Assembly (NCBI GenBank): GCA_003280965.1
Contig: QCDI01000002.1
Location: 1-64,000 of the forward strand
Length of the DNA stretch: 64,000 nucleotides
Reading direction: 5' to 3'
From: Prochlorococcus sp. AG-355-B18
GTDB lineage: Bacteria > Cyanobacteriota > Cyanobacteriia > PCC-6307 > Cyanobiaceae
The notes under the pieces are model-generated. The model was not told where the DNA came from. It saw nothing but the letters and a program-made list of their open reading frames with translations, and did not search any database. Both the position numbers and the translations under genes were made by a program. Below, piece by piece: positions 1 to 64,000 of the stretch; the stretch's first letter is position 1, and every line of letters starts with the position of its first letter.

Positions 1-42
1 CATAATGAACTTACTTATAGAGGCAAAGCTTATACAAGTTAG
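1..42 (+). CDS. 3' end of a small DUF4278-like protein (partial)
   Basis: Frame 1 reads HNELTYRGKAYTS*; the LTYRGxxY motif is typical of DUF4278 proteins; followed by a terminator. Confidence 0.6.
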   Translation, partial: HNELTYRGKAYTS

Positions 43-64
43 TTTTTTAACTACTTAAATATAC

Positions 65-88
65 AAAGCCACTTTTAGTGGCTTTTTT
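65..88 (+). terminator. Rho-independent terminator
   Basis: AAAGCCACT-TTT-AGTGGCTTT stem running into a T tract. Confidence 0.85.
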
Positions 89-177
89 AATGCCCAATCT
101 TAGCCTTAAAAAAAACTTAATACTTCTCAAAAGCATTAAAATAATATGATTCAATTGCATTTATAGATTTGATAACC

Positions 178-327
178 ATGGCAGACCAGAAACCTTTATT
201 TAAAGCACCTTATGACATAAAAGATGTCAGTGCTCTTTTCGCTATAGTTGCCTTCGTATTAATAATCGCTGCCATAGTTGGTAATAACTTATTTGGTTTA
301 TTTCAAGAAAATGTGAATTTCGGATAG
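178..327 (+). CDS. Small membrane protein, 49 aa (not in ORF track)
   Basis: MADQKPLFKAPYDIKDVSALFAIVAFVLIIAAIVGNNLFGLFQENVNFG*, one hydrophobic helix. Confidence 0.65.
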   Translation: MADQKPLFKAPYDIKDVSALFAIVAFVLIIAAIVGNNLFGLFQENVNFG

Positions 328-353
328 TGTTATTAGTAAGCGATTAATATTTA

Positions 354-611
354 TTAAACAAGCTCAATTGCATAAATAATATCCTTACAATTATTTTTTT
401 TGTCCCACTCTTTAGCTGCATCTGAAGTCATTTCAGCTTCAAGTGCTTCCATATCTAAGACGTTCATTAGTAAATGAGATTTATGCTCGCCAGCTTGTAC
501 GAACTCATATTCTGAAACTACTTCTTGACCCATTGCTGTTATAAATCCAGAAACGTCGGTTTTGAATTTTTCAAATGTGCAGCTAAAAGTTGAAATGATG
601 AGTGTGTTCAT
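354..611 (-). CDS. Small hypothetical protein (possibly DUF3764-like), paralog of 1112..1372
   Basis: 85-aa ORF sharing MNTLIxSTFxCxFE, HKSHL and KEWDKxNxxKDIxY with 1112..1372. Confidence 0.75.
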   Translation of the reverse strand: MNTLIISTFSCTFEKFKTDVSGFITAMGQEVVSEYEFVQAGEHKSHLLMNVLDMEALEAEMTSDAAKEWDKKNNCKDIIYAIELV

Positions 612-620
612 AAAAAAAGG

Positions 621-655
621 AGCTATTTGCTCCTTATTTTATATTGAATTTCAAT
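621..655 (-). repeat. Cassette-associated 35-bp repeat, copy A
   Basis: agctatttgctccttattttatattgaatttcaat, 29/35 identical to copies C/D; lies between the stop of 662..934 and the ATG of 354..611. Confidence 0.85.
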
Positions 656-661
656 TGCTAA

Positions 662-934
662 CTATGAGTAGACTTTGGCGACTATTGAACCAGCTTCTTC
701 ATCAGTAAATACGGGTGTGGTCTCCCAATTAAGGAATTCACCCCATTCAGCTGCATGCTGATATATCGCTTTTGGATCATCTGTCTTTAATACTATCCAC
801 CCTTCTAGAGATCCTGGCGCATGATATCTTCCAATCATCTCAACTCCAGGATAATCTCCTCCTCCTCCAAGAAATTTCTCCGCACCTTTTTGATGATATC
901 CAGTCTTAAATGACCAATGCTGAACGTAAAGCAT
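662..934 (-). CDS. DUF3303-family protein
   Basis: 90 aa; HWSF...GVEMIGRYHAPG...DDPKAIYQHAAEW...TPVFTDEEA matches the DUF3303 pattern. Confidence 0.8.
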   Translation of the reverse strand: MLYVQHWSFKTGYHQKGAEKFLGGGGDYPGVEMIGRYHAPGSLEGWIVLKTDDPKAIYQHAAEWGEFLNWETTPVFTDEEAGSIVAKVYS

Positions 935-1068
935 TTTGTATTTTGTATAGGCTTTCTATTAGTAGCAAGAAAAAAAATTTTTGAAAATAAATATTGTTAA
1001 TTGCCATTTTTTTATTTTCTTTTTCCAATTGTTTAAAACATAACTTAAATATTGAAGTGGGAAAATAT

Positions 1069-1103
1069 ATTGACAGTCGATATAAAATAAGGGGCAATTA
1101 GCT
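1069..1103 (+). repeat. Cassette-associated 35-bp repeat, copy B (inverted relative to A/C/D)
   Basis: attgacagtcgatataaaataaggggcaattagct, 34/35 to the reverse complement of copies C/D; 8 nt before the start of 1112..1372. Confidence 0.95.
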
Positions 1104-1111
1104 CATTTTTT

Positions 1112-1372
1112 TTGAACACATTAATAGTTTCAACTTTTGATTGTTCTTTTGAAGATTTCGATAAATTTGTAGCCGATTTCCATGAGAAAGAGGGACACAT
1201 ATTTGTCGAAGAATATGAACTCATCAAGGTAAATGATCATAAAAGTCACTTAATACTAAAAGTTAAAGATTTAGAAGGATTTGCTGCTGCTACTAGTACT
1301 CCAGAGATGAAAGAGTGGGATAAGGAAAATGGTTATAAAGACATTTGTTATTCACTAACTCCAGTTGAATAA
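1112..1372 (+). CDS. Small hypothetical protein, paralog of 354..611 (TTG start)
   Basis: 86-aa ORF with clear similarity to 354..611. Confidence 0.75.
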   Translation: MNTLIVSTFDCSFEDFDKFVADFHEKEGHIFVEEYELIKVNDHKSHLILKVKDLEGFAAATSTPEMKEWDKENGYKDICYSLTPVE

Positions 1373-1453
1373 ATGAAACGCTTACTACTCTCACTACTAG
1401 TTGCACTTACTATTCCTATTTCAGTTAAAGGCAATGAATGGATTGAAACTTAA
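1373..1453 (+). pseudogene. Signal-peptide stub MKRLLLSLLVALTIPISVKGNEWIET*
   Basis: ATG directly after the stop of 1112..1372; signal-peptide-like sequence without a mature domain; 22 bp identical to 2702-2723 (reverse complement). Confidence 0.55.
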
Positions 1454-1675
1454 TTTACATTCTTTTCTAGGTTTGCTTATATATGTTTCCATCAAAAATT
1501 TAGATAAAGTACCTATTTTTTCCTATTTATTTAAAGGTTATTCTTTTGAGCAAATAACAGAATTAATCCAATGATGAAACTTGCGATCATTTTCTTACCA
1601 GTTCTCTTTGCAATGTAGTGGCGTAGATATTTGCAGAGACTTTAAGAAAGTTTGCTAGTGGGTGAGATTTGCTAA

Positions 1676-2068
1676 TCATATCAATGGAGTTCCTGTAGAA
1701 GGATCTAATCCTCTGGTCATTCTGTATTCTCTTTTAGCTCTTTCTTCTAAGTTTCTTTGCTTTAATACTTCAGTTTTTTCAAGCATTGATTGAACCATTT
1801 GATCGTATTGATCTTGCTCTTTTGCCTTACGTTCCCAATAGCCAGTTGAGATTTTTAAGTAAGCTGCAAGCTCTCTATGATTACGTTCAATAATTGATTT
1901 TAAAGTTAATCCAAATTTAGTTGGATCTACTGAAGTGCCATATTTTCTTTCAGGTAATAGGCCAGCAGTACCTTCAAAAGACTTAATTAGCGTTTCAATT
2001 TCTCTAGCCTCATGTTCAACCTTTTGCTGGTCGTCAAAGGACTTAAATAAGCGTTCTTCTAAACTCAT
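1676..2068 (-). CDS. Hypothetical protein, charged and coiled-coil-like
   Basis: 130-aa ORF with protein-like composition; no family recognised. Confidence 0.7.
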   Translation of the reverse strand: MSLEERLFKSFDDQQKVEHEAREIETLIKSFEGTAGLLPERKYGTSVDPTKFGLTLKSIIERNHRELAAYLKISTGYWERKAKEQDQYDQMVQSMLEKTEVLKQRNLEERAKREYRMTRGLDPSTGTPLI

Positions 2069-2080
2069 AGATGTAATAAG

Positions 2081-2102
2081 AAAAGGGACTCAGGACAGTC
2101 CC
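2081..2102 (-). terminator. Terminator-like hairpin just upstream of 1676..2068
   Basis: Minus strand GGGACT-GTCCTG-AGTCCC-TTTT, ending 12 nt before the ATG. Confidence 0.55.
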
Positions 2103-2261
2103 AAAGAGGCGGATCAAAGGCTACTACTAAGACTCCACTCCTATTGTAATCACTGGGTTCTAGCCATGTTTTAAGTTAACTTTTATGTACTAATATCTAC
2201 AGGTAAACTAATTAAAATATGAAGCGATATAACTATTTGGTGCAGCTTTACCCCTCTTTTT

Positions 2262-2627
2262 TTATCTATTTCTTTCAACTATTCTAAAATTCATATCTAT
2301 AGCTCCTTTTCTTAAAGGAATAATATTTTGATAATCACCTTCATAGCAATCTTGTGCTGCCTTTTTGCTTGGGAATTGTGCGAGGACACTAAATGGTCCG
2401 TCATATCCTTCTCTTACATCTGTTTCATAATCAACTGTTAATGTCTTAGCACCGCAACCTTTAACAACGACATCATTTACTTTTGCAAAGTATTTACCTG
2501 CTTGTTCTGGATTTGTAATCTTGCCTGAAATCATTACATAACCTACATTTTTGTCTTTTGGAACTTTATAGCCAATTGCAAGCCCAGCTATGCCAGCAAT
2601 TAAACCAATTAAAATAGTTTTTTTCAT
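2262..2627 (-). CDS. DUF1330-domain protein with an N-terminal signal/anchor
   Basis: GYVMISGKITNPE...REG...VLAQFPSKKAAQDCYEGDYQNIIPLRKGA matches DUF1330; hydrophobic N-terminus. Confidence 0.8.
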   Translation of the reverse strand: MKKTILIGLIAGIAGLAIGYKVPKDKNVGYVMISGKITNPEQAGKYFAKVNDVVVKGCGAKTLTVDYETDVREGYDGPFSVLAQFPSKKAAQDCYEGDYQNIIPLRKGAIDMNFRIVERNR

Positions 2628-2662
2628 TTGAAATTTGATTTTCGTAAATAATATACGATTCT

Positions 2663-2690
2663 TTCTAAATTGGCTCTCAATTATTAACTA
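2663..2690 (-). repeat. Degenerate half copy (E) of the cassette repeat
   Basis: ttctaaattggctctcaattattaacta is 22/28 identical to 3537-3564; upstream of 2262..2627. Confidence 0.55.
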
Positions 2691-2718
2691 TTAGCGATGC
2701 AAGTAGTAAGCGTTTCAT
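2677..2718 (-). pseudogene. Signal-peptide stub MKRLLLASLIVNN*
   Basis: Starts 4 nt after the stop of 2723..3043 and terminates inside repeat copy E. Confidence 0.5.
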
Positions 2719-2722
2719 TTAT

Positions 2723-3043
2723 TTATATATTTTCTAATCTTTTTTGGCCTTCTTTTCTAGCCTTTTCGATTCCTTTTTTTGCAAGTATTGGCGTAGTCAC
2801 TAATCCAATTAATGTTCCAGAGCTTTCTAACTTTTTCTCATCATAATTTGGATTTATTATTGCAACAATAGCTCCATAGGTAAATCCAATCGCGATATTA
2901 CCCAAAAAAGCGAACAATAATGGTGTAATAGTTCTGCGGGTAATGGCATAATATATCCCTACAAAAGGTACTATATGAGCTATTGCATAACCCCATGCAA
3001 CATCTTTTTGCCTATTTTGAAATCCTTCTAATTTAGTTGTCAT
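2723..3043 (-). CDS. Small membrane protein, hypothetical
   Basis: 106 aa with 2-3 hydrophobic segments. Confidence 0.75.
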   Translation of the reverse strand: MTTKLEGFQNRQKDVAWGYAIAHIVPFVGIYYAITRRTITPLLFAFLGNIAIGFTYGAIVAIINPNYDEKKLESSGTLIGLVTTPILAKKGIEKARKEGQKRLENI

Positions 3044-3077
3044 AAGTATTTAATTGATTGCCAGAGTTTAACTAATT

Positions 3078-3112
3078 AGCTAATTGCCCCTTATTTTAGA
3101 TCGACTGTCAAT
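3078..3112 (-). repeat. Cassette-associated 35-bp repeat, copy C
   Basis: agctaattgccccttattttagatcgactgtcaat, identical to 3521-3555. Confidence 0.97.
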
Positions 3113-3185
3113 ATTATTCTTTAGGCCATTGATGAGGAACTAAACCACTTAGAGCAGATTTATTTCTTAGTTTATCTTTAAAAAA

Positions 3186-3506
3186 TCAATTAAATTTGAT
3201 TTTACAATTTTCAAATTCTTCAACAATATCATTAAACCCTTGAGCTAAAGCGTCTAAATCATAAGCATCTGCGGTTTCTGGATCCTCCATACTTTCTTCG
3301 AAATTAGAGGTAAAGATCTTTGCCTCAATGTTAGTTATCATCTCCGCATCTACTTGATCACAAAGCGTCCCACTTATTCCTGCTCCAAAACCATAGGAAA
3401 ACCAGAAGGTAGAGTCCAATTTTTCTGCTTTAGAGTCAAGAGGAGCAAAAAATATTATAGGAACTACTAGTAATCTACAAAATTTATCTAAAAATTTAAT
3501 GTTCAT
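3186..3506 (-). CDS. Secreted hypothetical protein
   Basis: 106 aa; signal peptide ending SKA-E; acidic mature part with two Cys. Confidence 0.75.
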   Translation of the reverse strand: MNIKFLDKFCRLLVVPIIFFAPLDSKAEKLDSTFWFSYGFGAGISGTLCDQVDAEMITNIEAKIFTSNFEESMEDPETADAYDLDALAQGFNDIVEEFENCKIKFN

Positions 3507-3520
3507 GGATTAAAACAAGG

Positions 3521-3555
3521 AGCTAATTGCCCCTTATTTTAGATCGACTGTCAAT
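3521..3555 (-). repeat. Cassette-associated 35-bp repeat, copy D
   Basis: Identical to 3078-3112; begins 6 nt after the recombinase stop codon. Confidence 0.97.
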
Positions 3556-3561
3556 TACTAA

Positions 3562-4752
3562 CTATTGTTGTTGCTTTTGTTGTTGGTCTAATAAATTTAA
3601 TGTCTGTAAAACATCTTGTTTGTCATATCCCTTTTGGTAAGTAGCTGTATGAACAGCCTCAGAGTGACCCATAAATTTTGAAGCTGATGCTGTATTGATA
3701 TTCATGTTTGCAGTTCGATAACCATAAGCGTGTCTTAGGTCATAAGCTTGAAAAGCTTGATTAGTTTTTTTAGCCAGCCATTTGGTATATCTTCTGTTAA
3801 ATGATTTTAAAAATGCAGAATCATAATCCTCAGTTTTATCAATACTAAATTCCTTATGTACATTCAAAATGTCTAATGACTTTGCCCACTCTTGTTTTAA
3901 TGCTGGTGTAATTCTCCACTCTGATGGCTCTTCACTCTTGGGTACTGTTAATACTTCAGCCATAATCTTTCCAGACTCTTCAAATGGTTTAATGCTCCAT
4001 ACTTCTGAGGTTCTTGTACCAAAAACTAATTGAGCAGCTAAAGCCCAACCCCATGTTGGATCTTCTCTCAATAATCGTGCATGGTATAGATATTCCTCGT
4101 CTTTTAGTCTTTTTCTGGATCTCTTCTTGGCGTCATCTTTATAGGCTTTTTGGGTAGCTGTGGACCATTCCTGTAATTTTTTCAAATTAGGAATTTCTGC
4201 AAACTTAGCCAGCCTTAAAAAATGTTTTGCAGTATCCGCTTTTTTCTTTGATCCAGTTGGAGCTTTATTAGCAAGTTCAACAATATTTTCATAATTTAGA
4301 ATTTTATGTTTTTCCATCTGTAAGAGATAATTTTCAATCTGTTTCCACCCAGCCATGTTTTGATTATTATTTCTGTCCTTATCTTCAGCACTCCAAAAGT
4401 CCTCTTCAAATCTTTTGATAATATCTCCAACTTTTCTACTTTGTTTATCTACTTCAATCTTTTCTTCTTCAGTTACTTGCCAATTCTTCCAATCAAATAA
4501 TCCAGACTTTTTCTCCAGACCTAATTTCTTAGCTAACCTTACAGCTTCCTTATGATTACCAATTTCTGCTTTTAAATTTATTGGAACCCATTGTTGGAGA
4601 TTCTGTTTAGATTTTGGATCTTTTGAAGGTAAAACAGCCCTAAGAGTAAAACCATCTCTCCTTATATATATAGTTACTCCTACTCTTTCCTTTTTAAGTA
4701 GGTCATTAGTAGCATCTAACTTTGCTTGTAATACAACTGTTGAATTAGCCAT
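3562..4752 (-). CDS. Tyrosine recombinase / site-specific integrase
   Basis: 396 aa; catalytic motifs GTRTSE (R), YDLRHAYG, FMGHS, HTATY (Y); extended N-terminal region; adjacent to a tRNA. Confidence 0.93.
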   Translation of the reverse strand: MANSTVVLQAKLDATNDLLKKERVGVTIYIRRDGFTLRAVLPSKDPKSKQNLQQWVPINLKAEIGNHKEAVRLAKKLGLEKKSGLFDWKNWQVTEEEKIEVDKQSRKVGDIIKRFEEDFWSAEDKDRNNNQNMAGWKQIENYLLQMEKHKILNYENIVELANKAPTGSKKKADTAKHFLRLAKFAEIPNLKKLQEWSTATQKAYKDDAKKRSRKRLKDEEYLYHARLLREDPTWGWALAAQLVFGTRTSEVWSIKPFEESGKIMAEVLTVPKSEEPSEWRITPALKQEWAKSLDILNVHKEFSIDKTEDYDSAFLKSFNRRYTKWLAKKTNQAFQAYDLRHAYGYRTANMNINTASASKFMGHSEAVHTATYQKGYDKQDVLQTLNLLDQQQKQQQ

Positions 4753-4769
4753 TTTTGTTCGGAAAATTA

Positions 4770-4793
4770 GCGTGGACTACCCTGCGTGGACTA
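4770..4793. repeat. Tandem 10-bp direct repeat GCGTGGACTA (putative integrase arm-type sites)
   Basis: GCGTGGACTA at 4770-4779 and 4784-4793, between the integrase ATG and the tRNA. Confidence 0.7.
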
Positions 4794-4961
4794 ATTCTAA
4801 CCAATATGTACAAATAGGTGCAAGTTAACCTATATTCTGTCAATCAAAAAATAGTTTCATTTCATAACCCCTAAGAACCCTAGTTATAACGTGAATTGCT
4901 TGACTATGACTGACTTCTTATGATATATATTAATGGTTCGGATACAACTGAATAACCCGTT

Positions 4962-5048
4962 GGAGGGGTGGTCGAGTGGTTTAAGGCTCTAGTCTTGAAA
5001 ACTAGCGTGTCTGCAAGGGCACCGTGGGTTCGAATCCCACCCCCTCCG
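4962..5048 (+). tRNA. tRNA-Ser (TGA)
   Basis: GGAGGGG...CCCCTCC-G acceptor stem, CTAGT-CT-TGA-AA-ACTAG anticodon arm, long variable arm, GGTTCGAATCC T-loop; no encoded CCA. Confidence 0.97.
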
Positions 5049-5132
5049 TTCTCAATAAAATAAATTTAAATTCAACCGAATAATACAAACGCCCTTTTGG
5101 GACCTCTTTGTTAAAATGTTTTTATTTGGATT

Positions 5133-5333
5133 ATGAATAAAGGATTCGCTAAAGATAATTTAATATCCAAAAAATCGAAAAAAAAAGTTATTTCTAATGA
5201 ACCTCAAGGAAGATTAATATCTTGGTCTCCTTGGCCACCAGCTAATTTTCAGACAAGATATCCTGCTTTCCCTTTTGTTCTTACAATTTTAATTATAGTA
5301 ATTGGTCAATGGTATCTTTCTCTACTTAGGTAA
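5133..5333 (+). CDS. Small hypothetical membrane protein
   Basis: 66 aa, C-terminal TM helix. Confidence 0.6.
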   Translation: MNKGFAKDNLISKKSKKKVISNEPQGRLISWSPWPPANFQTRYPAFPFVLTILIIVIGQWYLSLLR

Positions 5334-5386
5334 CCTAAAACTGGTTTTGTATTTAAATTTTGTTGAATTGAGTTAAGGTATTTATT

Positions 5387-5971
5387 TTGTTTTTTTCAAT
5401 CTTATTATTAGCTCATTTTCAAGCTGCATTAATACCAATATTATTAGGAATTAGATCTATCAATAAATTCAAACATATAAGCAAGAACAAATTGATACCT
5501 CTAGGTTTTATTTTTTTAGGATTAGCATCAATTTCTGAAATGATAGATCATACTAAAACATCATGGATTTACGTAGATCATTCCTCTTTGTTTAATTGGT
5601 TGTTTTATTCTTTCCTATCTTTAGGCCTGACATGTATATCGATATCAGTAATAAAAAATAGAGTTATTAAATCAACTAACTTTTGCATTTCCTTATGTTC
5701 AATAATCTCATATTTTTTATTTGATAAAAATATTTCTCTTCTTTTCCAAGTAATAATAAGCATCTTTTTAATAATAAATTGGCAAAAAGTTTTTAAAGAT
5801 TGGCTTTTTATCCTTTACCCAATATTTGGCATTTTTTTTACGACTTTCTTTGGAACAAAGCTCTCAATTAGTGGCGATCAATTTTGGCATGTTTTAATAG
5901 GCCCATCTGGAACTATTAGCGTACTTACCTTTTATCTAGTGTTAAAGAGATCAGAAGCAAAATTTAATTAA
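5387..5971 (+). CDS. Hypothetical integral membrane protein
   Basis: 194 aa, several TM segments with EMIDH and WH polar motifs. Confidence 0.75.
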   Translation: MFFSILLLAHFQAALIPILLGIRSINKFKHISKNKLIPLGFIFLGLASISEMIDHTKTSWIYVDHSSLFNWLFYSFLSLGLTCISISVIKNRVIKSTNFCISLCSIISYFLFDKNISLLFQVIISIFLIINWQKVFKDWLFILYPIFGIFFTTFFGTKLSISGDQFWHVLIGPSGTISVLTFYLVLKRSEAKFN

Positions 5972-5978
5972 GATTTTT

Positions 5979-6308
5979 ATGAAAATATTTTTATTTACAA
6001 GTTTTATAGTGTGCTTAGTCACAATAATCTCTCCAATTGAAATTTTTGCTGATACTGCACTTGAGGTTTATATGAATGATTTTTATTCTAAATCGAATGA
6101 AGCTAGCCAGATTCTTAAAGAAATCGAAAATAGTCTTAAAGAGGGATCAAGAAAAAAAGTATGCTCTAGGCAAAGAGAAGCCGCAAGATTGGGCATATTA
6201 GCCAATAAATCATTAATTAAAGCCTTTGAAATAGAAGGTGCTAATCCACCAATGCAAGCAATAAAAGCAAGCCAACAAAGATGGGAATCTATTCTGAATG
6301 AGTGCTGA
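5979..6308 (+). CDS. Secreted hypothetical protein
   Basis: 109 aa, signal peptide, two Cys in the mature part. Confidence 0.7.
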   Translation: MKIFLFTSFIVCLVTIISPIEIFADTALEVYMNDFYSKSNEASQILKEIENSLKEGSRKKVCSRQREAARLGILANKSLIKAFEIEGANPPMQAIKASQQRWESILNEC

Positions 6309-6334
6309 AGAAAGTCAGTAAATCTATAAATCTC

Positions 6335-6769
6335 TTAAATTTGCATTCTTACAGATTTACTAATTAAGGGGATTTCAGGTTCAACTCCATAAATACATTG
6401 AGAAATCGAATAAATAAAAATACAAAGTGTAAATATAAAAATAATTGAGCCTAATTCAACTATGGGAAATATTCTCAAGAGATATGAAATTATTATCAAG
6501 GAAATATTTATAAGTAATGCTTGGCATGCGTTATATCTAACGAAATAGGGGACTTTTGGATTTCTTGCTAATCCAGCAAACAAAATTATAAATAGTAAAA
6601 AACCACCAAAAGGCAAAGACTTTTCAAGTATTGCTATTGGGAAAGTTAATAATAATAGTATTTTTAAAAAAGAATATTTATAGAACAAATAATATCCAAA
6701 AGGTATTGATGCCTTTAAAGGCAAAGTATACAAAAATACTGATGAGAGTCTCTGGAATATCTGGTTCAA
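6335..6769 (-). CDS. Tic20/Ycf60 family protein
   Basis: RNPKVPYFVRYNACQALL and EIPLISKSVRMQI motifs. Confidence 0.85.
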   Translation of the reverse strand: MNQIFQRLSSVFLYTLPLKASIPFGYYLFYKYSFLKILLLLTFPIAILEKSLPFGGFLLFIILFAGLARNPKVPYFVRYNACQALLINISLIIISYLLRIFPIVELGSIIFIFTLCIFIYSISQCIYGVEPEIPLISKSVRMQI

Positions 6770-6902
6770 TATATTGTTAAAATTTTGTACTCATATTTTA
6801 ACCTAATTTTCTGAACTTAATAAAAGACTTAGCCTCTATAAGTATCAACTTTGGCAGATTTTTATTAAATATTAGATAATTGATTAAGGTTCAAAATTCA
6901 AA

Positions 6903-7292
6903 ATGCGTATCCTACATACAATGTTGAGAGTTGGAGACTTAGATAAATCCATTGATTTCTACGTCAACAGATTAGGGATGAATTTATTAAGAAAAAAAGA
7001 CTACCCTCATGGAAAATTCACTTTAGCATTTGTTGGTTATGGCTCAGAAAAGGAAAACGCAGTAATTGAATTAACTTATAACTGGGACAAAAAGTCTGAA
7101 GACTATGAGCTTGGAGATAAATATGGTCATATAGCTATTGGAGTAAAAGATATTCATTTAATTTGCCAGGGATTAGAAAATAACGGTTGTAAAATAATAA
7201 CCAAACCTAAAACAATGAAAAACAGCACTACTGTCTTGGCTTTTGTTGAGGACCCTGATGGATATAAAATTGAACTTATTGAAAGAGATTAA
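6903..7292 (+). CDS. gloA: Lactoylglutathione lyase (glyoxalase I)
   Basis: [40 protein letters not shown]. Confidence 0.97.
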
Positions 7293-7561
7293 AAGCTCGT
7301 AATTTTTAATTTAATAAACAAATAACCAAAATTAAAAAAGGTTGATTTATCTAATAAATATTTTGCAATTAACGGGAAAAATACCCACAAAATCATATTG
7401 GATAGAATCTAAAGTTTTAATTGCTAGATAATATTATTCCTAAGATGAGGAATCTTTAAAAAACTGATCCTTAAAGTTTTATATATTCTATATAAAATCT
7501 ATTTAGAGTATATAGACAATCTATATAGATTAATTTAATATGGAATTATAGTATAAAACTT

Positions 7562-8059
7562 ATGCCTAGTAATTGGTCAAAAATAAGAGATGAATGGCTT
7601 GATAGAACCTCCATTGCTAAAGATGATGCTAAATGGGCATTGGAAGCTTTAATTAATTCTGAAGAAGAGTTATTTGAAATAGAACAAAAAATTAGAAATA
7701 AAGAGGACGCGATAAGTAAAGTAAAATTTTTGAAGAAAAAAGTAAAAGAAACTATCTCCTCCAAAGAAATTAGTCTCGATGATATTACATTAAACACTTC
7801 GAATTCGAATAAGGTACAAATCTCAGTACCATCAAACCTTACTTATCTACTGAAGGTTTGGGCAGCAGCAGAGGGCCGAGATCTATCGAGTGTTGCATTT
7901 CAGTGTTTAGAAACTGGAATAAGGGAAATGCAAAGCAAAGGTTCAATACCCTCTGTAGCAATAAATAGATATGACTCTGCCTGTCAAAAGAGAATTGCAT
8001 TGGCAGAAGTAAACAATTTATTAGAGAAATACGAAATAGCTCAGAATGAACTCAAATAA
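7562..8059 (+). CDS. Hypothetical protein with a coiled coil and a putative ribbon-helix-helix domain
   Basis: KVQISVPSNLTYLLKVWAAAEGRDLSSVAFQCLE resembles Arc/CopG RHH. Confidence 0.7.
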   Translation: MPSNWSKIRDEWLDRTSIAKDDAKWALEALINSEEELFEIEQKIRNKEDAISKVKFLKKKVKETISSKEISLDDITLNTSNSNKVQISVPSNLTYLLKVWAAAEGRDLSSVAFQCLETGIREMQSKGSIPSVAINRYDSACQKRIALAEVNNLLEKYEIAQNELK

Positions 8060-8061
8060 TT

Positions 8062-8454
8062 ATGAATAACAGAAAAATCATTAAAGGATACAAAACATTA
8101 ACATCATCAAGATTTGATGTAGATACTTCTGTAGATAAATTCAAAGATGGAATAATTTATACTCTTTATTCTGATGAATTTAATTCACTTAAAGTTGGTT
8201 TTGTTGAAAATGATAAGGTTCTAGAAAAAAAATTATCAAGTAGTGTATTGATATTATTGGATATGAAAAAAGGAAAAAAGAAAGATCTTTGTTTATTAAT
8301 AACTACTCTAAAAGAACTTGGCATCAAATATTCAGACAATTTTCATTTCAAATACTCAAGTTCTTTAATGAAACTTTTATCTACTTTAGGTTGGCCTGTT
8401 GGAAGATCACTTTATAAACAAAGAAAGATTAAAAAAGAACTTATATGTGCATAA
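8062..8454 (+). CDS. Hypothetical protein
   Basis: 130-aa ORF starting 2 nt after the upstream gene. Confidence 0.65.
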   Translation: MNNRKIIKGYKTLTSSRFDVDTSVDKFKDGIIYTLYSDEFNSLKVGFVENDKVLEKKLSSSVLILLDMKKGKKKDLCLLITTLKELGIKYSDNFHFKYSSSLMKLLSTLGWPVGRSLYKQRKIKKELICA

Positions 8455-8456
8455 AT

Positions 8457-8930
8457 TTAAAGGTAATCGCACTCTAAAGTTTCTCTGGTTTCTCTATTTG
8501 TAATTGGATTAGTTCCAGTGGCACTTTCACAAAATTTCCTAATAATATCTTTTGGCAAAAAAACATTTGTGAAGTCTGCGCCTTGTATTTTTACATTATC
8601 AAACTGGGTACTATAAGCAAAAGAATCCTCTAAGTTAGTATTTGATAAATCTGTTCCATCTAAAACAGCCGAGTCTAAAGTTACTTCCCTTAAGTTGGAG
8701 TTACTTAAATTAGTATCTTTCAATTTTGCTCCATAAAGAGTCGCATTTTGGAGCTCGCAACCTGACAAATTTGCATCTTGTAAATCAGTCAAATAGAAAG
8801 TTGCTCCTTTTAAATCAGATCCTGAGAAATCAGCTCCTACCAAAGATTGTTTACCATAATCCAACGCAGCGAAGCTTCTAGAAGGGAGGGTTAAAACAAC
8901 TATTAAAAAAGTTAAAAATATAAATCTCAT
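8457..8930 (-). CDS. Pentapeptide repeat protein (signal peptide)
   Basis: A(D/N)LxxA-type repeats; C-terminal CESATGTNPITNRETRETLEC. Confidence 0.93.
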   Translation of the reverse strand: MRFIFLTFLIVVLTLPSRSFAALDYGKQSLVGADFSGSDLKGATFYLTDLQDANLSGCELQNATLYGAKLKDTNLSNSNLREVTLDSAVLDGTDLSNTNLEDSFAYSTQFDNVKIQGADFTNVFLPKDIIRKFCESATGTNPITNRETRETLECDYL

Positions 8931-9037
8931 TTGTTTGAGTAGTATTTCAATAAATTCTAACTTCTTAAGCTTAAATCTAAAAATTAATTATTTACTGAAT
9001 GCTATATTTATTGGAATAACAAATCACGAACTAGGTT

Positions 9038-10678
9038 TTGGATATAAGTCCTTATGATGCAATTGTTGTTGGTTCTGGAGCTACAGGAGGAATAGCAGCA
9101 CTTACATTGGCAGAACAAGGGGTCAAAGTTTTAGTAATAGAAGCAGGGCCTCAAATCAAAAGACATGAAGCTAGTAATCATGAGCCAAAAAGTACATTAA
9201 AAAGATTATCAGGAGTGTTAACAAAAAAACATGCCAATCAATGCCAACATCCTGGTTATTGGAAAAATAATCCTGACTTATATTCAAATGAATTGAAGCA
9301 TCCTTATGACTTTCCAAAAAAAAAGCCATTTCTTTGGACCCAAGGTAAACAATATGGGGGGAGATCATTAACGTGGGGAGGTATAACATTAAGGCTTTCC
9401 TCAGAAGATTTTCATCCGGCTAAAAAAGATGGATTCGGTCCAAACTGGCCTATTTCATACAATGAACTATCCCCTCACTATGATTTCATTGAAAATTTCT
9501 GCGGCATCTATGGACGAAAAGATGACATTAAAGAGGTGCCAAACGGTAAATATATTGGGGAAATTCCTCTTACAGAAAACGAAAATGTTTTTGGCAGCAA
9601 AGTTAAATCAAAATTAAACTATCCATTTATCCAATCAAGAGGATTTGACCGAAATTCATCAGTAAAAGAAAAAAAATGGCCCAAGTCCTCTAGCGTAGGA
9701 AGCTCTTTAAAAAAAGCTTTAGATACTGGAAATGTACAAATAATCTCTAATTACTTAGTGGAGTCTTTTGAGATTAACAAGATAACAGAACTTGCCTCAA
9801 AACTAACGATTGTAAACCTTGAGAATGGACACAAAGAAGTATTGGATTGTGATTTAATTCTTCTTTGCGCATCAACAATTTCAACACTGAGAATACTACT
9901 TAATTCAGAATATAAATCGAATTCCTCAGGTTTTAAAGATAATTCTGGGAAATTAGGTAAATACCTTATGGACCATATATCTATCTGTAGATTTTTTTCA
10001 GTCCCAAAAACAAAAAACTCAAAAAAACCATTAGAAAATCCTCCCGATCTTTCTGGAGCAGGCAGCTTCTTTATTCCATTCGGTTCAAATTTACCAAAAA
10101 TTGACGACATTAATTTCCATAGAGGGTATGGAATCTGGGGGGCAATTGATCGATTAGGGATTCCTAAATTTTTGCAAAAAGACACAAATACATCCATTGG
10201 CTTTCTTATCGCCCATGGCGAGGTCCTACCAAGAGAGAAAAACACAGTTTCTCTCTCAACAAAAACAGATGAATGGGGTATCCCAATTCCTTACATTGAA
10301 TTCGAATGGAGCGAGAATGAGTTAAATATGGCAAAACATATGACAAATACAATCCGAAAATCAATAAAAGCTGCAAATGGAGAAATAAAAAATATTGATG
10401 AACTTATAAACATCCCACTAGGGAGTTTTTTTACAAAAAATTTGATCGCACTCTCAGATAATCCCCCTCCCCCAGGATATTACATTCATGAAGTAGGAGG
10501 GGCACCTATGGGAACTGATGAAGAAAATAGCGTGGTTGATAAATTTAATAGAATATGGAGATGCAAAAATGTACTTGTGCTCGATGGGGCTTGTTGGCCA
10601 ACTTCATCTTGGCAAAGCCCCACCCTTACAATGATGGCCTTGTGTAGGAGAGCGTGCCTAAATATTAAAAAGATTTAG
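9038..10678 (+). CDS. GMC family oxidoreductase
   Basis: YDAIVVGSGATGG FAD motif, GKYLMDH, IHEVGGAPMG, PTLTMMAL. Confidence 0.93.
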   Translation: MDISPYDAIVVGSGATGGIAALTLAEQGVKVLVIEAGPQIKRHEASNHEPKSTLKRLSGVLTKKHANQCQHPGYWKNNPDLYSNELKHPYDFPKKKPFLWTQGKQYGGRSLTWGGITLRLSSEDFHPAKKDGFGPNWPISYNELSPHYDFIENFCGIYGRKDDIKEVPNGKYIGEIPLTENENVFGSKVKSKLNYPFIQSRGFDRNSSVKEKKWPKSSSVGSSLKKALDTGNVQIISNYLVESFEINKITELASKLTIVNLENGHKEVLDCDLILLCASTISTLRILLNSEYKSNSSGFKDNSGKLGKYLMDHISICRFFSVPKTKNSKKPLENPPDLSGAGSFFIPFGSNLPKIDDINFHRGYGIWGAIDRLGIPKFLQKDTNTSIGFLIAHGEVLPREKNTVSLSTKTDEWGIPIPYIEFEWSENELNMAKHMTNTIRKSIKAANGEIKNIDELINIPLGSFFTKNLIALSDNPPPPGYYIHEVGGAPMGTDEENSVVDKFNRIWRCKNVLVLDGACWPTSSWQSPTLTMMALCRRACLNIKKI

Positions 10679-10922
10679 AAGGAGTAAATAGTTGATTTAA
10701 ATAAATTTCTGAAACAGAATTATCAGTACATCCGTTTTGAACCAGAAAAGTAGCTAATGCTGAATTTATAAGCTTATATTGATCCCAAGTTGGGTTACTT
10801 AATACAAAATCTTTCATAGTGTTATAGAGAGTTTCTGAAAGCTCTGTCTCTAAGGAGACTTTATTTAAAGAGCACTCGGCAAAATTCTTATCAGTTAAAT
10901 TTGATTCGCTAATTTGATCCAT
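10665..10922 (-). CDS. DUF2811 family protein
   Basis: VSLETELSETLYNTMKDFV..NPTWDQYKLINSALATFLVQNG. Confidence 0.8.
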   Translation of the reverse strand: MDQISESNLTDKNFAECSLNKVSLETELSETLYNTMKDFVLSNPTWDQYKLINSALATFLVQNGCTDNSVSEIYLNQLFTPSKSF

Positions 10923-11273
10923 TAATTCCTATTTTTTACATGAATATAATGATGTTTTTTTCTAAAAAAATCAAAAAAATTATGCTTGTAAACTTTTCAA
11001 GTTATCAAATGAGACTCATGTTATAACTTGTTTTTTTTAAAACTAACTTTTTAAATAGGGAAATTGATTAGATCTTAAAGAAAAGTCAACAATAATGTTG
11101 AAGTCCTGTTTTTTTTTAAAACTGCTGGCATTTCTAATCCAATGTGGATTTGGACGTGGAAAACAACCTCTAAATTGTGGAAAATCTAGTTCTAAAGATT
11201 TTCAAGATTTTATATTAAGAATACTTATATATACTGAGTCTATTGAGACTTAGCCGAGAAAGAGACAGGTGAT

Positions 11274-12428
11274 TCAGCTATTTTCAATGGATTTTCTTAA
11301 GGTTTGATCTTCATTTAGCAAGCGAAGCGTGACAGGTCCCAAAGGATGCTTTGAATTTGGATAAGTACTATGGTGATGGTGATGGTGATGGTGTTCAGGA
11401 TGATGAGCCTCGACATGTTCAAGTTCTAGGTAATCACCTTCTCCTCGGTTTGATTTTTCTTGGTTATGAGTTGGGATTCGATTTTGTATTTCACAAGCAC
11501 CATTACATTCAGGATCACATAATTCACAGCTGATACCCAAGCCCTCTACATGGTCATGATGACTTTCTTGTACCATTCCAACTTCTTTTTCGAATCCAAA
11601 TAAATTTGATCTATATTTGCAAGTTGAACAATTCATAAAATTCTTACCTTCGTCATTCAGAATCTCTTCAATCCTTTCTACAAAAGTGTCGACCACATAA
11701 GACTGTGATGAAAGATATTTTGCATGTATAAATGAAATCTCTGGATTATTAATAGCAACTAAATCACTTTGCCTTTTTATTCTTGTGACAAGGACGCCTG
11801 AAAAAAGGAAATAAGGGAAAATAATTATATTTTTATAACCAAGTCTTACAACATTTTTCAAGCCAGCTTCAACGAGAGGGAAAGTTACTCCAGAAAAAAC
11901 TGTTTCCCCCCACCCTATACCAATACCCTCTACTATCATTCTCGTAATTTTTGAAACGTTGGAATTTGCATCAGGGTCAGAGGAGCCTCTTCCAACAACA
12001 ACTAATAATGATTCTTCAGGTTTAAGAGAATTATTTTGTCTAAATACATCTTTAACTCTTTCACAAGCAGCACTGATCATTAAATTATTAATACCTAATT
12101 CTCTTCCATAAATTATTTCAATACCTGTTTTACTTGAATAATTCATAAGCAAGCTAGGTATATCATTTTTTACATGGCCAGCAGCAAATAGCATTGCGGG
12201 AATTGCAATTATTTTTTTTATAGAATTATCTTTCAACTTGTCTAAAGCATCGACAATTGTAGGTTTTGCAAATTCCAAGAAACCATATTCAACTAATATG
12301 TTTGGATATCTTTTTTGAATCAGTTTAGTTAATTCTTCAAATTCGGTAATGGCTAGTTTATTTCTACTCCCATGTCCACAGATAAGAATCGCGACTTGAT
12401 TATTTATCTTCGAATCTAAATTATCCAA
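11274..12428 (-). CDS. cbiX: Sirohydrochlorin cobaltochelatase CbiX (probable TTG start at 12428; ORF extends to 12506)
   Basis: CGHGSR, AAGHVKNDIP, GRGSSD, MNCSTCKYR and a His-rich C-terminus. Confidence 0.92.
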   Translation of the reverse strand: MDNLDSKINNQVAILICGHGSRNKLAITEFEELTKLIQKRYPNILVEYGFLEFAKPTIVDALDKLKDNSIKKIIAIPAMLFAAGHVKNDIPSLLMNYSSKTGIEIIYGRELGINNLMISAACERVKDVFRQNNSLKPEESLLVVVGRGSSDPDANSNVSKITRMIVEGIGIGWGETVFSGVTFPLVEAGLKNVVRLGYKNIIIFPYFLFSGVLVTRIKRQSDLVAINNPEISFIHAKYLSSQSYVVDTFVERIEEILNDEGKNFMNCSTCKYRSNLFGFEKEVGMVQESHHDHVEGLGISCELCDPECNGACEIQNRIPTHNQEKSNRGEGDYLELEHVEAHHPEHHHHHHHHSTYPNSKHPLGPVTLRLLNEDQTLRKSIENS

Positions 12429-12475
12429 AACCAAGTTATTACTTATACCATAATAGTAAAGAACAATATCATGTA

Positions 12476-13753
12476 GTGAAATATAATAATTTGCTTGTAG
12501 TTCCAAATATCAACTCAAGGGATGCAAAATTAAAGAAATTAATTTATGAAGTTAATGACTCTATATTCAAAAAATTTAACTATTCCAATGAAAAATTCGA
12601 GCACCTTTGCGTATGTAGTGGAGGTACAACCTCTAGCTGTGCAAAAAATGGTTTTACAACACTGGATCTAAGAAAAAATCATAGCAAAATTCATCTAGAT
12701 AAAAAAACCAATTTAGTAACAATTGGAGGTGGAGTAATAATGGGGGATCTAGTAAATCATTTACAAAAAAATAATCGAAGTTTTCCAATCGGACTTTCTA
12801 AACTTCCTGGAGCAGGCTATATACTTACTGGTGGAGTAAGCCCGCTCAGTAGAGCCTACGGATTAGCAATAGATAATATTGAATCAATAAAAGGTTTCTT
12901 GGGTAATGGCACATTTATCTCTTTAAAAAAAAATCAAATAAATCCAGAAGAACAATTGATTTGGGAAGCAATTAAAGGCGCAGCACCCTTCTTCTCAATT
13001 ATTACCGAAATAGAACTTAAGACTATCCAATCTAATCCAATAACGGTTATTGAAGGATTTGTAAATCTAAATGAACTTTCAGAAATAATAAAACTATCAG
13101 AGGAATTTCCAGAAAATATTAGTCTTCAATGGATTTATGCCCAAAAAATTTATATATATATTTTTGCCGAACTAAAAAATAATTTGGAGGATAAAAGAAC
13201 AGAAGAATACTTAATGCTTCTAGACAAATTTCCTGCTCTAGAAAAACAATTTTATGAGAACTTTAACAAAATAAATTTTTTTCCAAAGGAATTGAATTTA
13301 TATGAGCTGAATGCAAATAACCATTCTGAGGTAATTAGTCTTCTTGGAGAAGATTTAAAAAAAGATATCCCAAGTTTCATAAAATGTTTGAATGAAATAA
13401 TGGATAATAAACCTAATAATTCCTGTTATATTGCTTCTCAACAATTAGGTTGCAAAACTAAAAAGTTAAATCATGGCTCAAGCTTTTTTGTTCATAGAAA
13501 AAGCACTTGGAAACCATGGATATATGCATCATGGAAAAAAAATGATCTTCAAGAAAAAGAAGTCGCTCTGAAATGGATTTATAAATCGTGGAAGAAGCTA
13601 AAAAAGTTTTATCCAAACATTCACTTAGCCCAATTGCATAATCATTTGAGTTCTCATGAAGAAGAAATTACATTAGCCTTTGGAAATAGAATAAATGAAT
13701 TAAAAACTTTAAAGAATATTTTTGATCCACAAGGTATTTTGCCTCCTTTATGA
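12476..13753 (+). CDS. FAD-binding oxidoreductase (BBE-like)
   Basis: VTIGGGV, GGVSPLSRAYGLAIDNI, WEAIKGA, LKNIFDPQGI. Confidence 0.85.
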   Translation: MKYNNLLVVPNINSRDAKLKKLIYEVNDSIFKKFNYSNEKFEHLCVCSGGTTSSCAKNGFTTLDLRKNHSKIHLDKKTNLVTIGGGVIMGDLVNHLQKNNRSFPIGLSKLPGAGYILTGGVSPLSRAYGLAIDNIESIKGFLGNGTFISLKKNQINPEEQLIWEAIKGAAPFFSIITEIELKTIQSNPITVIEGFVNLNELSEIIKLSEEFPENISLQWIYAQKIYIYIFAELKNNLEDKRTEEYLMLLDKFPALEKQFYENFNKINFFPKELNLYELNANNHSEVISLLGEDLKKDIPSFIKCLNEIMDNKPNNSCYIASQQLGCKTKKLNHGSSFFVHRKSTWKPWIYASWKKNDLQEKEVALKWIYKSWKKLKKFYPNIHLAQLHNHLSSHEEEITLAFGNRINELKTLKNIFDPQGILPPL

Positions 13754-13783
13754 GGTAACTTCTTAATTATAAAGAAACTTAAA

Positions 13784-15349
13784 ATGTCAAATTTCTCAAG
13801 ATATTTATCTAAAAATTGGTTAGATGATCCAAAGTCAAATATTCTCTCTGGCTTAGTTGTTGCTTTTGCAATGATCCCAGAAGCAATTGCTTTTTCAGGT
13901 ATAGCTGGTGTAGATCCTAAAGTTGGCCTTTTTGGTGCATTTTGCTTATCCATAACAATTGCGATTGTTGGAGGAAGAAGGGGTATGATCACTTCTGCCA
14001 CAGGTTCAACAGCTCTTTTGATGACTGGACTTGTTGCCTTTGGAGAGTCACAAGCCCCTGGATTAGGAGTCCCATATCTTATTGCAGCTGGAATATTGAC
14101 TGGAATTTTCCAAATTCTTTGGGGATATTTAAGACTCGCCTACCAAATGCGTTTCGTGCCAACAGGAGTATTAAGTGGATTTGTAAATGCACTGGCACTT
14201 TTAATATTTCAAGCACAACTACCTCAGTTAGGAATAGGTATTAAAGAATCAAAAGAATTAGTTGAACAAACTTTAAGTCAATATCCAATTAACACTCAGA
14301 TTCCAGTAGTTTGGGTTCTTGTAATCCTAGGATTAGTAATTATCTATGGGCTTCCAAAAATCACAAAAGTAATCCCATCTCAACTTATAGCAATAGTAGT
14401 GATAACTCTTATAACCATATTCTTTAATCTAGATGTTCCAACAGTTAGCGATTTGGGTAAATTACCTGATGGATTACCAAGTATTTCTCTTCCTTTTGGA
14501 TCAATAGAAAATGGCAAAGTACCTTTTAGTCTTGAAACATTAGGGATAATTTTACCGACCTCACTGGCAATATCTCTCGTAGGTTTAATGGAAACCTTTT
14601 TAACTCAAGACATTTTAGACGATGTAACTGATACAAGTTCTAATAAAAATAAAGAAGCAAGAGGACAAGGAATCGCAAATATTGTGGCATCTTTATTTGG
14701 CGGAATGGCTGGATGTGCCTTAGTTGGGCAATCTGTAATGAATACTGAGAATGGTGGTAAATCTAGATTATCAACCCTCTCCTCAGGTATATCTCTACTA
14801 ATTATGATAATACTCTTGAAGTCTTGGATTGGAGCAATACCAATGGCTGCTTTAGTAGCAATCATGATAACGATCGCAATAAGTACAGCAGATATAAATG
14901 GATTAAAAAATATTAGAAAAATTCCTAAAAGCGATACTGCAGTCATGCTTATGACTTTTGCAGTTACTATGCTTACAAAACCTCATAATCTTGCACTTGG
15001 AGTTATTGCGGGAGTTGCATTAGCTGGAATTCTTTTTAGCAGAAAAGTCGCAAAAGTTATAACTGTCTCAAGAGCAAAAGAAAGTAATTTAACTACCTAC
15101 AAAGTAAAAGGACAATTATTTTTTGTAAGTAAAATTTATTTTTTACAAGGATTTGATATACATGAACATCCAGAAAATATTGTAATTGACATGTCTCTAG
15201 CTCATATTTGGGATCAAAGTGGCGTTGTTGCTCTTGAGCAAATTATTAGAAAATTCCAGAATGGTGGTTCTAAAGTTGAAATTATTGGATTAAATAAAGA
15301 AAGTCTTAACTTATTTGAAAGACTAGGTGGTGTAGAAAGCGCTCATTGA
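13784..15349 (+). CDS. SulP family anion transporter with STAS domain
   Basis: AMIPEAIAF, GMAGCALVGQS, C-terminal DMSLAHIWDQSG. Confidence 0.93.
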   Translation: MSNFSRYLSKNWLDDPKSNILSGLVVAFAMIPEAIAFSGIAGVDPKVGLFGAFCLSITIAIVGGRRGMITSATGSTALLMTGLVAFGESQAPGLGVPYLIAAGILTGIFQILWGYLRLAYQMRFVPTGVLSGFVNALALLIFQAQLPQLGIGIKESKELVEQTLSQYPINTQIPVVWVLVILGLVIIYGLPKITKVIPSQLIAIVVITLITIFFNLDVPTVSDLGKLPDGLPSISLPFGSIENGKVPFSLETLGIILPTSLAISLVGLMETFLTQDILDDVTDTSSNKNKEARGQGIANIVASLFGGMAGCALVGQSVMNTENGGKSRLSTLSSGISLLIMIILLKSWIGAIPMAALVAIMITIAISTADINGLKNIRKIPKSDTAVMLMTFAVTMLTKPHNLALGVIAGVALAGILFSRKVAKVITVSRAKESNLTTYKVKGQLFFVSKIYFLQGFDIHEHPENIVIDMSLAHIWDQSGVVALEQIIRKFQNGGSKVEIIGLNKESLNLFERLGGVESAH

Positions 15350-15355
15350 AAAAAG

Positions 15356-16246
15356 TTAATTAAGACTAACTTGTTGATAACAAAACCAAAGCCATTGCTG
15401 AAAAAGTAAATTCCTATGAGATCTCCAAGAGGTTTTTGAACTATTTGCATCAAAATTTTCAGGTGGGGGGACATCTCCCTTTTCTTTATCTCTTTCAATT
15501 TCACTAATAATTCTATGAACCGTATATTCCGGGTGGCCTAAATGCATAAGTTGTTTTTGATCATGAGATTCAAATATTGTATATCCGACGTTTTCTCCAT
15601 AAGCCAACAAATTTAATTTCCCTTCTTTTTGAGCTTTCTCCATCTCCAAATCTGGTAATCCTGCAAATCTACTTTGAGGACAAATAAATTCATCATCTTG
15701 TGTTCCCATCAAAGGGTGTCCAGGAACAAGACTTTTCAAAGGAAATACCCCAAATAATTTCTTATCAAAAATTTTCTTATCAACCCCTGCCAAATAAGCT
15801 AGAGCAAACCCAGCCCAACATAACCCAAGAGTACTAGCGCAAGAATTTCTAGCTTCATTTACTATTTTCACAAATTCATCCCAATACTTAACCTCCTCAA
15901 AGGCTAGGTGCTCAATAGGTGCTCCAGTAATAATAATTCCATCTAAAGGTTCTGGATTATTTGCTTCTTCCCAAGTTATGTATAGATTATTTAGATGATT
16001 AAGATCCCATGTTTTATAAGAGTGAGTTTTAAGCTTTATCCAAACTGGCTCAATTTGAAGAGGAGATAAACCAAGTGGATGTAGTAAGTTAAATTCATAT
16101 TGCTTGCCAAGAGGCATTATATTCAAAATACCAATCCTAAGAGGACGTATATCCTGTCTTTCTGCTAACTCTGGTTCAATCCAGGATATATGATTTTTCT
16201 CAACATCACTTATCTTGTGATAGTTTCTGGGAATTATTAAAGCCAA
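15356..16246 (-). CDS. metA: Homoserine O-acyltransferase
   Basis: DIRPLRIGILNIMP, DGIIITGAPIE, CWAG, GHPEY. Confidence 0.95.
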   Translation of the reverse strand: MALIIPRNYHKISDVEKNHISWIEPELAERQDIRPLRIGILNIMPLGKQYEFNLLHPLGLSPLQIEPVWIKLKTHSYKTWDLNHLNNLYITWEEANNPEPLDGIIITGAPIEHLAFEEVKYWDEFVKIVNEARNSCASTLGLCWAGFALAYLAGVDKKIFDKKLFGVFPLKSLVPGHPLMGTQDDEFICPQSRFAGLPDLEMEKAQKEGKLNLLAYGENVGYTIFESHDQKQLMHLGHPEYTVHRIISEIERDKEKGDVPPPENFDANSSKTSWRSHRNLLFQQWLWFCYQQVSLN

Positions 16247-16259
16247 TAAATCTCCTTTC

Positions 16260-17603
<1,344 letters not shown>

Positions 17604-17659
17604 CTATTATCTATTTAACTTAAAAAAGTACTAAAAAAAAACAAAGAAAAGATAAATAT

Positions 17660-18319
17660 TTATAATTCCTTTTTTAATGAGGGGTAATTTTCTTTCATAT
17701 ATAAACTCAAATCTTCTTTTATCGCAGATCTGAGTTTCTCAATATTTGCAGAGTCAATTATTGGAAAAGTTGTATTAGCCTCAGGATCTTTTTCAGTAAT
17801 TGATTTCCAATTCTTACCAACATCTTTTTCAGAGTTTTTTAAAACCTCATCAAAGTTGAAAACCTTATCGTTGTCTTTGGCGTCAAATTCGCTAAAAGCT
17901 TTATTTATAAGATTTTTTCTATTTTCGAATAGATTCTTGGCTTTTAAAGTATCTGGAAGACCCATAACTGGCTGTAATTCCTTAAGAAGTTTTATTTCCT
18001 CTTCAATTAAAAGTGTCCAAACACCATATTTATTTTTGGGTAGATTAGAACTACTAAAAATATTGATTTCTTCAAGATAAAAATTTAACCATAAATAATA
18101 TGATTTTTCTTCAATAGTTTTTTTAACAGATATCTTTTTATTTTGGATCTTTGGGAGTAACTTTTCTGCTTTCTTCAAAAATTGTCTGTCTTCTCTTTCT
18201 AAATTTATTAATCCCCATCTTTGACTGTAGTCCCATAAATCTTCGTATCTTGTTAAATCTTCTTGATTCCAGCCAAGAGCTTTCAGTTCATGAGAACGAT
18301 GTGTTAATTCCTTTTTCAA
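17660..18319 (-). CDS. Hypothetical protein
   Basis: 219-aa ORF, RYEDLWDYSQRWGLINLEREDRQFL. Confidence 0.8.
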   Translation of the reverse strand: MKKELTHRSHELKALGWNQEDLTRYEDLWDYSQRWGLINLEREDRQFLKKAEKLLPKIQNKKISVKKTIEEKSYYLWLNFYLEEINIFSSSNLPKNKYGVWTLLIEEEIKLLKELQPVMGLPDTLKAKNLFENRKNLINKAFSEFDAKDNDKVFNFDEVLKNSEKDVGKNWKSITEKDPEANTTFPIIDSANIEKLRSAIKEDLSLYMKENYPSLKKEL

Positions 18320-18413
18320 AAAAAACCTTTTAAAACCATAATAATTCTAACCCTGCAATCAAGATTAGTAAATAAATGAAAAACTTGGTTTTTATTGAAA
18401 ATTCAAAAATTAT

Positions 18414-19922
18414 TCAATTATTAAAATAATTATTAATAATTTTCAATACATTAATATAACTTGGATTTTTTTTAGAAATTTGATTACTGGAGTCATTATT
18501 TTTAAGATCATTGTCCTTATTGTGAATAAATAATTTCTTATAAAGGTTATCAATATCATTAAAAAGATAATCTCCTTTCAATTTTTCATTGAGTTCTAAA
18601 GATAATTCGGATTTCACAGATTCTTGGCAAAAATTAGTAATTTCTTCTGAACTAATTAAAACCTTATAAATTTCTTTTTTTTCTTCTGAATTAGCATTAA
18701 AGCATAAATAAATCATATTAATCATTGAACAATTACAGTTTTTGATTTTGAATTGTTTATAAATGTCTGGCCAAAATTTTAAAGATTTTAGACCTTCCAA
18801 ACCTCCTTGACTGAGAGAGTATTTATTACACCAATCTACAAATTCTGAGACATCTTTTGGACATCTTTTGAGTTCTAAAAGCATATCTGATAGAACTTGT
18901 CCTGCCTGAAAATTCCTTGTTGGTTTTCCTTCAGTTGGTAGAGTCATGCTCCCTAAGACATCAGCCTTAACAGCATTTAACTGAGAGAAAGTATAATCTC
19001 CTTTTTCACAAAATTTATCATTAATTATTTCCTTTGCACTAATTACTTCTTCACCATAACCAAGTTCTTTTAATGAAAGATATTTATTATTTAATTTATT
19101 TTCTTTTCTAACTTGTAATGATACTGACGCGGCCTGATCTAAACATTGAGTTAACAAAATCGTATTAATGGTAGGTAACATTCCTGGCTTATCGGAATGA
19201 AAGTTATTTACAAAACCTGCAAATATGGATGAGATGTTTTTTATTGATTTTATGTATTGGCATTCAATATTATGAACTCCAGGAGAAACTTGAATTTTTG
19301 GGGACATTTGATTCAAAATGCGAGCTCCTATTAAAGCAGTTAAGGCATCAGGATGGCAGAAATTTGCAGTAAAACTATCATTATGATTTCGTAAAGCACC
19401 ATGACGATGAAATCCTGTAAAAAAAGCTAAATTTGGATATTTATCACAGAGAATAAAAGGGTTTTTACTTTTATTATCAATGCAAAAAGAACCTACTAGA
19501 CAGCCAAGAACCACATTTTCTCTTTTTAAAGTTTTTCTGAGTTCTAAAGCATGTTTAACATCATCTTGTATGTGATTACTATTTGAAGCAAGAATAACTA
19601 TTTCGCATCCTAAGATAAGGTCTTTTAGATCAAAAGACTTTCTTATTCCTTCTGATGAATAATGTCCCATTCTCTTAATCTTTTCAATAGTCTCATTATC
19701 CATATCAGAAAGGACATCATTTGAGAAAGCACCTAACAAATCTCTATCTTTCCTAGGAGCTAAGAGAATATTATTTGAATTCCCATGCATAGCACAGTTA
19801 TATGCTAATGATGCAGGATATAAACCAACACTGTAAAATCCAACTTTGCTATTCTCTATATCTTCAATCAATGAATAAAAATACTTTTTATCATTTATGT
19901 TTTCTATGAAATTATTCTTCAT
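18414..19922 (-). CDS. Hypothetical protein, possibly a remote GpsA-like dehydrogenase
   Basis: 502 aa; SIKNISSIFAG, ADVLGS, TRNFQAG and LEGL align in order with the GpsA motifs ALKNVIAIAAG, GDL, SRN, AEG. Confidence 0.6.
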   Translation of the reverse strand: MKNNFIENINDKKYFYSLIEDIENSKVGFYSVGLYPASLAYNCAMHGNSNNILLAPRKDRDLLGAFSNDVLSDMDNETIEKIKRMGHYSSEGIRKSFDLKDLILGCEIVILASNSNHIQDDVKHALELRKTLKRENVVLGCLVGSFCIDNKSKNPFILCDKYPNLAFFTGFHRHGALRNHNDSFTANFCHPDALTALIGARILNQMSPKIQVSPGVHNIECQYIKSIKNISSIFAGFVNNFHSDKPGMLPTINTILLTQCLDQAASVSLQVRKENKLNNKYLSLKELGYGEEVISAKEIINDKFCEKGDYTFSQLNAVKADVLGSMTLPTEGKPTRNFQAGQVLSDMLLELKRCPKDVSEFVDWCNKYSLSQGGLEGLKSLKFWPDIYKQFKIKNCNCSMINMIYLCFNANSEEKKEIYKVLISSEEITNFCQESVKSELSLELNEKLKGDYLFNDIDNLYKKLFIHNKDNDLKNNDSSNQISKKNPSYINVLKIINNYFNN

Positions 19923-20098
19923 TTTTGGAAATTCTTGATAATTTTTTTAATTTCTTACCCATATCAATATTTTTCTACATTAAAGCAATACTTGACCATA
20001 GCAAATTATTTATTGTAAATATTGAATTTTTTAATTTATAATTTTAATGAAAAATAAAAAATTAAATTTAAAGATAAATAATCATAAATAAGGAATAT

Positions 20099-21316
20099 AT
20101 GACAAGTAATCTAAAGGTACAAAAACAATTAATTTCTTCTAAAAATATCTTAATTATTCAAGATCTTGATGGAGTTTGTATCCCTTTAGTTAAAGATGCA
20201 ATGACTAGAAAATTAGAATCAAAATATATCTATGCTGTAAAAGAGTTTGCCGAGGAATTCTTTGTATTAACTTGCGGGGAACATGAAGGTCCAAGAGGGG
20301 TAAATAGAATTATAGAAAGAAGTTTAGGAAGCACTATTGAGCCTAAAAATAAAGAACTATATCTTAGAGGTTTAGCAGCCTGTGGAGTAGAGTATCAAGA
20401 CAACAAAGGTGAAATAAGTTTTGAAGGAGTCTCAGAAAAAGAACTAAATTTTTTATCTAAAGTACCTAGTTTAATAAGACCAAAATTTAATTTTATAGTT
20501 AAGAATATTTTTCCTGAACTTAGCCAAGAAGATATCAATTTTCATGCAGTAAAATCAATATTTGAAACACGCTTCTCGCCAACGATTAATTTCAATAGTT
20601 TATTTGATTTAGTTCATAAAGATTCTGATAAAAGAAAGCTTATTCAAATTAGTTTTGAAAAAATGATGAATGAAATCATTTTAAAAGCTGAATCCGAAGG
20701 CCTCAAAAACTCATTTTTCCTTCATATTTCACCAAATTTAGGTAATAAAAATGGCAAAGAAACAATTAAACTTTCAACTCAAGATGATATAGGATCAACA
20801 GACATACAATTACTAATTAAAGGAGCAGTTAAAGATTCTGGAGTTTTATTTCTTTTAAATAAATTTATTGCGGATAAAACTGGTAAAGCTCCTTTTGGAA
20901 GAAATTTTAATTTTAGAAATTCTCCAAATTCTATTACTGGAAAAATAGATTTATGTAAAAAAACTATTCAAAAAGACGATATGCCTTTGATTATTGGAGT
21001 GGGAGACACAGTGACATCAAAAAAACATAATGGAAAGGAAATTTATTTAAGGGGAGGAAGTGACCGGTCTTTTTTAGAATTTATACAGATACTAGGCAAT
21101 GAATTTGGTATTAAAAATAAGATAATTTTTGTAGATAGTAGTTCTGGTGAAGTTGAAAGGCCCTCTACAAAAAAAACTGGCCTTAAAGGGATCAGCGATA
21201 TTGATGACAATTTAAAGTTTGATATGGTTTTTGAAAATGGCCCCAAAGAATATATATCTTGGTTTATTGAACTTGCTAGTAAGAGATCAAACTTTAAAAA
21301 AAAGTTGACTATTTAA
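20099..21316 (+). CDS. stpA: Glucosylglycerol 3-phosphatase
   Basis: IIQDLDGVCIPLVKD, TCGEHEG, GVGDTVTS, RGGSDR. Confidence 0.92.
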   Translation: MTSNLKVQKQLISSKNILIIQDLDGVCIPLVKDAMTRKLESKYIYAVKEFAEEFFVLTCGEHEGPRGVNRIIERSLGSTIEPKNKELYLRGLAACGVEYQDNKGEISFEGVSEKELNFLSKVPSLIRPKFNFIVKNIFPELSQEDINFHAVKSIFETRFSPTINFNSLFDLVHKDSDKRKLIQISFEKMMNEIILKAESEGLKNSFFLHISPNLGNKNGKETIKLSTQDDIGSTDIQLLIKGAVKDSGVLFLLNKFIADKTGKAPFGRNFNFRNSPNSITGKIDLCKKTIQKDDMPLIIGVGDTVTSKKHNGKEIYLRGGSDRSFLEFIQILGNEFGIKNKIIFVDSSSGEVERPSTKKTGLKGISDIDDNLKFDMVFENGPKEYISWFIELASKRSNFKKKLTI

Positions 21317-21348
21317 TTTCTTAATGACAATTTATAAATAATAGATTT

Positions 21349-22281
21349 ATGAAAAAAAAATTTCCATCAGTATATAAAGAACCTATAGAGACATTGCAAA
21401 TTAACATAGGTTATAAATGCAATCAGGCTTGTAAGCATTGTCATGTCAATTCAAGTCCCCTAAGGACTGAAAAAATGTCCAATGAAATAATATCTCTTAT
21501 TCCAAAAATAATTGAAAAATACAATATCAAGACCTTAGATATTACAGGAGGTGCGCCAGAATTCCACCCTGAGTTTAAAAACCTAATAAACAGTTTAAGC
21601 ACAAAACAAGTTGATATTATTGATAGGTGCAATTTGACGATTTTCTTTGAAGAAGGTTATGAAGATCTTCCGCAATTTCTTGCAAAGAATAAAGTGATAG
21701 TTACAGCTTCGCTTCCATGTTATGAAAAAAATAATGTAGATTTTCAAAGAGGTTTTGGGGTTTTTGAAAAAAGTATTAATGCTATAAAAATTCTTAATGA
21801 CTTAGGATATGGGAAGAAAGAAAGTGGATTACAATTAAATCTTGTTTACAATCCTGTAAGTCCAATCCTTCCTCCTTCTCAAGAAATATTAGAAAAGGAT
21901 TATAAAAAAATACTTTTAGAAAAATATAATATTGTTTTTAATAGCCTATACACAATAACTAATATGCCAATTAATAGATATGAAGAATCACTTAGAAGAG
22001 AAGGAAAACTAAATTCTTATTACAAATTACTAAAGGAAAATTTTAATGAAAATAATTTAGAAAATCTTATGTGTAAAAAGACAATTAGTGTAAATTGGTT
22101 AGGAGAAATTTATGATTGTGACTTTAACCAACAGATAAATTTCCGAGAGAATACAGGGCCAAAGACACTTTTTGATCTATTGGATGAATCATTTACTTTT
22201 AACTACGGGGTAGCTGTTAAAGAACATTGTTTTGCTTGCACTGCAGGTTCAGGATCAAGCTGCGGAGGTACTTTAACTTAA
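21349..22281 (+). CDS. arsS: Radical SAM protein, ArsS (arsenosugar biosynthesis) family
   Basis: CNQACKHCHV, DITGGAPE, ASLPCY, DCDFNQ, HCFACTAGSGSSCGG. Confidence 0.85.
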   Translation: MKKKFPSVYKEPIETLQINIGYKCNQACKHCHVNSSPLRTEKMSNEIISLIPKIIEKYNIKTLDITGGAPEFHPEFKNLINSLSTKQVDIIDRCNLTIFFEEGYEDLPQFLAKNKVIVTASLPCYEKNNVDFQRGFGVFEKSINAIKILNDLGYGKKESGLQLNLVYNPVSPILPPSQEILEKDYKKILLEKYNIVFNSLYTITNMPINRYEESLRREGKLNSYYKLLKENFNENNLENLMCKKTISVNWLGEIYDCDFNQQINFRENTGPKTLFDLLDESFTFNYGVAVKEHCFACTAGSGSSCGGTLT

Positions 22282-22287
22282 AATCTG

Positions 22288-22740
22288 CTAAATGCAATTA
22301 GGACATATAGCTCTTACATTTAAAGAGGATTCGATTAGTTTAAACCCATTAACTTTTGCTGCAACTTTGCCTGCTTCTAATACTTGGTCATTTTCAAATT
22401 CTTCTGTTCTTCCACACCTAATACAAATCAAATGATGATGGTCCGGTGTTTCGTTACTAAGCAATTCATATCTGTGTCCGCCCTCACTAAGTTCTAATTC
22501 ATGAAGTAAACCCATTTGTACTAAAAGTCTTAAAGTTCTATAAATTGTTGCAAGAGAAACTTTGCAACTTGTTTTAACTAACTTTTCATGAACCTCTTCA
22601 GCACTAAGATGCTTTCCAGAGCCAATATTTTCAAATAAATTAAGAACCTTTAGCCTCTGAGGAGTTAACCTCTTCCCATCTTTATGTAAACCTTCACCAA
22701 GAGGAGACGTAATGACATTGTATTGCGATGATAATGACAA
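22288..22740 (-). CDS. fur: Fur family transcriptional regulator
   Basis: RLTPQR, SLATIYRTL, HHHLICIRCG, CPNC. Confidence 0.93.
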   Translation of the reverse strand: MSLSSQYNVITSPLGEGLHKDGKRLTPQRLKVLNLFENIGSGKHLSAEEVHEKLVKTSCKVSLATIYRTLRLLVQMGLLHELELSEGGHRYELLSNETPDHHHLICIRCGRTEEFENDQVLEAGKVAAKVNGFKLIESSLNVRAICPNCI

Positions 22741-22856
22741 AATTAACCAATGGCTATTCTCAATAATAACTCTAGATGAGAGTAAAACAACTTTTTGGTT
22801 TAAAATGTTTACTAAAGTTTTTCAAAATATTATGTTAAATGTATCTTTGTATGTAA

Positions 22857-23426
22857 ATGATGAATGATCAAGAAATGTCTTCTGATAAATTATCATCGAA
22901 AGTAAACTCCTTGCTAATTATTGATATTCAGGAAAAAATAATAAGACCAATTTTTAATAAGGATTCAATAATCAAAAACATCAAAAAGCTATTAAATGCG
23001 TACCAAATTTTAGAAGAAAACATATTTATATCTGAACAAAATCCACTCAAATTGGGGGTAACGATACCTGAATTATCACCCATAGCAGGATTTAGAAAAT
23101 TTGAAAAAATGGAATTTAGCCTAGCTAAATTAGAAGATTTTTTAAAAGAACTTAAAAATAAGGAAATTAATAATTTGATAGTTTGTGGGATCGAAACGCA
23201 TATTTGTATTCAACAAACAGTCTTAGATTGTTTACAAAAAGGTTTTGAAGTTATTCTTATATCAGATGCCATGGGAAGTCGAAATAGGGTAGATCATGAA
23301 ATAGCATTACGAAGAATGACTCAGAGTGGGGCGATCTTAACTACAACTGAATCAATAATTTTTGAATTATGCAAAACTGCGGATAGAAAAGAATTTAAAG
23401 AAATTAGAAACATAATAATGAGTTAA
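22857..23426 (+). CDS. Isochorismatase family hydrolase
   Basis: LLIIDIQEK, SEQNP, GIETHICIQQT. Confidence 0.9.
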   Translation: MMNDQEMSSDKLSSKVNSLLIIDIQEKIIRPIFNKDSIIKNIKKLLNAYQILEENIFISEQNPLKLGVTIPELSPIAGFRKFEKMEFSLAKLEDFLKELKNKEINNLIVCGIETHICIQQTVLDCLQKGFEVILISDAMGSRNRVDHEIALRRMTQSGAILTTTESIIFELCKTADRKEFKEIRNIIMS

Positions 23427-23498
23427 AGAAAAATAAAGACTGGTTTGTTGTTTAGAGATAATTTAAAATTTTATTAGAGATAAATTTTTAAGGTTCAT

Positions 23499-24536
23499 TT
23501 GAATATGAAATTAGTTACTGAAAACTTTCTACTGGCAATATCTATTTTTTTTATTGGAACTTTATTGTCGATAATAATTTCTAAACTTTCAAAAATATTT
23601 TTTAAAAAGATTTCCAAAAGAACAAAAACAAATTTCGATGATTTTATTTTTGAGGTGATCTCTGGAATTATAAAACCTATAGGTTTCCTCCTATCTTTTT
23701 ATTTTTCAATTGACTATTTTTTTGCTGATGAAATAACTTTTATCTCTGTCTTATTAAATATTTTGAAATTATTTATATTAATAATTATAATAAAAGCTCT
23801 CAACAAAGTTTTAATAAGATCATTAACTGAATCGACCTCGAAAATTAATGATTCCTCAATCAGTTCAATGGTATCTTCACTTACTCCATTGATAAAAGCA
23901 TTGACATGGACTATTGGCTCAATATTTTTCTTACAAAATATTGGTGTTCAAATGACTGCTATTTGGGCTTTACTTAGTGCAGGGGGAATTGGAGCGGGAT
24001 TAGCTTTGAAAGATCCAGTTCAGGAGTTCTTTGAATATATAACAATTTTGCTTGATAAACCTTTTCAAAAAGGTGAGTTTATAAAATCTGATGGAGTCCT
24101 CGGAATGGTTGAGAGAGTGGGAGTAAGATCCTCAAGGATAAGAAGTATTAATGGAGAAGTAATAGTAATGAGCAACAGCGCGCTAACAAATGGAATAATT
24201 TCAAATTACGCACAAATGAAAAAAAGGAGGTTAGTGCATAAATTGGGAGTTGTTTATGAAACCTCTCCAAAACTTATGAAATTGATTCCAAAAATAATTA
24301 AAAAAATTGTTGAAGAGACAAAAGATGCGTCTTTTGATAGATGTCATTTCACAGATTTCGGCGAATTCAGTCTTAATTTTGAACTTGTTTATTACATCCC
24401 AACAAATAATTATCTAGCTGCAATGGAAGCTCAACAATATATAAATTTAAGAATTATTGAGGAATTTGCGGTTAATAATATAGATTTTGCATTCCCAACA
24501 CAAACCTTAAATATTGAAAGTAACAAAGCCAAATGA
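23499..24536 (+). CDS. Mechanosensitive channel, MscS family
   Basis: GLALKD, DKPFQKGEFI, VGVRSSRIRS, FAFPTQTL. Confidence 0.93.
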   Translation: MNMKLVTENFLLAISIFFIGTLLSIIISKLSKIFFKKISKRTKTNFDDFIFEVISGIIKPIGFLLSFYFSIDYFFADEITFISVLLNILKLFILIIIIKALNKVLIRSLTESTSKINDSSISSMVSSLTPLIKALTWTIGSIFFLQNIGVQMTAIWALLSAGGIGAGLALKDPVQEFFEYITILLDKPFQKGEFIKSDGVLGMVERVGVRSSRIRSINGEVIVMSNSALTNGIISNYAQMKKRRLVHKLGVVYETSPKLMKLIPKIIKKIVEETKDASFDRCHFTDFGEFSLNFELVYYIPTNNYLAAMEAQQYINLRIIEEFAVNNIDFAFPTQTLNIESNKAK

Positions 24537-25508
24537 TCTACAAATCTCTTCACTTAAAATCCATAGTTTTGAAGCCAACTCAGAATTATTTGCCTCATCA
24601 CTAACCTTACTTTCAACTAATTTATGTTTTTTAAAAGATATAAGTTTATTACTTAAATGAACATAACCAATATTATTAAAATTTGAATCAAAAACAATTT
24701 CAGAAAGTAACTTACCAGCATTTTCTATACTTTCAGAAATTCCTAAAATATTTTTAGCAACTTTAGAAAATATCAAATATCCAATGAGATTATAACGTTT
24801 ACTATATCTAAAAAAACCTGAATCATCATTTGGTATTACGAGACCGGGAGTCCAAGTAATTACAGAAATTTTACTAGATGATAATTTTAATTTTTTTGCA
24901 AGTTCTTTAGCAAACAAAATATTACATAACTTACTATTTTTATAAGATTCATCAGCATTAAAATTTAAAAATTGACCAGAAACTTTTTTTCTAAAATTAA
25001 CTAGATTATTAAGCCCTGCTTTCTTTCCTATATTTCCACCTGAGCTATTGGGATCGTGAACATCTGATGATGTAATAATGATTCTAGATTCTTCTTTATC
25101 TCTAACTAAATCTTTTAAGATATTCACTAAGTAAAAATGTGCAAGATGATTAACTGCAAAAGTTAGTTCTATCCCTTGTTTTGATACTTTAGGGTAAAAA
25201 GAACCCGTATATTGCAATCCTGCATTTAAAACAACAACATCTAAGAAAATCTTTTTACTAATAAAGTAATCCTTAATTTTTTTAACATTATCAAGATTCG
25301 AAAAATCACAATTTTCAATAATATTTAAATATTTACTGAGGTGATTTTTATCAAAATATTTCTGAATTGTTTTGAGAAATTCATTCTTTCTTAATCCAGA
25401 TTTTATTACAACGTATAAATTATTTTTCGTCTTTAGTAAATTAATGATTGCGAAAAGCCCTATACCTGAATTACCTCCAGTAATTAAAATATTTTTATTT
25501 TTAATCAT
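24507..25508 (-). CDS. SDR oxidoreductase (protochlorophyllide reductase-like)
   Basis: TGGNSGIG, LNAG, FAVNHLAHF, YKNSK. Confidence 0.88.
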   Translation of the reverse strand: MIKNKNILITGGNSGIGLFAIINLLKTKNNLYVVIKSGLRKNEFLKTIQKYFDKNHLSKYLNIIENCDFSNLDNVKKIKDYFISKKIFLDVVVLNAGLQYTGSFYPKVSKQGIELTFAVNHLAHFYLVNILKDLVRDKEESRIIITSSDVHDPNSSGGNIGKKAGLNNLVNFRKKVSGQFLNFNADESYKNSKLCNILFAKELAKKLKLSSSKISVITWTPGLVIPNDDSGFFRYSKRYNLIGYLIFSKVAKNILGISESIENAGKLLSEIVFDSNFNNIGYVHLSNKLISFKKHKLVESKVSDEANNSELASKLWILSEEICRSFGFVTFNI

Positions 25509-25729
25509 TAAACTTGCTATATATTTTTTTATAATAAAAAACTTTTTAAGTATTTTTTATTTTGTAATCTTATAAATTATTGTTAAAACACTGAAAACTT
25601 AATCACTAGTAATTGAGTAATTTGATTATTATAAATCTACTCTCATTACAAGTATTGGATGAAATATATAATCCTAGGCGCAGAAATAATTTGTTCCATA
25701 AATTTCTTTAATCATAAGATTAATATTTA

Positions 25730-27013
25730 ATGTCAAAAGAAAATATGCCAGATGTTCTTGTTTTGGGTGCAGGGCCTGCAGGTATGGCAATTGCCTCAGC
25801 TTTGGGTAAGGAAAAATTAGACGTTGAAGTGCTTTCTCCAAATGGGCCAGATGAACCTTGGCCAAACACATATGGCATTTGGGGGAAAGAAGTTGATCAA
25901 CTCGGTCTTCAGGATTTACTTGAATATAGATGGAAAAATACCGTAAGTTTTTTTGGGCATGGCGCTTTAGAAGAACAGGACGATGAGAATAAAGCTACAG
26001 AACATTCACTAGATTATGGACTATTTGATAAGAAGAAACTCCACAATTATTGGTTTAATGAATGCAATAAGTCTTTTATTAAATGGCATCAAGGCTTTGC
26101 AGACAAAATACATTTTGAAAAATACAAAAGTATAGTAACTACAAAAGATGGCAAGACTTACTCTGCAAGATTAGTAGTAGATGCAACAGGATATGATCCT
26201 GTTTTTCTTAAATTAAAATCATGTGGTCCCTTAGCAGTCCAAACTTGTTATGGGATAGTAGGTAATTTTAGTAAACCTCCACTTAAGAAAGGGCAGTTTG
26301 TATTAATGGACTATAGGAATGACCATCTTAACGATAAACAAAAAAAAGAACCGCCAACTTTTCTTTATGCCATGGATATGGGGGATGGGAAATATTTTCT
26401 TGAAGAGACATCTCTTGGTTTAGTAAATCCTCTAACAATGGAAGATTTAAAAGAGAGACTAGAGAAGAGGCTTTCTTATCGAGATATATCAATCACAAGC
26501 ATGCAACATGAAGAGCTTGGCTTATTTCTCCCTATGAATATGCCAATCCCAGATTTCAAACAACAAATACTTGGATATGGTGGTGCTGCTTCAATGGTAC
26601 ATCCTGCCTCTGGATATTTAATTGGTAATGTTTTAAGAAGAGCACCATTTGTCGCTAAGGCAGTCTCAGAAGCAATTAAAAACAAAAATCTAAGTACCTA
26701 TCATATTGCTAGAAAAGGTTGGGAAACTTTATGGTCAAAAGAATTAATTAGGAAGAAATCACTTTACCAATTTGGATTAGAAAAACTTATGAGATTTGAC
26801 GAGAAACTATTGAGAGAATTTTTTGGAAGTTTTTTCCAACTCCCTAAAAATCAATGGTATGGTTTTCTAACTGATACTCTTTCCTTAAAAGAGATTGTAT
26901 ATGCGATGTGCATAATGTTTATAAGGGCTCCATGGAGTGTAAAGAAAGGTCTTATGATTATGCATGGTAGAGAATTTAAAATGTTACTTAGAATAATATT
27001 TCCAAACATATAG
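25730..27013 (+). CDS. crtL: Lycopene cyclase CrtL (probably the epsilon/bifunctional type)
   Basis: GAGPAG, NTYGIW, PTFLYAMD, FLEETSL, VHPASGY. Confidence 0.9.
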   Translation: MSKENMPDVLVLGAGPAGMAIASALGKEKLDVEVLSPNGPDEPWPNTYGIWGKEVDQLGLQDLLEYRWKNTVSFFGHGALEEQDDENKATEHSLDYGLFDKKKLHNYWFNECNKSFIKWHQGFADKIHFEKYKSIVTTKDGKTYSARLVVDATGYDPVFLKLKSCGPLAVQTCYGIVGNFSKPPLKKGQFVLMDYRNDHLNDKQKKEPPTFLYAMDMGDGKYFLEETSLGLVNPLTMEDLKERLEKRLSYRDISITSMQHEELGLFLPMNMPIPDFKQQILGYGGAASMVHPASGYLIGNVLRRAPFVAKAVSEAIKNKNLSTYHIARKGWETLWSKELIRKKSLYQFGLEKLMRFDEKLLREFFGSFFQLPKNQWYGFLTDTLSLKEIVYAMCIMFIRAPWSVKKGLMIMHGREFKMLLRIIFPNI

Positions 27014-27020
27014 TTTAAAA

Positions 27021-27728
27021 ATGAGAACCATACTAATAAGTGGAGCAAGTAGAGGTATTGGATTTTATATTGCACATAAAGAATTAAAAGAAGGCAATAG
27101 AATTAGTGTTGGCATAAGAGATTTAGAATCATTAAAAGGAAGCGCTATTGATCCAAAAAAATGGCCAGAAGGGAAAATTATAATCAACCACTATGATGCA
27201 TTAAAAAAAATTACAGCCGAAAATTGGATAAAGAATACCGTAGATGAATTTGGAGGATTTGATTCAGTAATAAATTGTTCTGGAGTATTATCGAAAGTTC
27301 CTTTCTTATACAAAGATGGTGATGAAGAAGATATTTTAAATACATTAAATATTAATTTTTTAGCAATTTGGAATTTATGTAGGCTTTCTTGGGATCATTT
27401 ATGTAACTCAGGCAGAGGAAGAATTATTGTTTTAGTTTCAATGAGTGGGAAAAGATCTAAAGGCGATTTAGCCGCTTATTCTTCTTCAAAGTTTGCTTTG
27501 ATGGGATTATGCCAAACTATGAAAAATAAAGGTTGGGATAAAAATATAAGGGTTTCAGCAATTTGCCCAAGCTGGGTTAATACAAAAATGGCCCAAAATA
27601 TCTCTTCCTTAGACAAATCAAGCATGACACAACCTGAAGATATTGCTGAAATATGCTCAACTATTCTGAAGTTACCTACTCAATCAGTTCCATTTGAAAT
27701 TGCCTTAAATTGTAATTATGAAATTTAA
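27021..27728 (+). CDS. SDR family oxidoreductase
   Basis: SGASRGIG, YSSSK. Confidence 0.9.
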   Translation: MRTILISGASRGIGFYIAHKELKEGNRISVGIRDLESLKGSAIDPKKWPEGKIIINHYDALKKITAENWIKNTVDEFGGFDSVINCSGVLSKVPFLYKDGDEEDILNTLNINFLAIWNLCRLSWDHLCNSGRGRIIVLVSMSGKRSKGDLAAYSSSKFALMGLCQTMKNKGWDKNIRVSAICPSWVNTKMAQNISSLDKSSMTQPEDIAEICSTILKLPTQSVPFEIALNCNYEI

Positions 27729-28267
27729 CCTAAATTAAAAATTAAGTAAGCCATTGAAAGCATTGCAATTGCAATAAATAAACCTTTTATTCGATTAGTT
27801 AATAATGAGAAAAGAGCTAAATCTTCAGAAAAGTATCCGCCAAAACTACCTGTAATAAATAATACAACCATTGGCAGAGATGCCATTCCGAATGAATAAG
27901 ATATAGATTTTACAAACCCAAAATTTAAATAATTAAAAATCAAGGAACTTAATGAAAACAATAAAAAAGATGCAAATAGAGTTATGGAAACTTCAGCATC
28001 TAAAGTGTGAGGTAAGCTACCCTTTAATTCAAATTGCTTTTTACATTCTCTAATTTGTCTTTTAGAAAGCTTTAAATAACCAGTTTCAGGAATTCTTTGC
28101 GACTTATATTTTCTTAGTAATCTTGCTTCAAGAGTTTCTGGCTCCTTCGTCATAATTGATGTTAATAATTCATCTGGCTTTAATTTCTTAATTTTCTTTT
28201 CAAGATTATCTGTTTTCCCAATCCTATAAAGGTCACCTACTCTAATAAGGTAAACATATCCCGACAT
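27725..28267 (-). CDS. GIY-YIG/T5orf172-like domain membrane protein
   Basis: GYVYLI...YRIGKT N-terminus plus C-terminal TM helices. Confidence 0.75.
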   Translation of the reverse strand: MSGYVYLIRVGDLYRIGKTDNLEKKIKKLKPDELLTSIMTKEPETLEARLLRKYKSQRIPETGYLKLSKRQIRECKKQFELKGSLPHTLDAEVSITLFASFLLFSLSSLIFNYLNFGFVKSISYSFGMASLPMVVLFITGSFGGYFSEDLALFSLLTNRIKGLFIAIAMLSMAYLIFNLG

Positions 28268-28342
28268 TTGCGTTGTAAAATTAATACTGTTCCTAACTTA
28301 GATAATACTAAAAGAATTAGGGAAATTAAAAGTTTTTACAAT

Positions 28343-29002
28343 ATGAAAAACGATATTTTATATTCATTTCGAAGATGTCCATATGCAATTCGTGCGAGAT
28401 GGGCCCTGTTAATTTGTGAAACAAAAGTAGAAATAAGAGAAATTGATTTAAAAAATAAACCTCTAGATTTTTTAAATAATTCAAAAACGAAAACGGTTCC
28501 AATACTTATAAAAAAAAATAGTGAAGTTATTGAAGAAAGTCTTGAAATCATCCTTTGGGCTCTCTCGGAGTCAAAAAAGGAAAACATCAAATTAATTTAT
28601 TTTCCTGAGGACAAAAAGGAAAATATTTTTGAAATAATTAATGAAAACGATAACGAATTTAAATATCATTTAGATCGATTTAAGTATGCTACGAGATATA
28701 AGAATAGTGATGAAGAATTTCATTTCACAAATGCGATTAAATTTATAAAGAGATGGAACGAACTTCTTGAGGGAAACAAATACCTATTTGGAGATAGCCC
28801 TACAATCGCTGATTGGTCTATTTGGCCTTTTGTAAGACAATTTAGAATCGCTTGTGAAAGTCAAAAAAGAACAAATTATTTTGAATCCTCAATAAAAAAC
28901 TGGTTAGATTCATTTGAGAAAAATAGAGAATTTAAATCCTTAATGTATAAATACGAATTATGGGAACCATACTCTAGAAAGAATTATTTCCCATCTAATT
29001 AA
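28343..29002 (+). CDS. Glutathione S-transferase family protein
   Basis: LYSFRRCPYAIRAR, TVPIL, ESLEI, ADWSIWPFVRQF; ATG at 28343 chosen as start. Confidence 0.9.
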   Translation: MKNDILYSFRRCPYAIRARWALLICETKVEIREIDLKNKPLDFLNNSKTKTVPILIKKNSEVIEESLEIILWALSESKKENIKLIYFPEDKKENIFEIINENDNEFKYHLDRFKYATRYKNSDEEFHFTNAIKFIKRWNELLEGNKYLFGDSPTIADWSIWPFVRQFRIACESQKRTNYFESSIKNWLDSFEKNREFKSLMYKYELWEPYSRKNYFPSN

Positions 29003-29256
29003 CTTTCCAACAACTTCCTTTTCTCAATTATTCTTGCTAACTCCAAAAAATATCCTGCAGTCCTAAATTTGCCTATATTTTTTTCCTTAAAATCAAGATC
29101 GCTTCTAATTTCTGCAGTCTCCGCCATAAGCAAATCCAAATCATTTGATCCAAGACTGTACAATTCACCAAGTTCGATTTCCCTTCCGAGTAAATGACTC
29201 CTAAACCACTTCCCTTTATTTTCTTGAGGTGGAATATCGTAGGGAGTAAATGACAT
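28999..29256 (-). CDS. Hypothetical protein
   Basis: 85-aa ORF. Confidence 0.75.
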   Translation of the reverse strand: MSFTPYDIPPQENKGKWFRSHLLGREIELGELYSLGSNDLDLLMAETAEIRSDLDFKEKNIGKFRTAGYFLELARIIEKRKLLES

Positions 29257-29292
29257 TAAGATAAAATTTAGGCTATTACCATTCTAGGGTTC

Positions 29293-30681
29293 TTATTGAA
29301 ACTTTTTCATCTCTACTTTATTAAAAATCAACGCAATAAAAAGAATTGCGAATGTAATTAGGGCACAAATTTCTGTCCAATAATCTAACCCAATTTTAGA
29401 AATCATTAATGGTGCAAGAACTGTGAATAGTCCCCCAGAAAGAATTAACTGAGCGAAAAGCTGTTTTGACGTAAAAATTGGTAAAGTCTTAGAGATATTT
29501 TTAGGATCTGCAAGCCTTAAAAGAAGTAACCCAGAAGCTACTACCCCTGTAGAATTTCCAAACTCGATCAAGCTTTTTTCAAACCAATAATCATCAAAAA
29601 TAAAGTATGCGAAATAAGCAATGCAGATTAAATTCCAAAATAAACCGAAAATAGTAAACACTAAAATAATTAGCCAATTATCAAAAACAACTGCAATATC
29701 TAAACTCGCCATAGCTGTAAAAATCAATAAGTCTGTGGATAAAATACCAATCTCCCTTTGCAAAATATTTGAAATAAATTCTGTATTTCTGGTTTTCTCT
29801 AAAATATATCTAATAAGGAGCGAACCAATAAGGATAAAAGGGAATACTGGTAGTGAAAAAATAATTTCCTTCGAAAAATAACCAAAAGAATTTGAAATAT
29901 ACCTTAAAAATTTAAGTAGCAAAACACCAAAAGAAATTGCCAAACCAGAGAATCCAAGATTTATTATAAAAATTCTCAAATCTGCAAAAATTCCTGTCTT
30001 GTTTTTTCCCTTTAGAGTATCTTTTTGTTCAAGAATTTCCTCAGTATCTGAAAGACCTAAAGTTCTACCAAGAAAAATAAATATGCTACCCAATATTGAA
30101 GAGGATAAAAGACCCATTGTTGCCATAGCCAAACCAAGATCTAGACCATTTGGGAAACCTAGTTTATTAAAACTTTCACCGATTATTGATGCAGCTCCAT
30201 GACCACCTTCAAAACCTACCTCTATTAAACAACCCATTAGAGGATTTGCATTCATAGATGGAGGTAGAAAATATTTAACAACAAGACCACCGACAAAAAA
30301 TTGTCCGAAACCTAGTGAAAGAGCTAATAGAAATTGATTAAAAATTGGTTTAACTAAACCATTTACATTCGGGATAGGTCTTCCCATCATTAAAGTTGCG
30401 AAGACTAATGATAATAGAGGAGTAGGAAAATTACTCCAAACATTTATTATTTCTTTTGGTAAAAAGTGTATCGCTCCAAATGGGCCTATAGATATACCTA
30501 AAATTCCTGATATAACTGCTATCGGCAATCCAAATCTCTCGAGCTGAACAGCTAGTTTAAATTTCCTCCCAAAAATCAACAAAAAAAATATAATTAATAA
30601 TCCCAAAAAACTTATCAATAGAGAATTTGAAAAAATATCTTGATTCTGTATCGAAAAAATATTCAATGATTTCAAAAACAT
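29293..30681 (-). CDS. gltS: Sodium:glutamate symporter family protein
   Basis: GFEGGHGAA, FGNSTGVVASGLLLLRLADP; many TM helices. Confidence 0.85.
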   Translation of the reverse strand: MFLKSLNIFSIQNQDIFSNSLLISFLGLLIIFFLLIFGRKFKLAVQLERFGLPIAVISGILGISIGPFGAIHFLPKEIINVWSNFPTPLLSLVFATLMMGRPIPNVNGLVKPIFNQFLLALSLGFGQFFVGGLVVKYFLPPSMNANPLMGCLIEVGFEGGHGAASIIGESFNKLGFPNGLDLGLAMATMGLLSSSILGSIFIFLGRTLGLSDTEEILEQKDTLKGKNKTGIFADLRIFIINLGFSGLAISFGVLLLKFLRYISNSFGYFSKEIIFSLPVFPFILIGSLLIRYILEKTRNTEFISNILQREIGILSTDLLIFTAMASLDIAVVFDNWLIILVFTIFGLFWNLICIAYFAYFIFDDYWFEKSLIEFGNSTGVVASGLLLLRLADPKNISKTLPIFTSKQLFAQLILSGGLFTVLAPLMISKIGLDYWTEICALITFAILFIALIFNKVEMKKFQ

Positions 30682-30723
30682 ATAATTATAAATCTAAATT
30701 AATAAACAAAATTTTTCAAATAA

Positions 30724-30750
30724 AAAAGGCTCCTTTAATAGGAGCCTTTT
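30724..30750 (-). terminator. Rho-independent terminator of pcb (possibly bidirectional)
   Basis: AAAAGGCTCCT-TTAAT-AGGAGCCTTTT. Confidence 0.88.
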
Positions 30751-30774
30751 GATATTGGTAAGAAAATTTCAGAA

Positions 30775-31833
30775 TTAATCTTTTAGAGTAACTGTTGCAC
30801 TATCAATATTACTGATAGCATTTGTAACTCTCTTGAAGTCAAAGCCTAGTGCTCTTAAAGCATGCCATAGATGACCTTGAATAAAGAAGAATCCGAAATA
30901 GTAATGAACATTCGCTAACCACGCCCTTGAAGTGTACTCACCATCAGGAAGATCAACAGTATCTACCCAATAAGGAGAAATACTAAATTTCAATTCAAGT
31001 GGTTCACCAAAGAATTCAGTTGGATAAACTGTTGTGTTAGCTGCACTCCAGAAGGCTGCAATAATAGCCATCCAGCCTATTCCAGCTAATGACCATGAAA
31101 GAACAGCTTCTGCGGAGAGAAGGCCTTTACCTTTGAATTTGGTATATTCACCAACTTGCTTAGTAGCAATATGCCAAGCACCACCAGTAATCTCAACGAA
31201 AGCAAGGAAAGCATGACCTCCCATTACTTCTTCAAGACTATCAATAGTCAAGAAGTCTGTTTGGTGATTCCAAATTTTGGCCAAATTTAATTCATACTCA
31301 ACCTGTCTTACAGAACCAATAGCTGGATCATAAATTCCATGAACTCTTGCCCATTCGACAAAAGCAATAACTGCGAAACCAAGAATAATTAGATGGTGAC
31401 CAAGAATAAATGTCAATTTGTCTGGATTATCCCATTCAATATTGAATTTTCTAGCTCTTGCAACATCAGAATCTTCTAAATTTCCAGGAAGAAGTAAAGA
31501 ATGTAAAAGTCCTCCTGCTGCTAAAACCATAGAAGAAACTAAGTGAACTATTGCTATCGCAAGAACAGGTTTAGTGTCTCCCATCGCAACGCCATTAGCA
31601 TCGAACCCTATTCCAAGAGTTGCTAAATGAGGAAGAACGATTAAAGGTTGATGGCCCATTGGTACGCTTGGGTCAAATCGTGAAAGTTCAAAAAGGGTGA
31701 AAGCACCGGCCCAGAAAACAATTAATCCTGCATGAGCTACATGAGCAGCAATAAATTTTCCTGAGCGATTTGCTACACCTGAATTACCAGCCCACCATCC
31801 ATAGGTAGTATCTGGATTTCCATAGGTTTGCAT
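30775..31833 (-). CDS. pcb: Chlorophyll a/b-binding light-harvesting protein Pcb
   Basis: [40 protein letters not shown]. Confidence 0.97.
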
Positions 31834-32163
31834 TTAGGAATTGATTAGCTTAAACGTTTTGAGAATACTTTATATTTCACCAAACAGTTGAATTCATAAC
31901 AAAATTGTAAAGGTTAGTAATCCTAGCAATAACTAAACAAAAAAATCTTCCTTGGACAATCGCATAGTAAAGAAGGGACATTTAAGAAGAAAAGTTATTC
32001 TCAAAGATACAAGTTCAAAAAAGAAAATCAGATTTTTAAAATTCAAATACTTTTAATAAATTTCTTTTTGCTGACATAAAACAATGTTTTGTTTCATAAA
32101 AACATAATACTTATTGCCTCATTCACAAACGATTATTAAAAAGGAGATAAGACTTCTAATAAC

Positions 32164-32340
32164 ATGACAACTTCTCAAGAATCTTCTAGAAAAATTTCAC
32201 TAGAAATGAAATCTGAAGTTCACTATAAAAAAGCTGCTAAATCTTACAGAAAATCCCAGCAATATATAAAAATGATTAATTTATATCCAACTTTGCAAAA
32301 TACTCTAATTGATTGCAAGGATGAGAACCTTATTGAATAG
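32164..32340 (+). CDS. Small hypothetical protein, 58 aa (not in ORF track)
   Basis: MTTSQESSRKISLEMKSEVHYKKAAKSYRKSQQYIKMINLYPTLQNTLIDCKDENLIE*; AAGGAG upstream. Confidence 0.5.
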   Translation: MTTSQESSRKISLEMKSEVHYKKAAKSYRKSQQYIKMINLYPTLQNTLIDCKDENLIE

Positions 32341-32384
32341 GGATTAATTATCCTTCCAAATTAATCTTCAAAAGTATATTTTTT

Positions 32385-32618
32385 TTAAGCTGCAATACTC
32401 TCATTTTTTTCAAAATAAAATTTATTTATTATTTGTCTGCACATTTTTATATTGTAAAGGGCTCTAGGCTTCCAAGGTTTTTTCTGACCGAGTGGAGAGC
32501 TTTTCCAATGAATCCCAGGCTTAAGTATTCCATTTTCACGCAAATAAGAAAGTTTAATTTCAGTTATTCCTAGTTTTTCCGCGGTCAACTCAGATGAGCT
32601 CCACATATCCCCTAACAT
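32385..32618 (-). CDS. Small winged-HTH (excisionase/MerR-like) protein
   Basis: TAEKLGITEIKLSYLRENGILKPGIHW. Confidence 0.65.
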   Translation of the reverse strand: MLGDMWSSSELTAEKLGITEIKLSYLRENGILKPGIHWKSSPLGQKKPWKPRALYNIKMCRQIINKFYFEKNESIAA

Positions 32619-32755
32619 TGAATTAAGTAAATATTATTAATCCTTGATAACGTTAATTTTATTGTTTTGAAAGGGGTAAAACTTTTAAATAATTATTAAG
32701 TAACTAAAAACCTAGTATTTACAGAGAGAAAGAGATTTTAAAGATTTATATCAAA

Positions 32756-33055
32756 TTAAGAAATATTAAATAAAGAATCTTCATTAATATATATCTCATC
32801 GATACCCTCTCCTTTATTGATGGATTTAAAGTTAACGTATTCTTCTGTGATGGATTGATGCTTTGAAAGATTGATCCAACCCCTGTGCCAATTTCCACTA
32901 TTTGTTAATTCTTCGTATGTAGTTGTTAAGTTAATTTCAGAATCAAGTACAGAAACCATTAAAAAACTAAAATTTTCTTCTTCTTTAGTTTCATTTACTA
33001 AGACAAAATGTCTCAATCCATTTATGGTTTTATTAGAAGTCCAGTATCTTTCCAT
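32756..33055 (-). CDS. TIGR02450-like Trp-rich protein
   Basis: YWTS...GLRHFVLVN...NWHRGW. Confidence 0.75.
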   Translation of the reverse strand: MERYWTSNKTINGLRHFVLVNETKEEENFSFLMVSVLDSEINLTTTYEELTNSGNWHRGWINLSKHQSITEEYVNFKSINKGEGIDEIYINEDSLFNIS

Positions 33056-33057
33056 AA

Positions 33058-33351
33058 TTATTTTTTCTTAATATTCCCCTCAGGATTTTTTCTAGATATT
33101 TTCTTATATTCATTTCTAATTTCCTCTAATAAAAGTTTTCTTCTATCCATATAGTTAACAGAATCTTGTTTAGATAAGTTATATCTTTCTTTTTTAGTTA
33201 AATTCATCCAGTTATTAAGGTTCTTTTTATTGAAAGTTGTTAATTTTTTAGCCTTCAAAACTTTTTGTCTTCTATTTAATTTAAGAAAATTCCTTAAAAT
33301 GAAAAAAATTAATATAAAAAGAAAAATTATTACAAACTTTAAGAGCATCAC
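33058..33351 (-). CDS. Hypothetical membrane-anchored protein
   Basis: 97 aa, N-terminal TM, overlaps the hisS stop. Confidence 0.65.
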   Translation of the reverse strand: MMLLKFVIIFLFILIFFILRNFLKLNRRQKVLKAKKLTTFNKKNLNNWMNLTKKERYNLSKQDSVNYMDRRKLLLEEIRNEYKKISRKNPEGNIKKK

Positions 33352-34628
33352 TTTGCAAGTAAATTATTATTTATCCATTTTTCCAATTCAATATCATTCT
33401 CAAAAGATATAACCTCTTCTTCATTCCTATTACCTGATTGATCATAGAGCCTTATAGTAAATTCACCTTTAACTGCCTCATCATCACCAATTACAATAAT
33501 ACTTTTAGATTTAAGTTTATTTGCCTTTTTAAATTGTTTAGAAAATGAAGCTCCACTTAAATCCAACTCAACTATCAAATCATAATTTCTTAATTTTCTA
33601 GATAAATCCAAAGCTAAGGTTTCAGCAATTAAGCCTTGATTAATAATATAAATATCAGTATTTCTTGGGATTTCAAGATCTTTTCCTGCTAGTAGAATTA
33701 ATCTTTCAAGACCAATAGCAAATCCAATCGCCGGGGTATTTGGCCCTCCCATTTGTTTTATTAAATCATCGTATCTTCCTCCCCCGCAAACTGTGGCTTG
33801 GGAACCTAAAGCACCACTTGTGATTTCAAAAGCAGTATGGGTGTAATAATCTAAACCTCTTACTAAATTAAAATTTTCCACGTAAGGTATTTTTAAAACC
33901 TCTAATTGTTTTTTCAAGTCTGAAAATCTGTTATGACTTTTTTCAGACAAAAAATCAAATAATCTTGGTGCCTTTTCAAGAGCTTTTTTTGTTTGTATAT
34001 TTTTTGAGTCCAAAATCCTCAAAGGGTTTTTAGTAATTCTATTTTGAGAATCTAAATCTAAAGAATCTTTATTTATTTCTAGCCATTTTAAAAAGGATTT
34101 TTGAAAATTTGATCTGTCATTTGTATCACCTAAAGTATTTATTTCAAGATTGAGTTCTTTTATTCCTAATTTTCCTAAGATATCCCAAGCTAAAGCAATA
34201 ATTTCAACATCACTTCTAACTGAATCATGCCCTATAAACTCAACGCCTAACTGATGAAACTGTCTTTGTCTGCCTGCTTGAGGTCTTTCATATCGAAACA
34301 TAGGACCCATGTACCAAAGTTTTTGAAGAGGATTAGACGATATTCCATTTTGTATTAACGCTCGCGCGACTGAGGCTGTTCCTTCGGGTCTGAGAGTACA
34401 GGATCTCTCCCCTCTATCAAGAAATGTATACATTTCCTTACTGACAACATCTGTTCCTTCACCAATTCCTCTTATAAATAACTCGGTCATTTCCAGTATT
34501 GGTGTTCTTATTTCTTTGATGGATGCTCTTGAAAGCTGTTCCAATACAATTTTCTCAACGTTTTGCCACTTTATTAATTGATCAGGCAATAAGTCTACTG
34601 TTCCTCTTAGATTTTTTAAGTTATTCAA
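33348..34628 (-). CDS. hisS: Histidine--tRNA ligase
   Basis: LRPEGTA, FRYERPQAGRQRQFHQ, LVRGLDYY, GGGRYD. Confidence 0.98.
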   Translation of the reverse strand: MNNLKNLRGTVDLLPDQLIKWQNVEKIVLEQLSRASIKEIRTPILEMTELFIRGIGEGTDVVSKEMYTFLDRGERSCTLRPEGTASVARALIQNGISSNPLQKLWYMGPMFRYERPQAGRQRQFHQLGVEFIGHDSVRSDVEIIALAWDILGKLGIKELNLEINTLGDTNDRSNFQKSFLKWLEINKDSLDLDSQNRITKNPLRILDSKNIQTKKALEKAPRLFDFLSEKSHNRFSDLKKQLEVLKIPYVENFNLVRGLDYYTHTAFEITSGALGSQATVCGGGRYDDLIKQMGGPNTPAIGFAIGLERLILLAGKDLEIPRNTDIYIINQGLIAETLALDLSRKLRNYDLIVELDLSGASFSKQFKKANKLKSKSIIVIGDDEAVKGEFTIRLYDQSGNRNEEEVISFENDIELEKWINNNLLAK

Positions 34629-34726
34629 AGTTCTAAAAAATAATTCAAAATTTTTAATTCATCTAGAAATTAATCCTTGATTGGTTATTCTGTGAGACAA
34701 TTTTAATTTAACATTTAGAAAAACTA

Positions 34727-35149
34727 TTGGGAATTAATAAAAATAAAGAGAATCAGCATTGCGGTACAAAGCCAAAAAAAATTGCTTTTGGAATAGCACC
34801 TCTTGGTATAGTTTCAATAGGCATAGTGCCAATGGGAGTAATAAGTATTGGGGTAGTCCCAATGGGTGTATTTTCTTTTGGTGCAGTAGCAATGGGAATA
34901 GTAAATTTATCAGTAGTTGGGATGGGAATTATCTCTGCCGGTGTTACTACTATGGGAATATGGGAGTATTCGCCTAATTCTCATAACAATCATCATAATC
35001 ATTCCAAAAAAGTTTCAAATTCAAACAAGGAAAATATGATGTCAGATCTATTTAATACTAAACAAGAGGCAGAAGAAGCTGCCACAAAATACGGTTGTGT
35101 TGGAGCACATAAAATGGGTAATAAATGGATGCCTTGTAAGATGCACTAA
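34727..35149 (+). CDS. Gly-repeat hydrophobic protein with a C-terminal DUF3721-like domain
   Basis: Gly every 5 residues, His-rich linker, GCVGAHKMGNKWMPC. Confidence 0.7.
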   Translation: MGINKNKENQHCGTKPKKIAFGIAPLGIVSIGIVPMGVISIGVVPMGVFSFGAVAMGIVNLSVVGMGIISAGVTTMGIWEYSPNSHNNHHNHSKKVSNSNKENMMSDLFNTKQEAEEAATKYGCVGAHKMGNKWMPCKMH

Positions 35150-35179
35150 ATATTTTCTTAGTCAAAAATTTATTAAATA

Positions 35180-35959
35180 TTAATTCAAAATCTCTACTCT
35201 AAATTCAAGATTTTTTGCCTCATCAGTAGTTAATTTTCTTGACCAAGCTCCTTGCACAGGACTATTCCATCTGAACCCAGCATTTTTAGCTAAAGACCTA
35301 TCTTCGTAACTAATCAATGCCTTGTATAAAAACCTCGGCTCAGTAGCTTTAAGTAAAAGTTCCTCTAAATTATCACATTTTTTGAAGACTTCAGATATGT
35401 AAAAGCAATCAGATAAAGCTCTATGTAAATTCCAAACTGGTATTGAAAAAGATAAAGCTAGATCAGTTACGGAGGGTCTATTTTTTAGCGATTTTTGAAA
35501 AGACCAATTAATATCTTCTAAACTACATATCCATTTTTTATTAAGTTTAGGTAATCTTCCTCTCCCAAACCATTTCTTATCAAACTCTACATTATGCGCG
35601 ACAATGAAATCCGAACAATCAACAAGTTTTAAAAAGAAATTCAATCCATCTTCCCATGGTTGAGAAATATTAGTTACTTCTGCCGATATGCCATTAACAT
35701 ATTCTGCATCATTATTATTAACCGGGAACAAAAATGAAACTTGTGAAAGCACGCACTTAAAAGATACATCAAACAAAATACAACCTATCTCTATCACTTC
35801 ATCTTTATTTGCATCTAAACCTGTTGTTTCAGTATCAAGAATTAAAATTTTTTCAATTTTTTTATTCTTATTAGCAACACTATCTTCAGATGGATAACTT
35901 ATAACTTGATCCTGAAGAATATCCAATTGATTTAATTCTTTTTTGTTAGATAGTTCCAA
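35180..35959 (-). CDS. DEDDh 3'-5' exonuclease (DnaQ-like)
   Basis: LDTETTG, AHNVEFD, HRALSDC. Confidence 0.9.
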   Translation of the reverse strand: MELSNKKELNQLDILQDQVISYPSEDSVANKNKKIEKILILDTETTGLDANKDEVIEIGCILFDVSFKCVLSQVSFLFPVNNNDAEYVNGISAEVTNISQPWEDGLNFFLKLVDCSDFIVAHNVEFDKKWFGRGRLPKLNKKWICSLEDINWSFQKSLKNRPSVTDLALSFSIPVWNLHRALSDCFYISEVFKKCDNLEELLLKATEPRFLYKALISYEDRSLAKNAGFRWNSPVQGAWSRKLTTDEAKNLEFRVEILN

Positions 35960-36076
35960 TTAACTGAAAACACTTTCATTTATCTTGACGCATTTAATAA
36001 AAATTTCTCTTAAATTAATATAAATTAAGAAACATGATTAGAAAATAATTTTTGAAACATTCTTAGTTAATGAAAT

Positions 36077-36799
36077 ATGACTTTTACAAAATATCAATTT
36101 AATAATTTTTGTTATTGGCCTTCAAATCCTAAAAAAATTGTGGAATTTATTGGTGGAAGTTATCTAGCTTCTAAACCAGATTTAACTTATAGAAGATTTA
36201 TCGAGAGTTTAATCAACAAAAACTATGCCGTACATGCATATAAATACACTCCACAATTTGATCACCAACAACTTGCAATTAAAGCATGGAGGGATTTCAA
36301 GAATTGCCGAATATCTTTATCAAAGAGAATAGGAACATCAATTCCATCAATAAGAATTGGTCATAGTCTAGGCTGCAAACTTCATCTAATTTCCCCTGAT
36401 GGTGGAAGAAATTGCGAGAAATTCATATCAATAAGTTTTAATAACTTCAGTGCTAACAAATCTATTCCTTTATTGAAACAAATTTCTCAAAAATTAGAAT
36501 TCAATAGTGAATTCAGCCCAAGCCCTGAAAGAACTTTGCGATTAATTGAAAAAACATATAATCAAAAAAATAACTTCCTAATAAAATTCAACTCAGACGA
36601 ATTAGATCAAACAGATAAATTATTTTCTTGTCTGAAAGCAAGAAAAGAAGATAATTCTAAGGGGGTAATGTTAAAAGGTACACACACTATAATTGCAAGC
36701 GCAGGACTAAGAGAAAATTTTTTGGGAGACTGGGCCGATGATGAATTCAAAAGAAATACTATAAAAAAAATTTCCAATTTAATTGATGAATCTGATTAG
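36077..36799 (+). CDS. DUF1350 family alpha/beta hydrolase-like protein
   Basis: [25 protein letters not shown]. Confidence 0.85.
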
Positions 36800-38778
36800 G
36801 ATAATTCTTTCAGCTTTTCCAAAACAGAACTATCTTCAAGAGTGCTTATATCACCGCTAATTTTTTCTCCAGCAGCCAAAGATCTTAAAATTCGCCTCAT
36901 AATTTTTCCACTACGTGTTTTTGGGAGAGAGTCAGAAATTATAATCTTTTCAGGCTTTGCGATAATTCCAATTTCATTAACAACATGTTTCTTTAGATCC
37001 TCTACTAATTCTGAAGAACCGTTCACGTCCTTCTCTAGAGATACAAAAGCTACTATAACTTCACCTTTTAAATCATCTTTTTTGCCAACGACTGCAGACT
37101 CTGCAACTGATTTATGACTTACCAAAGCAGATTCTATTTCCATTGTTCCTAACCGATGCCCTGAAACACTTATGACATCATCTACTCTTCCCATGATCCA
37201 TATATATCCATCTTCATCAATGCGTGCTCCATCTCCAGCAAAATAAACATTTTTTTCTCCTTTAAAGGAAATATATTCCCAATAACTCTCCAAATATCTC
37301 TCTGAGTTTCCATGAATTGTTCTCATCATTCCTGGCCATGGTTTCTTAATAATTAAATAACCACCCTCATTCTCCTTAACCTTATTTCCATTCTTATCGA
37401 CGATTTCAACTTCGATTCCTGGCAGAGGGAAAGTAGCTGAACCTGGCTTTGTAGCAACGATTCCAGGCAAGGGACTTATCATCACACCACCAGTCTCAGT
37501 TTGCCACCAAGTATCCACAATTGGGCATTTATTTTTACCAATAACATCCTTGTACCATATCCATGCTTCAGGATTAATTGGTTCTCCAACTGTGCCCAAA
37601 AGTCTAAGACTATCAAGATTATATTTATCAGGGATTTCACGCCCAGACTTCATAAATGCTCTTATTGCAGTTGGTGCAGTATAAAAAATAGAAACCTTAT
37701 ATTTTTGAACAATTTCCCAAAAAGCCCCTAAATTTGAGGGTCTTGGCACTCCCTCATACATTAAGGTTGTAGCACCATTAGATAAAGGCCCATAAACTAT
37801 GTAACTATGACCTGTAATCCAACCAACATCAGCAGTACACCAGTAAATGTCGTCATCTTTCAAATCAAAAATCCATTTAAATGTCAAATGGGACCAAAGA
37901 TTGTAACCACCTGTAGTGTGAACTACACCTTTGGGCTTTCCAGTAGAGCCTGACGTGTAAAGAATAAAAAGTCTATCTTCGCTATTCATTATTTCTGGTT
38001 CACACTGATCTTTTTGATCTTTTAGTAATTCATGCCACCATAAATCTCTATCATCAACCATCGAAATATTTTTTTTTGTTCGTTGAACAACAACTACTTT
38101 TTCAACAACTTTATCTGCCCCACTTTCAATAGCCGCATCAACTGCTTGCTTGAGTTCAATCACTTTATCTTTTCTAAAGCCACCATCAGCAGTAATAACA
38201 AATCTTGCGTTTCCATCAATTAACCTATCTTTTAAAGCTTCTGAAGAAAATCCTCCGAAGACAACTGAATGAGGCGCACCAATTCTTGCACAAGCTAACA
38301 TCGCAAACATCGCTTCAGGAATCATCGGCATATAAATACATACCAAATCTCCTTTTTTTACACCAATTGCTTTTAATGCATTAGCTGCTTTACATACCTC
38401 TTTTAGAAGTTCTTCGTAAGTATATTTTTTACTATCTCCGGGTTCACCTTCCCATATAAGTGCAGTTTTTGCTCCAAGTCTTTTTTTGATATGCCTATCT
38501 AAGCAATTATATGTAATATTGATTTTCCCTTCTTTAAACCACTTAAAAAAGGGGGCATTATCACTATCTAATACAGTTTGGAATGGCTCAAACCAATCTA
38601 TTTCAGATTTTGCGAAAGATTCCCAAAATTTAGTTGGATTATCTAAGGCTTGTTTTTTTAAACTAAGAAATTCTTTTTGAGATCTAATATTTGAGTTTTC
38701 TGCAAATTTTTTTGAAGGAGGGAAAATTCTACTTTCTTCAAGAATGTTATTAATTGAATTTTTTTTATCTAATGACAT
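36796..38778 (-). CDS. acs: Acetyl-CoA synthetase
   Basis: [32 protein letters not shown]. Confidence 0.97.
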
Positions 38779-38870
38779 TAAATAATTTGATGCTTAATAA
38801 ACTTAGACGAAAAAATTATCGTTTTCAAAAATTTTAATATTAATTTAGCTGAAAACTCTTTTTAATAAAT

Positions 38871-39842
38871 TCAATAAAGACGGCCGAGAACAAATTCTGG
38901 TAGAGCCATTAACGCTCTTTTATACTCTGAGTCAGGAAGCCAAACAATTGCTTCTTTAGAACGCATTGCAAAATCCTCAGCTAATTTCCTAGAGCTTTTA
39001 ATTGCCTTAGAATTCATAATAATGTTAAGAGCATTATCTAAATCATCTTTTTCAGCTAGTTCTCTATTTATTAGAACTGACAATTTTTTATTCTCTTCTA
39101 AGGCATATAAAACTGGTGCAGTGAGATATCCACTAGCAAGATCACTTATAGCAGGTTTTCCAAGTTGCTTATCGTTCCCAGTAAAGTCAAGTATGTCATC
39201 TACAACTTGAAAAGCCAGGCCAATATTTTTACCGAAATCATATAACGAGTTTAATTTCTCATCGTTAAGATCACTTAAAACACCAGCTGCTTTACAGCTA
39301 TTAGCAATTAAAGACGCAGTTTTACAATAGCTTTTGTTTATGTATTTTGAAAAAGATTGAGCAGAATCGAATCTATTTAGATTTTGTTTAATTTCACCTT
39401 CAGCTAAATCCATTATCACTCTACTAAGTAATTTAACAACTTTGACATTATCAAGGTTTGCCAAGTGCCAACTTGCTTGTGCGAATAAGAAATCACCTGC
39501 CAAAACAGCAACTCTAGTATTAAATCTACTATGAACAGTATCTACACCTCTTCTTGTAGAGGCTTCATCAACAACATCATCATGGACTAATGAAGCTGTA
39601 TGAATCATTTCAGTTATTTCAGCAAGCCTTTTATGTTTACTTTTTAAACTGAATTCAGGAGATATCGCTTTTGAAATTAACAAAACAATGCCCGGTCTTA
39701 GTCTTTTTCCTCCCGCACTAAAAAGATGTTCAGCTGCGGCTTGAAGAATTGGATGACCAGCTCCTATTAGATTTTTCAGCTCAAGAATAAGATCATCAAG
39801 ATCATTTTCAACTGGTTGTAGTAATTCTGTTACTGTGTTCAT
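38871..39842 (-). CDS. sds: Solanesyl diphosphate synthase
   Basis: GGKRLRP, HDDVVD and DDILD aspartate-rich motifs. Confidence 0.9.
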   Translation of the reverse strand: MNTVTELLQPVENDLDDLILELKNLIGAGHPILQAAAEHLFSAGGKRLRPGIVLLISKAISPEFSLKSKHKRLAEITEMIHTASLVHDDVVDEASTRRGVDTVHSRFNTRVAVLAGDFLFAQASWHLANLDNVKVVKLLSRVIMDLAEGEIKQNLNRFDSAQSFSKYINKSYCKTASLIANSCKAAGVLSDLNDEKLNSLYDFGKNIGLAFQVVDDILDFTGNDKQLGKPAISDLASGYLTAPVLYALEENKKLSVLINRELAEKDDLDNALNIIMNSKAIKSSRKLAEDFAMRSKEAIVWLPDSEYKRALMALPEFVLGRLY

Positions 39843-39869
39843 GATTGACCTCTTTTATATATTAAGTAA

Positions 39870-40664
39870 TCAAACATTGCTTCGGAGGTTAACAACACTA
39901 ATTTCTTTATTAATTTCAAGCCAAAATTTTACTTTTTTGTAAAATTCATCTTTTTTTGAAGTAACAAAAAAATCTACATTATCGTAAGAAATACTTTCAT
40001 AGCGTTCAGTTTTTGGAATTATAAAAGCTTCATTGAATTTTTTTATTAACGCTTCAGATGGATCAATAATTTTTATATTTGAATCTATTTTTTTTCTTAA
40101 GAAGTCATAAATTAAAGGATAATGGCTACACCCAAGTATTAGTTCTTCAATATTTTCATTTAAAAGTGGTCTTAAATACAAATCAGCGAGATAATTTAAC
40201 TTATTAAAATTAATCTTGTCTTTTTCAATTTCTGATACAAATTCTGGACATTCTTGTTGGAATATTTTTAAATTCTCTTTTTTAGAATTTATAGCATTTT
40301 TATAAAATGATGATCTGGTTGTTGTTTGAGTTGCCAAGACCCCAATTATTTTTTTATTAACTATTTCGGATACTGAGTTTATAAGGTCAAAACAAGGGAT
40401 CCTTAAGTTATTTTCTAAAATATCAAGTGCACATGCATTTGTAGTGTTACAAGCTATTAAAATTGCATCCAAATTTTTATCTTCAAAAAAACTGCAAATC
40501 TCTTCTGCAATGACTCTTATCTCTTTATAATTTTTATTTCCAAAAGGAATTCTTTTTGTATCAGCCAAATAAATAACTTCAACATCCTTACGTGTTTTTA
40601 GTAAAGAATTAAGGATAGTAAAACCTCCTATACCACTATCAAATATACCTACTTTAATTTTCAC
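39870..40664 (-). CDS. murI: Glutamate racemase
   Basis: FDSGIGG, ACNT, LGCSHYP. Confidence 0.95.
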   Translation of the reverse strand: MKIKVGIFDSGIGGFTILNSLLKTRKDVEVIYLADTKRIPFGNKNYKEIRVIAEEICSFFEDKNLDAILIACNTTNACALDILENNLRIPCFDLINSVSEIVNKKIIGVLATQTTTRSSFYKNAINSKKENLKIFQQECPEFVSEIEKDKINFNKLNYLADLYLRPLLNENIEELILGCSHYPLIYDFLRKKIDSNIKIIDPSEALIKKFNEAFIIPKTERYESISYDNVDFFVTSKKDEFYKKVKFWLEINKEISVVNLRSNV

Positions 40665-41746
40665 CCTACTTTAGAAAGATATTCAAGGATACCTTTTGCA
40701 ATTGCATAAGCTACTCTTTTACGATGAGCAGCTTTTTCTAATCTTCTTGCATCTAATCTTCCTGTTAAAAATCCAATTTCAACAAGAACTGCAGGCATCC
40801 TAGTATTTTTAATTACATAAAATCTACCCTGTTTAACCCCTCGATCAGGACTCCCAGGGGACACTCTTAAAATTTGTTTTTGAATTTTCTTGGCCAGTAA
40901 TCTACCTCTCCAACCTCTAAAGTAAAAGGTTTCTAATCCATTAATATCCCGCCTTTTCCCTCTTGAGGCATTCGCATGAATACTTACGAAGATATCCGCA
41001 TTAGTGTTGTTAGCAAAGGAAACTCTAGGAGGTAAATCCAAATTAACTTCATTTTTTCTAGTTAACCTAGCTTCGACACCTTTTTCAGAAAGTAACTTTT
41101 TAACTATTTTGGAAACCTCGAGTACAACATCTGTTTCTCTAATCCCACCAATACCGATTGCGCCTGGATCAGGCCCTCCATGCCCTGGATCGATAACAAC
41201 AGAAAATTTATTTTGTTTTACATTTGGCAATTGCAAATAATTTTGAACTTTTTTCCTCATATATTTTGAGCTTTGATCTTTTTTTGAAATTCTTATTTTC
41301 TTCTCAACAATGCCCTCACCAATCTTTGTAAACGAATATTTTGGCGTAAAAAGTTTAATTCTCCACCTATTTTGATCTAAGCCAACCATTCTCCAAGTCA
41401 AAGGGGCCAAATAAGTTTCCTCCTTGAATTCAACTACTAGTCTTGTTTTGCCCTCGCTTGGTTTGCCCAATCTGATTTCTTTTATTGGACCATTACCTTT
41501 TATTGTTCTTGGATTTTTTAATTCTCCAGGGAAATCTACCCAGAATCTATCCCCATATATTTGGTTGGCTTTCTGAAAATATGCTTTTAAATTTGTATTT
41601 GATTTAGTTCTTAATTCTAAAACACCATTTTTTTTTAATGCCCATGCCGCTAATGCACTTGAAGATTTTACTGGGAGAATCGCAGAATTTAAAAATAAAA
41701 AAACAGCTAGATAACGAAAAAGTTTATTATTTAAAAACTTTGACAT
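40661..41746 (-). CDS. N-acetylmuramoyl-L-alanine amidase (AmiC-like)
   Basis: IDPGHGGPDPGA, SIHANA, PAVLVEIGF. Confidence 0.93.
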   Translation of the reverse strand: MSKFLNNKLFRYLAVFLFLNSAILPVKSSSALAAWALKKNGVLELRTKSNTNLKAYFQKANQIYGDRFWVDFPGELKNPRTIKGNGPIKEIRLGKPSEGKTRLVVEFKEETYLAPLTWRMVGLDQNRWRIKLFTPKYSFTKIGEGIVEKKIRISKKDQSSKYMRKKVQNYLQLPNVKQNKFSVVIDPGHGGPDPGAIGIGGIRETDVVLEVSKIVKKLLSEKGVEARLTRKNEVNLDLPPRVSFANNTNADIFVSIHANASRGKRRDINGLETFYFRGWRGRLLAKKIQKQILRVSPGSPDRGVKQGRFYVIKNTRMPAVLVEIGFLTGRLDARRLEKAAHRKRVAYAIAKGILEYLSKVG

Positions 41747-42573
41747 TAGTTCGAAAACAATTCGTTTTTTCTATGTTGAAGGCTTGGCATCTGCTCTCTA
41801 ATTTTCTTTACTCTTTCTTTATCAGCCGGAGCTATCGCAGCACCTTGAGTTTTACCAGCATCAGACAAAACAGTGCCCCATGGATCAATTACCATTGCAT
41901 GGCCATGACTTTGTCTTCTACCATAATGAATCCCAGTTTGAGCTGGAGCAACCACATAGGCAGTATTCTCTATGGCTCTTGCTTGTAAAAGTATTTGCCA
42001 GTGATCTTTCCCAGTAAATGCTGTAAAAGCTGCAGGAATCATAATTAAATCTGCACCATTCGAAGACAAATATCTATAAAGTTCAGGGAATCTAACGTCG
42101 TAACAAATTGATAATCCTACTTTGCATAAACCTGGGACATCTACGACAGGCGGATATTCCTCACCGGATAAAATAGTAGATGATTCCTTATACAAATTTC
42201 CATCTGGCAAATCAACATCAAATAAATGTATTTTGTCGTATTTTGCCAAAATCTGTCCATCTTTGCCAAATAGTGCTGACCTGTTAAAAGTATGAGTATT
42301 GTCACCAGCAGGAACAGGATATCCTCCCCCCAAAAGAAATACTTGATATCTTTGTGACATGGTTTTGAGGAAGTTTGTACACTTTATTGACAATTCAGAA
42401 GCTAATCTAAGTTTTTCATCATCTTCTCCCAAAAACGCAAAATTCTCAGGCAATCCTATTAACTCAGCACCTCTTCTAGAAGCTAATTCGATCTGTTCTT
42501 CAGCTTCAGCAAAATTTGCTTCAACATTTGAAGTACTTGTAATTTGCAACGCTGCTACCAAAAAATCAGTCAA
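41746..42573 (-). CDS. Carbon-nitrogen hydrolase (Nit1-like)
   Basis: LPEN, YDKIHLFD, ICYDVRFPE, ARAIEN. Confidence 0.92.
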   Translation of the reverse strand: MTDFLVAALQITSTSNVEANFAEAEEQIELASRRGAELIGLPENFAFLGEDDEKLRLASELSIKCTNFLKTMSQRYQVFLLGGGYPVPAGDNTHTFNRSALFGKDGQILAKYDKIHLFDVDLPDGNLYKESSTILSGEEYPPVVDVPGLCKVGLSICYDVRFPELYRYLSSNGADLIMIPAAFTAFTGKDHWQILLQARAIENTAYVVAPAQTGIHYGRRQSHGHAMVIDPWGTVLSDAGKTQGAAIAPADKERVKKIREQMPSLQHRKNELFSN

Positions 42574-42603
42574 GAACTTACTCCTAGTGAATCAATTCGT
42601 AAA

Positions 42604-43338
42604 TCATGAGGCACGAATCACACCCCTTTCAACTTGAGCAGGAACGATATCTAAGCAATCAAGCTCAGAACAACATTTAAAATCATCCTCATAATCTCCA
42701 AGACTTGTCAATCTTTTGCCATGGGTCGCTGTTTTTAGACATTTCAAAATATCATTTTTCCAAAAATCCCATAATGCCAAAGCAGCCTGTAATTCGTCAT
42801 TCATAATATTAATTTCAAAATCACAGTTCTTTTCCAAGTAGGACGCCAAAGCACCAGCAGCTAAAGAATCCTCAAGTGAATATGAGCCTTCCCAACCACT
42901 ACCCAGTATTAGAACATTTTCACTTTTTAATGAAATGATTTTTTCGGCTACTGCTTTTCTATTTGGAAGTCCCATAGCAAATAAATGCTTTGCATTTTGA
43001 ACTTTTTGCAATGACTTGGTCCCATTTGTAGTACTCATAAATAGTCTTTTACCATTAACAACTTTTTTTGTAACTGATAAAGGAGAGTTGCCTAAATCAA
43101 AACCTTCGATCTTCTTCCCGCCTCTCTCTCCAAGCATTAGTCTCTCTTCTGCCTTCCACTTAATTGCGGATACTTTCAATAAATCTAGATCTGCAAAAAC
43201 TTGTATTGAGTCGGCGCCATTTTTTAAAGCCCAAGAAATTGTAGTCGTTGCTCTTAAAACATCAATAACAACTGCAATATCAGGATTTATTTCTGGAACA
43301 TCTTTTGCAACGTGATAATAAGTAAGATTAATGATCAA
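42604..43338 (-). CDS. comB: 2-phosphosulfolactate phosphatase family protein
   Basis: VIDVLRATTT, GERGG, GNSP, STTNGT. Confidence 0.9.
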   Translation of the reverse strand: MIINLTYYHVAKDVPEINPDIAVVIDVLRATTTISWALKNGADSIQVFADLDLLKVSAIKWKAEERLMLGERGGKKIEGFDLGNSPLSVTKKVVNGKRLFMSTTNGTKSLQKVQNAKHLFAMGLPNRKAVAEKIISLKSENVLILGSGWEGSYSLEDSLAAGALASYLEKNCDFEINIMNDELQAALALWDFWKNDILKCLKTATHGKRLTSLGDYEDDFKCCSELDCLDIVPAQVERGVIRAS

Positions 43339-43458
43339 ATCCTTTTGCTAGATTTATTATAGAAAACAGTTACTTACTTTGAATATTTTTTTTTAAACAC
43401 AAACTTATTGATAAAATATATTTACATTTGAATTTGTAAATTCTTTTCCAGTATTAAT

Positions 43459-44775
43459 TTGAAAATGAATAATATCCGCACAATAAAAGGTGGAGTTAAT
43501 TTAAGAGGAAAAATAAAAGTACCTGGAGATAAATCAATCTCTCATAGAGCTTTGATAATTGGAAGTATTGCTAAGGGTGAAACTACAATTGAGGGGTTTT
43601 TACATTCTGAAGATCCGCTTTCGACTGCTGATTGTCTTAGAAAATTAGGTGTAAACATACCAGAAATAAAAAAAGATGAGCCTTTTAAGATTTCAGGGTT
43701 GGGTCTTGATGGATTAAAAGAGCCTAGAGAAGTTCTGAATTGTGGGAATTCAGGAACCACCATGCGATTATTAATGGGGTTATTAGCCGGTCAAGAAGAT
43801 AAGAATTTTATCTTAACAGGGGATGATTCTCTTAATGGAAGACCAATGGGTAGAGTAGGAAAACCATTATCTTTAATGGGTGGCAAAATTTTTGGTAGAG
43901 AGAAAGGGAACAAAGCTCCGATCTCAATTGATGGGAATAAACTTAAAGGATGTGTTATAGGAACCCCTGTAGCAAGTGCTCAAGTGAAATCCGCAATATT
44001 ATTAGCAGGCCTTAAAGCTTCTGGAACCACTTCTGTTATTGAGCCAGCATCTTCAAGAGATCATACCGAAAGAATGTTAAAAGCATTTGGAGCAGATATA
44101 AGTATCAGAGGAGAATTAGGAAGGAATGTAGTAATAAAGTCAGGGGGTAACTTAATTGGTCAGAGAATATTAATCCCTGGAGACATAAGCTCTGCTTCCT
44201 TTTGGATGATTGCTGCATCTATTGTTCCAAATTCGGAAATTTTAATTCAAAATGTCGGATTAAATCCCACTAGAACAGGGATTTTAAATGTAATGGATTC
44301 CATGGGTTGCGATTATGAAATTTTAGATAAATCGACGATTGCAGGAGAACCTATTGGATCTATTAAAGTAAAGACTGCAGATAATTTAAGATCATTCACT
44401 ATTGAAGGTGATATTCTCCCAAAACTTATAGATGAAATTCCTATCCTTACTGTTGCTGCCTGTTTTTGTGACGGAGTTTCTGAAATTAAGGATGCACAAG
44501 AATTAAGAGTTAAGGAAACAGATCGATTAAAAGTCATGGCAAGACAGTTAAACAAATTCGGTGCTGAAATAATAGAAAAAGAAGATGGGCTAATTATTAA
44601 TGGTCAATCAAAATTTCATTCTGCGGACGTAGACAGTGAGACGGATCATAGAGTAGCAATGAGTCTTGCTATTGCGTCACTTCTGGCCAAAGGTACCTCA
44701 AAAATTAAGAGAGCAGATGCTGCTAGCGTCTCCTATCCCACTTTTTGGGAAGAGCTTGCCAAACTAACTAACTAA
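43459..44775 (+). CDS. aroA: EPSP synthase
   Basis: [41 protein letters not shown]. Confidence 0.98.
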
Positions 44776-44787
44776 CTTAAAAAGTTT

Positions 44788-45693
44788 TTGTCTGAATTAA
44801 TTGAAGTTTTAACAAAAGATGGGAGTTACTCTTTAAAAAGTGTACTTTTTCAAGAGAATTTCCATAGCTTATTAGGAGCATTGGAGGAAACAAAATTAAA
44901 GTTTACAGCTCCGTCTAATTTGCAAAGATTTAAGGGAAAATCTCTTAATGTTTTGGATATATGTTTTGGTTTAGGATACAATTCCGCTTCTTTATTAAAT
45001 GAATTAATTAAACAAAAATCGTATTTAAATTTGTATGCTTTAGAGATTGATAAAAAGCCTCTTGAATATTCGCTTAGAAATGAATCTTTCCTGAATTTAT
45101 GGGCTCCAAAAGTAAAAACAATATTTAAATCATTGTATCGAAAAGATTACTTCGAAGATCAATTTTTTAAATGTAGTCTTTTATGGGGTGATGCTAGAGA
45201 AAAAATTAACATTATTCCTTCATCTATTAAATTCGATCTAATTTATTTAGATGGTTTTTCTCCTCAAAAATGCCCACAAGTATGGACAATTGAATTTTTA
45301 TCTAAAGTAAAAGAAAAGCTCAATTCTCAAGGGTATCTAATAACTTATTCTTCTTCAGCTGCAGTAAGAAAGACATTAAGAAATCTTGGATTAGAGATTT
45401 TTACTATTAAACCAAGATTTAATAACAGAACTTTTTGGAGTCAGGGAACAGTAGCAATATCAAAATTCGATAAGAATAAATTGAAATCCAATTCCAACTT
45501 TGAAAAGTTATCTTTAATGGAAGAGGAACATCTCTTAACTAAAGCTAGTATTCCATATAGAGATAAAGATTTAAACTCAAGTAAAGACTACATAATTAAG
45601 AATAGATTAGATGAGCAATTATTATCAAATCTATTATCTACAAATAAATGGAGAGAGAAGTGGGGAATGACGAAGTTATCCGTTAAGAGTTAG
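44788..45693 (+). CDS. MnmC-type SAM-dependent methyltransferase
   Basis: TKDGSYSL, DICFGLGYN, YLDGFSPQKCP. Confidence 0.85.
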   Translation: MSELIEVLTKDGSYSLKSVLFQENFHSLLGALEETKLKFTAPSNLQRFKGKSLNVLDICFGLGYNSASLLNELIKQKSYLNLYALEIDKKPLEYSLRNESFLNLWAPKVKTIFKSLYRKDYFEDQFFKCSLLWGDAREKINIIPSSIKFDLIYLDGFSPQKCPQVWTIEFLSKVKEKLNSQGYLITYSSSAAVRKTLRNLGLEIFTIKPRFNNRTFWSQGTVAISKFDKNKLKSNSNFEKLSLMEEEHLLTKASIPYRDKDLNSSKDYIIKNRLDEQLLSNLLSTNKWREKWGMTKLSVKS

Positions 45694-45718
45694 ATTTAAA
45701 TAAGGATTACAAATAAAC

Positions 45719-47068
45719 ATGTTAAGTGTTGCGATATTAGCGGCAGGCAAGGGCACTAGGATGGAAAGCTCATTGCCAAAAGTTTTACATAAAATTTCTG
45801 GCAAAAGTCTTCTTCAAAGAGTAATTGATTCATGTGCTCAATTAAAACCTGATCAAATTTTTGTAATTACAGGACACAAATCAAAAGAAGTACAAAAGTC
45901 AATCCCAAACGATAAAAAAATCCATGTTGTTATTCAAGAACCTCAATCAGGAACCGGTCATGCTATTCAGATACTTTGTAGACAAGTAAAAAAACATGAA
46001 GGAAAACTTTTGGTATTGAACGGCGATGTGCCACTCATAAGGCCTAGGACTCTAAAAAAACTTTTATGTTTACACGATTCAAAAAATGCTGATGTTTCTT
46101 TAATTACAACAAAGAAAAAGAATCCTCATGGATATGGAAGAGTATTTTTGAAGGAGGACTTTATAGAGAAAATTGTTGAAGAAAAAGATTGCAACGATCT
46201 TGAAAGAGAAAATCCATTAATAAATGCAGGTATTTATTGTTTTAACTGGAATAAATTGTCAGAGATAATTAATAATTTGCAAAGCAATAATATTCAAAAA
46301 GAAATTTACTTAACAGATACAGTATCTTTGCTAAATAATTCCTTAAGCCTAGAGATAGAGGATAATGGAGAGCTTCAAGGAATTAATAACAGAATTCAAT
46401 TATCAGAGTGCGAGGAAATTATTCAGAATTTAATTAAAGAAAAGCATATGCTTAATGGTGTAACTTTTATAAATAAAGCAAGTTGTTCAATTAGTGAAGA
46501 AGCTGAAATTGGTAAGGATGTGATTGTAGAGGCTAATACACATATAAGGGGAAGTACCAAAATAAATAGTTATTGCATTATCGGTCCGAATGCTTTTATT
46601 GAGAATTCTAAGGTGGGATTAAATTGCGAAATTTCAAACTCTACTGTTTATGCTTCTGAGATTATGGATTATATAAAAATTGGCCCTTATAGCCATATAA
46701 GACCTAATTCCAAAATATCTTCCTATAGCAAAATTGGTAATTTTGTTGAAATCAAAAATAGTCAATTAGAGGAAGAAACTAAAGTCAACCATTTAAGTTA
46801 TATTGGCGATTCTATTATTGGAAGATCTACAAATATTGGAGCAGGAACTATTACTGCAAATTTTGATGGTCAGAAAAAACACCAAACAAGAATTGGCAAG
46901 AATTCCAGTATTGGTGCAAATACAGTATTTGTTGCGCCAATAAATCTCGGGGAATCAGTTACAACAGGAGCTGGTTCAGTGATCACCAAAGACTCCAAAA
47001 ATAATTCATTAGCAATTTCAAGAACTAAGCAAGTAAATATAGAAAATTGGAAAAGAAAAAAATCTTGA
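45719..47068 (+). CDS. glmU: Bifunctional UDP-GlcNAc pyrophosphorylase/acetyltransferase
   Basis: LAAGKGTRM, hexapeptide repeats, HLSYIGD. Confidence 0.97.
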
Positions 47069-47069
47069 T

Positions 47070-48443
47070 CTAATTAATTAATTCAATAATTTTTTCAAGC
47101 TGCCAACATCTGCTACCTTTTATAAGTATAGAATCGCCTTGTTTTGTAGAATTGTTTATCTCTTTAGGTACATCATTAATATTATTCAAAACTAAAAATT
47201 TATTCTTATCTTTTAGATAATTACTGTAATTTTTTTCATTTTTTTTATCGCAAATAAATAAACATTTTTCTATTTCTGAATTATTTATTAAGTTGAATAT
47301 TTCTATATGATATTTTTCAGATTCTTCTCCCAATTCTTGCATACTTCCAAATATGAAAAATTTATTTCTCGGTTTTTCAAGAAGACTTTTAATACATGCT
47401 TTTACTGACTCTGGCGAAGCATTATATGATTCATCATATATTGTTGTTTTGATTGATTTAAGAATTTTATTCCTTCCACCTAAACTTACAAAATCAAATT
47501 TATTAAAGCTGGCAAAATCAATGCCAAACTCTTTAGCAACTGCATAAGCAAATAAGAAATTCGAAGCATTGTGAAATCCCTCAAATGAAATTTGAAAGGT
47601 ATTTTCTTCAATTAAAATTGTTTTATTCGAAGGATTATAAAATCCTCGCAAATTATCGTCTTTCTTAAAGCTCTCCTTTTGACTTTCTCCATCTAATAAT
47701 TCTACTTTCATTACTCTACCTTTCCAGTATCCTTTTAAGGTTTCCTCTAAAGAATTATCATTTGCTGGAATTATTACAACTCCTTTAGGATTTAAAAACT
47801 TACTAATTTCACACTTTGCACAAGTAATATTTTTTTTCGAGCCTAACAATCCAATATGTGCTGTTCCAATATTAGTAATAACTGCAATATCGGGTTTACT
47901 ATATTTAGACAAATTTTCGATCTGTCCAAGGCCTCTCATGCCCATCTCAAGTACCAAAACTTTATCTTCTACATCTGTGTCAAGAATACTAAGACCAACC
48001 CCAATCTCATTATTGAAATTTGCATGGGATAGTTTAACTTTTCCAAGTTTTTTTAAAACTTCACCAATCATTTCTTTAGTTGTTGTTTTACCCACTGAAC
48101 CAGTTATTGCAACCAATGGTATATTTAATTTTTTTCTTTTAAGAAGAGTTAATTTTTGAAATGCCTCTAATGTATCATTTACAACCCAATAAGGAAAATC
48201 ACTGGGAAGTAATTTCTGCATACCTTCTTTAATTACAACTGCTTTAACTTCTTTCTTTAAAACCTCTGGCAAAAAATTATGCGCGTCAAAATTTTTACCC
48301 TTTATAGCTATAAAGAGATCATTTTTTAATAAAGTTCTACTATCAATACTTATATTTTTAAATTTAAAAAAATTTATTTTTTCCCCTCCAGGATTTTTAA
48401 TATCACCCAATACGTCGTTTAATTCTGATAAAGAAAAATCCAT
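47070..48443 (-). CDS. murF: UDP-MurNAc-tripeptide--D-Ala-D-Ala ligase
   Basis: ITGSVGKTTTKE, NNEIG, DESYNASPES, KGSR. Confidence 0.96.
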   Translation of the reverse strand: MDFSLSELNDVLGDIKNPGGEKINFFKFKNISIDSRTLLKNDLFIAIKGKNFDAHNFLPEVLKKEVKAVVIKEGMQKLLPSDFPYWVVNDTLEAFQKLTLLKRKKLNIPLVAITGSVGKTTTKEMIGEVLKKLGKVKLSHANFNNEIGVGLSILDTDVEDKVLVLEMGMRGLGQIENLSKYSKPDIAVITNIGTAHIGLLGSKKNITCAKCEISKFLNPKGVVIIPANDNSLEETLKGYWKGRVMKVELLDGESQKESFKKDDNLRGFYNPSNKTILIEENTFQISFEGFHNASNFLFAYAVAKEFGIDFASFNKFDFVSLGGRNKILKSIKTTIYDESYNASPESVKACIKSLLEKPRNKFFIFGSMQELGEESEKYHIEIFNLINNSEIEKCLFICDKKNEKNYSNYLKDKNKFLVLNNINDVPKEINNSTKQGDSILIKGSRCWQLEKIIELIN

Positions 48444-48455
48444 TAATATGTTAAG

Positions 48456-49907
48456 TCATACTTTTTTTAAAGATGGATCAGCAGATTGACCATAAGAGAA
48501 CTTTTCAACTTCAGCAACATCTGGAGATGGCTCCTTTATTCCGCAAACATCTTTATACATAATTTCGTATTCGAGAGCTGATCTTTGCCAACTGAACTCT
48601 TGGCTCATGGCTCTTTTTTGCAGTGATTCCCAGCTATCTTTATGCCTAAATGCCTCCCAAGATCTTACTAATGAAGTATAGAAATCTATAGGCTCAAAAC
48701 GATCAAAGCAAAAACCCGTACCACTATTGTTTTCTGGGTCATGAGGTAAAACTGTGTCAACCAAGCCTCCAACTCTTCTTACAATTGGAATTGAGCCATA
48801 TCTCATAGCAAGAAGTTGACTAATGCCACAAGGTTCGAATCTACTTGGCATTAAAAATGCATCGGAGCCACCATATATAAGCCTTGATAAAGAATCATCA
48901 TAAGTAAGAAATACTGAAAATCTGCCCGGGTAATCTAACGCTAATTGCCATAATCCTGATTCTAAATATCTATCACCCGTCCCTAAAACAGCTATTTGCG
49001 AATCTGTATATGCTAAAAGTCTTCTTGAAACTTGTAGAAGTAAATCAACTCCTTTCTGATCAACCAATCTACTAACCATACCTAAAAGATATTTTTTAGG
49101 GTTAACTTCAAGGCCCATTTCTCTCTGAAGTATTTTCTTATTTTCACTCCTCTTTTCTAAATTTTTAATACTAAATTTTGCTGGAAGAACTGGATCTTTT
49201 GCTGGATTCCATTCATCTAGATCTATACCATTAAGAATCCCTCGTAATTTACCTGATATGTAATTAAGTAATCCTTCAAGGCTTTCCCCATATTCATGAG
49301 TTTTAATTTCATAAGCATAAGTGGGAGAAACAGCATTTACCCTATCTGCGTATAACATAGCCGCTGCCATTGTGTGGTCTCCGTGCATATACCAAGGACA
49401 CCAAGTCATTTTTTCTAGTTTCCATCTCCAGGGTCCTTGGTATTTTAAATTATGGATTGTAAAAACAGTGCTAATTTCGGGGTCTTGATGCATCCACACA
49501 GGAATCATTCCAGTGTGCCAATCATGGCAATGGAGAACTTGAGGCTTCCAACAATTCCAGGCAAATTCTGCAGTTGCACTAGCAAAAAATGTAAAGCGCC
49601 AGTCTTCATTTTCACCTCCGTATATTTGGTCAGAGTCAAATGTTGGATGCCCAACTAGGTAAATTACATAATTATGAATGGGATGTTTTGCTTCATATAC
49701 GGCGAAATCAGTGCCCATTGTATTTGCACTAAAGACTGGTTCATTAGATACCTCTAGAAGACTCCACAATTTCCCATACCCTGGAATTATTACCCTTACA
49801 TCGTGACCAAGTTTTATCAAAGATGGAGGTAAAGAACCAACTACATCTCCCATACCTCCAACTTTGATCATTGGAGCACATTCAGCAGCGGCAAGAAGAA
49901 TTCTCAT
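48456..49907 (-). CDS. glgA: Glycogen synthase
   Basis: [23 protein letters not shown]. Confidence 0.97.
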
Positions 49908-49943
49908 TGATAATTATTTAAAAAGTTCTTTTGAAGAAATAAA

Positions 49944-50801
49944 CTATGGTGTCCATTTGTAGTCAGAAAAATCTGGTGGACGCTTTTCAAGAAAGGCATC
50001 TCTACCTTCTTGAGCTTCTTTAGTCGAATAAAATAATTGAGTTGCGTATCCAGATAACTCTTGAATACCTGCAATTCCATCATTCTCGGCATTGAATGAA
50101 GCTTTAAGAATACGAATAGCAGTTGGACTATTTCGTAAAATCTCTCTTGCCCAGATTACACCCTCAGCTTCTAATTCTTCAATCTTTGTTATTGCATTTA
50201 TCAAGCCCATCTCAAGAGCTTCCTTGGAATTATATTTTCTACATAGGAACCAAATTTCTTTTGCTTTTCTTTGACCAACAAGTCTTGCTAAATAACTAGA
50301 TCCAAATCCCGCATCAAAACTACCAACTCTTGGACCTGTTTGACCAAATATTGCATTTTCAGAGGCGATACTGAGATCACAAATTAAATGAAGTACCTGA
50401 CCTCCTCCAATAGCAAAACCAGGAATTAAGGCAATAACCACTTTAGGCAAACTTCTTATTAATCTTTGAAGTTCAAGTACATTTAATCTCTGCTTCCCTT
50501 TATCATTTTTATATCCATTTTCACCTCTTACACTCTGATCGCCTCCAGAGCAAAAAGAATAAATACCTTTCTTGTCAGGTCCCGCACCTGTAAACAGAAC
50601 TACTCCAATAGTTTCATCATTTCTTACGATATTAAATGCCTTAATTAGTTCATCTACAGTTTGAGGTCTAAATGCATTTCTTTTTTCAGGCCGATTAATT
50701 GCAATTCTCGCAATTCCCTCATCTGATTTGTGAAACAATATATCCTCATAAGATTTGCATTCTGACCAATTTAAAGTTGTTTTACCAGGTAATACTTTCA
50801 T
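49944..50801 (-). CDS. menB: 1,4-dihydroxy-2-naphthoyl-CoA synthase
   Basis: [25 protein letters not shown]. Confidence 0.97.
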
Positions 50802-50836
50802 GAAACCTAATTATTCAAAAATAGAAAATGATAAAT

Positions 50837-52600
50837 TTAACTGCTAATTATTTTTTCTAGCAGAGCATTTTTTTCACAAATTTCATTTTCTGGATCAATA
50901 TCAACTTTAATTATTACAGATTTCTGGATGGAAATGCTCCAATCGAATGCCTCTCGTAATTTTTTAAAATTTGCCACACTTTTAAATTTTACTTGATAAG
51001 CCTCTGCGAGTTTTGGCCAGTTTATTTCTTTTGGCATAAGAAAAAGTTTTTTTAATTCATCTTCTTTTAAATTTTCTTTATAAATACGATTAAATATATT
51101 TCCGCCATAATTATTTATCAGAAGAATTGTTAAATTCATGTCGATTGAATTTTCAATCAGCCAACCGTTTATATCATGAATAAAAGCTAAATCTCCAGTC
51201 ACAAGAAGTAGAGGATTTTTAATTCTCGAAATACCTAATGCAAGAGATAAAGTACCGTCTATGCCGGAAGCTCCTCTAAAACTGAAACAATTTCTTGTTA
51301 AAGTATTATTCTCAGAAAATGTAAGCCAATCTCTAATCGGGCTGCTCGCGGAGAGCATTATAGGATTTTCAGCTGGCCAAAGTTTTGGAACAAGATTTGC
51401 AAGCATATACTCAGTAATTTGATTATCTTGTGTAATTTTCTCTTTTAAAATTCCTTTAATCTGCTCGCCTTGCTCTATTAGATCTAGCGCCATCGGAGTA
51501 AGAGACTTTTTATTTTTTTCGTTAATTGATAATTCTTTTAACAATAAAGTAGTAAAATTTGATAACCCAAAATCATATTCAAATGATTTTTTTATAGGGT
51601 CCAATTTTCTATAGTTTTTTTCTTTTATAAGAATTTGTATCCCTTCAAAGTTTATTAAAAACTTCTCCAAATCAATTGAGGATGACATAGGGCCAAGCCT
51701 CAAAAGTTGATGACAATTTATTGAATTTTGATTTTTTCTTAAGACTAATTCCCAATTTACAACTAATCCTCTCAAATCAGAATAAACTCCTGAAACAGGA
51801 TCAGCGAATACCGGCCAACCAGTAATTTCTTGTAATTGTTCTAAAGATTTGTTGAAAGAAGATAAGTCATTTATAGAACCTTGATAGGGACCTACCAAAA
51901 TAATGCCAGATTCATCTAAATTTAAAATTTTTGAAATTTCTAAGAATTTGTTTTTATTAGACTTTATTTCAACTTCCTGAAATATATATTTTTTATTTAA
52001 ATAAATTCTCTCAAAAACCTCTAAAACATTTTTTTTATTCAAAAATGAAATACCTAAAGGCTTATCAATAGGAATATTTAAATGAATAGGACCAGGGAAG
52101 GTTGATATTTGTTTCTCAGTAATTCGAACTAAATTCAAGATTTCATTTTCTTGTGTTTCATGAAGTCCATTTAGATTTGTACTTAAAACCCTTCTGCAGA
52201 CTGAACTCAAAAAATCTTCCTGATTTACTGTTTGATTAGCGCCACAATCTTTTAATCTTAAGGGTCTATCAGCAGTAAGAAATATAATATTTTTACAAGA
52301 TCGGTCTGCCTCAACTGCTGCTGGCAATAAGTTACTTACGGCAGTCCCAGAAGTAGTAATAACTAAAGAAAGATCACCTGATGCAGCAGAAATCCCAAGA
52401 GAGTGGAATCCCGCAGATCTCTCATCTATTGAATTAAAAATGTTTATCAGTCCTAATTTATTTAATTCTCCAGCAGCTATTGCTAAAGGTGCTGATCTAC
52501 TGCCAGGACATAGTATTAAATTTTGAACTCCTATTTTTATAAGAAGATTCAAAAGTTGTAAACTTCTAAGAAAATTTTTGCATTCAATAGATGATGTCAT
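50837..52600 (-). CDS. menD: SEPHCHC synthase
   Basis: [30 protein letters not shown]. Confidence 0.96.
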
Positions 52601-52649
52601 AATTTATGTAAATGCTTTGCGATTTCCTAATAACAGAATTAAATAAAAC

Positions 52650-53234
52650 ATGTCTACAACTCAAGAAAAAAGAAATTTAATACTAAAGGATTTAAAAAAT
52701 CTTTTAATCTGGATATCTATAGCTCTAATTATACGATGGCAGGTAGTAGAGCCTAGATGGATCCCATCCGGTTCAATGCTTCCAACTCTTCAAATACAAG
52801 ATAAAATTCTCGTTGAGAAAGTAACCCCCAAAATCACATCCAAATCAAATCTTTCAAAATTAAAGAATAAAATAGTTGTTTTTAATGTTCCGGAACAATT
52901 AATTAATGCTGGTTATGAAGCAGATACTGCACTAATAAAAAGAGTAATTGGAATACCTGGAGACAAGGTAGAAGTAAGAGAGGGTAACCTTTACTTAAAT
53001 GATATCGCTCAAAATAATTACGTTTTTGACAAAAATATTAATTATTCTATAGGGCCTTTTATTGTCCCAGAAGAGTCATTATGGGTGATGGGAGATAACA
53101 GAAATAACAGTATGGACTCACATATTTGGGGATTTTTACCCTATGAAAAGGTTATTGGCAAAGCTATTTTTAGATATTGGCCGTTTAATAAAATTGGACC
53201 TATTCGGTTCCCTGCCCTTAATAATTTAGATTAA
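52650..53234 (+). CDS. lepB: Signal peptidase I
   Basis: IPSGSMLPTL, IKRVIG, GDNRNNSMDSH. Confidence 0.95.
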   Translation: MSTTQEKRNLILKDLKNLLIWISIALIIRWQVVEPRWIPSGSMLPTLQIQDKILVEKVTPKITSKSNLSKLKNKIVVFNVPEQLINAGYEADTALIKRVIGIPGDKVEVREGNLYLNDIAQNNYVFDKNINYSIGPFIVPEESLWVMGDNRNNSMDSHIWGFLPYEKVIGKAIFRYWPFNKIGPIRFPALNNLD

Positions 53235-53279
53235 TGGGTACTTAATGTTGTAAGGTTTTTATATCTTGAAGTTGTAGAA

Positions 53280-53615
53280 ATGTTTAATCCAGAATTTCTT
53301 GCTACTGAAAATAATGATCCAAACGATGAGAATGATTTAATTCAATATTTACAAAAACAATCTCCTGAAGTTTTACAAAGAGTCGCAAAGTCAGCTAGTG
53401 AAGATATTCAAGAAATTATTAGACATAATGTTCAAGGTCTTCTTGGAATGCTTCCTTCAGATCAATTTGATGTAAAAATAACATCTTCAAAAGACAACAT
53501 TGCTAATTTATTATCATCTGCAATGATGACAGGATATTTCTTAAGACAAATGGAGCAAAGAAAAGAGCTGGAACAAACTCTTAAAAATGATGAAAATATG
53601 TCTATTGAAGAATAA
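53280..53615 (+). CDS. DUF760 family protein
   Basis: LIQYLQ...VQGLLGMLP...SAMMTGYFLRQMEQR. Confidence 0.85.
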   Translation: MFNPEFLATENNDPNDENDLIQYLQKQSPEVLQRVAKSASEDIQEIIRHNVQGLLGMLPSDQFDVKITSSKDNIANLLSSAMMTGYFLRQMEQRKELEQTLKNDENMSIEE

Positions 53616-53621
53616 AAGTTT

Positions 53622-54794
53622 TTAAAGATTTACTTCTTCAGGAATTATTCCTAGTTCAAACAACTTTTTATATAAACCCATCAAAAATTTATTATCCTCA
53701 GGAAGTTTGTCCCACTTTTGGGAATTAATTTCATTAATTAATTTTTGACAATCTTCTATTGTAAATTTTATAGGTGCCGTAAAATGAGCTGGAATTAGAT
53801 ATTCCATATCTTCAAGAGACTTGATATTTTCTAACCATTTAAGTAAAACTTCTTTTGAACGCGGAAAAATTAATTTTTGTAAAACTGGTGCAATTTGAAT
53901 CTTAGGAGTATCTTTACCCATTATTTCAAAAAGAGAGGATTCCCAATCTTCGTCCCATAAAAAAGGATAAATACCGAAATGAGATCTCCAATTTCTAAGA
54001 TCTTTTTTGAATGAATACTTAAGTATTTTTTTTAAAGGGGGAATATTTAATTTACCTGGTTTCAAAAAAGATGAAAATAAGACTAATCTTTTCCATCCTT
54101 TTTTTCTTTGTTCGATTGAGTCAATCAAAGGTTCATCTCCTCTCTCTCTAGAATGAAAAAGAAGTGGAGTTGGATCAAAATTAAATATCTCAGGTGGTGT
54201 AGAGTCTATTCCAACTATTGCGTCAGTTACATGAAGAGTTTTCGTAGGATAATGGAAACAGCTTATCTCCTGATACCTTCCAAGTCCTAAATTCAGTGGG
54301 CCTAATGAAGACCATTTAAAGGAGTTTGCATGTGGAGTACCTTCCTCAAACAGTATTCTTGATCTTTTTGACGGAATTCCTAAAAAATCTAGTGGTAGGT
54401 TTATGGGGAAACTCCATTGTCCAGGACAAAGCCAAATTTCTGCATCTTTAAAAATTCTTGAAAGAGCTGGCAGTCCAATTTTATGTTCTAGTCCAGAGGC
54501 ACTCGGTAGAATTATTGTTTTTATTTTGCCGTGAATCGCAATTAATTTTTCCAACTCATTTATTAATTCTTTTGTCGGAGGCAGTGGATTCATCAGCATC
54601 AATCCATTATCAACCTTTATTACCGTCATTCTTATTGGAACTGCAACATAATAAAGTCCCTGTATTTGTTCCAAGGACCATATTTGATCAGGAATTAATT
54701 CTCTTAAAATTGTTTTCTTTTTTCCATAAGGATATAAGGGGAATAATGGCCACCAATTCCACTTTTTATTCAAAGTTTCTTCCACCACCATCAT
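53622..54794 (-). CDS. DUF4336 family protein
   Basis: WWPLFPLYPYG, VPIRMTVI, SGLEHK, IPAHF. Confidence 0.85.
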   Translation of the reverse strand: MMVVEETLNKKWNWWPLFPLYPYGKKKTILRELIPDQIWSLEQIQGLYYVAVPIRMTVIKVDNGLMLMNPLPPTKELINELEKLIAIHGKIKTIILPSASGLEHKIGLPALSRIFKDAEIWLCPGQWSFPINLPLDFLGIPSKRSRILFEEGTPHANSFKWSSLGPLNLGLGRYQEISCFHYPTKTLHVTDAIVGIDSTPPEIFNFDPTPLLFHSRERGDEPLIDSIEQRKKGWKRLVLFSSFLKPGKLNIPPLKKILKYSFKKDLRNWRSHFGIYPFLWDEDWESSLFEIMGKDTPKIQIAPVLQKLIFPRSKEVLLKWLENIKSLEDMEYLIPAHFTAPIKFTIEDCQKLINEINSQKWDKLPEDNKFLMGLYKKLFELGIIPEEVNL

Positions 54795-55663
54795 TTATAC
54801 CCGGCAAATAATTTCTTTAACTTAAATATTCCGTATCTTGGAGCGAATATAAAAGCAAATAAAAATATGAAAGTTTGTGCCAAGACAATTGATCCACCTG
54901 TTTCAAGATCAAACCAAAAACTAACATATATGCCTATTAGGCTTGAGATAATTGCACTTAATACTGAAATTAATGTCATATTATCAAACTTATCTGTAAG
55001 TAAATATGCTGTAGCCCCTGGTGTAATCAACATTGCCACTACCAAAATAATTCCAACAGACTGCAAGCCCACAACAGCTGCCAAAGATAAGCAAGTGAGG
55101 AGTAAATAATGAAGAAAAAATACGTTAATCCCAACTGTTTTTGCATGCCTAGGATCAAAACAATAAAGCATTAAATCTTTTCTAAAAATTAATAAAAGGA
55201 TTACTACCAATAAAGAAATTAATATAGTTTGTTTTACATCTGAAAGTGATATTCCTAATGGACTACCAAAAAGAATAGAGTGTAGATCAATATTACTTTT
55301 AATTTTAGAAACCAATACGATTCCAAGAGCGAAAAATCCAGTAAATACCAACCCAATAACAGTATCTTCTTTAACTCTAGATTTCTGCTTAATAAACCCT
55401 ATCAATGCTACAGAACCCACTCCGAAAATAAATGCCCCTAATGAGAAAGGAAGACCTAATGCATAAGCAACCACAACACCAGGCATTACTGAATGTGACA
55501 CTGCGTCTCCCATTAAAGCCCATCCTTTAAGAGTCAAATAACTTGATAGTAAACCACAAACAGCTGCAACTAATGAACTCATAAGAAGTGCTTTTCTCAT
55601 AAAGTCATGAGTTAAAGGATCTGTTATAAATGAATCTAAAGTTAAAAAAGAATAGAGCTCCAT
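54791..55663 (-). CDS. mntB: Mn/Zn/Fe ABC transporter permease
   Basis: GDAVSHSVMPG, multiple TM helices. Confidence 0.88.
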   Translation of the reverse strand: MELYSFLTLDSFITDPLTHDFMRKALLMSSLVAAVCGLLSSYLTLKGWALMGDAVSHSVMPGVVVAYALGLPFSLGAFIFGVGSVALIGFIKQKSRVKEDTVIGLVFTGFFALGIVLVSKIKSNIDLHSILFGSPLGISLSDVKQTILISLLVVILLLIFRKDLMLYCFDPRHAKTVGINVFFLHYLLLTCLSLAAVVGLQSVGIILVVAMLITPGATAYLLTDKFDNMTLISVLSAIISSLIGIYVSFWFDLETGGSIVLAQTFIFLFAFIFAPRYGIFKLKKLFAGYK

Positions 55664-55674
55664 ACAATTTAAAT

Positions 55675-56439
55675 TTAGGATTCAGGTCCAAACAAGAAAT
55701 CAGGTGAGATCCCTCCAAAAGTGGTTGTAATATTTTCAGGGGTAAACACTTCAGAGGTCTCGCCATAAGCTACAACAGTTTTATTTATTAAAAGGACCAA
55801 ATCACAAAATTCACGGACATGAATCATATCGTGCGTTGATAATAATATTGTTTTACCCTCATTTTTAAATTGAATAAATAATTCCGAGATAAGTTTCTCA
55901 GTTCTTATATCAACACCTGAAAAAGGCTCATCAAGAAGTAATATTGACGCTCTTTGCGCAATTGCTCTAGCTAAAAAAGTTCGTTTTCTCTGACCTCCAG
56001 ATAAGTTCCCAATAGGTGTAGATAAATGATCAGTAAGATCAACTCTCTCAATAGCATCTTTAACTGACTGAATATCAGACTCTCTAGGACACCTAAAAAT
56101 ATTCATCGAACCATATCTTCCCATCATCACTACATCCCAAACACTTATTGGAAATTGACTATCAATGCCTTCATTTTGAGGAACATAAGCAATTGTCTGA
56201 TCTTTTTGAGCAGATCTTACAGACTCTCCATTTATTCTAATTTTTCCCTTTGAAATATTTACAAAGCCAGTTAAAGCATTAAAAAATGTCGTTTTACCAG
56301 CCCCATTCATCCCTACTAACCCACAAATCTGGCCAGGTTTCAATCTTAAATTGGCATCATACAAAGCCACCTTACCGTTGTAATCTACGCAAATATTCTC
56401 TGCATCAATCCTAAAGTTTTGATAATTTATTGTTTCCAT
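55675..56439 (-). CDS. mntA: Mn/Zn/Fe ABC transporter ATPase
   Basis: GMNGAGKTT, LSGGQRKR, LLLDEPF. Confidence 0.88.
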   Translation of the reverse strand: METINYQNFRIDAENICVDYNGKVALYDANLRLKPGQICGLVGMNGAGKTTFFNALTGFVNISKGKIRINGESVRSAQKDQTIAYVPQNEGIDSQFPISVWDVVMMGRYGSMNIFRCPRESDIQSVKDAIERVDLTDHLSTPIGNLSGGQRKRTFLARAIAQRASILLLDEPFSGVDIRTEKLISELFIQFKNEGKTILLSTHDMIHVREFCDLVLLINKTVVAYGETSEVFTPENITTTFGGISPDFLFGPES

Positions 56440-56441
56440 AA

Positions 56442-57341
56442 TTAAAAAAGCCCTTTTTTAATCAAATTCAAATTATGCTCAAGCATATTTATATAGGAAT
56501 TAGCAGGCCCACTATCATCAGATAATGAATCAACAAATAGATTCCCTCCAAAATTAGCCCCAGTTTCTTTTGCCACAACCATTTGAGATTCGTTACTTAC
56601 AGTACTTTCACAAAATACAGATGGAACATTTTTTTCTTTAACTAGAGAGATTGTTCTTGTCATTCTTTTGGGAGTAATTTGACTCTCAGCATTAACTGGC
56701 CACAAATAAACTTCCTCTAATCCATAATCATTTGTTAAATATGAAAAAGCACCTTCACAACTTACTAGATACCTTCTGTCTTTATTTAAGTTATTAATAA
56801 AAAGTGAGAATTCTTTATCTATTTTAGAGAGTTTATCTTTATAAATTTTTCCATTTTCTTCAAATAATGTCCTTTTAGATGGCCTCAATTCTGATAAAGA
56901 ATCCACGAGAATATCTACGTATAGGATCCCTCTTTTTGGAGAAATCCAGGCATGAGGATTGGGTTTCCCTTTATAAAAATCTTCACTGATAAAAATAGGA
57001 TTTAAATCTTCTGCGACAGTAATTCTTTTAACTTTTAAATTAGAAACAAACTTTTCGGCCCATAATTCAAATCCAAATCCATTATCAATAAAAACAAAAG
57101 CACTAGAGGCATTTACCAAATCGCTTGGAGTTGGTTGGTAACCATGAACTTCAACTCCAGGTTTAGTTATTGATCTAACAATAAAATCATCTTTAGCAAT
57201 ATTGCTAATTATATCCGCCAAAACAGTGAAACTTGCCAGTATTACTTCTTTAGTTTCATTTTTATTTGATATTTTCTTACATGAAACTGAAGCAAGAGAA
57301 AGGAGAACTAAAAAACTTAAAAAAATAATATTTTTTCTCAT
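56442..57341 (-). CDS. mntC: Mn/Zn/Fe ABC transporter substrate-binding lipoprotein
   Basis: Lipobox-like SVSC, EVHGYQP, NPHAW, CEGAFSYL, VDSLS. Confidence 0.88.
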   Translation of the reverse strand: MRKNIIFLSFLVLLSLASVSCKKISNKNETKEVILASFTVLADIISNIAKDDFIVRSITKPGVEVHGYQPTPSDLVNASSAFVFIDNGFGFELWAEKFVSNLKVKRITVAEDLNPIFISEDFYKGKPNPHAWISPKRGILYVDILVDSLSELRPSKRTLFEENGKIYKDKLSKIDKEFSLFINNLNKDRRYLVSCEGAFSYLTNDYGLEEVYLWPVNAESQITPKRMTRTISLVKEKNVPSVFCESTVSNESQMVVAKETGANFGGNLFVDSLSDDSGPANSYINMLEHNLNLIKKGLF

Positions 57342-57364
57342 ATTTGAAATTTATCCTTTGATTA

Positions 57365-58696
57365 TTAACTAAAAGATAGTTTCATAAGTGGTTTTCTAAT
57401 ATCAGAAATAAATCCTTTCCAATTAATTTTTTCTTTTTCAAAAGCTTTTTCAACAATTTTCTCGGAATTTTTCTTTATAAAATCCAAATCAGGTTCTTCT
57501 ACTCCTTTTGTTATTGCCATAAAATCAGCCAAAGAACTCGATACTACTCTTGTTAAATAAGCAGCACTGACAGCCTGAAATGTTCCAGAGACAAGCCAAT
57601 TTGGGCCATGTAATTTTGTTATGCCAATTAGAGTCTGTCCACTCCATTCAATAACTCCCTGAGCAATTGCAGTCTTTAAAATCTCTTTAGATACTTTATC
57701 TAAAATTTCAGGAGACCAATTACATCCCCATATAGACTTAATTTCTTTAATCATTAATGAATTTAGTACTGTCATTGCCATAACATCAATTGATGGGATA
57801 GGAGATAAGAAAACAGTTGTTGCTACAAGAATTTGATTTTTTCTTTGTATAACTTTTAACTGCATTCTTCTTATTCCTTCAATTTCAGATTGCCAGGCAC
57901 CATGAAGTTCTTTCAAGAGCCTTTTTTTTGTATTTTCAATATTTTTAGATGAACTTATGAAAAATTTCCTCAACGAAAAAGGTATATTTGTTATTTCATT
58001 CTTATTCACATCAAAAGTAATAATTTTATTTATGAAGTCAATTGAAATTTGAGACTTTAGGTCTTCTATCTGATTTTTGGCTTCTATTTCGTTGGAAGTT
58101 AAAGCCACCAACCAGATTGGCATACTTTTAGGAAACTTTTCAAGCCACAAAAAATCATTTGCCGATAAAGGCAAGTTGATAAAATACAAGATTGCATCAC
58201 TCTTCAAAGCTTCTTCTGGAATAACTTGAGAAGTATTGTATTTAGGCAGTTTTTCGTATAAATCAAAGTCAAACTTATCTGCTTTAAAGTGACTTTTCAA
58301 AACAGAATGACAACTTTGATAATCTTTTTGTCCAATGCAACTTATATTCTCTTTTTCACATCTATTAAGAATCGATTCAAGTATTTTTTGTCTTTTTGAA
58401 TTCTGTTTCTCCAGTTCATTTGTTGCTTCAAGTTCTTCAAAAAAATTTAAATCTTCATTACATAGATTTATCCAACCATCTAAATTATTTGGCTCATTAA
58501 ATTTAGGTTTATCATTCTTCAAATAAAAATATCCCCCCAAACACAACGCAAAAAATCCTATTGAGCCTCCTGCAAAATGAATTAAGTCACTGACAAACCA
58601 TTCCCCAAAGCCTAATAACAATAAAATAATAAGAAGATTTTTTTTTGGAAACTTTATGAAATCCTTTAAAAGGTTGTCTTTACTAATATCAAACAC
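57365..58696 (-). CDS. DUF697/YcjF-like membrane protein
   Basis: SPIPSIDV, QAVSAAYLTRVV. Confidence 0.8.
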   Translation of the reverse strand: MFDISKDNLLKDFIKFPKKNLLIILLLLGFGEWFVSDLIHFAGGSIGFFALCLGGYFYLKNDKPKFNEPNNLDGWINLCNEDLNFFEELEATNELEKQNSKRQKILESILNRCEKENISCIGQKDYQSCHSVLKSHFKADKFDFDLYEKLPKYNTSQVIPEEALKSDAILYFINLPLSANDFLWLEKFPKSMPIWLVALTSNEIEAKNQIEDLKSQISIDFINKIITFDVNKNEITNIPFSLRKFFISSSKNIENTKKRLLKELHGAWQSEIEGIRRMQLKVIQRKNQILVATTVFLSPIPSIDVMAMTVLNSLMIKEIKSIWGCNWSPEILDKVSKEILKTAIAQGVIEWSGQTLIGITKLHGPNWLVSGTFQAVSAAYLTRVVSSSLADFMAITKGVEEPDLDFIKKNSEKIVEKAFEKEKINWKGFISDIRKPLMKLSFS

Positions 58697-58863
58697 AATA
58701 CTTTATTTCTCTCTAATTTTATTTTAATGCAAGTTGTGTATGAGAAAAGCAAAATTTCAAAAGACGTTAATCAAAAGATAAAAATTTAAGGTTTTCAAAA
58801 AGACTTATTGCATTACAAGATGCTAAGTTAATAGACTGTTTAAATAATTTAAAAAACATTAAG

Positions 58864-59283
58864 ATGTCTAATTCAAATTTCAGCAATAATCCTGGACAAG
58901 AAAATTATAGAGGTCGTTCTAACAATGAAAGATCTAATTTCAGAGATAGATCCGGCGGCAGAAGAGATGGAGGAGGATTCCGCATAAGATTGAGTGATAA
59001 CGAAATGAAAGCTGTTAAATCAATACAAGAGACCTTTCAATTGAGATCTACCGTTGCAGTTCTGGGTTTTTCTGTTAGAACACTTAGCGAAATGATCAAA
59101 GACGAAAAATTGATTGAATCAATCACAGAATATGCAAAAAATAATAAAAACTCTTCTCCAAATAGACAATCTCAAAATCCTTATGAAGAAAAGAAAACAG
59201 CTCCTGACCCTTTTGCAAGGCCTATAAAAAGTACATCAATTGAAGAAATCCAATCTAGCGAAGTAGAAGAGGATGGTAAATAA
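58864..59283 (+). CDS. Hypothetical protein
   Basis: GGFRIRLSDNEMKA...LRSTVAVLGF; overlaps the trpS start. Confidence 0.8.
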   Translation: MSNSNFSNNPGQENYRGRSNNERSNFRDRSGGRRDGGGFRIRLSDNEMKAVKSIQETFQLRSTVAVLGFSVRTLSEMIKDEKLIESITEYAKNNKNSSPNRQSQNPYEEKKTAPDPFARPIKSTSIEEIQSSEVEEDGK

Positions 59284-60289
59284 AAAAAGAATTCTTTCCG
59301 GAGTTCAACCAACTGGTGATTTACATATTGGGAATTGGCTTGGGGCGATAAATAATTGGGTTACGCTTCAAGATCAGTATGAAACATTTCTATGTGTAGT
59401 TGATTTGCATGCAATCACAGCTTCATATAATCCCAAAGAATTATCTCAGAACACTATCTCTACTGCGGCTTTGTACGTCGCTTGTGGGATAGATCCCAAT
59501 ATATGCTCAATTTTTGTCCAAAGTCAGATTTCTGCACATTCAGAACTTTGTTGGATACTAAATTGCATGACTCCTATAAATTGGATGGAAAGAATGATTC
59601 AATTCAAGGAAAAATCCATACAACAGGGAAATAATGTATCCATTGGATTATTTGACTATCCGATCCTAATGGCTGCAGACATTCTTCTATATGACGCCGA
59701 CTTTGTACCAGTAGGTGAGGATCAAAAACAACATCTTGAACTTGCCAGAGATATTGCACAACAAAGAATTAATACGAGATTTAGTAAGGATAAAAATATT
59801 TTAAAGATCCCTCAACCAATTATCATGAAAAATGGCTCAAAAATAATGAGTTTGATTGATGGTTCAAAAAAAATGAGTAAAAGTGATCCGAACGAAGGCA
59901 GTAGGATTAATTTGTTAGATACTCCTGAAATAATCACTAAGAAAATAAAGAGAGCAAAAAGTGACAGTTATATTGGAATAGAATTTAATAATCCTGAAAG
60001 AGCGGAATCTAAAAATCTTATTATGATTTATTCAATATTATCTGGCAAAGAAATTTCTCAATGCGAAAATGAATTCTCCGAGACTGGATGGGGGACATTT
60101 AAAAAATTAATTACGGAACAACTCATAGAATCTTTAGAACCTATTCAGGAAAAATATAAAGTCTTAATTAATGATCCCTATCAATTAAATAAAATCCTTC
60201 TTGAAGGGAAGGAAAAAGCTGAAAATTTAGCAAATCAAACTCTAAAAAGAGTTAAATCTAAACTTGGATTTTTTGAAATAGAGAAATAA
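59273..60289 (+). CDS. trpS: Tryptophan--tRNA ligase
   Basis: SGVQPTGDLHIGN, VPVGEDQKQH, KMSKS. Confidence 0.98.
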   Translation: MVNKKRILSGVQPTGDLHIGNWLGAINNWVTLQDQYETFLCVVDLHAITASYNPKELSQNTISTAALYVACGIDPNICSIFVQSQISAHSELCWILNCMTPINWMERMIQFKEKSIQQGNNVSIGLFDYPILMAADILLYDADFVPVGEDQKQHLELARDIAQQRINTRFSKDKNILKIPQPIIMKNGSKIMSLIDGSKKMSKSDPNEGSRINLLDTPEIITKKIKRAKSDSYIGIEFNNPERAESKNLIMIYSILSGKEISQCENEFSETGWGTFKKLITEQLIESLEPIQEKYKVLINDPYQLNKILLEGKEKAENLANQTLKRVKSKLGFFEIEK

Positions 60290-60292
60290 ATT

Positions 60293-62209
60293 ATGCCAGT
60301 AGTTACATTACCGGATGGTTCAAAAAAGGTTTTCGAAAAATCTGTGACGGTTCTAGAAATTGCTCAGAGTATTGGTGCAGGATTAGCCAAAGCAACAATT
60401 GCTGGAAAAGTAAATGATGTTCTACTTGATGCAACTCTTCCTATCGAAAAGGATGCTGAAGTTGTAATAATCACGTCAAAAGACAAAGAGGGAGTTGAGA
60501 TAATTAGACATTCTTTTGCACATCTTATTGGTCATGCAGTTAAACAAATTTACCCAAATATAAAAATGGCCATAGGTCCCGTAATTGAAGATGGATTTTA
60601 CTACGATATTTTTTCAGAATATAGATTTACTCCTGATGACTTAAATAAAATTGAAGAACGAATTAATAAATTAATAAAAACAAATTATGATGTTGAGATT
60701 TTGCAAGTTTCTAAAAAAGAAGCTATAAAAACTTTTCAAGAAAGAGATGAAACTTTTAAATTAAGAATTATTGAAGAGATTGAGGATAAAGGGCTCATAA
60801 ATTTGTATAAGCATGAAGAATACATTGATATGTGTAGAGGTCCTCACGTTCCAAACACAAGACATCTTAGACACTTTAAATTACTTAAATTATCAGGTTC
60901 ATATTGGAGAGGTAATAGTGAGAATGAATCATTACAGAGAATATATGGTACTGCATGGGCAAAAGAAAAAGAACTTAATGACTACTTAAAAAGAATTGAA
61001 GAAGCGGAAAAAAGAGATCATAGAAAACTTGGTAAAAAACATTCACTATTTCATATACAAGAAGAATCTCCAGGAATGATTTTTTGGCATCCAAATGGAT
61101 GGACAATCTACCAAGTACTAGAAAAGTACATTAGAGAAATACTCAAAAAAAATGATTATTTAGAAATTAAAACCCCACAAGCTGTTGATAAATCTCTTTG
61201 GGAAAAATCTGGTCATTGGGAAAAATTTAGAGACGATATGTTCACTACTGCATCAGAAAATCGAACTTATGCAATAAAACCAATGAATTGCCCATGCCAT
61301 ATTCAAGTATTTAATCAAGGTTTAAAAAGTTATAAGGATTTACCTATTCGTCTTGCTGAATTTGGTTCTTGTCACAGAAATGAGCCCTCTGGCGCACTAC
61401 ACGGCTTAATGAGGGTAAGAAACTTTACTCAAGATGATGCACACATATTCTGCACAGAAGAGCAAATTCAAGAAGAGGTATCTACTTTTATAGATCTTGT
61501 TTTCGAGGTTTATAAAACCTTTGGTTTTGATCAAATCATTATCAAATTATCAACTCGTCCTGAAAAAAGGGTAGGCAGTGAAGAGATTTGGGATAAATCA
61601 GAAGAGGCTCTTACTAAAGCTCTCGATAATAAGAATCTAAAATGGGAACTACAACCAGGTGAAGGTGCTTTTTATGGTCCAAAAATAGAATTCTCGTTAA
61701 AAGATTGTCTTAATAGAGTCTGGCAATGCGGGACTATTCAGGTTGATTTCTCTATGCCTATTAGATTGGATGCAACTTTTGTAGATATTGAAAATGAAAA
61801 AAGAAATCCAGTTATGCTTCATAGAGCAATTTTAGGATCCTTTGAAAGATTTATCGGAATCTTGATTGAACAATATGAGGCAAAATTCCCAATTTGGCTT
61901 GCGCCTTATCAAATAATTTTATTGAGCATTACCGATAGAAATATTGAAAAGTGTTTAAAGTTTAATGAATTAATAAACAATAATGGTTACCGATCAAAAG
62001 TGGATATTAGGAATGAAAAAATAGGATATAAAATTAGAGAGGCAACTCTCGGGAGAGTTCCTTTAATTGCAGTTATTGGAGATAAAGAAGAGGAAATTGA
62101 TTCAGTAGCTCTAAGAGCTTTAGATGGAACAAATTTAGGAATTTTCAATTTACCTAATCTTTATAAATTAATGGATGAATTAATAGAAAAAAAAGGGAGG
62201 ACAGAATAA
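60293..62209 (+). CDS. thrS: Threonine--tRNA ligase
   Basis: TGS N-terminus, [26 protein letters not shown]. Confidence 0.98.
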
Positions 62210-62219
62210 TTTCAAATAG

Positions 62220-63254
62220 ATGAATTTTCTAGCTTGTGATTTAGGAGGTACTAAGGTTCTTTTAGGAATATTTAAAAAAGATATAAATGATGATTCGCCT
62301 AAATTAATATTCAAAAAAAAATATTTATCTTCTAATTGGGAATCTTTTGAACTAATCCTAGAGGATTTTCTCAAAAATCAATGCAAAAATATTGATCATC
62401 CTTCTTCAGCATGCTTTGCAGTAGCTGGTCCTTTATCTAATAACCAAGCAAAAATAATTAACTTATCATGGAACATTTCTGGAAATGCCTTACAGAACAA
62501 ATTTAATTTAAAAAGCTGCGAGCTAATAAATGATTTCGCAGTACAAATTTATGGAATACCTTATTTAAAAAATAATCAATATTCTATTATCCAAAATGGA
62601 TCTCATTTTGAAGGCGCAAACAATGATTTGCATGCCATTGTTGGAGCGGGGACTGGGTTAGGAATTGCAAGAGGAATAATTTCAGGAAATAAGGTTAAAG
62701 TTTTAGCTAGTGAAGGTGGTCACGTTGAATACTCCCCAAAGTCAAACCTAGAGTGGGAATTAAAGATTTGGCTTAAGAATTACTTAAAAATTGAGAGGAT
62801 ATCTTGTGAAAGAATTGTTAGCGGCTCTGGTTTATCAAGAATTGCCGAATGGAGACTAAGCAAGCCTGATGCCCAAAACCATCCTCTACAAAAATATTTA
62901 AAAGAAATGAAAATTTCTGATTCTGCAAGAAAAGAACTCCCTGAAAAAATTTGTAAACTTTCTAAAGAAGGGGATCAGCTAATGATTGAAGTTGAGAGGA
63001 TTTGGTTAGGCACTTATGCATCTTTATTAGGAGACGTTGCTCTTCAAGAATTATGCTTTGGCGGGTTGTGGATTTCTGGCGGGACCGCACCAAAACATTT
63101 CAAAAACTTTAAATCAGATTTATTTATGAAACAATTTTTCGACAAGGGGAGATTAAAAGATATTCTTAAAACAATACCTGTGAAAGTAATTTTAGATGAA
63201 GAGTTTGGACTTTTTAGTGCAGCCTGCAGAGCAAAAATGCTTTTGAAAACTTAG
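62220..63254 (+). CDS. glk: Glucokinase
   Basis: DLGGTK, LINDF, GAGTGLG, SEGGH. Confidence 0.95.
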   Translation: MNFLACDLGGTKVLLGIFKKDINDDSPKLIFKKKYLSSNWESFELILEDFLKNQCKNIDHPSSACFAVAGPLSNNQAKIINLSWNISGNALQNKFNLKSCELINDFAVQIYGIPYLKNNQYSIIQNGSHFEGANNDLHAIVGAGTGLGIARGIISGNKVKVLASEGGHVEYSPKSNLEWELKIWLKNYLKIERISCERIVSGSGLSRIAEWRLSKPDAQNHPLQKYLKEMKISDSARKELPEKICKLSKEGDQLMIEVERIWLGTYASLLGDVALQELCFGGLWISGGTAPKHFKNFKSDLFMKQFFDKGRLKDILKTIPVKVILDEEFGLFSAACRAKMLLKT

Positions 63255-63260
63255 TAAAAA

Positions 63261-64000
63261 ATGTCTATTCCTGAAGTAGGTAAAAAAATAAGGGTTAAAG
63301 TACCTTCCACAACTGCCAATTTAGGGCCTGGGTTTGACTGCCTTGGTGCAGCATTAGATCTATATAATGAATTTATTTTCACAAGAATCGAAGGCGATGG
63401 AGATAGATTTGATTTAATAATGGAAAGTACAGATGGGAATCATTTAAGAGGCGGACCTGAAAATCTTGTTTTTAGAGCTGCTCAGAAAGTATGGGAGAGT
63501 GCAAATATGACTTCTTTTGCTCTTGAAGCAAGAGTTAAACTCGCTGTGCCTCCTGCTCGAGGACTTGGGAGCAGTGCTACAGCAATAGTTGCTGGACTAA
63601 TCGGAGCAAATGCAATAATGGACTCCCCCCTGTCTAAAGAAAAACTCCTCGAACTTGCCATCGATATTGAAGGTCATCCTGATAATGTAGTTCCCTCTCT
63701 GCTGGGGGGGCTTTGTTTGACCGCCCGGACATCTTCTCAAAGGTGGAGAATCATAAAATGTGATTGGCACGATTCCATTAAAGCTGTTGTTGCTATTCCT
63801 GCTATTCGATTAAGCACCAGCGAAGCTAGGAAAGTAATGCCGAAGAATGTACCGATATCTGATGCAGTAACAAATATGGGGGCGCTTACTTTATTACTTA
63901 ATGGGTTAAAAACAGGAAATGAGGAATTAATAAAAGAGGGAATGTTTGATAAGTTACATGAACCTTACCGATGGAAACTTGTTAAAGGAGGAATGGAAGT
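63261..64000 (+). CDS. thrB: Homoserine kinase (partial, runs off the window)
   Basis: ATG at 63261; VKVPSTTANLGPGFDCLGAAL, PPARGLGSSATA, EGHPDNV. Confidence 0.95.
   Translation, partial: MSIPEVGKKIRVKVPSTTANLGPGFDCLGAALDLYNEFIFTRIEGDGDRFDLIMESTDGNHLRGGPENLVFRAAQKVWESANMTSFALEARVKLAVPPARGLGSSATAIVAGLIGANAIMDSPLSKEKLLELAIDIEGHPDNVVPSLLGGLCLTARTSSQRWRIIKCDWHDSIKAVVAIPAIRLSTSEARKVMPKNVPISDAVTNMGALTLLLNGLKTGNEELIKEGMFDKLHEPYRWKLVKGGME

Follow-up and report, generated by a model that had tools for sequence, protein, structure and literature searches.

Known systems

Prochlorococcus, the ocean's most abundant photosynthetic bacterium, carries variable genomic islands in which a repeat of ~48 nt, Prochlorococcus repeat element 1 (PRE1), is reportedly present in many copies; Coleman et al. 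(Science, 2006) are said to have found nearly all of these in the islands of high-light strains and to have linked them to island rearrangement. The repeat described below is presumably PRE1, and we know of no account of PRE1 that covers cassette units, a crossover zone, hairpin types or a link to integrases. A literature search, reaching the smaller part of the subscription papers, returned no account of PRE1 or of a comparable cassette system, and the accessible text of PMC3037559, PMC7522525 and bioRxiv 2025.12.29.696893 contains no such system.

According to the available part of the tycheposon study, over two thirds of the flexible genes in Prochlorococcus are located in islands, and recognisable mobile elements, half of them "cryptic", make up 3.6% of island material; island content is ascribed to imprecise excision, and in the available main text the word "integron" is absent and the two mentions of "repeat" concern other things (bioRxiv 10.1101/2020.12.28.424599). 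In T4-type phages, copies of the PeSL (promoter-stem-loop) element recombine and thereby delete, insert and circularise one-gene units, for which host or phage homology machinery has been proposed in the accessible parts of the pertinent papers (PMC2839356, PMC4122927).

Layout of the locus

The window, a 64,000-nt stretch of Prochlorococcus sp. AG-355-B18 (GCA_003280965.1, contig QCDI01000002.1, positions 1 to 64,000), contains a tyrosine recombinase gene next to a tRNA-Ser gene, followed by small genes and repeat-bearing joints:

169..327, plus strand: conserved small gene (family F8) with which the island ends in related genomes
354..611, minus strand: 85-aa ORF, family found in the high-light and one low-light genus
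611..655, minus strand: distal joint, core decayed (4/16), hairpin perfect
662..934, minus strand: DUF3303 gene, 90 aa (PF11746, E 1e-24); the next joint comes after its stop
1069..1113, plus strand: inverted joint, core at 1069-1084 with one mismatch
1112..1372, plus strand: inverted cassette gene encoding 86 aa, a paralogue of the ORF at 354-611
1373..1389, plus strand: S repeat behind the inverted gene
1604..2234, minus strand: remnant of the original element, including a joint-less 130-aa ORF (1676-2068)
2262..2627, minus strand: DUF1330 gene, 121 aa (PF07045, E 4e-15)
2666..2681, minus strand: joint E, decayed core (4/16 mismatches), precedes the DUF1330 gene
2682..3112, minus strand: cassette B, 431 bp, with joint, 106-aa ORF (2723-3043) and S stub
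2702..2718, minus strand: repeat S, a remnant of the start of an MKRLLL signal-peptide gene and a further exchange point
3078..3112, minus strand: joint C with an exact core (3097-3112) and a hairpin that has lost its 3' arm
3113..3555, minus strand: cassette A, 443 bp, with joint, 106-aa ORF (3186-3506) and 75-nt tail
3509..3555, minus strand: joint D, core at 3540-3555, -10-like hexamer, hairpin and T-run
3562..4752, minus strand: tyrosine recombinase of tycheposon type, 396 aa (PF00589 E 1e-4, below cut-off; alignment; structure model)
4961..5049, plus strand: tRNA-Ser(TGA) (ARAGORN)

An earlier note on this DNA had proposed an integron-like array of single-gene units delimited by a 35-bp repeat, and its description of the locus is confirmed, with all coordinates correct. 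Two copies of the 35-mer, at 3521-3555 and 3078-3112, are exact; a third on the opposite strand (1069-1103) agrees at 34/35 positions and a fourth (621-655) at 29/35. Each copy sits ahead of a small ORF and in the orientation of that ORF, the core of joint D starts 6 nt past the integrase stop, and the units measure 443 bp (D to C) and 431 bp (C to E). Copy E retains just 12 of the 16 core bases (2666-2681), a match close to chance level when taken alone; the gene behind it carries a closer core in a related locus (L358), so copy E is a decayed joint. In the source genome the 16-bp core is matched exactly at 10 sites, with one mismatch at another 10 and with two at 5, far above the means for 20 shuffled cores (0, 0 and 0.95, respectively), so the repeat is not a product of chance, and 7 of the 10 genome matches to the 35-mer with up to three mismatches fall outside the window.

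Apart from the integrase, no ORF longer than 130 aa is found in positions 1-4800, where Pfam also returned no replication or packaging hallmark genes. Two genes of this stretch (1676-2068 and 662-934) lack the repeat ahead of them, and the paralogues at 354-611 and 1112-1372 are 45% identical. A second repeat family, S, represents the start of an MKRLLL signal-peptide gene and follows stop codons at 2702-2718, at 1373-1389 and, decayed, at 325-348. The remnant is 85% identical to a joint-free element at the same site (L068), and the family of its 130-aa ORF recurs behind related integrases. The cassette A protein matched no Pfam, NCBIfam or named Atlas family, and the cassette's tail comes from the 3' terminus of a small CxxC gene that normally stands behind these integrases, the translation of the tail matching the end of that gene in L058.

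Anatomy of the joint

The joint spans ~47 bp: a near-palindromic 16-bp core is followed by a -10-like hexamer, then by a hairpin with a T-run, and finally by the start codon. Of 675 raw joints, 525 remained once exact duplicates and joints flanked by less than 130 nt upstream or 210 nt downstream had been removed, and most statistics rest on the 481 joints with at most two mismatches. Core positions are 92-100% conserved, the hexamer TAnnnT stands at a fixed place in 363/388 joints, and the gene starts 36-60 nt from the core in 220/376. Two hairpin types keep their pairing despite different sequences, and a third is found in the low-light genus. The hairpin with its U-run may be terminator-like and the TAnnnT hexamer promoter-like; there is no canonical sigma-70 pair, as the spacing is 7 nt and a scan for -35/-10 promoters finds none at the joints. 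Genome-wide, this short spacing is only mildly raised (90 vs. 32-76 for other spacings). The contig sets include RNA contigs, which cannot reveal transcription starts. In an Rfam scan the tRNA was the sole match, and no family fits the joint. No related joint was found in other picocyanobacterial genera around 12 DUF3764 genes from 7 of the 10 genomes searched, which is a narrow test.

Exchange and reordering of cassettes

Each cassette extends from a core up to the following one; besides the gene with its start codon and a few bases past the stop, it contains the -10-like hexamer and the hairpin. Comparative evidence shows cassettes switching both their neighbours and their order, and there are filled as well as empty versions. 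This supports the single-gene shuffling that the earlier note had inferred, with the breakpoints inside the repeat for which it proposed to look. Another genome (L334) has cassettes A and B at the same tRNA-Ser island, 97-99% identical but with their order swapped; there, A (439/443 identical) has different neighbours and B (417/431) is placed before A rather than after it. Among the 481 joints, 24 of 30 recurring units were found in at least two different settings with breaks inside the joint, a unit of 301-305 bp had differing settings in 8/8 cases, and seven filled/empty triplets were found. The 388 distinct joints fall into 242 upstream and 211 downstream clusters, and 69/81 upstream and 63/71 downstream clusters with several members have at least two partners. 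The non-palindromic repeat S also swaps (34/42 and 30/40 clusters).

Breaks are located within the joint: the upstream unit keeps the bases 5' of the core, and the loop and 3' arm of the hairpin move together with the gene downstream. Hairpin type follows the downstream gene (0.78) and does not follow the upstream unit (0.48 against 0.49 expected). Core variants travel with either flank, which argues against a single fixed crossover bond, and positions 16-26 follow neither side among joints of the main hairpin type, for which the exchange zone is therefore about positions 0-26 rather than the 16-bp core. Near-identical downstream units changed partner in 73% of main-type pairs vs. 43% and 36% in the rarer types, and one head-to-head fusion runs through the hairpin. 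Common sequence of 16-20 bases suffices for exchange. Units with nothing but the core in common still have 5-6 partners, and in 72/215 joints the sequence in common with the best alternative is no longer than 22 nt. For a circle of cassette A, four contig sets (contigs, not reads) yielded no diagnostic joint among those listed; joints in which the sequence "goes back" can arise from other copies of both repeats and are no evidence of circles.

The integrase and its link to the joint

The recombinase has its full catalytic set in the alignment (R247, K272, R340, H363 and Y372) and resembles lambda integrase, including an N-terminal arm-binding domain. Its model (pLDDT 86.6) has lambda Int and Tn1549 Int as top fold matches, a solved IntI ranks 40th, after these, Xer and Cre, and a PDB sequence search with the integrase gave no match. 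It is 23-27% identical to the chromosomal core recombinase, faces inward, and adjoins tRNA-Ser(TGA) in 24 of the 25 related loci listed. Its predicted attachment site is the 5' 40-44 nt of tRNA-Ser; partial 5' tRNA copies close the far end of L033, L058, L069, L070, L071 and L334, and one such element keeps both tRNA attachment sites around its array. The window's element has lost the far site, no such copy being present in positions 1-20000, and is a stranded remnant.

The repeat is often found directly behind tRNA-targeting integrase genes, yet it is spread far beyond this integrase: it occurs in 86/93 near-complete genomes of the genus, close relatives of the window integrase in 9/92, and joints cluster at several islands of the source genome, some without an intact integrase adjoining. 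Across many lineages, genes for tycheposon-type integrases stop right at a joint; this holds for 11/17 of their families vs. 3/219 other large genes. In loci chosen by the integrase alone, a joint lies within 13 nt of the stop in 10/25, compared with 39/816 island ORFs, and 15/242 upstream flanks are integrase C-termini and none a truncated integrase interior. The strong tie of this integrase clade to the repeat at its 3' end bears out the earlier note, as do the different first genes at orthologous integrase loci: seven copies of the integrase-joint junction are followed by six different first units. The earlier note had named genome-wide copies with no link to this integrase clade as grounds for its rejection; the copies are indeed genome-wide, but the link persists. 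Behind tycheposon-type integrases, 37/38 cores share the integrase orientation, and the first is best conserved, mean mismatches rising from 0.12 at rank 1 to 0.54 at rank 2 and 0.62 beyond. As these 16 arrays are not independent, the gradient lends weak support to the idea that the newest cassette lies next to the recombinase.

What moves the cassettes

We give about an even chance to the explanation that a lineage-wide promoter-hairpin joint makes one-gene cassettes of small island genes, that the window holds a tRNA-targeting element which has become stranded and whose cargo slot now contains such cassettes, and that these are exchanged through short homology. The joint would start transcription of the next gene while its hairpin and U-run would stop read-through, and with promoter and terminator in the joint a cassette would work wherever it landed. 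Host short-homology recombination, by annealing or RecA and perhaps by slippage of hairpin-stalled replication, would exchange cassettes, along the lines suggested for T4 PeSLs, and would give rise to deletions and small circles and to renewed insertion at other joints. The integrase would act at the tRNA, carry whole arrays between cells, and be kept intact for array transfer rather than for cutting the joint; we infer that selection of cargo explains its tie to the joint.

Homology rather than one cut site is favoured by core variants going both ways, the unlinked positions 16-26 and the most frequent swapping among main-type pairs, as well as by the swapping of the non-palindromic S and the fusion through the hairpin. 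Against it, the independence of hairpin type from the upstream unit indicates that longer homology is not needed, and common sequence of up to 22 nt is short for RecA. Furthermore, the core is well conserved, and 12 of its bases, though not the hexamer, persist in the low-light genus, which points to a protein that recognises the core. The excess of integrase families ending at a joint and the lack of truncated integrase interiors among upstream flanks also speak against it, and neither a transcription start nor a circle was observed in the contig data.

The main competitor, with a considerable though lower probability, is site-specific recombination of the 16-bp core in trans by a tyrosine recombinase of the tycheposon/core clade, either the chromosomal enzyme next to hemH or a second activity of the element integrases. 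In that case the islands would contain a non-IntI system resembling an integron, and the integrase-joint junction would be its loading platform. A near-palindromic core conserved in two genera, exchange between units sharing only that core, the integrase C-termini without interiors at joints, the many integrase families that end at a joint, and the co-oriented cores behind integrases, of which the first is best conserved, all fit this proposal. The hemH-linked recombinase is present in every genome searched and is the sole PF00589 match in 16/46 near-complete genomes, several of them with 6-11 cores. Other engines fared worse: no Y1 transposase exceeded the cut-off in five genomes and hairpin-less units move too, which argues against an HUH/IS200 mechanism, and a serine resolvase, present in three high-light genomes, was not found in the repeat-bearing low-light genome tested (G461). 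Against site-specific recombination by the tycheposon/core clade, there is no single crossover bond, and a palindrome with a 1-bp centre is unlike the arm-spacer-arm sites used by this enzyme family. The integrases are only 25-40% identical and have different tRNA targets, making one common 16-bp site unlikely, and 0/3 low-light integrases observed end at a joint. The hemH-linked recombinase itself has no joint beside it (0/32), and its relatives occur in core-less cyanobacteria. The wider proposal that the high-light and one low-light lineage run such a system at all islands, with integrases as both loading platforms and ferries, is possible but somewhat less probable again.

That this integrase and the repeats form one local tRNA-Ser system adding cassettes beside the enzyme, the engine envisaged in the earlier note, is very unlikely. 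The short distance between integrase stop and joint and the variety of first units would suit it, but it is largely refuted by the distribution of the repeat and the integrase, and the target of the enzyme is the tRNA. A 98% identical integrase in L058 has no joint, and cassettes A and B in L334 stand behind an integrase only 25% identical to that of the window. Least probable of all, the repeat might be merely the operator and promoter of an island regulon whose gene order changes for unrelated reasons, as an operator-like palindrome right before a -10-like hexamer would allow, but breaks fall at the joint within a few bases, and unit lengths are fixed in unrelated settings, which refutes it as the whole account; the joint also fits no Rfam family and differs in length and sequence from the CGRE1 motif (PMC6191309). 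A regulator may nevertheless bind the core.

Comparison with known systems

A defined joint for the gain, loss and reordering of single genes would be a concrete mechanism for the remaining fine-grained turnover of islands, its position behind many integrases offers a possible identity for some cryptic elements, and exact substrates are on hand in the 443-bp unit and a 302-bp unit known in eight settings. The ~47-nt joint resembles PRE1, as reported, in length (~48 nt) and in spread. With tycheposons and cryptic elements the locus shares the inward-facing tyrosine recombinase at tRNA-Ser(TGA), the patchy occurrence and the kinship to the core recombinase; related elements also have the partial tRNA at the far end, whereas the window lacks the far site and replication genes (bioRxiv 10.1101/2020.12.28.424599, as far as its available text goes).

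One-gene arrays that are reordered, with or without an adjoining recombinase, are also typical of integrons and CALINs in the accessible part of PMC4889954, and comparative evidence indicates that cassettes here, too, are excised, inserted and reordered. As the earlier note had recognised, this is not an IntI/attC system: TIGR02249 (IntI) found nothing in G000 and nothing over the cut-off in four other genomes, an NCBIfam search gave no integron match, the fold search points elsewhere, and the attC R-box pattern matched 0/388 joints. In contrast to integrons, each cassette brings a promoter-like joint of its own at the 5' end, and the site is conserved in sequence, not in structure alone. Should a recombinase prove to be the engine, this would be the second integron-like system to have evolved, independently of the first.

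The PeSLs of T4-type phages combine an intergenic promoter and a terminator hairpin before small orphan genes, to which the hexamer and hairpin of the joint may correspond, and their circles have been demonstrated in phages, whereas the cassettes here are known from contig comparison (PMC2839356, PMC4122927, in their accessible parts). The joint is not a feature of T4-like phage genomes: viral contigs gave one matching stretch, and among 50,697 phage records no match was better than E=1. The present system differs in its location in chromosomal islands of a free-living bacterium, in lacking the canonical -35/17/-10 spacing, in a palindromic core sufficient for exchange and in its tie to integrase 3' ends. 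Still, genes swap between joint copies as they do between PeSLs, and if the recombinase is not the engine, the PeSL principle extends from phages to a bacterial chromosome.

The repeat and its joint

The repeat positions reported in an earlier note, which had read the region as an integron-like array, held up on re-checking the window sequence. The source is a high-light Prochlorococcus-type genome (GC 31%), and its 1.58 Mb contain 10 exact matches to the 16-bp core of the repeat, 10 with one mismatch, and 5 with two, compared to 0, 0, and 0.95 for 20 shuffled cores; matches so far above the shuffled cores show that the repeat is real. We take it to be, probably, PRE1, an island repeat of 48 nt linked with rearrangement.

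The anatomy of the joint was drawn from 234 contexts and then from 481 contexts with at most two core mismatches. The core is the near-palindrome GATTGAC-A-GTCGATC, at whose last two bases a -10-like TAnnnT hexamer begins (363 of 388 joints), followed 3' by a hairpin and then a T-run, and in 220 of 376 joints a gene begins 36-60 nt from the core. Two hairpin types, different in sequence and equal in folding, are found in 255 and 67 of the 388 joints, and neither type in 66. Within the window, the hairpin of copy D has a folding energy of -16.5 kcal/mol (z -4.6), and copy C has lost its hairpin. The stop codon of an upstream gene often lies no more than a dozen bases from the core (234 contexts). 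The joint is a putative promoter and terminator. At another locus (L134, 1467-1525), two joints are joined head to head via the hairpin loop into a perfect-looking 58-bp palindrome.

A 23-nt pattern of the repeat is present in 86 of 93 near-complete genus genomes (reversed control: 0), and a 19-nt form in 58 of 62 genus genomes versus 1 of 248 other genomes of the family. The 12-nt core occurs, clustered, in 10/10 genus genomes and 8/9 of one low-light genus, with lone matches in 11/111 others. The low-light joint keeps the core, has a G-rich hairpin and a T-run, and also changes partners; in a second low-light variant (L413, L414, L418, L424) the spacer is longer and the hairpin differs. One genome of another genus carries a single high-light-type joint behind a DUF3303 gene (L374; G443:C1 near 314185), likely reflecting a transfer. 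The repeat is almost absent from viral collections.

Exchange of cassettes at the joint

As a description of pattern rather than as independent trials, the loci having been selected for carrying the repeat and the genomes being related, joint flanks formed 242 upstream and 211 downstream clusters in 388 distinct pairs, and at least two partners were found for 69 of the 81 multi-member clusters upstream and for 63 of the 71 downstream. Of 130 different core-to-core units, 30 turned up two or more times, 24 of them in differing surroundings; a 301-305 bp unit had eight settings in eight sightings and a 321-322 bp unit six in six. Cassettes A (443 bp, 3113-3555) and B (431 bp, 2682-3112) recur at the same island of genome G176 (439/443 and 417/431 identical) in the order B-A, behind an integrase only 25% identical to that of the window, in an element with both attachment sites. 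The tail of A comes from the 3' end of a small CxxC gene, one usually found behind these integrases, so A formed inside such an element and later moved whole. These changed settings, seven filled/empty triplets, and the swapped order of A and B bear out the earlier proposal that one-gene units shuffle between repeats. Loose ends of mixed sequence accumulate at the core edge, at 3113 and 3557, in four sets of marine contigs. We are nearly certain that the joint is an exchange point for cassettes, a conclusion common to the readings by homology, by a recombinase in trans, and by a private integrase.

Bases -6 to -1 track the unit upstream (z 6.5-9.9), and those from position 16 onward the unit downstream; the hairpin type likewise tracks the downstream gene (0.78 vs 0.49), not the upstream unit (0.48 vs 0.49). 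In joints of the main hairpin type, positions 16-26 track neither side, and the loop and 3' arm track the gene (z 3.7). Units with nothing but the core in common have 5-6 partners, and near-identical pairs changed partner in 73% of main-type joints versus 43% and 36% of the rarer types. A break at one fixed bond is not supported: rare core variants move with either side.

A second repeat, S, forms the beginning of an MKRLLL signal-peptide gene and occurs in the window at:
2702-2718, repeat S
1373-1389, repeat S
325-348, repeat S
This genome has 23 copies of S, partner swapping was found in 34/42 and 30/40 clusters, and 70 of 280 copies are stubs immediately 5' of a core. S also opens entire series of genes for secreted proteins, each of which overlaps the preceding stop (C18 1177-3671 of this genome; 4632-5408 of the G176 locus, L334), and is possibly a second cassette type, shuffling mature domains behind one signal peptide.

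The integrase and its element

The tRNA gene and the recombinase lie at:
4961-5049, tRNA-Ser(TGA)
3562-4752, minus strand, recombinase of 396 aa
Alignment shows the catalytic residues of this integrase to be retained, and a structure model and fold search predict a lambda integrase-like fold with an N-terminal arm-binding domain; by profile searches it is not an IntI, in agreement with the earlier view of a non-IntI recombinase. Relatives (E <= 1e-40) occur in 26/285 genus genomes and 9/92 near-complete ones, nearly all adjoining tRNA-Ser(TGA). A second copy of the 5' 40-44 nt of the tRNA lies at the far end of the element in 5 of 24 related loci and in L334; no second partial tRNA copy was found in positions 1-20000 of the window. 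Positions 1604-2234 share 85% identity with an element that occupies the same site and carries no joint. This makes the window a stranded remnant of a tRNA-targeting element.

At its C-terminus the integrase carries a poly-glutamine tail of varying length (CAA repeats, 3562-3600), common to relatives of 61-100% identity. Just 5' of its start lies a 10-bp direct repeat (4770-4793), and in other lineages of the integrase this place is taken by different direct repeats, as would be expected for arm-type sites. The left ten bases of the core recur on the minus strand at 4837-4846, some 95 nt before the integrase begins, and are conserved in the 61-100% identical relatives; this copy may be a half-site of a core-binding protein or merely a -35-like hexamer.

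Integrase ends and the mechanism of exchange

A core lies within 13 nt of the stop in 10 of 25 loci chosen by integrase alone versus 39 of 816 ORFs of repeat-rich regions. Across all island material of the high-light type, a core stands at the end of 11 of 17 integrase families (clustered at 70% identity) versus 3 of 219 families of other large ORFs, a contrast overstated because many of the 219 are core genes flanking islands. Integrase C-termini make up 15 of the 242 upstream clusters, the core itself providing the stop codon in some, and an integrase interior none (0/242). Behind 16 integrases ending at a core, 37/38 cores share the integrase's orientation, and the first is best conserved. 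Of the supposed local system at the tRNA-Ser island, the tie between repeat and integrase 3' ends thus stands; its confinement does not, as most copies in the genome lie outside the window, either adjoining tRNA-Pro, tRNA-Met, and tRNA-Thr or located on small contigs. One joint array immediately follows tRNA-Thr (C11 60839-67250), with only an integrase fragment (63440-63712), and the tRNA-Pro island has a second integrase of the clade of the window's enzyme (C1 99270-100888), a joint 2-3 nt after its end, and then two cassettes.

With roughly even confidence, we favor a reading in which cassettes would be exchanged via short homology at promoter-hairpin joints, much like PeSL (promoter-stem-loop) cassettes, and tRNA integrases would carry the arrays as cargo. 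Somewhat less probable, yet a serious contender, is a recombinase of the tycheposon/core clade that would work site-specifically on the joint in trans. A direct role of integrases is opposed by a 98% identical integrase without a joint, by the conserved core recombinase, which never adjoins one (0/32), and by 16 of 46 near-complete genomes in which the latter is the only match to PF00589, which models this clade poorly, several of these genomes carrying 6-11 cores. We consider a cassette system private to the window's integrase very improbable, and a purely regulatory repeat more improbable still. A few genus genomes also encode tyrosine recombinases of 191-211 aa with a catalytic domain only (L435, L442, L445, L447), with no joint within 1.5 kb of them.

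Comparison with known systems

In its working, known here from sequence comparison, the system is similar to integron arrays; by the definition in PMC4889954 it is not an integron, having neither IntI nor attC. It is also similar in working to the T4 PeSL cassettes (PMC2839356, PMC4122927). The window's integrase and site match the tRNA-specific integrases that tycheposons and cryptic elements carry (bioRxiv 10.1101/2020.12.28.424599). The literature searched, with the tycheposon work covered in its preprint form, gave no account of cassette units, an exchange zone, or an integrase link. The cassette-joint observation is real. The swapped order of cassettes A and B is new, as are the low-light version of the joint, the linkage mapping, and the enrichment behind integrases.
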